A DNA stretch of 54,100 nucleotides, the filler included, from Sphacelaria rigidula (taxonomy: Eukaryota): assembly GCA_964200075.2 (NCBI GenBank). It is 5 parts of 5 records of this genome, joined end to end, with 100 filler letters (N's around TTAATTAATTAA, not from the genome) between each part and the next. Parts side by side here need not be neighbours in the genome. Positions count along the whole stretch, not along the records: positions 1 to 10,741 come from CAXNAA020005995.1; 4 more parts are not named here. The stretch is one strand, 5' to 3'. The notes beneath the pieces were generated by a model. It did no database searches. It was not told where the DNA came from and worked only from the letters and a program-made list of their open reading frames with translations. Of the stretch, positions 1-54,100 are shown piece by piece (position 1 is the stretch's first letter; every line of letters starts with the position of its first letter). The translations under genes and the position numbers were made by a program.

Positions 1-151
1 GCAGATTTATTCGGGATATCCCCAACACGTTGTGATAGTAATCCTGGTGTACTCTCGCATATTTTCATAAGTCGTGTTTCAGGTGAGATAAAGGGCTCCT
101 AACAATTCTAATCTCAGAAAATATTCGTGTACCCCTACCATAGCATCACTC
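1..151 (-). mobile_element. MITE family A (GAG..CTC termini), partial copy cut by the contig start, inserted in the Copia integrase
   Basis: The reverse complement (gagtgatgctatggtaggggtacac...) aligns over its whole length with the 2113-2368 element. Copia integrase codons resume immediately after position 151. Confidence 0.85.
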
Positions 152-203
152 TTGGGGGGAAACACTACCCAATGATCATAAAGGACGATTACAGCAGAGA
201 ATA

Positions 204-857
204 TTGCTGTATTTGTTGAAACGTAAGGCTGATTCTGATCAGGGTTTCTACCGCTTCCTGGCAGATGTGCGAGCGGACGGGTTTCCTTCAATAGTACAGA
301 TAGTAAGATCTGACAATGGGGGAGAGTTTTTCGGGGATGATTTCAGAACAGTATGTGACAATCTATTGATCAAGCAGGAATTTACCCCCGCCAATAGTCC
401 CCAGTTCAACGGCGTTGCAGATCGCACTTTAGGAATCATTGAAGCGACGGCAGTGGCGGCAAGGATTCACGCGAAGGTATTGTTCGGTCATGTTCAGCTG
501 CCGAAGACCGAAAAGCTGTGGGCCGAGGCAATGCATTGGGCGTGTGAACAGCTCAACAACACTGCTTCGACCTCCAACCTGGACAACAAACCACCTAACG
601 AAATGTGGTTCGAGACGGCCATGCCGGCCAGTCCACATCCCTTTCTCAAGCCGGCCTACTACCGATGGAAGCGGCCATCCAAGCTGCTGCCTAAGGCGGA
701 TAGTTGCTTCTATCTCGGGCCTTCGCGCGAGCATCCCCGCGACTCTTACCGTGTACCAACGCGGGGAGGGCAAGTTGTCGAGACCCGAGACATCACGTGG
801 GAAGCATCGCCGCAGTCTCTCCCGCCCCCGCAATCACTGACGACAGCGGAATCGGAA
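204..857 (+). pseudogene. Copia integrase core (DDE) fragment
   Basis: RSDNGGEF...QEFTPANSPQFNGVADR...LWAEAM. A frameshift near 200 separates it from the upstream DDYSR motif. Confidence 0.88.
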
Positions 858-1159
858 GGGTGTACTCATGATCATGCATGCCATAATCAAAAGACCATTG
901 ACCTCGCATCGCTACAAAGCCGGGACAGAGCATGCCGGGTTTTCACCGGACCAGGCTTGCACTCAAACCATCAAGCGCGAAGCGCCGTGGTGTGTTCGGT
1001 GAGTTGCATGAAGGGTGAGCTGCATCCTGCTAAGATTGTTCGGCCCGTAGTGTACTTGTTATCTTGCATTTGGATGACAGCCTACAATGAGCTGCTTCAT
1101 CCTGTGGTATCGCCACTTCCAGAGGCAGCTATGGCTTTTACACTGCCTCATGGGTGTCT
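858..1159 (-). mobile_element. ~300-bp SINE-like element (C-tailed family) inserted in Copia pol
   Basis: Colinear with 38729-39030 on another contig, with the same ends (gggtgtactcatg ... ctcatgggtgtct). Degenerate flanking duplication aatcggaaggg / aaccggcgggg. Strand is inferred from the tail. Confidence 0.75.
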
Positions 1160-2112
1160 AACCGGCGGGGGGGATGAACTCTGCGACGATGAGTTGGCGG
1201 AAGTGTGGCCGCTGACAGGAAGAGGAATTCCCACGTGCGGCTACCGGCCCAGAGGGTGGGGGACAGTCAACAACCCGCAGAGGCGGCGGAATATCCACTA
1301 CCGCTGGATGCTCCATCACCATCAGCATCATCATCTACCGGCGATTCAACACCGACATCGTCCTAGCCATCTCTCTACGACCGATCAGCGTCTGCATCAC
1401 CATCATCTCTCAGCAGCACATCATCAGTACCTGTACCGTCCTCCAGCAACAGCAGCGATGCCATGCCTGATCGAGATGATGTGCCAGCGCAAACCCGAAA
1501 GGTGCTGAGACAGCTCGAGACGTGCAACGTGGGTCCACATGACGATGAAAAACGCAGGGAGGGCAGGACGCGAGCACGAACTCGGGCGGTGAACCAGCAA
1601 CAAGCGATCGGTTTGCTAACTTCGCTGGGGCTCATCAACGGGGACGAAACCTTGCGTGTGCTGATTGCAGAGCAGAGAACATTGAAGAAGAAGCCGAACG
1701 AGATACCTGCCGAACATGTCAAAGAGCCAGAGCCCACGAAGATTGCCGAAGCCCGCGCCTCTGCACATGCTGACCTTCGGAAGGGGGTTATGAATTTAGA
1801 GTTCGAGGGGTCGCTTGCTGTAGGGACTTTCACCTTGGTAAGATTGTTTATTTTAATGGACGCTAACGCGAGGACTGGACGACGAACAGGCGAGGAGGAA
1901 CGTAAAATTGTAGGAGCTTGCGGTCGAGATTTCCGTTCCAATGACGGTAACGGCATTTCTCTAGTACAATTTGCAGACGGTAACAAGCTTTCGCTGGTCA
2001 ACACGTTCTTTTCCATCCCCAAGGGGAACACCTCGCGTACGTTCAACGATGTTGCATATCGCCCCGCAGATAGAGAACGCATTGACTACATCATCACGCG
2101 GCAAGATCACCG

Positions 2113-2368
2113 GAGTGATGCTACGGTAGGGGTGCACAAATCTGTTCTGGGGTTGGAATTGTTAGTAGCCCTTTATCTCATCCAAAACACGACTTATGAA
2201 ATACCTGAGAGTACGCCAGGGTTAATATTCCAATGGGCTACGGATATCCCGACGGAACTTGCAAACGGGGATGCCCTGACCCATATTCTTGTGCATCTAG
2301 GATCGTTAGGAGCCCCTGAACCAGACAAAATTTTGCGCAAAAAGTGCACCCCTACCGTAGCATTGCTC
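2113..2368 (+). mobile_element. MITE family A, 256 bp, ~25-bp TIR, 4-bp TSD ACCG (possibly Sola-like)
   Basis: TIRs gagtgatgctacggtaggggtgcac / gtgcacccctaccgtagcattgctc. ACCG at 2109-2112 and 2369-2372. Excision restores the LINE frame RQDHRRLVC. Confidence 0.92.
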
Positions 2369-3602
2369 ACCGCAGGCTCGTTTGCAATGTCGCCGTCCAC
2401 CTTCAACCCCCCAACTCGCCGGACTCTGACCACAACATCGTGTGCCCCTCAGTACGGCTCCTTGGTCGCTTCGCACACAACAGACCTAGGCAAATCCCAA
2501 CGGGGCGTACACGGATCGATAGACGGGCAATAGTATCTGACCCCGTCAGACGTGAGCAGCTCACCAAGCTCATCATCAGCGAGCTCGAACAGAGTATACC
2601 TGGTGATACGGTCAGCTCACTGGCTACGCACTTTGCCGACGTACTCTTGAGTGCCGCTGAAAAGATGGTACCCCGTCTGACCCGAAAGCCACGTATACCG
2701 GGGTGGTTCGAGGATGCTGAAATCAGAGCGGAATTCGAACTCGCTTGGATAGAGAGAGAAAGGGCGAGATCAACGGTGAGACTGGGGTCATTTCGAGATA
2801 AACTTGCATAACGCACATTGCGAACAGTATACAAGAAAATAAAATAACAAGTGATCCAAGCTGGGGTTGACAAATATATGGATGTGTATATGCTAGATAA
2901 CTAGAGGAGCATACCCGAGCGGGGGACATGAGAGGATGGTACAGACATCTCAACGGAGGGTGGAGACTGTCTGGACGACCAATCGAGAGTGAACAATACA
3001 GTCGAGATGAGGACGGTAATTGGCTGCGGGACAGAGGTTTGATCAGTGGGAGATGGGAACGGTATTTTTCTACATTGCTGAACGCCATATCGGCAACTAT
3101 CGATCGCAACATCATCGAGAAGATTGCTCAACGACCAATAGCGTTGTCACTAGGAGACCCACCAAGCCCAAGTGAAACCGTGGAAGCTCTGAGAGCTCTG
3201 TCGAACGGCAAAGCAACCGGTCCGGGTGGTATTCCTGCTGAAATCCTGAAGCTTGGACTCAACGGGGAGGCGTCGGACATTTTGTACCACTTCCACGACA
3301 TCGTCTCTGCGGTTTGGACATCTGGCGAGGGGCCGCAAGAATGGAAAGATGTCATCATCAAAGTGCTACACAAAAAACAAGATAGGACCCAGCGTAGTAA
3401 CTACAGAGGCATTTCACTTGTGGCACATACTGCTAAAGTTCTCCTCAAAATCGTAGCCAACAGGCTCGGTGATTTTTGTGAGGAAAGAGATGTCTTCCCG
3501 GAAGAGTAGTGTGGATTTAGGCGCGAAAGATCGACCAGACATGATGTTCGTAGTACGCCGACTCCAGGAGTTGGGACGGGCGAGCAATATCCCAAAATAA
3601 AC

Positions 3603-4907
3603 ATGTGCTTTATCGATCTGCAGAAAGCCTACGACTCTGTAGACCGCACGCTCCTGTGGGAAGTGCTTGCTCGGTTCGGAGTCCCGTCGCGAATGATCAA
3701 GATCATCCGTATGTTTCACGACGGCATGCGAGCTCGAGTACAGCTAGATAGTGGCGAACTATCAGCGTGGTTCGACGTCTGTCAGGGGCTCAGACAAGGT
3801 TGCGTTTCGTCTCCGCTGTTGTTCAACATCTTCGGAGAAGGCTTGGTGGAAGTGATCGTCCAACGGTTTGCGGCGGACGCACCCATCGTCTCAGACTTGG
3901 TCTTTCTAGATGATGCGCCACAAGGTGTCGGCGGTGAACCCGCGGAAGAGACACCACTGGAAAAGGTGCGACGCGCGGTGTGGGCAATGCTTTATGCGAA
4001 CGACGCCGGCATAGCCTCGAAGACCTCAGAAGGCCTTGCTCGAATGATTGCCGTGATAGTGATGACCTGCCAGGAATTTAGCCTGATGGTCTCCGAGACC
4101 AAGACAGAGTCCATGCGCCTTTGGTCAGTGCCCAGTTTCACGGAGGCCACCCTGGATATCAGAGCTACCGGTCAACGGTATAAGCAGACGGGGAAGTTTA
4201 TCTCCCTTGGTGGAGCTGTCAGCACGAGTGCGAAAATGTCCACCAAAATCAACCGCTGTATCAGCGCGGCGTGGGCGCGTATCCGAAAATATAGCTCCCA
4301 ACTCTACGACCGACCCAACGCCGTGCTATCCTTGAAAGTTCGATTGTTCAAAGCGGAGGTGGTGGAAGCTCTGTTGTATGGGTGTGCCACATGGACGCTA
4401 CGTTCTGAGGACTTCGACAGTCTGCGCACTGCTCATCACAAGCTCTTGCTGCGAGTGGTTGGATTCCGCAGGAAGGATCGAAATGGCTACAAGATTCTTT
4501 CGTACAGAGCGGTGCTTGAGATAACCAACTGCGAACGTATCGAGACGACTATCCGCAAACGTCAACTCTGGTTCGCGGCAGCCCTTGTCCGGCAGAAGGG
4601 CACACGCCTCCCCAAGCGCGTCATGAACGGTCGGCTTTCCACACGAGAACCCAAGGAGGTTGGCCGCCCCCCCAAGCATTGGGAGGATACCCTAAAGGAG
4701 AACCTACGTGCGCTAGGAGCTGTCCCGCACAAGGGAGCCCGACAAAAGTGGTTCGGCTACGGTGCAGAGGTCAACGATGCATACGATTGGGTCATTGCGG
4801 CGAAGGACCTGGGCAAAGGGCATTTTGGAGTCGAAAAGGGAGCGGAAGAGTTTGAGGACACGTGGCGACGCGCGGACAAGCGACAATCAGACCAACGTCA
4901 CAAGTGA
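3603..4907 (+). pseudogene. RTE LINE reverse transcriptase and C-terminal region
   Basis: FIDLQKAYDSV, GLRQGCVSSPLLFN, LLYGCATW, RLPKRVM, GRPPKHWED. Upstream stop at 3507-3509. Catalytic motif altered to YAND. Confidence 0.9.
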
Positions 4908-5395
4908 GAGGCTGCTACGTCGAAGGTTGCCAATCGGAAAATCCTGTCCTCTCATACCGGTTGTTGATTATGTCCTTAGTCGGTGGCTCCGCGGTGCCCA
5001 CTGGTGTGTGTCTGCATCTACCCTGCTGCCATGAATCCCCTAAGCTTTTTTCCCCCCTTTTTCCCCATCGTTCCATTGTATTTTTTCATTTCATTTGTAC
5101 TTTCCTCTTGTTTTCCTCTTGCTTGCTTTAGGTCGGCCATTTCTTTCTGCGCTTTGCTCGTGTTGAATTTTTATTACTTTTTTTTGTCACGACTTTGTCT
5201 GCTATGTCGTTCTGTTCGACCCCTCTTTCTTTTTTCTTTTGTTTTCCTGTTCCTAATGTTTTCTGTTCCTTTTTTTTTTTCCTGAGAGCGTGTGTGAATT
5301 CCGTGTTTCTTGTGTACGTCTATCATGAGACCACGGCTGGATCCCTGGGGGGTCAGTTAAATTGCGACAATCAATCAATCAATCAATTAAGATTG

Positions 5396-6819
5396 GTCCC
5401 GGAAGGGAGTAACATAGCGAACGCTAAATGGGTTTTCAAGTGGAAAGCTGATGACAACGGCGAAATCTTGAAGGCCAAGGCTAGGCTTGTAGCAAAAGGT
5501 TTCAGTCAACGGTACGAGATTGATTCCCTGGAGGTGTTTTCATCTACTGCGAATGCTGCAACAATTCGTCTCCTCGTAGCGTTGGCAAACGCGTATGGTT
5601 GGGATCTTAGTCATTTCGACATCGAGCAGGCATCCATTCAGTCGGATTTGGACTATGATATATTTATGAGGCTGCCCCCAGGTTGCGGATCAATGTCAGG
5701 AAACATTATCCGCCTTAATAGATGCATTTATGGACTTGAACAGAGTGCCAGACAATTCCACAAACTGTTAGTGTCAAGACTTGTGAAAATTGGTTTCGAA
5801 CAGTGCCTGTCGGATCCATGCATATTGCGATTGCTAGTGGATGGTAAGGTGGTAGGAGCAGTCGTTTTGCATGTAGACGATATCATTTTTGGAGGGGCAA
5901 GTAATGTGGGTAAGATGGTAGTGGAAGCACTGAATGGCACACTGCCAACTAAGCATCTAGGTGATCTCACATGGTACATGGGAGTGGAGTACAAGCGTGA
6001 TAAGGAGAACAGGGTTATCGAGTTGTCATAGACAAGTTACATTAGAAGCGTACTTGAACGTTTTAATATTTGCCGCTCCAGCTCTCTTCCCGCCTCTACT
6101 TCTATGAATCTCAGGTCCGTGAATGGTAACAAATGTGTCAAGGATGTGCCGTTTCGCGAAATGGTCGGGTGTTTGACGTGGATTGCCAATCAAACCCGGT
6201 CTGACATTTCCGACGCGGTGAGGGCTGTGGCGCGACACTCGGATGACCCGAAGGAAACCCACTGGAAGGTAGTAGATAAGATTTTCGAGTACCTGCATTC
6301 AACGGCGGACCTAGGGCTGACATATCGTGTAGGACCTGGTGTAGAAATAAGAATAACGGTGTACGTGGATGCGGACTACGGGAAGGATGACGAGGCGAGG
6401 AGATCGGTATCAGGTGGTGCAGTTTTGTGTGGTAGATCACCAGTAGAATGGTACCCTAGGACGCAGAAGAGCGATACACTTTCGACGACGGAAGCAAAGT
6501 ATGTGGCTATGGGGGATGGTGTCAAAGAAGCTTTGTTTATAGACGGAATTTTGAATTTTGTTTCGCCGACAGGAAAGCAAGGAGCATCAGGGTGTTGGAG
6601 GATAACGAGGGTGCGATTCCTTCAGCTGAAAATCCAATAAGCTCATCAAACAGTGAGCATATGGACATTCGTCATCATTTTCTTGGGGAGCTGGTGGACA
6701 AAAAGAGGATAACGCTGGAACACGCACGGAGTAAGAAGCAACACGCTGATGTTTTGACCAAAGCGTAAGCTCGCGGAGCTATCGTCCACCACCGCGACTT
6801 TTTGTTGGGTATTGAGTGA
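5396..6819 (+). pseudogene. Copia RT and RNase H (stop- and frameshift-interrupted)
   Basis: ORFs 5195-6031 and 6104-6640 carry Copia RT and RNase H motifs. In-frame stop at 6029-6031. Confidence 0.9.
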
Positions 6820-7231
6820 AGCAGTATATATTGTTGACAGTTCTGAGAGTTTATCGAAGCAACCTACTTATTGATGTAGCAAATGCCCAAGGGAGGGCAT
6901 TCGTATATTGGTTAACTCTGCATCCGCAGATATCTTTCGAGGTAGTGTAAGATATGTTTCTTTTGAGGTCTCCGTAGAAAAGAACGTTATCCAGAACAAG
7001 ACTGAGAATGTTCCGCGGGACATTTATATGACCCGCGGGAGATAATGTAGATTGAGAATATCCGGCGAGACATTTGTACGGCCCACGGGAGATTAGCTTC
7101 ATGTGTGGTTCTCGGCAGTGTAGGTGGGAGTTGTTGATCCCCTCGAGAGACACTCTCTTTTTTTCCCAATTATCAACTATTTTTCATCACTCATTGTGAA
7201 CAAGCTGCCGGGGCAGGCAGCGATTTCTGGA

Positions 7232-7870
7232 CACACCGTCATTGTAGCGCTTATGTTGGTTCTTGGGATCATAGTGGGACCGCTACTTGCTACCATGCGA
7301 CCAAGGCGATATCGACCCGGAGTTTTCGCTGATACGGAAACAATGCCTTACTCGACGAGGCTAATCGCTGTGACGACCTGACGGTTGGCGTGTTTCGGCG
7401 GAACCGCGGCATTTACAGTGATGGAGATACACTTGGTCTACGCCGTGTGGTCGTGGTGGGACTATGGCATCTGCGTTCTTCCGACCTGCCTCTTCAGCAT
7501 ATTCTTGTATCGTTTTGCTTACCAGTGAGTTGAAGACCTCAGACCAGAGAGACGTCTCTCTGGCCTGAGGTCTTCAACTCACTGGTAAGCAAAACGATAC
7601 ATGGATACGCTGAAAAGGCAGGTCGGGAGAACACAGATGCCACAGCCCCACCACGACCGCATGGCGTATACCAAGTGTATCACCATCACTGTGAATGTCG
7701 CGGTTCGGCCGAAACACGCCAACCACAACGTCGTCCCAGCGATTACCCTCGTCGAGTAGGGCATTGATTCCGTATTAGCAAAGACTCCGGGTCGATATCG
7801 CCTTCGTCGCAAGGCAGCAAGTAGCAGTGCCACTGTGATCCCCAGAACCAATAGTAGCGACCTACATGAC
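7232..7870. repeat. Long spacer-less inverted repeat (arms ~320 bp), centre 7553/7554
   Basis: 7506-7553 and 7554-7601 are reverse complements with 1 mismatch in 48 bp. The outer arms are clearly homologous but more diverged. Confidence 0.92.
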
Positions 7871-8169
7871 GTAGGCATCGCTCCAGGCGAAAGTGACGGC
7901 GGAGTAACGATCTGGAAGGATGCCGCCACGGTCAGCCTTGATGCGTTAACCTTCACCGCCTTGTATGAAATCGACTCGAACCCGACCGAGGTGTTCGTCC
8001 TCGAGAACGTCTTCCCGGGCGTGTGCTGCGGCACAGAGACGGCCGTAGCGGTTGTTTCCACGTGACATGCCGGCTTGTCCCAGTCACCCTGCCGAGCAAC
8101 GAAGAGTATCAACACATGGATTGTTCGGCAGCAGACGCCGAATGGGAGCGGAGAACAAATTGAAGGCAC
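7579..8169 (-). CDS. Hypothetical ORF (196 aa) with hydrophobic C-terminal half, inside the repeat unit; coding status doubtful
   Basis: Open in this copy. The homologous frame in the other two copies is interrupted by stops or indels. No recognisable domain. Confidence 0.25.
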   Translation of the reverse strand: MPSICSPLPFGVCCRTIHVLILFVARQGDWDKPACHVETTATAVSVPQHTPGKTFSRTNTSVGFESISYKAVKVNASRLTVAASFQIVTPPSLSPGAMPTSCRSLLLVLGITVALLLAALRRRRYRPGVFANTESMPYSTRVIAGTTLWLACFGRTATFTVMVIHLVYAMRSWWGCGICVLPTCLFSVSMYRFAYQ

Positions 8170-8274
8170 CGGTGCTCTTGACCCGTTTCCATCATGACGG
8201 GGGGTAGCCCTGGGATCGATCGTGATCCCAGTACAAACGTGTGTGCATCACCTCGTCAGCCGGGTGCTCTGATC

Positions 8275-8527
8275 GAGCAATGCTACGATGAGGGTTTCAC
8301 TTTTTGTCTCTGGGTCTCGTTTTTGTAGGAGCCCGAATATATGGGGCTTACTGTACAACCCAAATCTCCGGGGAAAGGACATGGAGATGCACACATGGGC
8401 CTTTTCGTGAATCGGCATCATCTTCCGTCTTTTTCAAGTAAAAGTGATGCCGATCCTCAAAATGATATGTGCAACACCCCGAGGAACATTTTCGCTCGAA
8501 GCGTGCAACCCTACCGTAGCATCACTC
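8275..8527. mobile_element. MITE with family-A TIRs but a different interior
   Basis: Ends gagcaatgctacg ... ctaccgtagcatcactc. Flanks GATC / GACC (4-bp TSD, 1 mismatch). Length 253 bp. Confidence 0.82.
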
Positions 8528-9109
8528 GACCAGCCACGTGGAATATGGGTCATGGTCGTGGTTCACCGTCATTGTAGCGCTTCTGTTGGTTCTGGGGGAA
8601 CACAGTGACACTGCTACTTGCTACCACGCGACGAAGACGATATCGACCCGGAGTCTTTACTGATACGGAAACAATGCCTGACTCGACGAGGCTGATCGCT
8701 TGGACGACTTTGTGGCTGTTGTGTTTCGGCGGAACCGCGACATTTACGTTGATGTAGATACACTTGGTCTACGCCATGCGATCGTGGTGGGACTATGGCA
8801 TCTGAGTTCTTCCGACCTGCCTCTTCCACGTATCCATGTATCGTTATGCTTTCCAGCGAGTTGAACACCTCAGACTGTACATAATTACGAACAAAGTGAG
8901 AGTAGGATTGGGGTCTGCACCTGACCACAGTACAGGTACAAACAGTACAGTACAGTACTCGTGGTCACTACACCTCGAAGTGATATTGCGGATTTATGCC
9001 AAGGTTAATGATGTTTCCGTGAGATGGAGAGCAGAGGGTACGATTGAGAGTGAGCAGCGATCAATTGGTGAATGAGCCGTTTCAGTTCCGAAATGTCCCT
9101 CCATGGGTC

Positions 9110-9358
9110 TGTGACGCCAGCCGGTGGAAAAACTGCTGGATCACTGCTGTAGAGGGATTCCCCAGTTTTACTGGCCTCAGTTTTAGTTGTCAGCCTTTCC
9201 AACATTCTCATTACTGAGGAGTGCCCTCGTAGGCACAGCCTCCTAGACACGCCAGGGTATTAACCTAGTGTCCCCGGTCATTATCCAGATCATCACTACC
9301 AACGGTCATTATCCAGATCATCACTACCAACTCAACGTAACGGCATTATATCGTCACA
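9110..9358 (-). repeat. 3' LTR of a Gypsy element (249 bp)
   Basis: Terminal inverted repeat TGTGACG ... CGTCACA. Lies just downstream of the integrase/chromodomain. Contains a tandem 28-bp duplication cggtcattatccagatcatcactaccaa. Confidence 0.75.
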
Positions 9359-9432
9359 GCACTCCCGAAGCGCGTTGGACGAGAATCGAGGAACAAGCTT
9401 GACACATAGAAAACGCCAAAACGATGAGTGAG

Positions 9433-10741
9433 TCACCATTGAATACCAAACTCACTCGTAATACGAGCAGCAACGGCACGAGTCTCGCGCAATTTACCAA
9501 ACTCCTTCGTAAGAAATTCCGGAGCGGCCTCAAAAATGTCTTTGAAAGGCTCCCATGTACGCTCCTCAACTTCGAATACAACCCAGTCGACCACCACGAT
9601 CAACGAACGATCATCTGCTTCTGCCACTCGGACAATACCAGCCATATGAAATTGACCCTGATTGAAAGCATGCTGAAACACGTCCTTAACATCAGCCATA
9701 AAACTAAACTGCGAGTCTGCATAAAAACGCAAACGAGCTACATGGGCGGTCTGGAAACGACTCAAAACAATGTTCTGAATCCTAAACACGTGCGGGTGGT
9801 GAGCACTAACCACTCTTCATGGACCAGCCCACGTCGCCATCAACTTGGGCGTAACACCAGGACGACGCACGCGTGCATACAAGACATAGTCGCCTACCTC
9901 AAAATTCGGCAATTCCAGCCCCAACGAGGACCCCTCACGTCTACGCGCACGTTCAGCTGCAACACGTTTCTGCACTTGAACGTGGAAGCGTTCTTGCAAG
10001 TCCAAGACTCCTTGCAATGCACTCGTAATTTTAACATCGTCCAAAACATCACACTTTCATTTCCCCGCCGACGAAGACGCCAGCACCGGGAAAGACATCC
10101 GAGGGGCACGACCAAACATCACGCGGTATGGCGTACTATCCTAACGACGACGATACGCTGTATTAAGCGCCCATTGCACCGCCAGCAACACGTCCATCCA
10201 CTCGGAAACTGCTCTACGTTGCTGGAAAGAAAAAAGAGCGAAACGCACGAACTACTTCCTTGATCATGCGTTCGCACGTACCGTCAGACCACGGAGAATA
10301 CGCTACCGTGAACTGGTGATCAACGCGCAAAGCGTCTCGCAATCGGACCAAGATCGCATTCTTGAAATGCGTGGCGGTATCACTTACCCACAAACGGGGC
10401 ACCTCCAAAGTTTTGCACCAATTCAGCAAAGACGCCGCAGTCGATTCAGCAGTACACACTGCTACTGGTTCCAGAGCCACAAAATTGCTCAAATCATCCA
10501 TGATGACCAAAATGTATCGGAACCCAGCATCCTCCGACAAACCTTGGGAAGCTAGCGGGCCACTCTCGCCCACGTGCAAGAAGTCAAAATGAACGACTTC
10601 ATTCGGCGTGGTCCCATGGACCGTCTCACCGAGCGGGCGGGGAACAACATCGCCCGCCCTCGAGTCAGCACAGTGAAGACACTGGCGGACAAATTCGCGC
10701 ACATTAGTTTCTATCCCCTTCCAGACACAAAACTCTTTCAA
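9433..10741 (-). pseudogene. Ty3/Gypsy integrase with C-terminal chromodomain (chromovirus-like), frameshifted
   Basis: VRQCLHC (end of HHCC), VHFDF, WVSDTATHF, GTCERM, WAGP (GPY/F-like), then VVDW...TWEPFKDI chromodomain-like motif. Confidence 0.88.
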
Positions 10742-10841
10742 NNNNNNNNNNNNNNNNNNNNNNNNNNNNNNNNNNNNNNNNNNNNTTAATTAATTAANNN
10801 NNNNNNNNNNNNNNNNNNNNNNNNNNNNNNNNNNNNNNNNN
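10742..10841. other. Artificial contig linker N44-TTAATTAATTAA-N44
   Basis: An identical 100-nt linker recurs every 10,840 bp and has stops in all six frames. Confidence 0.98.
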
Positions 10842-10980
10842 GGGGGCGGCGGGGGGCGGGGCGCGGGGCCGAGGGCGACGGGGGGCGTGCGCGGGCGTAC
10901 TCATGATCTTGCATGCCACAGTCACCAGTCATCAGACATTTACCTCGCATCCCTACAAAACCGAGACGGAGCAAGCCCGA

Positions 10981-11041
<61 letters not shown>
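10981..11041. repeat. (GT)n(GA)n compound microsatellite
   Basis: Seen directly in the sequence. Confidence 0.95.
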
Positions 11042-11044
<3 letters not shown>

Positions 11045-11167
11045 TACGTAACCTTCCCTCGTGAGGGGACTTGTTGAGGTCACAGTAGATACTATCGAGT
11101 TTGTGCGAGAAGCTGACACCTCAAATTCCTGCCCCTCCCCGAACCCCCTCCCCCCTGACAGACCCAC

Positions 11168-11298
11168 CTGGCTCCGGTACTAACTCCATTGTCGAGGGGA
11201 TTCATGATGCATTTAACTTCCTTAATAACCGGCATCAAGTCGGCCATGACCTTTCTGTTAATCTTGAATACCGTTGTGATCGCGCTCCTGGCTGACAT
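11168..11298 (-). CDS. Probable first coding exon of a mitochondrial ribosomal protein mL53/MRPL44-like gene (remainder not found in this contig)
   Basis: MSARSAITTVFKINRKVMADLMPVIKEVKCIMNPLDNGVSTGA(R), followed by donor AG|GTGGGT. The pattern K-V-x-x-x-N-P...A-R resembles the mL53 N-terminus as recalled from memory. The basic, hydroxylated N-terminus is presequence-like. Confidence 0.5.
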
Positions 11299-13025
11299 TC
11301 TTCAAAAGCTTCCGTGTCTTGTGCCTGAAAGAACACTGCTCTCTCTCTCTCTTCTTCTGTTTTTCTCCTTGAATGCGTGTGTGTTGGTTGTGCTTGTTGT
11401 GCCGATGTATCTGTCCCGGGTGTTATTATAACACCACAAATCTATCCTCCCGCGTCCTTCAGCCCCCCCAGACAATGTTTGGCTGCTGCACGCGGTGACG
11501 TTACAGGATGTGTTGGTGTGGCGTAGTTAGTGCTTCCGTCCAGCCACAAATACCGTTGTTATTTCGCCTGTCGAAAGCCAACGATAACAACGACGACGAC
11601 GGTGACGACGACCACACGCGCGTGTCGTTATTTATGCTCCAGGTATCTTCTGGATTAATCACGGACGCGCCGTGTTGTGCTGTACTTGCGCGCGAGCGGT
11701 GGGAAGGCGTACAGTAAAAGTTTGACGATCGAGTCAGGAATCACGTATGTGATCTGGACTCAAGTAACACAGAACCAAAATAATTTACTCGGTGTAGTGT
11801 TGAAATCTCCTGACCAAGGCAAGTTGGTTGCGAAGACTGGCGGGGTATTCTTCTGTATCCCAATATGCCCCTTGGGTACCTTGGCCTTATATCGACCATG
11901 AGGGGCTGTGAGTGCAGCATTTCACACAACGCCGTACCATTTGATTGGCCAAAGTGATCTACAGGAGCTTTATGATTATTATTGTGACCAAAAGGAGCCC
12001 TGGACATCGCCCTTTCACAGCCTGTATGTGCCAGGCCTTGCGTCCGATTCCGGTGACTCGAACAACTAACGCGACCCAACCGAAATAGTAACACTAACTA
12101 GTGTCATTCCTTTTCAATGATATGGAGGCATTTGACTGGGAAAGGTGTACGTCATTATATACATAGCCATGTTCCGCAGTTTCAAATTGTCTCGAGCTCA
12201 TTTAGGAGGTCATCGTGAGAAGAGGGGGTGGGCACTGTCAGCATCAACGTGGAGAAAGCCGCATCACGCACGAGATCCGTCACAGCACATATCGCAAGCG
12301 ATTGCTGCTGAAAATATGTTTGTGTCCCGTAAAAGAGGGAGAAGTTGGTGCAGGGTCCTCTAGATGCGGGCGCCACCGTGTGCGTATTGATCTTGAAACA
12401 CACATACACGGAATGTATTGCTCGCCGTCTGCGTTCGACACTGCGTACCAACCGCAGCAGTGACGCCTTGGGCGGCAGTACCTATTCACTGCACAGGGGT
12501 GGGTGCAGAATGACAAAGCACACCGCAGAACGTCACATCCTTAGTCTATCCCTGTGCTGTGTGGATTCCCCGCTGTCTTATTACGCAGTTCGTCACAATA
12601 TGACCGCAGAAGCCTGTACTGTGGCCAAAGTGTAGTGCGTGTAGGTACCGACTACAAGCGCGAGTATTACGCGAATTGCAGCAGGACATAGATGCCAAAC
12701 TACGCACAGTACACTTTCTTGCATCATCTACGAACTGACTGTAGAAATATTTCGCCCAGCGCGTGGTATGTTTCCACCTATCATCCAACACGGTGATATC
12801 GTGAAAGAAACCCAAAGATGCGGGCGAAACGCAAGAGGGGCAATCACCAAAAAATCTCACGTACAAACTCCCACCAGTTCACCGTAAGTTGATGTCGCTA
12901 GAAAAACACCAATGCAACCACTTTGCCGGCTGCCAGGCTGTCAGCAACTTGAACACGCTAGCATTGCTACATTCTACACAGGGACGTTGCCCCCTCGCCG
13001 GGTACACTGGCAAGGAGGTTATTAT

Positions 13026-13308
13026 AGTTTGCCGGCCGTGGGCTACAAGTGTCCATGGTTGACACAATTTCACAAGTATCGCTATCCCTAAAACCCTAAC
13101 CCCAACCCAACGCATACCGAGAACCCTCGGGCAAGGGCGGAACATACATTGCCTAGACAAAGTGCGGCGGCGATTTGAACGAAAACGCGTTCTGCGCACG
13201 CGAGGAGCACACGGGACTGTCAGCCCCACTGAAATTCCGATTCTCGTTGTTCACACTCAAATCAAGTAATAGCGACCATAGACATTTGTAGCCCAACGCC
13301 GGTGAACT
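13026..13308. mobile_element. TIR MITE with internal telomere-like C-rich repeats
   Basis: TIR core gggctacaagtgtccatggt / accatagacatttgtagccc. Interior ccctaaaaccctaaccccaacccaa. Internal blocks (cgagaaccct, gggactgtcagcccc) are shared with ~17440-17780 and ~19570-19780 (-). Confidence 0.65.
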
Positions 13309-14138
13309 CTCCTGCCGGCAAGAGTCCGGGGCAGCACGCAGTGGTCGCGCGACGGAAGCTTCACCTTGAACTTTTGAGCGACTTGGACCGGGAACGTCCA
13401 GCCCCCGGCCCCTCAAATATATAACGGGCCATAAACGATGCTTGTTTGCTTGATTTCTGAGGGTTTTCACCTGTAACTGGGCGAAGATTGATGATAAGGC
13501 CGACAGGATTCGTTGCAGCCTGCGGGCCCGACCGATTCCATACCCAGTATAATCGTCATCAGGCAGGAAGTGCTGAAAACAATATGTGCTATCACCGCTG
13601 GTACCCACCGTTTCATTGCAGACTGGGCCCTCAGTGCCTTGCGCGGCTACGGCTGTGCCTGTGACACCTTACTGTAGTACCAATTTGAACATCCTCCAAG
13701 TTTCGGTGCCATTACAAGCGAGGGGTGAACGATCGCGATGCCTAACCAAAACACCACCTCCATCTTATGGAAACGGAATAATACTGTAACGCGAACTCAG
13801 ACCGCGACTATGCGACAACATTGCAAGATTACCAGCGCGCAATCCGGACCGTCTACGTTGACAGAGCGTGCACTAGGTCTTCACGACTTTAATAAAGAGT
13901 GTCGTGTTCCAATTTACGTTGGAAGGAACAGGTACAGCACCAGTACGTGATTTCGGCCCCAAGAGTGATACATGTTCGGGTAATGTACAAGGTATACCTA
14001 ATCGTGTCATTTATTCTCTAAGAAGAAACGTCGGTATGTACACGCTATGAACAACGACGCGTATTCTTCTCTGATTGTTCTTGTCCGCACGATTTGACGT
14101 TGTGTGGTATCATACGTACGTTGTTACCTCTGCAACAC

Positions 14139-14178
<40 letters not shown>

Positions 14179-14579
14179 CCCCCTCCNNNNNNNNNNTTTT
14201 TTTTTCCCCCATTTTGGCTTGGGTGTTGTCCACTCTCCTTTTTTTCCCCCTCCACCCCCCCCCCCCCCCCCCCCCCCTCGCCCCACAATTCACATTTCAT
14301 CCCTCCGAGTCCCTCCGGCGCACCCTCCTTTGTACATGATACATGACGGAGCATAACACCCCCGGTCGGATGATTAGGGAACCTCGATGTTTCTGATGAA
14401 AACAGATACAAGACCTTGCGAACGCTTTCGGGAGACTGCATATCATAATGGCTTCTTGCGACATATTTATAACGCCACGAATTACGGTGACATGAAATTG
14501 CAGTGTAATCGACGTGGTTTCTGCAAAATATAAGGCGGAAAATGACCGTATGCGTGAAGTTTCGTCATCGAAGATACCA

Positions 14580-15100
14580 CAGGAACCGTGGGTTAGGTAG
14601 GTACCCGGTACAGGTATTTGGGACACATCATACCCTACCGATACCGGTCCGATCGGGTATTTTTAATGGGGCAAACCTACGATACCCACGATACCACAAT
14701 ATTTCGAGACGTCAACACAAGTACCTACCGTACCCGCTCGATCGGGTATTTTCAAACGTCATACCTAAGATACCCACGATACCACAATATTTCGAGACGT
14801 CAGTACGAGTACCTAACGTACCCGCTCGATCGGGTATTTTCGAATGTCATACCTACGATACCCACGATACCACGGTATCTCGAGATTTCAGTACTTAACG
14901 TGCCCGCCCAATCGGGTATTTTCAAATGTCGTACCTGCGACACCTACGATACCACGGTGTTTCAAGATTTCAAAACCCACACCTACGATACCCACGCATC
15001 CCACGGTATGGGATATCCCGGTGAATGCCAGGGGTATACCCGGTAAATACCGGGGGGTATATCCGGTAAATACCGGACGCGATGCATTCCACACGGTGCA
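14580..15100. repeat. ~88-bp tandem repeat array (about 4 units), probably subterminal repeats of a non-autonomous DNA transposon
   Basis: gatacccacgataccac starts at 14681, 14769 and 14857, with a variant at ~14939. Flanks are rich in tacc/ggta motifs. Confidence 0.85.
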
Positions 15101-15719
15101 GTAGCTGGTCCCAACTTACGCAAAGGCCAAAAGCTGTCGGCGCAGGTTTGCTGGGCGCTTCACACACATCAGACATTTGCAGCGGGTAGGGGGCTCGTAC
15201 CGACTCTTTTCCAGCGAATATGGGCTCGTTGCAAACCCGTCTCGAAGATAGTGGCGGCGAAGCGGAAGATCAATCCAAGGCAACCTCGTATGCTTGAAAA
15301 TTTTCCGTCAAGATGTCACAATGCACGTAATGTATCAGAAGTGCAGCGTGTCCTCCCTTCTTGATCATCATCTAAGTTCGGAAAACCAGTCACTTGGGGG
15401 GTGTTATACAAAGTAACATAGGCTGAACATGTTGCAAGCGTTTGGTTGTGAAAAAAATCGGATCGTATTACACTGTCAAAAAGCGCACTGAACATATTCC
15501 ACGGGAATTAGCTCATTGTAGCTAATTGAAAGAATATGTGTGCATTCAACGACTCACCAGTTCAGAAGCAGTAAGTAAAAGCTGGGTTGTGCGGCTGTTA
15601 CGAGACGATCACGAGGAAATCTCGATGACTTTTTTACTATTCACTTTCGCTTGATTTCGCAGACCCACACTTGGGCAACATGAGTGTATTTTGGGACAGA
15701 GCATAAGCTCTGACCGTAA

Positions 15720-15830
15720 ATTGACTGATTGATTGATTGTCGCACTATAACTGATCACACATGGGTTCAGTCATCGTCGCATGGTAGACGTACCCAAGAA
15801 AAGCAAAATTGAACTACGCGTTCAAGAAAA
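15720..15830 (-). mobile_element. RTE LINE 3'-end fragment with (CAAT)n tail
   Basis: The reverse complement matches 5290-5387 (tacgtcta.catg...cagtt...tgcgacaatcaatcaatc). Confidence 0.8.
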
Positions 15831-17216
15831 CGAAGGAGGAACCGTGCAACTTCATAATCTCCTCAAGAATGCACTGATTGACGGCTGATCCAAAATAGTG
15901 GTAAGCTATACTAATTTAGGGTAGTTATACAAAGGCATTTTTTTTGTGTATTTACCAAACATGTATTGGTTGTTTTACCCCGGCCGGCTTCGTCATTGCG
16001 GATCAGTTTATACTGTAATGCATGACAATCGACTGACCAAGACATTACCGTTCGACTGCGAGCCTGAACAGCAAGTTCTGTGCTGTTGTGACCACACAGA
16101 ACCAAAGAACGGTCGCTGTGGGCACCTCAACACGATCGGCAATACCCACGAAGAACTGGAGCCTACAGTGTAATTGCTCGCAATAGCACATCATGCTGGA
16201 ACGGTGACACCCCAGCGTCTATCTCTTCAAAGGAAAATAAGGTATGCATCGATCAGCAATGTGTTTTCGAAGATTAACGTTGTTTGTTGATTGATATCTG
16301 GAACCAGGCATGCTGCAGGCATGTGTAAAGAGGATGTGCCTGCCCTCAGCTGCATGCGTTATGGATCGTGGTTATACACTGTCCTCCACTGAGCGTCTAC
16401 CCTGGCTCCCATCGAGCGTGCACCGATGTCAAGGGAATTTAGTCGAAGTGTATCGGGTTTGTGTGAGTTGGACGGGTTTGGGTTGAGTTGAGTTGGAGGG
16501 GGTTTGGGCTGGCAACTTTGGTCTCTTGCTGTTTTTCCCGTGTGCTTGCTGAACAGTCGACGATACCGGATACATGCAACCATTGATCCATCGTCCACAT
16601 TTACATTTATTATTCTCTCCATGTCGACGAGAACCCGCCCGTTCGTTCATCACTTTGTAAAGATACCAGAATGGGCAGGGGAACCAAATTTACGGCAAAG
16701 TGTCGTTCTGCGCGACCGCTTGTAGTATCGTCTAGTGCTCTGTCAACCTGTTTTACTGCTGGGCGTAGGATATACGCTCGCCCAATGCGCACTACGATAC
16801 CTTGAGCTATTTTGTGGGGGGGCAAGTGCAGGGTTCCTCCCCCACCATGAGAACCAGTTGTGGAGATGGTGGCTGCTCTGTCGTGTGTAGAGAAGTTATG
16901 CCTACCTGCGTATCCCCTGTGGCGTGCGTTGTTAATTTGGTACATGTCACTAGCCTAGGCGGCTGCCCGTGACACACGGAGCCAAGTTGAAGGGGGGTGT
17001 TCCAAGCTGCAGCAGCAGCAGCCTTTATGCAGACGGGGGGCATGACTCTATTCTGACCGTTCTCTACTTGTTTTGCCGGTGCAAAAACGCATGAGGTGAC
17101 GGGTGTGGCTGACGCGCCGAGACAAGCAGCAATCCCTGCGAGCTAAAGATCGCACATACAAATATTTCCCCGCAGCCATTTGCCGTCGCTGCAGTGCCCA
17201 AGATTCCCCCCCCCCC

Positions 17217-17274
<58 letters not shown>

Positions 17275-17896
17275 TTTCGGGCCTCCGGGCCCCCCGCCCC
17301 CCCCCCCCCCCCCCCCCCCCTTTCCTCCGCCCACCCGCCATACGCACGCGCGGTCATCGATGCAGGGTGAAAAATGCTCTGGACCGTTGAGTGCAGCGAA
17401 AATACACCTACGCGTACACACAACATCATCTCCAACCCTAGTTATACGGCGAGGTGTCCATTTTGGAGGCTCACGCGTTGGTCGTGAAAATGGTTGAGAG
17501 AGCATTTCTCGGAAATCTTCGAGTTTGAGCCAACGCTAACCCTCATCATAACCATAATCATAACCCCGACCCAAGCCACGCGAGAACCCTTGGTCAAGGA
17601 AAGTAGGAATGTTGCTCCAGGCATAGCTTGCGTTGGCAGACCTCAAATCGGCGCCGATTTGGACAGCAACACGCTCTGGGCAAGCTCGGGATCATTTGGG
17701 ACTGTCAGCCCCGCTGAAGATCCAAATATCGGTTTCCACTCCAAAATCGAGGAGTCAACCATCTTCCGACCAATGTGTGAGCTTTTCTGTCATTTTGGTC
17801 ACATTTTGTGTCAGTGCGGTCTGCTGTTTGCTGTCTTTTCGTTCGTTGAGTTTTCGTAGTTTCAAGTTCCAACCGACCACGTGCATCAAGTGAAAA

Positions 17897-20235
17897 ATGC
17901 AACAGGGTCCGCAACAGTCTAAGAGTCGACGGCAGGGGCTCGTGTACGGAGGGGTGCAAACCCCTCCAAGCCTTGCATTCTCTCCGGTATGCCGGTATGT
18001 GTATTATAATGATCTGAAGGTAGTGACAAAAATTATGGCGAGGAACCTGTATTCACACCTCGCCTGTGTGTGTTTTGTTGTCGCGGACATCGCGCGCCTC
18101 TGCTCTAACTTCGCCCCCTCCCCTTTTGGCGAGCTTTTGTGCCAAACCGGTGCTTCTCTGCTGCCCTTGTGCTTTCTACGTGAAGCAAGAGCGCGCTTCG
18201 TTGCTATCGCACGTGTTCATGAGAACCGTTACCGCTGATGTTATCAGAGGTACTGTATCTCAAACTCGAGGTTCCTGGTATATTTCACAGTAATTTACAA
18301 ACATACGGGAAACCTCGAGTTTGAGATACCTCTATTTATCACTTTAGCCATTCCGCCCCCACACTGCCTTGAGCAAAGCTTCTGGAACGCTTGAGGCGTC
18401 TACCCCACGTGACTACCACAAGTCAATCTGACCGAGCCTCCGGGTAACCGGTGCTCAGACCCCCTTGCGGGGTACGTGCTGGGTCCGGTTTCCTGCCTTC
18501 GTGAAGAAGAAGAAAACAATCACATTCGTCGCCATGTTCCAGAAATCTATATTCTAGCACCCGTGGTCACCGAAGTAAAGGTACATGTTGTTCTGTGATT
18601 TCTGCAAAATCATTGTGTCTGATGAGGGACTGTCTCATGAAGTAAATATGATGGATGGCTACGGTGACCTAGCGAGAAAATGCGGCTGATACTTTCTATA
18701 ATACGATAACCCCCCCCATGAAGAGTGGCTGGTTTGTGGAGGCAAAATCTATACATGAATCGACATGGAAGAAGCTGGGAACAATGAGCAGGTGGGAATT
18801 CGAATGCTTGGTTTCGTTTTCGCCCATGTCGCCCATATGAGGCGCTTCTTGCAGCCTGAAACCGAAATTCAGGGACTGTATGACCACAGTTTTGGGCTGG
18901 TTCGGGCGCGCGGGGGGGTGTACTCACTTGTTGCTTGCCTTGGTTGTCTGACCATTGACCACGCATCCCTTTCGAGACGGAGCACCGTTCCTACTCCTAA
19001 TAGAGAGACTCCTTCAACATTCCGGCGCTCATTACGTTTCTTTCACATACAGTTGTTGTTGTTGTTTTTGTGGGGGGGGGATGTAGTAGAAAGAGTCGGC
19101 CTAGCTTAATCTGCTCAACACTCGTCATGAGTCCAGGTGTGTGTGATTTTGTGTATCATCTCATCTACTCTGGTGGACACCAGTCTACACCTTTCGGTAG
19201 TTGTGGACCCTTCAGCTCGTGTCACACAGGAAGGAGGCCAGCACAGGAGTTGCGTTTTTCTTGTGTGCTCGTTGTACTACAACTTCCTTGAATCTACGAG
19301 TATGGCACAGACAGTGACGTTGACGCAATATTTGGAGAGCAGAAATTACATGAACCTACTCATCACAGCCTCGTCACAGACAGCGTCTTTTGTTGTTTTT
19401 GTCTCGCCGCACTTTTTTGCGGCTCATTCTTTTTTTCTATAAGACAGCGCCCCTGATACCGGAATCTCGCGTGAAATCACATATAGGGTAGTTCATTTTT
19501 CCCCAACCCGCAGCCGAATTTTTAGGTTTGAATAGGTACCCGGTTTGAGTCTAGACTTCCTCCTCACTTTGGGAAGTTTGAGGTGCCGATAGTCCCGGGT
19601 TCTCGCGAGCGTTGCCAGCACGCGCTTGTACTCGGGTCAGTGTCGTGGGCAACCCCAATCTGAGCGCTGCCGACGTAGCCTCTACCCTGGGCACCCTTAT
19701 GTATCCCTGCCCCCTGCCCAAGGGTTCTCGGTATACTTCGGGTTGAGGCGACAGCTGGGGTTGAGGTTGATGTTCCAGCAGTGCTCAAACAAACAAAAAG
19801 TGTCGTGTGTTTAACCCTTCGACCGCGATGTGGGTAGTCCTTCTCGATCATGCGTACTTTTTTCACTTCAAATTGATGCCAATTCAGTAGGTGAACCACC
19901 TACCCTCGCGGTCCAAGGGGTGACCATGGATTTCACGTTTAGGACGAATCACCAAATTCACGATTTCTTCGGCCTGATTCCCTAAAAGGGAGAAAAAAAT
20001 GGACCGCTGGTCCAAGGGATATCCACGCAACTTTTGCGCCATTCCACGTGTCCGGGCTGCTTGTAACTGGCTTGCAACGCCGAAAACGAAGCCTAGGGAT
20101 TGATTTGTACGATTCGAATTAAGTGCACTAAAACCAAGTAATTTACAAAAGAATCATTGATTCGTCCGATCCTTGATGGATTTCAGTGGCGGGTTGAAGG
20201 AAACATGAAAGCGCGACAGTCAATGAATCGTGGAC
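17897..20235 (+). CDS. Tentative multi-exon gene of unknown function (exons 17897-17986, 18673-18791, 18855-18899, 19448-19487, 20187-20235)
   Basis: aaaaATG start. All GT-AG junctions are phase-compatible and give an open reading MQQGPQQSK...FSP|RENAADTFY...TMS|SLKPKFRDCMTTVLG|CAPDTGISREITYR|WRVEGNMKARQSMNRG. Some splice sites are weak and no homology was recognised. Confidence 0.3.
18246..18333. repeat. Short hairpin or mini-MITE with a perfect 19-bp stem
   Basis: gtatctcaaactcgaggtt (18255-18273) / aacctcgagtttgagatac (18311-18329). Confidence 0.85.
18912..18983 (-). mobile_element. Short (~70 bp) copy of the C-tailed element terminal module
   Basis: Near-identical to 37185-37274. Related to 36789-36850 (opposite strand), 10893-10972 and the G-run ends of 858-1159 and 38729-39030. 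Confidence 0.75.
19138..19260 (-). mobile_element. Old truncated copy of the tRNA-derived SINE (3' part)
   Basis: catcta.tctgg...ctacacctttcggta...gtcacacaggaagg...cacaggagt matches the other SINE copies. Confidence 0.7.
19815..19919. mobile_element. piggyBac-like mini-MITE (~100 bp)
   Basis: TTAA|cccttcgaccgcga ... tcgcggtccaaggg. Internal aaattgatgcc motif as in the other copies. Confidence 0.8.
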
Positions 20236-20641
20236 GTGCGTCACATCAGCAGGAGATTTGTGTAAATCCCGTGGAGATTATTTTTGTCGTGTATTTGCAC
20301 GAACGACGTGCACGTGAAGAGCACGCCCACCATTCAGCCACTGTCGGACATGGCTCTTGTACTGTGGGTACTATTGTACCTCTGTGTTACTGTTGCGCAG
20401 TGATGATGGAAAATTGCGGGAAAAAAGAGGCGACCTAAAGTTTTGGTACGAGCTGGACCCAGTAGACTTCTCCACTCGGTAGTTGACAGATAGTTCTCGG
20501 AAATTTCCGGTTTGTGACAGGTGCAGTATTGGATTCTAGTGTGCACATCGAAATCCGGATCTTTGGTGGGGCTATGCTCCTGGCGTGCTCCTAGCGTGCG
20601 CAGAACGCGAGTGGTGAAGTCACCTCGCTGTACCAGCTTGA

Positions 20642-20654
20642 CCCTTAGACCGCG

Positions 20655-20725
<71 letters not shown>

Positions 20726-21284
20726 CGTATCTGTGTGTATCGTATCTGTGTGTTGTCGTCCCATCTATTCTGGACGCCGGGCTACGCCTTTCGGTATGTG
20801 TGGGCGCATCAGCCGGGGTGACACAGAAGGAAGGCTAACACAGGAGTTTTTTCTTCTTCATTTGTTTTTAGTTCTCCACCTTCCTTCGGCGGTGCTTGCC
20901 TTTTATTTTTTAACGCGAGAGGAGTACAGCATTCCCTTTCCCTCGTCGAGTGTAGTCCATCTGGATCATGCATATTTTTCCAATTGAAATTGATGCCGAT
21001 TGGACACATGACCTACTCTCGCTGTCTAAGGGTTAACCCTTTTGGGACCGGACTCCCCGAAACATGATGCTTGCGCGCAGGGGCCTTTTGTGAATCGGCA
21101 TCATTTTCAATCGTTTCCAAGTAAAGATGATGCCGATTCACGGAAACGCCCCTGGATGTAAACGATATGTTTCTGGGAGGTCGGTCCCAAAAGGATTATA
21201 TAACCCTTAGACTGCGACAGTAGGTCATCTGTTGAATCGGCATCAATTTTACCCGAAAAATATGTGCACAATCCAGATGGACTA
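20642..21284. mobile_element. Tandem cluster of piggyBac-like MITEs (20642-21032, 21037-21195, 21204-21284)
   Basis: Units start CCCTT and end AAGGG (or aagga) and abut at TTAA-like sites. The first unit carries a SINE insertion and the third is cut by a TA-flanked element. Confidence 0.85.
20658..20949 (-). mobile_element. 5'-truncated tRNA-derived SINE with long (CA)n tail, nested in a piggyBac-like MITE
   Basis: Matches the 3' part of 22261-22620 and 34449-34835. (GT)n tract at 20658-20722. Confidence 0.85.
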
Positions 21285-21581
21285 CGAGCTGGGCCAGCTA
21301 AGAGTAGGCGCGCACCTCGCTCAGGCGACGCACGGCGAGATATTAGGAGTTGGACGCTGAAATTTTGACAGCAGCTTTTTATGATCGAAATGCAAAAGAT
21401 CACGAGAGCAGCAAAGAGAAAAATGAAATTTGAGGAAGTTATGGGGATTCGAAATCTCAGAAAAAAAAACTAGAAAATGCCATAAGTCCAGGAAAAAAAG
21501 GAGAATCTGCAGCTGGACTCGTTACTTATCAGTTCCTTGGGTGCAGAAGGTCTTCCTGAAATTTCAGTTCAAGACTCGACG
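21285..21581. mobile_element. Tc1/mariner-like non-autonomous element (left end), cut by the contig end
   Basis: TA|CGAGCTGGGCCAGC, the same TIR as 26858-27441. Confidence 0.6.
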
Positions 21582-21681
21582 NNNNNNNNNNNNNNNNNNN
21601 NNNNNNNNNNNNNNNNNNNNNNNNNTTAATTAATTAANNNNNNNNNNNNNNNNNNNNNNNNNNNNNNNNNNNNNNNNNNNN
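21582..21681. other. Artificial contig linker
   Basis: N44-TTAATTAATTAA-N44. Confidence 0.98.
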
Positions 21682-21886
21682 TGTGATTGGGTAGGTCGCT
21701 CGAAGACTTATTTTTTATTATTTCACTAACACAGGGTCAACCCTGTGTTAGTTGGGGTCCGGTCCCAAAAGGGTTAATAGTGTAGTACTTTGTAAACACT
21801 CCACACTACTTTGTACCCTACTGTGTACATTGGTGCTACTGTACTGTTGCAGTGACCACCGTTCGAGTCGTCAATCTGCATCTTGA

Positions 21887-22241
21887 TCCTTAGACCGCGA
21901 ACGTGGTCCATCTGGACTATGCATACTTTTTCTCAAGTGAAATTGATGCCGATTTAGCAGGTGACCCTTGGACGACGAGAGTGGGTCATCTCTTGAATGG
22001 GCATCAATATTCACTTGAGAAAATGATTCGTGGTCCAGATAGACTACCCCCGTGGTCTAAGGGTTGACCCTTACACGGCGAAAGTAGGTCATCTGTTGAA
22101 TCGGCATCAATTTCACCCAGAAGAAGTATGCATGATCCGGATGGACTACCCTCGCAATATATGAGTATATGGATAATGCATCCCTTTCTCAAGTGAAATT
22201 GATGCCGATTCAGCAGATGACCTACCTTCGCCGTCGAAGGG
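21887..22241. mobile_element. Cluster of about four piggyBac-like mini-MITE units in mixed orientation
   Basis: Repeated CCCTT.gac.gcga ... tcgc.gtc.AAGGG ends at TTGA/TTAA-like junctions. Recurrent gaatcggcatcaattt / aaattgatgccgatt core. Confidence 0.82.
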
Positions 22242-22260
22242 TAAACCAGCTGCACTGCGT

Positions 22261-22620
22261 GCCGGTCGCCCCGGCGGCTCAGTTGATAACCTCGAAGCCT
22301 TCTGACGGTTGGGTCTTGGATTCAAATCTTGGAGCGATCTGGAATTTTTTTCTCACACTATGCCCAACAGTACGTGGAGAGCGACTATATCGTGGGTACA
22401 CCAAATTCGACTGAACGGTCGACGAGGGAAATGGGACTGCTGAACCCCTGTCGCAACAACAAATAAAGGCAAGCACCGCAGAAGGAAGTTGAAGTACTAA
22501 GGAAAAAAAAACCTGTGTAGACCTTCCTCTTGTGTGACCCAGGCTAATGCGCCTACGTATACCGAAAGGTGTAGACCGGCGTGCAGAATAGATGGGACGA
22601 CGAACACACAACACACACAT
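22261..22620 (+). mobile_element. Full-length tRNA-derived SINE (~360 bp) with CA-rich tail
   Basis: Head ggtcgccccgg...ggagcgatc with A-box-like GGCTCAGTTGA and B-box-like GATTCAAATC. Flanks cactgcgt / cattgcgt are TSD-like. Homologous to 34449-34835. Confidence 0.85.
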
Positions 22621-23160
22621 TGCGTACCAGCTACCGCATTTTTTTAGGGGGGCTTGTCGCTCCAGTCTGTGTGTCAGTCTGTGTGTCAATGTCCCGTGCA
22701 TCTGCATGTACCATATACGAAGTGTCCTCGAATCCTACAGTCAGAACGGTGTAGAACCACAGACAGAACCGACAACACTGCTGTGAAATTTGAAGCTGCC
22801 TCCCTACCCGCTTACAAATGACGGTATACCTCGTACTGCGTTCGCAAAGTACAGCCAGTACTTAACAATGTTTTCCTGAGATTGAGAATAGAGCGCTGAT
22901 TGAGAGTGGCTTCTATCATCTCGCTTCAACTTGACCAGTTTTTCATGCTGTGTGTGCTTTTCTTTGTATCACTGGCGTGTGCTTACGGCTACATGTCGAT
23001 ATCCTACTCGGAGATATCAGTGCTTCAGTGGCAAGCCACTACAGAAAGCGTGTCGGGTCTCGTAGAGGGGCATTTCGGAACTGAAACTATTTATTCATTG
23101 ATAGAACGCTTCCCACTCTCAATAGCATCCTCTACTCTCAATTTCACGAAAACATTGTTA

Positions 23161-23161
23161 C

Positions 23162-23204
<43 letters not shown>

Positions 23205-23330
23205 CTTCACATTAAAAACCGTTCCGATATCTGCGCGGTACCTTCGTACTGGGCATCATCTGATGCGGACGCCTTCCGTGGTCACAAGATATCTAAATAT
23301 CTATAATGAGGTATGGGGAAATAAAACAAA
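23161..23330 (-). mobile_element. Non-LTR 3'-end fragment with (AAC)n tail
   Basis: (GTT)n run next to the conserved GTGACCACGG...AATGTGA motif on the minus strand. Confidence 0.6.
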
Positions 23331-25149
23331 ACCAAAAAACCAAAATAGACCTAGATTAAAACTCACAAAACGCGATACAAGCAAAACAGGGATAAATAAT
23401 GAAAAGAAGAAAGACTTGTACGAAAGTATTTTGTATTTTTCAAAGTACTACACTACTACTATCGCCATCATCCATCACTCAGGGCGGTACTTCCCCCCCC
23501 CCCCTCTTACCAAGCTCCTACCTGAGAGTGAGGTTTTGGCGACGTGGGGGGCCCTGGTGCTGTGACTTCCTGATGGGATACCTTGTGTTGCTTATTATTA
23601 GGGTCAGAAAATCCGACAGGTGCAGACAAGAAGGACGGACTCTTTCGGGGTGTTTTCCGCGCCACGCCACTGTTGGAAGGGTCGCGTCCTGTGACATACA
23701 ACTGGCGAAAAATTAGATGCGCACCCGGGTGCACCATCAGCACCCTCGGATAATGGCAAAACACATGCGGCTGGCCTGTGCCGCATGACCACCCCGACCG
23801 TGGTGACTTGGATCACACTTTCAATCGGAGCCAGCACAAACAACGCAGAATATAGTCAGCAGTACGACAGTAACATGATGTCGCACTCTCTCTTATCTCT
23901 CACTGCCCGTCGCGTGGTCGCGTCTGCGTGACTTCCCACTGCCAGTTTGAACACGAAAAAATGATCTGCGTTGTTTATTTCAAAGCTCAAATTTTTCTGC
24001 TCGCTAACTTCCCATCTACGCATGATGCACACGACAAAGTATGAGGGGAGAAGAGCTGCCGCTCTGTGTACCCAGAGAGGTCCAGAAAACCCAAGGTAGA
24101 GAGAGTGGCATGTACGGGAACAGGCAATATTATGGCGACTCTATTATGTGCTTATGTTTGGTAGCTGTGTTGAGTCTACCGGTACCGCCATCTATGTGCA
24201 CCATACCGTCTCTACAGCAAAATGAGCGATAACCTACAGACAAAAGGATACATTATCAATGAAGGTATGAAAGCCCAACTACAACACAGGATTGTACAAT
24301 GCTTTACAGACAGTACAGTGCAGTGTCTTCCTCTTCTCTTTCCCTCTCCCGCGGTGTTCCTCCCTTCGTCTACGGGCATCACTGAAGGATCACATTCCAC
24401 CAACCCCCCGGGTAGCGTGACTCCTTTCTGCGATCATCTTTCAATTTCAACCTCTTGATCGCCAGGGTGGGCATTTCTGAAGTGAAAATTATCCCCGCGA
24501 AAGAGAAGACCCACCAGCGTGGGTACTGCTAGCTAGCTTCATCTGAACCCCCTTGGAGTAGATTTTGTCATTTTGTCTCGCCAGTCATTATCCAGAGGTT
24601 GGAGCTTGGTTCCCGCGCACACTTGCACGGTCAGGCCGAATCAAATCGTGATTAAACTCATGTTCATCATTTCAACGAATAAATCCTACAATTCGTACAT
24701 CATTTGTAATTTACACAGATTTTGAGCTCTTGAGTCGTGCAGTACACCGTCAACGGTACCTGTTTCCTACCTTCCGACAAACGCGGTAAATCAGGGGCAC
24801 ATGTTCATCCCCTGTTAAAAAAAGCGGAATGAATCGATTGTACATGCTACCCACACTTACAATAAGGCGTGAGTAGCATGTACATCTATGCCATGCGTAT
24901 GACTCGTGCGGGACGAAAAGTCGGCACATCGTTGAATCCTCTCATCTCATGGGCCTTGCATCAGGCGTACTTTTTCCCCAATCTGTGTGCGGTTGAGATG
25001 ACTGCACTGCACACGTTTTCACCGCCGGGTGCATGCCGGACTTACAATTTATACAGATTGAATCCTGTCATTTCATGAGGAGTCAACTCGTATAAATCGT
25101 GATTTGTCCTTATCTGTGCATACTTGCCGCAGCTGTTTCTCAGGATATT

Positions 25150-25281
25150 TTTCCTAGACTTCAGCGAGTATTTTAGATTTATTTTTTTCTTGGGCACGTC
25201 TATCATGTGACCACGACTGAACCCCTGGGGGTTCAGTCAAGTGCGACAGTCAACCAACCAATCAGTCGATTGATCAATCAA
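25150..25281 (+). mobile_element. RTE LINE 3'-end fragment with degenerate (CAAT)n tail
   Basis: cacgtctatcatgtgaccacgactgaacccctgggggttcagtcaagtgcgacagtcaacc matches 5311-5387. Confidence 0.85.
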
Positions 25282-25338
25282 GACCCCCCCCCCCCCCCCA
25301 CCATCTCCTCCCCGGCCCCTCCACTGTTCTCCCGACAG

Positions 25339-26044
25339 CCCCGAGACGGCTTCCGCAGCGAGTGCCTGGGGCAACGGTGCTCCCTCGCAACTCCGCGCGT
25401 GGAACAATGGCAATAACAACAACACGCCCGGCACGAACTCAACAGCAGCGAACACGGCAATGTCAGCAGCAGCAGCAGCAGCAGCGGCGGCGGCAGCAGG
25501 GACACCTTTGACAACAACAACGGCGATGCTCTCCGTACCGCTCGAAAGATCATCGTCGACATCATGTTCTCCGTCAGCACAAATGCAGCAACAGTTACAG
25601 CAACACGATCAACAACAAGAACAACAGCAGCAGCGGCAGCACGTCCGAGCGCGTTGCCCCGGCGGCAACGAATCGGCCGCACCCGGCGGTCCTGCAGCCG
25701 CTCCATTTCAAGGCGGCACTGTGTTGGGCGGCAGGGGCGGCGGCTGCGGCGGCTCAGACGGCATGATGGGAGCATGTTCAAATCTTTCCTTTTTCTCGTT
25801 CGGCGGTGTAGGCGGCGGCAGCGTGAGCAGCGGTAGTTGTTCGGGGGCGGGCGCAGGGGGTGCAAGGGCGTTAGCGCCGCGGGCTTCGTCTGCTCCGGCA
25901 GCGGGCGGTGGCGGCGGGGGAGGTTTGTCCGGGTTGGGGGCTACGAGCGGTGGTGGTTCGATTATTCTGCCGGGGCTTGGGTTTCTGGAGGAGTCGGCCG
26001 GGGCCGGTAGTCGCCTGGGCTACGAGCATGACTTTGACGACGAG
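25339..26044 (+). CDS. Penultimate exon of a SAM-domain protein gene (low-complexity A/Q/N/G/S-rich region)
   Basis: Pyrimidine tract plus CAG acceptor at 25336-25338. Open frame PETASAASAWGNG...GYEHDFDDE. Donor GAG|GTGAGA in phase 0 matches the next exon. Confidence 0.75.
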
Positions 26045-26617
26045 GTGAGAGGGGAAGGAAGGAAGGAAGGAAGGTGCCGTTGAGCTGACGGTTTCGTACG
26101 ACAGAATGCCGTGGGGTCCGATGTGGACAGACCATATTTTGGGGGATTTTAAGACCGTCCTGTATTATAGTGCATTTTTTTTTCTCAAGTCGCTCCTTTT
26201 TCCCTGTCATCATTTATTATTTATTGTATTTTATTTTAAGTTGGCCCCTTTTATCGAGACGCGTCTACGACCTCGAAGGATCGTTTCATCTGTCCCCCGT
26301 TAAGTGTCTAAACAGTTTGGTATCAAGGATTGGGTTTGACTGGCACTCCTGCATCCCGCCAACCCTCGTTGAGTTTTCTTTTTTGCCACTCGGGGTCCTC
26401 TCAATCAACAAAAACAACGGGAAGTAGATCATGCTTAAGAAGACCGTGACTGTCGGAATTGGAATTCGCCAACACAACCATAACTTGCCAATGTTGAATC
26501 ATTTTTGTCTATACCATGGGGAGGCGCGCGAACAAAGTTTGGGCTTTTATTCGACATGAATTACTTGACATGTGACGATACCACACATAGGTTTCATCTA
26601 CGCCCGGATCACGCGCG

Positions 26618-26650
<33 letters not shown>

Positions 26651-26857
26651 GGACCGCACACGTATCACTAGGCTTCTACTTATTATGCTAGTACAGGGTC
26701 TGTGTGTGTGACCCATTATTAATTTCAAGATGAACATTTTTTTCGGACCCCGTACTAGCATAACACCAGGTAAGTAGAGGTTTACGTATCGCACACACGT
26801 ATCACACGCACATGTAGAATAAAATACGTGACTTGAGATGGATATGTGGTACAAACA

Positions 26858-27441
26858 CGAGCTGGGCCAGCCTGAAAACGGGCGTTTCTCTTGCCGTCGG
26901 TGACTTTTCAAGTTCAACGAGTTAACCAGGTATAGGTATATCGCTGTGAAGTGCAGGCCAACCTGGTGATGCACGCTCTATACCGCCAAATAAAAAAATA
27001 AAAGGGGAAATGTACTGCGTAATACATGACGTCAACAACGGAAACAGATTTGAAAAAGAAAAATGTATACGCCGGAATCCAAAATTGTGACCTTCCCCCG
27101 TAGTGGAAATCTGTTTCAGCTTATCAGCCAGACAACGGGGTGCAACGATGTCGCACAAAAAGTGGAACGCATGGCCAAATTTGAGGGAGTTTTGAGCTGA
27201 AACTTGACACGTACGTTCACATACGCAAAAAGGTATTGTTTTTATCCAAAAATATTTACAATAGATACTTGATTGAGTAATGACATCTCAAAGTTTTGTC
27301 AGAATCTTGATCTGGCTCTAGTTTTATTTTATTCTGTATTTTGGCGATAGGTTTTTACGTGTGGATGATGTAGAACCTTTCTGTCAATATTTCAGTTTGT
27401 ATCTCGTAAAAACGAGCCGTGCTTGTAGCTTGCCCAGCTCG
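26858..27441. mobile_element. Tc1/mariner-like non-autonomous element inside the SAM-gene intron
   Basis: TIRs cgagctgggccagc / gcttgcccagctcg. Flanks CA / TA. Confidence 0.7.
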
Positions 27442-27573
27442 TAGATCCATCCGCACATTGCGACAGCACCCGTAACGCACACCGCCGCCCTCTTCTTCCG
27501 GCTCACGTCACTTACGTCTCCCTCCCCACTCAGCGCTCAAACCAAAACCTGCATTTTACTCTTGTCACCACAG

Positions 27574-27927
27574 AGGCGCGCTAGTAGCTGCGGCTCCGGC
27601 GAAATTGGCGGCCAGGAAGCGCTAGGGTTCCCGACACACAGTCGCCGACCGGGCAGCGTCGGGAGCATTGGGGTTGGCAGCGGGAGCGGTGGTGGGGCGG
27701 TCTCGACCGGCGCGGGTAGCGGCGGTGGTGAAGGAAGCGGATGCCGCTTGGAGGGCACTATTGAGGAGCTGCTGGAGGAGTTGGGGCTCTCCAAGTACTT
27801 GCCGGTGTTTCAGAGCGCCGAGGTCGATTTGTCCACGCTGTGCATCATGTCCGAAAATGATTTTCGCGAGCTGGGCATTCTTAAAGGCCCCCGCGTGAAG
27901 ATCATGCACCATATTGGATCACGTTGA
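27574..27927 (+). CDS. Terminal exon encoding a sterile alpha motif (SAM) domain
   Basis: CAG acceptor at 27571-27573, phase 0. TIEELLEELGLSKYLPVFQSAEVDLSTLCIMSENDFRELGILKGPRVKIMHHI fits the SAM consensus (LGL..Y...F....ID...L..L...DL.ELGI..GPR.KI). Ends in TGA. Confidence 0.9.
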   Translation, partial: RRASSCGSGEIGGQEALGFPTHSRRPGSVGSIGVGSGSGGGAVSTGAGSGGGEGSGCRLEGTIEELLEELGLSKYLPVFQSAEVDLSTLCIMSENDFRELGILKGPRVKIMHHIGSR

Positions 27928-30900
27928 GGCGATGATCAAGTCACGAACGGATTCGTTGATTGATTGGGTGGGTGGGTGGNNNNNNNNNACATTATGTAAC
28001 ATAGTGGGTAGGGGGGAGTAAAGCATCAAGTGGTTTTGTGGTTGGTTGGGGGGGGGGGTGGGTGTGTGAGTCATTGGTTGATTGATGAATAAAATCTAAT
28101 TAGTTAATTGATTAATTAATTACTCAGTCATCAAGAGCTGAAGAAAAACTGTTGGCGAAGTAAGAGAAGGGGGAAATAACAGAAAGGGAGAGTAATTTTT
28201 GTTTGCTGGGAAATAAATCCAACGCAAAAAACGGAGCCGATTGTGGGTTTGTGGTGGTGGCCTCTGTTTTCTTGCCTTTCCTCCATCCACAAGAAACAAC
28301 AGCGTGACGTGGATTGTTGTTCGTGGTAAAAAAAAAAAAAAGAGCGAAGATTGATTGATCATCACAAGAGTTTTCAGAACAAGGGCTACTCGCTTTTACA
28401 TGAACTCGTTGTATACCACCCACCATATCGTATTGCCGGACCGGACCGGATATTTTTGGTCGGTGGTTTCCCCTCTCCGACTCCTACCTTTTTCTGTAGG
28501 CCCCGTTGTACATGGTCGTCGTTGGCAAAGCCTTCCTCGCTGAGTCTTTTTTCACAGGCAGATCTCAACCCAGAATAGCTGTGGAAATGAAGATGGCCTA
28601 TGTAACTCTATCCCTCTCCTCTTCCTCTCCTTGAGCTAGTCGGGCCCTGGTGTCGTACGGCGTAGCGTCCTTGCAGGAGGAGTTTTAATGCTAGGTGGAA
28701 TCTCGAGGCGTCCTTGGGGCGGGGCGGGGGGGGGAGGGGGGATGAGCTAGCCTATCACTTAAGCCTTTGTAAGAGATGCGCTTTGAATCTTTTGCTGACT
28801 TTTTCATGTCTCGGGGGTGGAGATGGGGGGTATGGGAAAGATGGGCTCGTTTCGAGTGAGGGCCCTCGGTACTCTGAACCCGAGAAATCGGTACGTTGTG
28901 TTAATTTGGAAGTTCGGCTATTATTGTTGTTGCTGCTTGTTGTTGGCGAATGACACGAGAAAAAACGTGACACGAACGGCTGTTATTTGAACCCTGGTTC
29001 GCTTTAGTACTCTTGGACCTACGTACCCCTAATCATGTGCATGGGGTGGGGGGGGGCGGGGGGTGGCTTCACCAAAAGTCTGCGGCGGCGAGACTCGATC
29101 CCAGCGTTGAAAACTGAAGACTGGAGTCCAACCGGCTCTCGCGTGTTTATGCTTCAAGCGCGGGGGAGAGGGGGGGGGGGATTCATTGAAGATTTATCTT
29201 CCCCCCGCGTTTACGCGGTGGTGGTATTTGGTGGCTTGACTAAGGTGAACACGGATGCTGCTGCTGTCGTGCTTATTTTGCGAAATTTTGCTGTCCCAAG
29301 TTTGTCGGCTGGGTTGGTAATGATGGCCCTTGTTCTTTGTTGTTGTTGCTGTTGCTGTTGCTGCTGCACCCTTCTCTTTTTCTTTCCCACTTGTTGGTGT
29401 ATATGCACATGTGCAACATGTGCATGTGTACTATCTTAGTAACAATAAGAGGACGACTTTTCAAGGGAACTGGAAGGGCAAATAGGGAGATGGATCGAGC
29501 ATTTGAACGGCCGCTCATGAAGTAGAGATCCCCACCCCCCACCCTCATATTTGGGCGGTTTTTATGCTGAGTGGTGCGTGTAGCTCCGTTTGCATGCTAG
29601 CCAGCACCTGTATCGTGCCTACGCTCTCTCGTATATACATGGCCCTCGTTAGGTTGGGTTGTTCGACTGTGGTTTTGCGATGTTCGGTTGCTCTTAGGTT
29701 GTTTGTTTGGCGTTGACGACGTCTTTTCTTTTTCTTGAATGCCAGTTGCTGCTGTTGCTGCTGCTGCTTTTGTTGTTGTAGTTGGTTGTCGTTGTTGTTT
29801 TTGGGAGGGCCACCGATGGCGCTGCTTCGAGTATTCTTCGCGCGTGTGGTGCGGGCGCGTTTGTGTCGTGTAGGCTCCCTTTTGCAGGTTCCTAACCGCA
29901 GAACAAAACATGAACGGCTTGCTCGATCGTTGTTTGGAGGCCTTCCGAGAGGGGGGCACGAAAATCATCTTCGGTGTGTCTGCAGTATAAGACTGACGGC
30001 TCTTCTCCCATTCATTTTCCGCGGATGTTTGCGGAGAGAGGAAGAATAGAGGAGAGCCAGTCAGCAATCGGCAGTTGCCTATGCTGTGGAATGACTCTCT
30101 TTGCGGTGCCTGGTACATCTGTGTCACCCCCATCTCTCGTCTTCAAGGTGAGAGGTGGGGGATGTCATGATGGCTGTGTGTGGGTGGGGATCTCGGCGAT
30201 TGGTGCGTTCGGTTAACGTACTGGCGCGGTCGGCATTCAGTCTGCGCTCTTTGAAACGTTGCTCAGATACGCACACAATTTTTTTTATCTCTACCCCCAC
30301 GCGCGGAAAATTAGTTTGGAAAATGACAAACTGACGACCGTACTATGCCTTTGCTGGTCGGGATGGGCCAGGGAGTGGAGGGAGTATACGAGGACACGGC
30401 AAAAGCTGTAGTGTGTGACACCCCTAAATGTACGTAGTAGTCAACTAACTGTGGAAGCCAGACGTACCGCACGTGTTTTTTTGTCAATTCGGGGAAGATA
30501 TAAGTATGTACAGTGAAGGGAGATCCGGCTACAGTGCGGTCGGTCCCTTCAAAGTGCGGTGTCCCACCATGCCGTTGAAATTGCTTCACACAAGTCTGAT
30601 CCACGATCCAGTTTTGGAGCGGTTGTGTTGTGTCAGTACAGTTTTCGTTTGTTTTTCTACTGTTGCTGCTGATGCCGTCTTCTCTTTGTCCTTCACCTAC
30701 TCATCATGGTACTGTAGCTGCTTTTTGTTGTTCGACGGGGGAGGGGGGCAGGGCAGGCTGTTGAAAAAAAACTAAGTTTTACAAGTTAGTGGTGGCGTTC
30801 TATCATCATGCACGTGCGCTTACCTTATGCCCCGGGGGTAAGAGGCAATTTAGTTGTTTTTTTATGGGAAGGATGAGAGCGATGGGGGGAGGGTCTCTGC

Positions 30901-32421
30901 GTCGTTTTTTGCGTCCAAATGAACAAACAAACGCGTTGACTTTCACTTTGGTCGAGAGATGGTGTGTCTTCGTGTCTGGGTTTCGCGTCTTGCGTGTATC
31001 TCGTGTGCGCAGTCGATGTGGATGCGGGCAGCGAGCGCGGAAATGTACAAGCAAAAAATCCAAAGGGGGCAGTAAACCCGATACGCCGTAAACACTGGTG
31101 GTCTTTTTTACGGAGTGTTTTTTTGTCCGTTCTTTTCTTGGGGGGAGCCGTCGTGGGCTCTTGATGAGATGAGCATCAACGCGTGTGTGAGGATGGGGGG
31201 GAGGGCACGCGTGTCTAGTGCAGTCGAGGAGGAGGGGTGGCGAGGGAGATGGTACTCTGTTTCATTTTTCGCTTGGGCACGTGCACGGATGGGTGCGGGG
31301 GGAGGGGGTTGTTTTTTGCTATGTCCCCCGCAAAGATGTGAGAAACATATGTGTGCGTGTGTTTTTTTTTCGCATTGTTCTAACTGCTGAGTGTGGTGCA
31401 TGGGGTAACCCGTAGAGAAAAACAAGGCTAGTCGTGCGTGATTGATTGGGTTGACGGGCATTCAAGGTACAACTCAGCAGTGCAGTAGGACGAGAGCATC
31501 CCCTTGGTGTGAGGGGCGGACTCGTCGGAAACGAACGGGCATGATTGGGCGTTTTTGCCCTTGTGCTTTTTGCTCTGCTTGTTGTTTATTGCTCGTGTCT
31601 TGAGTTCTTTTTTTCTCCCACATTTTGTATTGTAAGGAGCATGTACACTATCATAGTAGTAGGTGGAGCGGGTTGCAAGACGTGGCAGGGTATGCTGCGA
31701 GAGAAAGGTAGGTGTAGCTGTTGGTGAAAATTTTCGTTAGCTTCATTTTACTGTGATAGCGGTACACAATACCCCCTCCCCCCCCCCCCCCCCCCCCCCC
31801 CCTTCTCACCCCCCCTCCCCCACACCCCGCCACTCGATTGGCGCAACCCACCCCGCGACGCCGCACGAACCTCCGCGCTCTTCTCACGCCAGTGCCTGCA
31901 AAAGCGGCCTTTCGATTGAGACAACCATGCGCGGCACCCAGGAGGACCATCCCGATTTTGACATTTGCTGAAGTTTGCTTTTTGCGACCCTTGTGGATGG
32001 TCGGTTCGTCGGTGGCAACGGCAAGCATCACGGCCGTGGGCCTCCACTATAAATGGAGATCATGTGTTGTTTCGGTGTTGTGGGGTGAGGGGTGCACGGG
32101 AACGTTTTTGGGATAAAACGAAGAAAAAACGATCACGTTTCTTGTTCGGCGTTGGTGTGGTTCCTATTGTTAATCGTTAGTGTGTTCTTCGTCCCGTTTT
32201 TTTTTTTTCTTACGACGTGGTTTTTCTTTGTAATCATGATCCGCGGGGCCTGTCTTTTTTTTCTTGTCATGGGGAGTAAGTACACGTATGTATGTGATAC
32301 GTGTACGTACCGTTTTTTGGATTATTTTGATTTTTTTTTTTTTTTTTTTTTTTCGTATAAACTTTTAGGTGGTGGATAGGGGTTGGGGTGTGGGGGTGAC
32401 GACAAAAAAGACTTTCTGAGG
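27928..32421 (+). other. Probable long 3' UTR or downstream non-coding tract
   Basis: G/T-skewed, microsatellite-rich, nearly TE-free sequence with no credible ORF, directly after the SAM stop codon. Confidence 0.45.
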
Positions 32422-32521
32422 NNNNNNNNNNNNNNNNNNNNNNNNNNNNNNNNNNNNNNNNNNNNTTAATTAATTAANNNNNNNNNNNNNNNNNNNNNNN
32501 NNNNNNNNNNNNNNNNNNNNN
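32422..32521. other. Artificial contig linker
   Basis: N44-TTAATTAATTAA-N44. Confidence 0.98.
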
Positions 32522-32600
32522 TTACTATTATTATTATTATTACTATTATTATGTTCGTCACATTTGCTCGATCTCTCGAACCCGTGGTCACAGAGTACAA
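32522..32600 (-). mobile_element. Non-LTR 3'-end fragment with (AAT)n tail
   Basis: Minus strand reads tgtgaccacgg-gttcga gaga tcgagc-aaatgtga-cgaacataataat. Confidence 0.6.
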
Positions 32601-34448
32601 GTAGCATACCCTATGTGGCTCTAATGCCCCTTGATCTCCTACGTAGTACTTCACCGCCTTCTACCGACTCTGATAGCTTATACCTGCGAGAAAAACCGTG
32701 ATATTTTTCCTCCGAAAGAGGGGAGTGATATTACGCTAAAATGCGCTGAGAAAGTGTATACAGTACTCTGATCATGGGCATTATGCCGAGAAAAATAGTC
32801 ATAGCCATACTCACTGTAGGCGTGGGGAAAACACTGTTTTGGGCTTTAACATCACTCTTGTCGACGATCTCATGTATAGAATCGGCTGTTATTAAGATGG
32901 CAGTCGCGGCACGTTGACATCACGACCCATCCCTGCAGGCTGTGTTCACGTCACGCGCCGCTGACACAAAGACACAGGCTTCATACATCAGCTGCCTAAT
33001 CAATGCATGGACTGGCGCAAGGACACAGTTGATTGCATCATCCGCTACGTGTGTGCTCGGACAGTCCAACATGACAGCAAGCAGTAAAATGGCACACCCC
33101 TCCAGACTGCAAATCACAGGCATTGCAATCCACAGGGACTGCAAGTGGTGCGAGACGTGTTGCAGCCTGTAGCCAAATGATACCAAGCCGAAGGGTTTCA
33201 GTATAATCGCATGCATGATTGGAGCAGTGGCAGAGGACAGGAGATCCTGGATTGATGACCTTTTTCTATGTGGCCTCTTGCTGTCTGGCTCGTGATCTGT
33301 TGAGGATCACTGCGAGGTAATAACAAGTTAGAAGAAATGACTTGTCAAGCCTGAGTCCAGTGATACTGGAGGAGTCCCTTGTTGATAGTCCTCTTGTCCA
33401 GATCGTCTGGCAGAGGCTGCAAGCCCTAAGGCGACCTTGTTGGCGTGCATGATCAGCCTCCGTGTTGTTCAATCAACGTGCCCTGAAGGTGTCCATGTCC
33501 AGTGCACTCCTTCGCTTTGTAGATATCAACACGCTACAGTACACTTGTGTGGATACTGACAGTACAGGACGGTATAGTCACTACAGCAGAAAGCACAGCA
33601 CAGTACTACAGTACCGTTATTCCCGTGAATGGGGCCCCGGGCACTATACATCGGGAAAGTGTACCGGCCAACTACACAGCCAGTTGAATGCAGAAGAAAT
33701 GAAACCTAAATGGGCCAATCAGTATCAATCACAAGTACACGCGTCACTCGAGATGCTGGTGGTGCTCATCTCATACCAAATGTACTATCACTATAGTACA
33801 TTCTAACACAAACCTGTGACTGACGTTGATGTACCTGTACACAGGGTTACAACAACAGGAGGATAGAAGCTACTGCTCGTGATGTTGTGCCCCTCTTGTT
33901 GCAGTATGTTGCTGTGCCTACCTTTCAAGGCAAATTTCTCGGCAACAAAACAGAGGATTGGACTGCGGTTTGATGCGTGCGCTTCCCACACACCAGAACT
34001 AGTCGGTGTGGCCACGGAATTCCGTAACGCGTGCCGCAGAGGCCGCAGGCAGCACTCTGCCAGCCGCTGCACCAAACACAAAATGTACTAAAAAACGCGT
34101 TTCCTTCAACGTTTTGGGGGCTTTCCGGATCCGCTGTGGCAAATTGAACAAATCCGCAGCTACTCTGACTAGGTGTAGTGTGTGTGCGGGGGGCTGTGAA
34201 GTGCCACAGGCCGGTTTGCTCCCTGCCTCGAGAAAAACGCGATGGAAGAATTACAGCTGTCGCATACTAAAACCTAGGTAACTTGGGATGGGGCGTATGT
34301 TCTATTCGGCAGAGGTTCGACCCAGGTCCGACCAGTCCATGACGTCTTCCTTATTCCTCATTATCCTCCCGCGTTTTTTTATTGTTTGTTGGACCACGGA
34401 TTCCGGGTCGCTAGAGCCCGCATTCACGGGCATAGCAATACATCGTAT

Positions 34449-34835
34449 TGTGTGTTGTGTTACGTTGTGTGTGTTGCGGGCTCATCTATTCTGGACGCCG
34501 GTCTGCACCTTTCGGTATGTGTTGGCGCACCAACCGGGGTCACACAGGAGGGAGGCCAGGCCAACACAGGAGTTTTTTTCTTTTTTGTTCGTTTTTAGTT
34601 TTTCGTTCTTCACCTTCCTTCTGCGGTGCTTGCCTTTATTCTTCATCGCGAGAGGGGCTCAGCAGTCCCTTTCCCTCGTCGACCATTAAGTCGAGTTTTG
34701 TGTATCCACGGCATGGTCGCTCGCTACTGTTGGGCATTGTGCGAGAAAAAACCCCAGGTCGCTCCGAGATTTGAACCCACGACCCAACCGTTAGAAGGTT
34801 TTGAGGTTACCCATTGAACCCCCGGAGCGACCGGC
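34449..34835 (-). mobile_element. Full-length tRNA-derived SINE
   Basis: The reverse complement starts gccggtcgctccgg...GGTTCAAATC...ggagcgacc (B box) and ends in a CA-rich tail. Colinear with 22261-22620. Confidence 0.87.
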
Positions 34836-36788
34836 TATAGTAGTACCATAAAAACAGTACAGTAAGTAAATGAACGTACCGCAGTACATGACAGTGTTTG
34901 TATGGGATTTTGTGAAGAAACTGGCGCAATTGACAATCTTCAGATCGTCCAAGTTTACCACGACGGATGCCTGTAGATCATCGCCTCCTGCGTTTGACGC
35001 ACCACCAATTGACGTAGTTTTTTTTCACATAAAATCTATACATTATGGGCAAAACACTGTGTTCATGCTGCAGACCCAGTTCACCCAGCGTGGCCGCCAC
35101 ACATCGGTATGCCATCGTGCCCGCAGCGCACGGATGCACAGCAACGCTTTTCATACCAGTCAACGCGGTAATTTATCACCTAAACGTCACCTTTCCAGCC
35201 AGAAATCAGCGCCGGCGCTCCCGCCTTGAACACAGCATTCCAGCGGTGTCGCGTGTCGGACCGGCACGCCTTCGTGAGGGGCTCCCCGCTCGTGTGAACC
35301 AAGTCTACTTTGCGTCGTGTTCCACCCCATATGTTATACTATAATTCTTGTATGCGGGCATCTTGGCGTTTTTTTGTTTTTTCGTGACACTGACATAATA
35401 TATCTCATACGCACATACAAATGTGCCTGTCGCGTCTATACAGGCGTGCATCGTGAGGCCGGAGGGGTCGCCGCGGTATTCTCGTCTTCCAGCTTACGAA
35501 GAAGCCTCGTTTGAGCAATCCGGTGCCGAGGGGGAGCAGTTTTTCTCGACGTCAACTATTCGGGTCTGGTCCTCCTCTAGCGCCGGTTTCATTTGTGCGA
35601 TGGTCGGTGTCGTCTGCACCGTGGCCGGGTTTAAAGCGGGGAAACGCGCGGGAGCTCGGTACAAGTGTCTTTATCCGCTTGTACTCTTGTAGTCATAATT
35701 CACGAAAAAAATAACAGTATAATAGTAATACATTTACTTGTAAAGGACACAAGAACGTGACTGTTGTTACGTTTTTCGGGTGTTGAGATTTTTATTTTTA
35801 TTTTTGATTTGATCTATATATGTAGTGTCCCGTAGTCAGGCGGGGGGTCGTGATTGAAGACATTATGCTCGTTACAGGAGGCGCCTCCATGTACACACAC
35901 ACATATATACATATCCATATATGTATTTGTAGTAGTAACGAAAACTCGACGAGTATCAACGCGGTGCGAGAGTGTTGGTCATAATCCAATCCGCGGTACC
36001 AAATGATAGGCAGTTTCCAGGGGAGAGGGGTTCATCCCTCGAGACTGTCATACGAACTTGTCGCAAGGAAGGGAGGTTGAAAAAGCCTGACGAAACATGT
36101 ATAAGTAAATATATATACTGTACACATGTATGTATCGTATATCAAGTTGAAGATCACGATATGTTGTGTTTCCGTTTGTTCATACCGCTTTTTTTTAGTT
36201 CCAGCGATTTCTTCTCTGCTCGTTGGCTCGCTGTGTGATTTTTATTTTTTTTTGTGTTTGTGGTGTCGAACATTGCTCTTCTCTTTGCTTCATTGGTACA
36301 CGCAGCAAGGAAGGGGGAAAGGGGGTGATGACTCTGCGATTTTCCCCTTCTTCCGCGATTCATCTTTGTTGTTGCGTTTACTCTCGTGGCTCAAGTATTC
36401 TGTGGTTCTCTGTGGTTTTTTACTTCAGCTCTGTTGCACACCCCTGCACTGCATGCACAACGTTGTCCTGTCCGTCGCTCGCGTGACCAGGAGGTTGGTG
36501 TGCTCGAAGCCTTTTCTTGCTCTGCGGTGTGTTTCCGGGACGTTTTTGTGTATATTCACTCGCTCGTGTCGTTTTCCACTCTGAACGCAGCACGAGTACA
36601 GTAAGAGTTTGTTGTACGATGTCTCGGTTTGTTTCCCGATGGGGTATTTATTTTATTGTTCGTTCTTGTTTTTTTGCAGAAGGTGCTCGGTTCTTGGTTC
36701 GGTTCCCCCACCCCCATTCGCGCTCTTTTTGTATGCCATTGCGTATGCGTATGCACGCATACGTATGCACCCCTTGATCCCCCCAAAG

Positions 36789-36850
36789 ATATGCGTGGTC
36801 AACGGTCAAACGGCTAAGGTAAGGGACAAATGAGTACGCCCCCCTCCCCC
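36789..36850 (+). mobile_element. Short C-tailed module copy
   Basis: atgcgtggtcaacggtcaaacggctaaggtaagggacaaatgagtacgccccc is the reverse-complement homologue of 37185-37274. Confidence 0.7.
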
Positions 36851-37184
36851 ACCCTTCCTTCCGGCCATATATGCGTCCAATTGTTCGGAACCCTTGAGCA
36901 ATGGAGGCCACAGGTATATCCTAGGTGGCCAGCGAGGAAGATGTAAACGCCCATGTGGGTTGAACACTTTGCATTGGTGTGGATTGAGGATCTCAGAAAA
37001 TGCGGTATGCTGAATATCAGGGGTGGTGCCCGCACACACGGGAATTTCTCGACTCAAGCGTCGGGCGGTTTGGCCTCGAAATTCAGCGTGCGATAACGTT
37101 CCGAAAAGAGCTCTGGTGCCCAAGGGGTTAGTTGTGTCGACATGGACGTATCAAGTGTTTCCTTCTTTTTTGTTTCTCAGGAAC

Positions 37185-37274
37185 GGGGGGAGGGGGGGAG
37201 GGGGGGCGGCGTACTCATTAGTTGCTTGCCTTAGTCGTTTGACCATTGACCACGCATCCCTTTCGAGACGGAGC
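37185..37274 (-). mobile_element. Short C-tailed module copy
   Basis: G-run followed by gcgtactcattagttgcttgccttagtcgtttgaccattgaccacgcatccctttcgagacggagc. Confidence 0.75.
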
Positions 37275-37816
37275 TGGGGAAGTGTTATTTTTTCTTGTGT
37301 CGCTGGGGGATATGTAGATGTATATACATACATACGTACTTTTATCCTCCTTCATTTTTTGCTCTTGTGCACACAGGGTTTCCTTGTTTGTACACACGAC
37401 TTGTTGCCTCGCATTTATTTTACTGGATAATGGCCACCCGCCAGGGGACCTGCTGTACATTCGCCCGGGACCAAGGCCTGCAAGTCGGAGAAGGGCGAAA
37501 GGTCCTCTGTGGACACCTCCCGATGCTCTCTCCACTGTTTGTAACGTTCATTTTGTCATCACGACTGGGTTTGTAGCGGACCGGACGGGTTCATCACGTG
37601 CGATAACCAATTAAAGAATCGATGTGGGAGGCTTCCGGAACAGGACTACTTCAGTAGTACAATGTGCTCACAACGCGCGTGAGGTGGGAATGCCACCAAT
37701 GTCGGCAATGAAAACGAGCGATGAAGTCGGTCCCCTACGGGTGCCTGCGGCCGATTCACCCATGTATATATGGGACAATCTTCTAGCGAGTACTCACTAT
37801 TCGTCGAGTTCTTGTG

Positions 37817-37907
37817 TAGTGGTGGTGGTGGTCGTGATTATTGTTGTTGTTGTTGTTGTTGGTGGTGGTGTTGTTGTTGTTGTTGTTGTTGTTATCGTTG
37901 TTGTTGT
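37817..37907. repeat. (GTT/GGT)n microsatellite
   Basis: Seen directly in the sequence. Confidence 0.9.
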
Positions 37908-38728
37908 CTTACCGTTATCGTTGGAAACTGGCGGAACGCGTCTCCCGACTGCAAAGACGTCTCTCACGTTGGCGTGTTGCGTGTCCAAGTGACGTATAAC
38001 AAATATGTTTTTTTCAAGGGCCGTTTCGGGGAAATCATTACTTTTTCTCTGCATGATCGTCGACATTGCGGCAGACAACACCCCTCCGGCGTTGGTGAAA
38101 AATATACATCAGTTAGGAGCCCCAGGTGCCCAGTCGGCGATTATTGCTTTTCGTTGATTGTGTTTGTTTTTGTTTCTCATGTTATCATATATAGATAGAT
38201 ACGTTCACGATGTCCGGTGATTTGCTTTTCTCTTTCTTTTTCGACAGAATAACGTAACGAGCTCGGTTATTTCTGTAGTCGTACCGTAGCTGTTTCGTAC
38301 ATAGCTCCACTGAGCGGGTGCTTCCTGGATGCCGGTACCGTCAGCGCTTGATGGGGTATTCTACTCGACATGCGTACAGAAGACCCATGGTCGTCGGTTT
38401 GCGTATGAATCGTTGTTGTCACTTGAGTTTGACGCAGCCGGTCGTTCTGATGTAATTACCGTAAGATAGCGCTGTCCAAAGGAGCTGTGCTCCTACAGCA
38501 GTAGCCCGGCGCTCTGCCCGCTTACACAAGACATGGAGACACATTGATGAAAAACACGCGGACCGCGATATTATTCCGAGTTGTTTACTTCGTGCGTGCT
38601 TGGCCCTGCACAAAGTATATGAAGTCATCATCAGTCATTTTTTATTTTATTTCCGAGGGTCATGCAAACATACTTTCAGAATCCTGAAAATGAGCGATGC
38701 ATGATCCTTTTTCCCTGTCTTATTCTGT

Positions 38729-39030
38729 GGGGAGTGCACTCATGATGCATGCCGTATTCACGTGACGACCATTGACCTCGCATCCCTACATAGCTGGGAC
38801 GGAGCACGTCGGGTTTTCGCCGGACCAGGCTCGTAACCAATCACCAAGCGCGAAACGCCGTCATGTATTCGGCAAGTCGCATGAGAGGTGAGCTGTATCC
38901 TGCAAAGATTGTTCCGCCCGAAGCGTACTGATAATCTAGAATATGGATGGCAGATTCAAATGTGCTGCTTCATTTTCTGATGTCGCTACCTCCAGAGACA
39001 GCCAGGAGTTACACTGCCTCATGGGTGTCT
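38729..39030 (-). mobile_element. Full-length copy of the ~300-bp C-tailed SINE-like element
   Basis: Colinear with 858-1159, including the identical end cactgcctcatgggtgtct. Confidence 0.8.
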
Positions 39031-40579
39031 CACGATTCAAGCACTGTGTAGTACGATCATCCCCCTTTGGGCGGAGTTGAGGTTCCTCACCCCGCACTAC
39101 ATGATCTAACTCGACCACCATCATGGTCACAACGATAAAAACTTAAGAGCACAAAAAGAGAGGTAACCTGGTTGCCTAGCTTTCGCAGTTAGTGGCGTGT
39201 TTTACAGAGTCGTTGCCAACCGACACCCAACTCTCAGAAGGAACAAATAACAGCGGATCCTGAAAAATGGGGTCCATCTCAAAAATGAGATTGAAGTGGC
39301 ATTTCTTTCTTGCAGGAATGACGCGAAACACTTACGGCCGAGCGAAGCCATCCCCCCCCCCCAAATGTCCGCAGGGGCTAAGCAGCTTTAACCAGGTCCC
39401 CCCCACGCAGGAGCTGTCNNNNNNNNNNGCGTGTCGATGACGATATCACCAGAGAGAAGCAACGACAGAGAGGAAGCTCCTCGCCCGTGTCCTTTGTGTG
39501 TCCCCGCTCGGCGATTACCAATTTCTCGAGAGACTGGCATCATCCGTGTTACTAGCATGTACCAAATTTTCCATGTGCCAGAACATCGAGATGCGGAGAG
39601 ATTCCCTCTCATCTTGCCTGTCGAGCTCACCGATTAGAACATCGATTTCTCTCTGCCTCTCTTTTTGGACAGGACGCGCTTCTGTGCGCTGAAAAACATG
39701 TTGAAAAATAGGGCAATGTTCCTGACACCGTTATTACTGATCTCTGTCACACACATGCTAGTAGGGGCGATGGTGCGGCGACAACAACAAATGTATCCAA
39801 TTTGAACTTAGAGGGGTGTTATTCATCGTTGATTTTACCCGACATGTATGTGAGCGACCCTCTGGGTGCCCAACGACAATAGCATGCGAGATGCCAGTTG
39901 GGCGGGGGGGGGGGGGGGATGAGAAAACAAAAACTTGTGGGGACCCTTTTCACCTGCGGGGGGGAAAAAAAAAACCATGGGAGGGGTTCAACTGTTGCGA
40001 GCGTGGTGCAGAGGGGTGCATCCATGCTGCAATCTGGAGCACGCGCTGGCCGCGTGAACCCCTCGGTACAGTAGCTTTCAAGAAATAATTCCGATGTGAC
40101 GAGGTCACGCATTACAACCTGGGGCGAGATATGAACCCACGAAGAACAAGGGTGCTCTATGATCAACCACTGGTCGTTGCATTTGACACCCACGCTATCA
40201 ACCGCCGACCACAAAGGTCTTGTGGCTTTCAAGCAACGCTGGCGGTAGTACGGCAGGCAAACCCGATCATAGCTTGCTTTCGTCGCTCTACAGGACTGGC
40301 TGGCGTCTGCACAGAGGTCGCCCGGCGAAGGAACATGTACCAAATTTCGCAACCTCTACAAAAACGAAACAGTTCGTTTTCCCCAACTACGTATGTTAGA
40401 AATGGCTCTTGTGGTCTGAAGGAAAGTGGCCGCATTGGGTCCGTCCACACGTGCGAAGATACTGTAAAACAGCAATACCAAACTTTCCTGACATGCGGAT
40501 ACCGCTATCAGTACAGAACGAAACAGAAATTGACAGTTAAAGTTTTTATTAGAAAGCGACTGGCATTATACCGTTTGTA

Positions 40580-41069
40580 GGTTGGAAAACGCGGAATTTC
40601 ATAGAGGACAACCTACTTGTTTTCCCGTGAGTGTTAACTGCGATGGCAAAATCTCTGTCGTCCTTCTTTTATACCTGGCGGGAGGACAGGGAAGCCACAG
40701 TTCCTCAGACCACGGAGTCTTTTTAATCATGTTCACGTTGTCAGGGGATTCACTCGGAACCCCTTTGTCGTGGTCGCTAGAGTTGGCGCAATGGCGGTTA
40801 AGCCAAGCAAGCAGACAGGCTGCTTCGGATTGTAGACAGAAGATAGTGTTCAAGGTGCTGCTTGTGGGCAAGACAACACAAACAACCCACCGGGGTATAC
40901 GGTCAAGCGAGAAGAGTGCTTCATGTATAACAGCTGCTATCCCACATTATACGCCCCTACATCAGACCAAACCTTCGTGACCGGTACCTGCGATCCCAAC
41001 ACTACATATATAAAGTCTATACCATACGCAGTGTTGAAGAGCACGGCTCCACAGCCTCATTTCCTAACA
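40580..41069 (-). repeat. 3' LTR of the Copia element (~490 bp)
   Basis: Minus strand: PPT ttgagggggcg, then TGTTAGGAAA ... TTTCCAAC(C). The terminal CA is mutated, so the left boundary is less certain. Confidence 0.7.
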
Positions 41070-41220
41070 CGCCCCCTCAACGCAAGTGTAACTCTAAACC
41101 CTTCTCACTCCCCTTAATGCGAATGCGTACTAGTTTCAAACACCCACATCAGTACAACCGTCCCAGCACCCAAGGACGAAATAAGAACTCAAAGCTACAA
41201 CCAGGCTATATTCATATTTT

Positions 41221-42772
41221 TCATGTGCTGATCAGCTTGACGAGATGGCGGTGTCTGTGTTTGCTCAGGTACTTGGTCCTTATGTCTGCGAGTTGGTCTT
41301 CGGTCTTGACGTAACGAATGTCGATCCTTCCCTCGTTGACTAATTCCTGAATGAAGAAGTACCGTAGAGCTACGTGCTTGACTCTCGAGCTGTAAGTTCG
41401 GATGCCTGCGAGGTGGAGAGTTGAAGTGTTGTCGACGTAGACAGGAACGGAGTCGAAGCGTGTGCCAAATCCCATCTCCCGCATCATATTCGAGCAAAAT
41501 GCGCCTTCCTTCATGGTGAGTGCAGCGGCCACGAGTTCTGCTTCCATCGTCGATCGCACGGTGAGTCCTTGTAGTCCTACCTTAAAACTGATGGGGCCAT
41601 TCGAGAGAAAGATAAGATATGATGATGTGGACTTCCCGTTGTCTGGGTTGTTACCCCAGTTCGCATCTGAGAACGCCGTCAATTGGAAACCGCCCTGGTT
41701 GTAGATTATGATATGATCTGTAGTGCCGGCCAAATATCGAACTAAGTGCTTTGCAGCTGCCATATGCGTCTTCGACGGATTGGACATCGTCCGCGCCAGC
41801 TGATTCACGGCGTATCCAATGTCGTAGCGTGTCACGTGAGCGAGATGCATCACACTGCCCATAATGGCCTGGAAACGCTTTTTGTCCTCCTCGTTCAAAG
41901 CTTTCTCCCTCGGCTGGTCCAGTGACAGTTTTTGTCCCACACCAGGAGTGCATGCTGGGTTGCAACTCGCCATCCCGTATCGTTCTAGGAGGGACTTGGC
42001 GTAACTTTTCTGGCTGATGGCGACTGTCTTCCTAACGCGATCACGAACAACCTCCATTTCCAGCACTAACGATACATCTCCCATGTCCGTCATCGAGAAA
42101 TGTCCCATCAGTTTATGCTTGATCCTTCCCAGCACTTTGACATATATCCCAAGCACTAGAACGTCATCGACTTATAAAGTCAAAATGTAGACGTCGCCGC
42201 TCTCTTGGTATATGCACACGCAAGGGTCCGACTTAAGGCTCTTGAATTCCAATCTCCGCCAGGTGTGTGTCGACCGTTTCCCACCAGCAATTTGGACTTT
42301 GACGGAGGCCATCGAGACTTTTGTGAAGTCGCATTACCACCGGAGTTCCATTGGCGTCAAACTCTTCGTATCCTGGAGACATTTTGACGCAAACTTCTTC
42401 CTTGAGTTCGGCGTTCAGAAAGACGGTATAATAGTCCAAGTCATACTCCACCGCTACAGCTAATACCACGCGGATGCTTTGGATCCTGCAGACCAGTGCG
42501 AACGTGCTGCCACAGTCGACGCCAGGGACTTGTCCCCAACCCTGCACGACGACTCGGGCCTTGTGCGAGGAATCCACTTTCTTCTTGTACACCCATCGGG
42601 ACCCGATTAACCTGTGTCCAGTTGAGACGGAGCTTGACGGCACTAGAGTATACACGTTGTTCCTTCTTGGGCTATCCACCTCCTTATCTGATGTCGCCTT
42701 CCATTGTTCCTTTTCGGGGAGACTCATGGCCTCATGAAACCTGTTTGGGATTCTTTCGGTTTTGTCCCCCAC
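41221..42772 (-). pseudogene. Ty1/Copia RT and RNase H, decayed
   Basis: RWVYKKK, HKARVVVQG, GLRQSP. YVDD is mutated to *VDD (TAA at 42172-42174). RNase H motifs FSDANW, STMEAE, YVDN, DQLADI. Confidence 0.93.
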
Positions 42773-43013
42773 TGGGGTTGGCGTGTCGGGTCACAATGGG
42801 GACGTAGAGAGGGAGCGACTGTTCCGCGTGTCATTTCCGAACGAGCCAAATTTTGTTCTGACGCCCGAGATCCGTCGCCACCCCCCGAAATCATTTTCTC
42901 CCAGCCACCCAGTATCCGTCTGCGGAGCGCCTTTGAAACATTCGGTGAGTGTCATATTTCGGACAAATAAAGGTAGCTCACAGAGACGAATTCTGTACAG
43001 CGCCGTTGTTTAA

Positions 43014-43111
43014 CCCTTAGACCGCGAGGTTAGTCTTCTGTTGAATCGGCATCAATTTCAAGCGAAAAAAAGGATGCCTAATCCAGAAAGACTAATCTCG
43101 CGGTCTAAAGG
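43014..43111. mobile_element. piggyBac-like mini-MITE (98 bp) with exact TTAA TSD
   Basis: TTAA (43010-43013) cccttagaccgcgaggttagtcttctg ... cagaaagactaatctcgcggtctaaagg TTAA (43112-43115). Confidence 0.9.
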
Positions 43112-43261
43112 TTAAGCGTTACTTTGTTGATTGACGGTATTCTTTCGTGTTGGCTCGCCGCCGGTAGTACAATGAGCACGAAATGCAAGAGGTCTGTGAG
43201 ACTGCAGACTACGGGACGGTCTTTGATACACCGGCCAGTCACCACTTCATCGATAAGCGAT

Positions 43262-43361
43262 NNNNNNNNNNNNNNNNNNNNNNNNNNNNNNNNNNNNNNN
43301 NNNNNTTAATTAATTAANNNNNNNNNNNNNNNNNNNNNNNNNNNNNNNNNNNNNNNNNNNN
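43262..43361. other. Artificial contig linker
   Basis: N44-TTAATTAATTAA-N44. Confidence 0.98.
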
Positions 43362-43743
43362 CAACCTTAGCAAGTTGTTCAAGAGCTCCGTGATCTGTAT
43401 AGATGTGGAAAGGCACGTGGAACAAGTACTGTCGAAGCCTTTTTATCGCCCAAGTTATGACTCCGCCTTCGAGTTCGAGTGGACTCCAGTTTGCCTCTTC
43501 CGGGAGGGTTGCGCGGCTGATGTACAAAATACGTCGGACAGAGCCATCCAGTTGAGGCTGATTCAAAACGGCGCCAAACCCATCTGTGCTAGCATCGGTG
43601 TGTAGTTGGAAAAGACGTGAGCCGTCTTGTACCGCATCCCAATCCGGAAAACAAAGAACCGGTTTTTCGGTCAGTGTATTGAGCATTTCGCGGATGGTGG
43701 CTTCCATGTCTTTAGTGAAGACAAACGGGACGTGTTTCTTCAA
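43362..43743 (-). pseudogene. Gypsy RNase H
   Basis: LHTDASTDGFGAVL, NWSPLELE, FHIYTDH. Confidence 0.92.
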
Positions 43744-43773
43744 TAAATCTGTGATGGGCCGGATCCGCTTGGA

Positions 43774-44703
43774 CTAATTGGGCAAAAAATTGCGGTAATA
43801 AGAAAGTCCGCCCAACAGCGAGCGAAGCTGCGAAATATTGGTGGGCATGGGGATATCAGTCATAGCCTTGACTTTGCTCGTGTCTTGGTACAATCCAGCA
43901 GGAGAAATAGAGTGTCCTAAAAAATCCAATTCAGTGGCTCCGAGTCGAGCTTTGGATGGAGACAATTTTAAGTCGTGTGTACGCAAGCGGAAGAGGAATT
44001 CCCATAGAAAGCGAACATGCGCCTTGAGGGAGACATCAAAAGCGATAGCATCGTCTAGATACATGAGAACATGTTCGAGACCGTCAGTAACGCGTTGCAT
44101 GAGGCGTTGAAAGCACCCAGGTGTGGTGGCAGCGCCTTGTGGCATACGAAGCCATTCAAAAAGCCCCGAAGATGTACAGAACGCTGTCAAGGGAACTATA
44201 TCGGGGTGAATTCCATTTTGGAAAAATCCAGAAGCGAGATCGAAAGTGCTGAATATTTTTCCTTCGCCGAGAGAGTCGAAGACTTCGTCGATGCGAGGTA
44301 TGGGGAGTTTTCCCACGAAAGTGACGCGGTTCAGCCGTTTGTAGTTCACGGTGATGCGTATGTTGCCATCTTTTTTGGGGACAACCACGAGGGGTGAGGC
44401 CCATGGCGAAGACGAGTGTTGAATCAGACCAGCTCCTGAGTATGCATCCAATATAGCATTGACCGTTTTGGTGAGGAAGGGATTCGTTCGATATGGTCGA
44501 GATGAGATTGGCGAAACGCCAGATTGCAGAGCGATTTCGAATGACAATGCTTTACAATGCCCGAGATCCGTTTTGGATCGTGAAAATCTGTCCTGATATT
44601 CCAGGAGAACATCTTGTAGCTCTTGGATGACGGCGGGCTCCCAGCCCGGACCATGTAGGTCAAAATGGATATCACGCAAATGGGGTGGAAGTTGGTTCCA
44701 CAT
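43774..44703 (-). pseudogene. Gypsy reverse transcriptase
   Basis: SPWASPLVVVPKKDG, PIPRIDE, FSTFDLASGFFQ, RMPQG, MYLDD, FLGH. In-frame stop at 43774-43776 before the RNase H. Confidence 0.95.
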
Positions 44704-46157
44704 TTGCAGGAAATGTTCCCGAGACTCGACCGATAAGCGTTGAAGTACTTCATCAGGAGTTTAGCAGGGGGTCGTTCGGATTCCACCGCAGAAGTCCGAG
44801 TCGGGGGTGAGGCAGATAGATTGAAGTATGTCTCATCGACGCAGCGGACAAAACCATCAGTCGGCGGCGTGAGATCAGGCGCCGGAGGGTCGGCTACACA
44901 GGTCTCAAGAGGAATGTGCATAAGAGGAGCCGCGGCGATGCCCAAGGCATCGCCAGGTTGCAAATTAGCATGGCCTGTGAGAGGCAGGAGTTGTTCGCCG
45001 TCCGAAACAAAATGCTCAGTGCCAGCGGGCGCGCCAACTTTAGGCAGCAGTTCCGTAAGGTAGTGGCCGGTAAGAGCGGGCATACTGTTGCGGCGAACAA
45101 GCGAAACTTTTAAGAGTTGAGGCTCATCGGAAAGGGTGATACCAGAACTGCCATTGTACCGAAGGTGATAAGCCGCTCCGGTAGTCTGCTCATTCTTTTT
45201 GTCGGCTAAGGCGCCATGGAGGGTACCAAAGTGTTCTAGTTGAGGTTCTCCACGAGGCGCCGACGGAGGCGATAATGGTGGGAGGGTGCGGTACATACGT
45301 TGGTCGAACCGCATGTGGCTATCTTTGCTAAGAAGGAGAGCATGATGCATGGTGCTATCAGGGACGATGTAAGCCCAGACTGCGAAACTAGCCGAACGTG
45401 TATCATTGTGGAAAAATTGTACACTAAGACGAACAGATTTTCGTGTCGTCAAGGGTGTTTTGGAGTCGCCGAAACCGCCCCAAACGCGAGGTTGGGTGAT
45501 GATTTCGCAGACATCGGAAGCAGCGCTAGTCTGCTTCATGTGATTCCACATGGATTCGTTGATGAATGTACATGGACTCTCGCTGTCTAACAAAGAGACA
45601 CACTTGGCGCGCGCGGTGGCGTAAGGACCGCAGTGTAGTGCGACGCGGGTAGTGAAGGTGGCAGGATCAACGGACACCTTACCACCAACAAGGTCAGGGT
45701 CATGTTCAGATAAGGTGAAATGGTCAGAATTAGTCGGACTGACCGTGAGGACGGATGGCGGGTGATCCGCGGGGGGGTCGGAGGTATCGGTAGACAGCGC
45801 GGGGGTCTGATCCGATCGTGAAGGGCAGCGTGAATCAGGATTTTGATCAATCTTGTAGATGACTGGCTTGGAAGTACAAGGGTCATCATTGAATAGAGAT
45901 TGCTGCGAAGTGCTACGGGGGTCATCGGTGGAGGATACGGTACCGTCTGAAAGGTCCGATTTGGATTCCTCTCGGATGCCTGGCAATGTCATCGAGTACG
46001 AAAGTCGCCGCTTTGTGGGGAAAATGAGGTCGGAATTTTCCGCTGACGGGACGGGGGCGTGTGAATGCTCGCGCTTCCTTGGGGGCATGACGACGAGGCT
46101 TCCTCTCGTGCCGTGACAAATGACTGGGGACTTCCAAGACTTCTTGGGAAACTGCAA
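44704..46157 (-). pseudogene. Gypsy aspartic protease region
   Basis: SLLDSESPCTFI (DSG motif decayed) and ALLLSKD (LLGRD-like). Frameshifted relative to the RT. Confidence 0.75.
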
Positions 46158-46799
46158 CTGCGTCCAGTTGAGGTGATGTTGTCAGCATCGGGGCATGCTC
46201 GGCCGAAACTTGTGGATTGTCTGCTGGCAAGCTCGGTACAAAGGGCACTGCTAAATGTGAAAGGGGACGAGTCTTGTCCGGTTTATGTCGGGGCAGTTTC
46301 GCGGCAGAAGAGTCGCGCGAAAAACGACTACGATCAGGCTGGGTAGGAGTCGAAGGGTTTTAAGTGGTCAGTTTCGAACCATCAACATCAGAACCAGCTC
46401 AAGGAAGTCTGCTACAACCGGGGCGTGCGGTCGTTCGGGGAAGCCTGTGCCTCAAGGGTCCGCGGTCGGTCTTCCCACACCTCAGATTTATACTTATCTC
46501 CGGAGGACCAATTCTGGAGCCAAGCATAGAGCTGGGTTGTGAGTCAACACAACGGCTACGCTGCGTTTGTGAAAATAAAGACGGGGGTCGAGAAGAACGG
46601 CCGTCATCAGATCTCCTACATAGTGTTGGGTGAGAACGTTTCGTCACCCGAGTGTGTGTTGGATGAGTCTTCGAAGTTGCTATCGGCGGCGCCGAAGACT
46701 TCACGCCGTCGTCGGCGTGTCATGGATCGTTGCGATCCGTCATGAAAGAGCCAGGGTTTCTGGCATTGGGGTTGGAGTTGTCTTGAGTCGGCCCCGTTC

Positions 46800-48478
46800 A
46801 CTGGTGATGACCATGCGAAGACTGAGAAGGGCGAAAATAACTATCTCTATGATGACTACCTGAGACGGTGTTGGTGGTGTGGCGGCGGTCGCGATATGAG
46901 CGAGAGTCGCTATGATTGTGGTAAGACTGGCGATGGTGGCGAGAAGGTGGACACTACTCGCGCATGCATTTTTGCCATCGGCGCTACGCCTGCCTGTTGC
47001 TCTGAAGTTCAGGATTCATGAGCGAAACAATATTAATGCAAGGTTCAGGGCAGTCACGCATACTGTGGCCAGTACCATTGCAGTTGATGCATGTGTTAGC
47101 ATGGCGACGAAAAGCATTCTTGCGAGCCGAAGACGAAAGCAAGGGGGTCCACAAATGTGGGTCATCGGTTATGAAAGCGGTTGTGGAAACGACATAAACG
47201 TCATCAAACTTTTCTGCCGAATAAGGCCAAGCGTTGAAGCTTGCACGGAACGGGTCATTTTTCTACGAGTAGACATGACTGATCCATCGACGAGTTGGGT
47301 GTCCAAGTATTACTGGGCAACATCTGAGTGCGTCCACGAGACCCGGAAGTACTCGTGGATGCGGCACGCAGGGTCTGCGAAGACCCAGAAGAACACTGTG
47401 TGCCACGGATGGCACGCGTCAAATTACGTTCTTGATCTGCGAATGCAGTCCACATCGCGTCTACGGAGGCGTAAGGCACCTCTTTGTGCGATAAAGCGCC
47501 CGGAAACAAAGACGGCATCAGCGTCGGAAATTGCTGAGCGATACTCTTGCGAACATATGTCTGACACATAGCATCACTAGGGCCATTCTGTCGCTCGGTA
47601 CCAGTCACACTTGACACCAAAAGCTTGAATTCGCGGAGGTAGTCAGCAAAGGGCACGTCTGTTGCCACGGCGAAGGCACTGAGGCGCTTGATGGCGCCTG
47701 CCTGATCAGACTTATCAAAATAGCTTATGAAACGCCTTTCCAAATTGCTGAACAATAACGGCGCTGGATGCCCGCTAGCACAATCTTGATCCATGGCGGC
47801 GAAGAAGGAGTCGAGAATCTGCGTCAGAGAGGCAACAGCGTGAGGGGAGCGACGTCTGATTGAGCGGTGCAAAGCCTTATGCAGCGGTGTTTGCCATCCA
47901 TCAACCCGGTCAGAGTCTTCGAAACGTTGTTGATCAGTTGCATCGGCCAATTCAAGGATGTTGCGCATCGTTCGACGCATTGAGGAAATGAGAGCTGACG
48001 TAAACTGACCAGAGTCTTGATTGTCTGCAGCAGGCATGGTTTTGATATGCCAGAGCTTCTTTACATCCATCTGTAAGTACTCGCGCTTTATGGCAGCGAC
48101 ACGAGACGCTTCTCTATGGCTGCCTCTGGTTGTACGGCGACCGTTGTTTGTGTTGCGGTGGGCCCTGTGGCCACGGCGCGGTGCGGCGCCGGGTTGGTCG
48201 TCGTCAGAGTCGTCATCACCACGACGGTGGCGAGGGGGGTGAGGCGTGATCCAGGCCCCATCATCGTCCAGCGGCAGCGTGTTGTGAGCTGCCCGCATAA
48301 CAGCGAAGAGGGCGGCGACGGCGGTTTTGTAAGCGGGGCGACTGTCCCCGGTACGAATCGTTAGATAGAGCACGATGCGTTCGATGGTGAGAGGTCCCGG
48401 TCGGTGTGCGGGAGCTGTCCTCCTTGCTGAAGAAAGGGGACGATCACACTGTTGACGGGCAGAGTTAGTGAGCGCCAA
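46800..48478 (-). pseudogene. Gypsy gag with CCHC zinc knuckle
   Basis: Helical capsid-like ORF 47255-48478 (FADYLREFKLL). CINCNGTGHSMRDC (CX2CX4HX4C) at 47050-47091 in a shifted frame. Confidence 0.8.
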
Positions 48479-48949
48479 GCCCGCTCAGAGGCGCGGAGAA
48501 TGTTGTTACGGTTATACTTCCCTGAAACTTGGCGTAGCGTCCAAGGAAGCCAGTAGCGTTCGCTGCCCTGAAGGCGCAGCCCAGGTGTGAGGGCAGGGGG
48601 CGCCGAAGCCCGGGGGACCTGCGGTGGGGCAGGCGAGGTGCGCGTAGGCGAAGCCGTAGAAGCCGCGGCAGCAGCGCGTAGGCGCGAGGGCTGGCGTTCT
48701 TCCGGTGAGCCGGAAATGGCGGCAGAGGATGCAGGCGCGGGCTCGCTTGGCGTGGTCCTCAGAAGAAGGTGTTGCTCCTGTTCGAGGGAACGTAAAGCCG
48801 TGGTCGCAGTTTCTGTTGCGGTGGCGCATTGTGTTCATCACGTCGAATGGAGTCAGGTATCTGGTTGAACACAGCAATGCGTTCAGTGAGAGGGCGTTGA
48901 ACCGCCCGCTGATGGCTGGTTGCCGAATGGACCGCCTGGTGTTGGCGCG

Positions 48950-50512
48950 TCAATCGTGCCGTGAGGTCGTCATGAACGCGACGATGGGCAGTGTCGTCCG
49001 CTGTTTGGCGGAGCGAAGGTGGCGCAGGTGGCGTATCCGGTTGAAATGCCTGGTACTCCGTAAGAGTTTGTTCTTGGTCCGAGCGTGGACCACGAAACCA
49101 GAGCCGGGGCGGAAGGCCCGGCGGGTAATGCTCGATGCCCAACAGGGGGCGGTCGTCCGTGATAGACCCAGAGGCATGCACCGGAGCCGAGTCCGTGGCA
49201 GTAGAAGCCTGCGGCGAAGTGACCGATTTCTCATCAGCGGCCGTGATGGGGGTATGTCCACGGCCGTCGCGGCGGAAGCGGCAGTCGCCGCCGCGCTGGG
49301 CGCGTTGGGCGTGACACGGGTGCTTTCTGCATCCGTGTCGATGTCGGCGGCGGCAGGAGCTGGAGCGGCCGCGATAGGAGCGGCGATCGACGGAGCCTGA
49401 GTGTGAGTCATGGTTGGAGCAGATCGCAGGTATCGACGGAGATCTGCAATTTGTCGTTCCACCGCACGTACGGTGGCAGCATCAGGGTAGGGCGGAAGGA
49501 CACGGTTAGTGCTGCGCCGGTCTCGCAAAGGTGCCGGAATGTCAATCAACGCGTCATCGATGGGCAATCGTGTATTTACATGTGTCCGATCGACAGATTT
49601 CGGTCGTGAGGATCTCGTGGTCGATGATAATCCCGATAGCAATGCACGTACATCATGAACATGAGTGGTATGATCACCATGGTGGACAGTGGCATCACCA
49701 TCCATATCCAAATCAAGGGGAACATCTGAGGTTAAACATTCGTCATCATGGGCTGCAGCCGCTGGTGTAGAGGCCTGATGATTCACATTACTGTCAAAGT
49801 GAACATGATCTGAGGACGTTGAATGTTGAACGGCTGTGTGAAACGCGGCCGCAAGGGCTTGTGAAAGGGCAGTTGTCGCCGGACCCGCCGGACCGTCAGA
49901 AATGACGGCCGGTGATGAACGAAGCAAGTGCTCAAGAGCCGTTACGAATGGCAAGTACCCTGTGGAAGACTCTTCGGAGCGGCCAACACGCGAGGAGGAT
50001 GTTCGGCGCGGGGGCTGGTGAACAGAAGTGTCCTCACGATACATGTCGCATCGTCGCGGGCGCTGTAAGGCATCGTAGTCTTTGTGCGACGTACCGAAAA
50101 CGTCGGAAGGCATGGACGGATGCCGTTCATCAACACCGCGAGCGCGGGGTGAGTCAATAGCCGCTGTAGGAGCCTGAAGCGGTTTGCGTTTCACGACAGT
50201 GGAAACGCGTGGCGACTCGTCCGACATGTTGGAACTCCGAGACGGGGTGCGTTTCACAACAGAGCGAGCGCGTAGCGTCTCGTCGATCATGTCGGGAGTC
50301 TTGGACAGTGTGCGTTTTGCAACAGAGCGAGCGCGTGGCGACTCGACGATCATGTTGGAAGTCTTGGAGAAATGGTGGTCGCGGTCGCCACTAGCAGCCA
50401 CGTCTTGAGATGTGTAGTCGCCAGAGTGGAGGGCCGAAGTTCTGTTGGATTTCACTTCTTCGTGTACAGGGGAAGTAAGAGTGGAGGGTTTTGAAGGAAT
50501 TGATGAAAGCAA
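48950..50512 (-). CDS. Low-complexity ORF upstream of gag (probable N-terminal gag extension) with 21-aa tandem repeats
   Basis: 520-aa open frame on the same strand as gag-pol. 63-bp periodic repeats at ~50130-50370 (ESPRARSVxKR). Confidence 0.55.
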   Translation of the reverse strand: MLSSIPSKPSTLTSPVHEEVKSNRTSALHSGDYTSQDVAASGDRDHHFSKTSNMIVESPRARSVAKRTLSKTPDMIDETLRARSVVKRTPSRSSNMSDESPRVSTVVKRKPLQAPTAAIDSPRARGVDERHPSMPSDVFGTSHKDYDALQRPRRCDMYREDTSVHQPPRRTSSSRVGRSEESSTGYLPFVTALEHLLRSSPAVISDGPAGPATTALSQALAAAFHTAVQHSTSSDHVHFDSNVNHQASTPAAAAHDDECLTSDVPLDLDMDGDATVHHGDHTTHVHDVRALLSGLSSTTRSSRPKSVDRTHVNTRLPIDDALIDIPAPLRDRRSTNRVLPPYPDAATVRAVERQIADLRRYLRSAPTMTHTQAPSIAAPIAAAPAPAAADIDTDAESTRVTPNAPSAAATAASAATAVDIPPSRPLMRNRSLRRRLLLPRTRLRCMPLGLSRTTAPCWASSITRRAFRPGSGFVVHARTKNKLLRSTRHFNRIRHLRHLRSAKQRTTLPIVAFMTTSRHD

Positions 50513-52683
50513 ACGCTGACGGCGTAAAGATTTTTAAGTAGGCAGGGCCGAGGCGAGAATTATTTTCTGCGGTTGCGCCATATTGAATTGAAGAGGTAGA
50601 AATGGACGCCAGACACCAGAGTACAATAGGTCTGGTATGATAATAGCAGGTAGTGTAGACTCGGCAGGAGATTGTAAGTACCGAAAAAAAATTAAGCAGT
50701 AAAGACTACAAAAATTTGTAAATGGAGGTACACCAAACTAGAGTAGACTGCTGTGATAATAACAATCAGCTTAATCTCGGCAATTCCGAGTACCGAGAAG
50801 GCAGACAGCATAGCAAAAAGGTGGAGATTATTAAACGCCGAAAAGGAAGGATCTGCGGCGGAAATAAGACACCTGTAGAGGAAACTGTGTATGGAGGAGT
50901 AGGGGGGGGCGCACTGAAGGTGTACCAAAGGTATAAATAGTCGCAGAGGAACAAACTTACAGACAAACCCAACAGTTGTTGTTCGAGAGGTTGGGTGCAA
51001 GAGCAAAACCTAACAATGAGGCGACTGTGAAAGAAGACAGACACCCGGACAGATGTCCGACGGGCGCACTGTGCACGTCAGATATGACAGGGATACGTAG
51101 TGGCTAGGCACACGCTGGACAAGGATATTTGAGTGGTGCAAGTAGAATACCGCACGTAGGAGGTGTAGAAAAACACCACTCGAGACCGCGGAAGTAGGCA
51201 CCAATACTAGTGTAGAACACGTTGCTAAAAGGGAGGCGATGTGCAAATATCTGTGAAATTCAATACAGAAAGAGAATAAAAAAGTGCGGCAGCGAGGGTG
51301 CGAAACAGTGAACTCAAGTGCAGGAGCCCAAGAGAAGACAGCTGTAGCAGCCGACTGAAACACTAATTGTTGGTGCAGATCAGGCGCCGAGCTGAAAAGA
51401 CTACAGGGGGATACGGAATTTCGACCAAGAAATCAGGAAATCGTGAAGCGATCCAGGTGGTGGAGCACCAAAGAGGAAAACGTGGAACACGCGCAGTGCA
51501 AGGCCAAAAGGAAAAATATACTGTGTTTGTAGTATCCGCGCGAAAGATAAAAACAAGAATGTATCCATCAGTACATGCACAAAATATGAAAAGTGCGTCG
51601 TGGAATGCACGACCCGAAGGTGAAAAGTTGACTACGTAGTGCTCACCCAGCGAAAAATGTAGAAGCGGGGCGGAGGTGTGATAGAAACCTGATGAGAGGT
51701 GCGATGAGAGACGTACAACACCGAAATTATCAATTGTGTTGGTGCAGGTTGTCGCGCGGAAGAACAAATAGTGTGGACTACAGTACTCTGCACGCTGGAG
51801 CGGCGGTCGCTACTATCACAACTACTACTGCGGCAGTTGCGACTACGCAATTGTTGTAACGAAAAAGTAAGCGTGGTTGTAAGCGGTAAACGAAAACACT
51901 AAAGCAGTCAGTTTTAAGGATGAGAGGACATCGCACTATAAACACAGCAGCGGCACACAAGTGCCACGTCCTGCAAGGAGAAAAGATGTAGTCGCTTTAT
52001 TCGTCGATAAAAGCGGCGTGGTTGGATCTGTCCAATAAGATATAATGTCAACTGTCCGCAAGGGTCTACAACTAGCAATCACACAGCGCTGGGCGGGATA
52101 TCCGGCGAACGATGTGGGGCAGAAAAGGACGATGACAACATAACAAGGGCACTGCAAATCAAGAGTGTGGCCCAGCAAAAAGGGCGACCAAAGCAGGAGA
52201 AGGACAAATGGCAGGTTGCAAGTGTTGCTGCTGCGGCGGACTTGCAACTGATGGAATGCAGAAAGACAGCCCTGGAGTACGGCAAAACCAAAGCACCCTG
52301 AAAGCTAAACGAAAAGGAAGGACGGTTGAAACTGCTACTAACAAGGGGGAAAAAGTACAGGCAAACCAAAAGTGAGGGGCAGCAAACGTGGGCTACAGAA
52401 AGAGACAGCTAGACAAGGCAACAAGGCTATTAGAATACGCGTGGGCTACTGAAAAACCAAGCAAGACATGACCAATTAGTCGAACGCCAGTGTAATGAAG
52501 ATAGGTATGGACAGAATCCACACAGCTTCCTTGATAGATCAATGCACTGCACGCTTGTAAGATGTACGAGGTGCAATACATCCGAGTAGAACAAGCTGCA
52601 ATTATGTGTTTCACACGTACAGATTCTCGTGACTGTTGGTCACAGTAGCAAACAAACAAAGGGAGCTCAAAGGCTTGATATCT

Positions 52684-53041
52684 TGTAACAACTCTCACTG
52701 ATTATTCCCTTGATCGCCCAGCACACTGTTCTCACCAAAGGTACGCCGCAGGAGCGGATGGTCCGGCTCGAAGGGTAGCTCAAGAGTGTGCCAGTGTGCA
52801 TGAGGCACGGTAGCGCAACCTATTTTTGAACTCGGCCCGGGAAGGCGTTTCGCCTCCCCGGGACTAGGGCACACCAATCTGTACGTTACTCTTCCCCAGC
52901 TAGGGTACACCAGTCTGTACACTAATCTTCCCTAGAGCTATGGGCGCATTCCCGTGGACAGATCGAATGATCTGTGAGCCAACCTGTCCAAAATTGTCTG
53001 TGGGAACAAATAACGCCTTTCTATCTCCCTTCCTCATGACA
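52684..53041 (-). repeat. Putative Gypsy LTR (~360 bp)
   Basis: Minus strand TGTCATG ... TTGTTACA, followed by agatatcaagcc (degenerate Met-PBS-like). Lies between a pol 3' end and the leader/gag. Contains an internal duplication. Boundaries are inferred. Confidence 0.55.
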
Positions 53042-53648
53042 CTCACCTACCTAGACGAACCTCTATTTCAGTTGCGATGAAATCTCAAGAGCAACTAATA
53101 TTGAGGCTTGTCTCACCCATCAAGTCATGAGGAGACAAAGCGAAAAAGAAGAAAAACAAGAGGGCAATGACCAGCCCGGTGCCCGATCCTCCCACACCTC
53201 AAACAAGAAAAACCAAAGGTGCCTCAAAAAGCGCAAATACGCAATTGAGGTTGACTGCGCAAAAGCACACAATGCTGCTGCGAGCTAGCGAACAAACGGG
53301 AAAAGCACACAATGCTTTGACGCGCTAGCTAGGTAAAAAGCAAAGGAAAACCTCGCAAAGGACACAGTGGTAATCTCAAGCAGGAAGGCAAAAACTCAAG
53401 GACCCAAATAGGGTCGAGTGCCAGCCAGACAAAGCGGCGGCAGCATAGGGGCCAATGGAAGGGGGCGAAGGGGGTCTAGAAGAAGTCGTCGAAGGGGTCG
53501 ATGAGGGCAGAGATGAGCCGCGATAGGAGAGCCATCGTAGGTGAAGCAGTGAAGAGGAGAACGTACCTGAGTGGGGACAAAGGAAGTACCAGAACCAAAC
53601 TGGGAGGGGAGATAAAAATCGCGTAAAGGGAGTGCGAAGAGATAGAAC

Positions 53649-54100
53649 TTAAGATGGTGCGTTGATGTCGTGTGTACGATCGATATTGCCCTGAAGACCT
53701 CGACGTAAGCCGTGTGACTTGAAGCGTTGTAGGCACCAGGAACCGCGGGATGCGGAGGCGCTGGTCGTGTAAAAATCGGCGCGAAGCTTGAGCCGAACTG
53801 GCCCAGGATCGTCCAGGAAACGCACGATGTACGTGTCGGCCGCGGGGGCGTCGACGGAGTGGATCTGCCCCAGCCACCAGAGGTAATCGCTGCCCTTATA
53901 CCACAAGTAGGCGCCTGTAAGGAGAGGTTGTTGTTTTGCCCGAATATTTTAGTCCCATTGTTTGGTGGGTACAAGTTCGTAACCATCGGCTACAAAACGT
54001 AGTCCTTTGTCGCGGTGGAGTTCGCGGGCTGCGGCGCCGCGTCTCATGTTGCGATATCCCTTGTTGTCAGCGAGCTGTTGCTGTGGGGATTGTGTCCAAT
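53649..54100 (-). pseudogene. C-terminus of Gypsy pol with a Tudor/SH3-like domain
   Basis: ...AARELHRDKGLRFVADGYELVP..W(*)...GAYLWYKGSDYLWWLGQI...YIVRFLDDPGP...YTT...RGSWCLQ. One internal stop. Resembles, from memory, the pol tail of brown-algal Gypsy elements. Confidence 0.65.

Follow-up and report, generated by a model that had tools for sequence, protein, structure and literature searches.

The window analysed here is a stretch of 54,100 nucleotides from the 244-Mb assembly of Sphacelaria rigidula (27,214 contigs). It is composed of five contigs of about 10.7 kb each, joined by spacers, the first of which is CAXNAA020005995.1. This contig carries a LINE of the RTE type, assigned here to family A, with the following features.

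1847–5387, plus strand: RTE-type LINE of family A, 5′-truncated and broken, inserted in a Copia-like pol region (from sequence)
1839–1846 and 5388–5395: 8-bp direct repeat TAAGATTG flanking the family A LINE (from sequence)
2901–4907, plus strand: RT coding region of the LINE (ORFs; RVT_1 match, E=1.4e-16)
4908–5326, plus strand: T-rich 3′ UTR (from sequence)
5327–5367, plus strand: terminal stem-loop with GAC-CAC, inner helix and A-rich bulge
5368–5387, plus strand: (CAAT)5 tail (tandem repeat)

The 8-bp repeat is likely to be the target-site duplication of the LINE. The Copia-like host shows an rve-like ORF upstream and RVT_2 downstream of the insertion. The RT region contains an in-frame stop at 3507–3509 and more breaks upstream, and the RVT_1 match spans 3510–4904. 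Among the 120 matches listed for this RT, four carry an organism name, two of them Sphacelaria and two Ectocarpus, in keeping with a brown-algal host. A Copia-like piece at 63–151 recurs in inverted orientation within the LINE at 2113–2201, as a nested insertion or a rearrangement.

The terminal stem-loop is present in further copies within the window, which belong to the following tails.

25197–25280, plus strand: 5′-truncated family A 3′ end with about 110 nt of homology and a decayed CAAT tail
15720–15842, minus strand: decayed, 5′-truncated family A 3′ end (repeat search and covariance model)
23161–23415, minus strand: 5′-truncated family B 3′ end, motif start at 23285, long apical insert, (CAA)n tail
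18520–18570, minus strand: remnant of a family C tail, without the family-type repeat tail
32522–32606, minus strand: family E tail with a GAGA-loop hairpin like that of family G and an AAT tail, severely 5′-truncated

The motif starts at 5327 and 25207 on the plus strand and at 18570, 23285 and 32591 on the minus strand, and a degenerate copy lies at 15734–15790 (minus). The six copies listed in the original prediction are indeed distributed over four of the five contigs. One start moves from 25205 to 25207. The feature is real, but its copies are less independent than had been held: those at 5327, 25207 and 15720 represent one family (A), and only the other three belong to the separate families B, C and E. 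The TTC tail ascribed to the copy at 18570 is probably not that of the family, as six other family C copies among the loci L031–L060 end in AAC-rich repeats; the TTC run is probably flanking sequence. A search of the genome with the pattern GTGACCACGG-N20-50-AATGTGA returned 85 matches and its reversed control none, which indicates that the occurrence of the motif is not due to chance. Among 30 loci obtained with the GTGACCACGG pattern, 16 have the motif at their terminus along with an A/C-rich repeat (weakly so in one case), and one is the TTC copy of the window. The expected position at retroelement 3′ ends applies to these 16 but not to the 11 loci internal to a dispersed element, designated F, or to the two embedded E copies. 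No match was obtained for the window in Rfam at the gathering score. The GACCACG at 8968 was rejected as a motif copy, being part of another repeat.

The family A 3′ end is represented by 3024 first-look candidates in the genome. In all 30 loci that were fetched, this end recurs with CAAT repeats behind it and unrelated flanks. A covariance model of family A recovered exactly three strong sites in the window, at 5317, 25197 and 15734 (E<1e-11); a further hit, at 37545, was weak (E 0.077). The copy at 25197–25280 has a perfect 10-bp inner helix and a z-score of -2.6. The basal helix is absent from the MFE structure of the copy at 5327 because of a G>T substitution in its 3′ basal strand.

The association of the motif with LINEs was assessed on 80 non-redundant loci selected by RT similarity, each with at least 1000 nt downstream; loci chosen by their tails were left out, and the tail patterns were derived from the data. 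A family tail is found downstream in the sense orientation in 68 of the 80 loci and in the antisense orientation in two, and 12 carry no family tail at the threshold used. A simple-repeat run lies within 110 nt in 57 of the 68 tail-bearing loci. Families B, D and G were found by following the RTs and not the tails. Family B (2001 candidates) has a CAA tail and a long apical insert, family D a CAAT tail, and family G an AAT tail and a GAGA loop, the latter two also linked to RTs. In families A, B, D and G the motif is located 250–850 nt past the end of the RT coding region, directly 5′ of the short-repeat tail. For family C this arrangement rests on one copy, the locus L041, with a decayed RT end upstream, and no RT was seen upstream of family E in the loci examined. 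RT linkage therefore puts the motif at the 3′ end of a number of different LINE families (A, B, D and G), beside repeats, as had been predicted.

The RTs of A, B, D and G are 46–52% identical, and each forms its own branch in a FastTree tree built on tblastn rows and rooted on an RTEX-like pair, without labelled references. Over the 350 nt of 3′ UTR that immediately precede the motif, eight representatives are unrelated, the sole similarity being a 32-nt T-rich match between B and C. With RTs this far diverged and these UTR portions unrelated, the terminus appears to have been selectively retained. Neutral inheritance, or a recent swapping of tails between families, is a very improbable source of this pattern. 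Tails do move, as is seen from the E-type tail that element F has acquired in its interior. However, only about 15 nt of anchors are common to the families, while the inner parts (22–73 nt), the repeat units and the UTRs differ. Furthermore, the tail type follows the RT family without exception in the 68 loci (A 42, G 12, B 9, D 5), and the B tail is conserved together with its RT in L277, a family B orthologue from a metagenome with 81% RT identity.

The family A locus L206 encodes, in one frame of 785 aa, an Exo_endo_phos_2 match (E 7e-4, below the curated cut-off) followed by an RVT_1 match above the cut-off, that is, a single ORF with an APE endonuclease and an RT. The endonuclease match was also obtained in the family G locus L358, and Pfam gave none in the B and D frames examined. 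We take the labels "RTE" and "RTEX-like" to be provisional, on the basis of architecture, known motifs and tail type in relation to supplement file 1 of PMC12477816. The tails are CAAT, CAA and AAT repeats rather than poly(A), and short 3′ tandem repeats form part of the definition of RTE elements given in PMC3747384.

The core common to the families consists of GAC, a CAC/GUG basal helix of 3 bp, one G, an inner helix and a purine-rich 3′ bulge of 3–6 nt. The apical part is free, with 22–73 nt between the anchors. The fourth basal pair, G-U, implied by the predicted CACG/TGTG is not universal, as family A has A and the metagenome locus L281 has C at that place. The inner helix opens with G-U (A-U in the metagenome locus L278). 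Its second pair is C-G in family A and in the SINE described below, A-U in B, and G-C in C, D, G, L278 and L281. A MAFFT alignment of ten family representatives misaligned the 3′ anchor and was set aside. The pairing of each family's own halves was instead compared with that of swapped halves at equal freedom of bulge length; E, F and L277, not being independent, were excluded. For eight families, the four scores gave 321, 651, 80 and 1132 of 40,320 permutations (p 0.008, 0.016, 0.002 and 0.028), and the six families of this genome alone gave 27, 77 and 56 of 720 (p 0.04–0.11); these values are to be read with the shared ancestry of the families and the choice of anchors and patterns from the data in mind. 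The claim that the upper hairpin varies and yet stays paired is thus supported by the covariation of the inner helix across families.

Among 74 distinct copies of family A, 92.3% of cells pair, compared with 90.2% after shuffling (0/500), and changes on both sides number 17 compared with 6.1 (0/500). They are mostly C-G to U-A (7) and C-G to A-U (8), and the pair with the highest mutual information is a C-G/A-U pair. The number of pairs with a both-side change, 4 versus 2.6 after shuffling, is not significant (91/500), and the two signal-bearing pairs probably represent one event each. No both-side change was seen in the basal helix of the 74 copies, and no covariation signal was obtained among the copies of B, of G or of the SINE. 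The compensatory changes point to a structure that is conserved, with moderate strength, in the inner helix.

It is conceivable that only the primary sequence of the anchors matters, with a protein reading GACCAC and GUG-GA and the apical hairpins being incidental, or that the anchors act in transcript 3′-end formation. The basal helix is invariant across all LINE families and so offers no covariation. The z-scores of 11 representative copies are near 0 (-2.1 to +0.8), their folds not being unusually stable, and in five of these 11 (D, G, E, F and L278, folded with flanks) the basal helix has a probability of at most 0.11. Both versions of this explanation are nevertheless improbable, since the inner helix stays paired through different base pairs across families and family A subtypes, and of the 28 pairs predicted for family B, 27 are also kept in its orthologue L277, one of them through a double change.

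The range of the motif was followed in a metagenome scan, from which 80 loci were kept. The seven closest show 47–80% identity. All three of them whose contigs reach through a complete 3′ end (L277, L278 and L281) carry the motif, which is therefore kept in related LINEs from other samples; of the other four, three lie on contigs that end too early and one, L280, is interrupted. In L280 (3100–4112), the 3′ end of an RTE-like LINE is broken by an element on the opposite strand with inverted terminal repeats. In 12 more distant RTE-like loci no GAC-C(A/C)C was found before the tails. The MFE structures of nine of these 12 (three being one family) show a short basal helix, an internal loop and an apical hairpin beside the repeat, as descriptive folds without a shuffled control. 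The clade control is a single RTEX-like LINE of the same genome (L373), which has 25–29% RT identity, a (C)n end and a different tail. As the distant loci lack GAC-C(A/C)C and the RTEX-like tail differs, the signature is, as far as the sequences tell, that of one RTE-like lineage and not of several clades.

Copies of the RTEX-like 3′ end are present in the window at 18912–18983, 37203–37274, 36785–36854, 896–936, 10937–10977 and 38770–38810. This end has a (C)n tail and its own GAAA-loop hairpin, and it holds the reverse complement of GACCACG. The GACCACG at 18957, 37248 and 36800 was accordingly rejected as the motif.

A related tail is found in a SINE of about 360 nt, for which 3616 first-look candidates were obtained and which is represented in the window by four copies.

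22261–22620, plus strand: full-length SINE with A/B-box head, body, tail with CCC/GGG anchors and (CA)-rich repeat
34452–34835, minus strand: full-length SINE, head called as a tRNA by ARAGORN (34756–34832)
20658–20949, minus strand: 5′-truncated SINE with a long (CA)n tail (SINE comparison)
19139–19262, minus strand: short, 5′-truncated SINE (SINE comparison), absent from the original prediction

The element is short, dispersed and present in high copy number, with Pol III boxes, target-site duplications and 5′ truncations. A and B boxes are present in 21 of 23 heads with one mismatch allowed. The flanking repeats average 5.5 nt versus 4.3 nt for permuted pairs (0/5000) and reach at least 6 nt in nine of 23 copies, and 18 of 60 copies are 5′-truncated. 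ARAGORN called a tRNA in the one window copy and in 0 of 17 other SINE loci, and Rfam gave no tRNA match and nothing relevant for three SINE loci. At L158:1500–1870 a full SINE interrupts the 3′ UTR of a family G LINE that is itself old; the SINE was therefore active after that family G copy had inserted.

A compensatory change from CAC/GUG to CCC/GGG had been proposed for this tail, clearest at 20758–20823. The copy at that place is 5′-truncated, reads GTCACCCC and has an MFE structure without CCC/GGG; the copy at 22261–22620 is the better one. The change itself is seen in the SINE, but only there, and would be a single, weakly supported event: CCC/GGG pairs with a probability of 0.5 in a representative copy, forms in one of three window copies with the register shifted, and does not appear when the SINE consensus is folded. 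A search for further CCC/GGG families gave 50 matches versus 13 in the control, which by inspection were SINE deletion variants and background.

The SINE and the RTE families have only short anchors in common. These lie in register beside the tail. The 5′ anchor matches GTGAC-type family A copies such as L029 at 12 of 13 nt, the 3′ anchor matches family B at 9 of 11 nt (counted by eye), and the one A>C change has its counterpart in a U>G. We consider it probable that the SINE tail is a variant of this element and that the SINE depends on one of these RTE families for mobilisation in trans. On the other hand, its tail may be unrelated to these RTEs and serve another LINE, for example of the CRE type, with the anchor match partly a coincidence. 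The (CA)-rich repeats at the SINE end would fit this, as CRE-1_Ec32 of Ectocarpus is given with a (CA)n 3′ end in supplement file 1 of PMC12477816, and so would the weak prediction of CCC/GGG. No LINE with the SINE tail was found among 60 tail copies of the sampled genome, and a targeted pattern search gave five rows, all SINE-like. This alternative is unlikely, though it keeps some weight, in view of the two anchors in register with their matched A>C and U>G changes.

We propose that the motif is a cis-element at the 3′ terminus of RTE-type LINEs of one brown-algal lineage and is bound by the LINE protein, a reading to which we give a probability of about 0.78. As in stringent-type LINEs, 68 of the 80 loci end in a stem-loop that directly precedes the repeat tail, and by analogy with known stringent LINEs a stringent-type RT-recognition element is the most likely function. 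The original prediction of an RT-recognition element that links LINE and SINE families is partly supported: the motif joins several RTE-like families only, with the RTEX-like LINE excluded and the SINE partner not found. The LINE protein would bind its own mRNA at the terminal stem-loop, where the conserved GAC, the CAC/GUG helix and the purine bulge would be the common determinant and the apical part would be family-specific or dispensable. Target-primed reverse transcription would then start in the repeat tail. What the sequences show directly is the terminal position, the retention across diverged families, the moderate covariation, the 5′-truncated copies and the target-site-like repeats.

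Similar arrangements have been described in other lineages. In plants, RTE LINEs and tRNA-type, Au-like SINEs end in one predicted 3′ hairpin, which covaries through compensatory changes and has been put forward as a retroposition signal (PMC6007223); the RTE LINEs and the Pol III-type SINE of the seaweed may be alike in this. The plant elements, however, have an alignable tail of about 76 nt (distances 0.135–0.362) and an 18-nt hairpin, whereas the seaweed tails have only short anchors in common and an inner part of 22–73 nt. Stringent LINE proteins bind a terminal stem-loop, and UnaL2 needs a bulge in the stem (PMC4176376). ZfL2-1, ZfL2-2 and UnaL2 resemble the seaweed motif in having a bulged terminal stem-loop before a short-repeat tail, and L2-clade tails combine conserved stem recognition with family-specific recognition (PMC4176376). 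They differ in that they belong to another clade and their binding was shown by experiment, while here it is proposed from sequence. Their specificity lies in the loop; the seaweed motif is conserved at its base and has an apex free in length. The hairpin of the maize L1 lineage ME1 and ZmSINE (PMC3747384) likewise has a variable stem with compensatory changes and conserved flanking nucleotides, unlike the present one in its L1 clade and conserved loop sequence.

In brown algae, RTE-1_Ec32 and RTE-2_Ec32 of Ectocarpus are also single-ORF EN-RT elements with (CAA)n ends, and the non-autonomous RTE-N1_Ec32 shares the last 12 bp and (CAA)n with them (PMC12477816). No structure is given for this end there: the main text of that paper does not contain "stem-loop", nor do five of its supplements contain "hairpin", and no tRNA-headed SINE is listed in the part of its Ectocarpus TE library covered here. 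The comparison of these elements with families A–G is by description only and may bear on novelty. Saccharina RTE-1 to -3 are listed without tails in the available part of PMC4421812, and no passage on a relevant structure was found in those of PMC13295347 and PMC11481361. No account of the motif was found in the open literature, with Repbase, Dfam and subscription journals outside the scope. The seaweed tail hairpin is apparently undescribed so far, while the principle of LINE/SINE 3′ stem-loops is already established.

For RTE-type retrotransposons, the motif offers a minimal template signal that can be tested, with natural variants that set its conserved base apart from its freely varying apex. 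In brown-algal genomes it can serve as a marker for the assignment of non-autonomous elements and of LINE ends that are truncated, and a Pol III-type SINE is documented in a brown alga. A more speculative and rather doubtful extension is that RTE proteins read a base-of-stem determinant (a helix of 3–5 bp and a purine-rich bulge), ignore the apex, and that families with half-diverged proteins cross-mobilise. If this is true, any RNA gaining about 15 nt of anchors could be mobilised, such as the SINE and perhaps element F, and the determinant at the base would keep a constant spacing to the repeat tail. Together with the folds of nine of the 12 distant loci, this would amount to a clade-wide minimal template rule unlike the loop-specific L2 recognition.

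Element F is a dispersed element of more than 1.6 kb (its 5′ end lies beyond reach) with a partly duplicated, decayed internal E-type tail. It was recognised in L034, L039, L044–L046, L049, L051, L055–L057 and L059 and accounts, by an eye count, for 36 of the 85 matches of the GTGACCACGG pattern. It ends sharply about 180 nt past the E-type tail with a CAC/GTG hairpin and a short CAACAAT, without a microsatellite, and is possibly a non-autonomous RTE-dependent element. In L055 a tRNA-like stretch was noted by eye about 700 nt upstream of the motif, with a negative ARAGORN result. In L048 and L054 the E-type tail lies inside a longer repeat, of which the two loci share 1.4 kb on the upstream side and about 250 nt on the other.

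The window contains several other repeats. A perfectly abutting inverted repeat of 306 nt (88%) with a third partial copy (7248–7859 and 8595–8875) is MITE-like or a foldback. A dispersed repeat with GAATCGGCATCAATTT occurs in both orientations at 20976–21285, 21882–22247 and 43033–43116, and the GAATCGGCATCAATTT repeats probably mark the ends of non-autonomous DNA transposons. The stretches 39800–43200 and 43306–49500 hold remnants of pol, both Copia-like and Gypsy-like, as well as a long gag/pol region of Gypsy-like type, all labelled by eye from ORFs. An 88-nt tandem repeat of 3.7 copies lies at 14634–14955, and a similar array was seen by eye after element F in L045.
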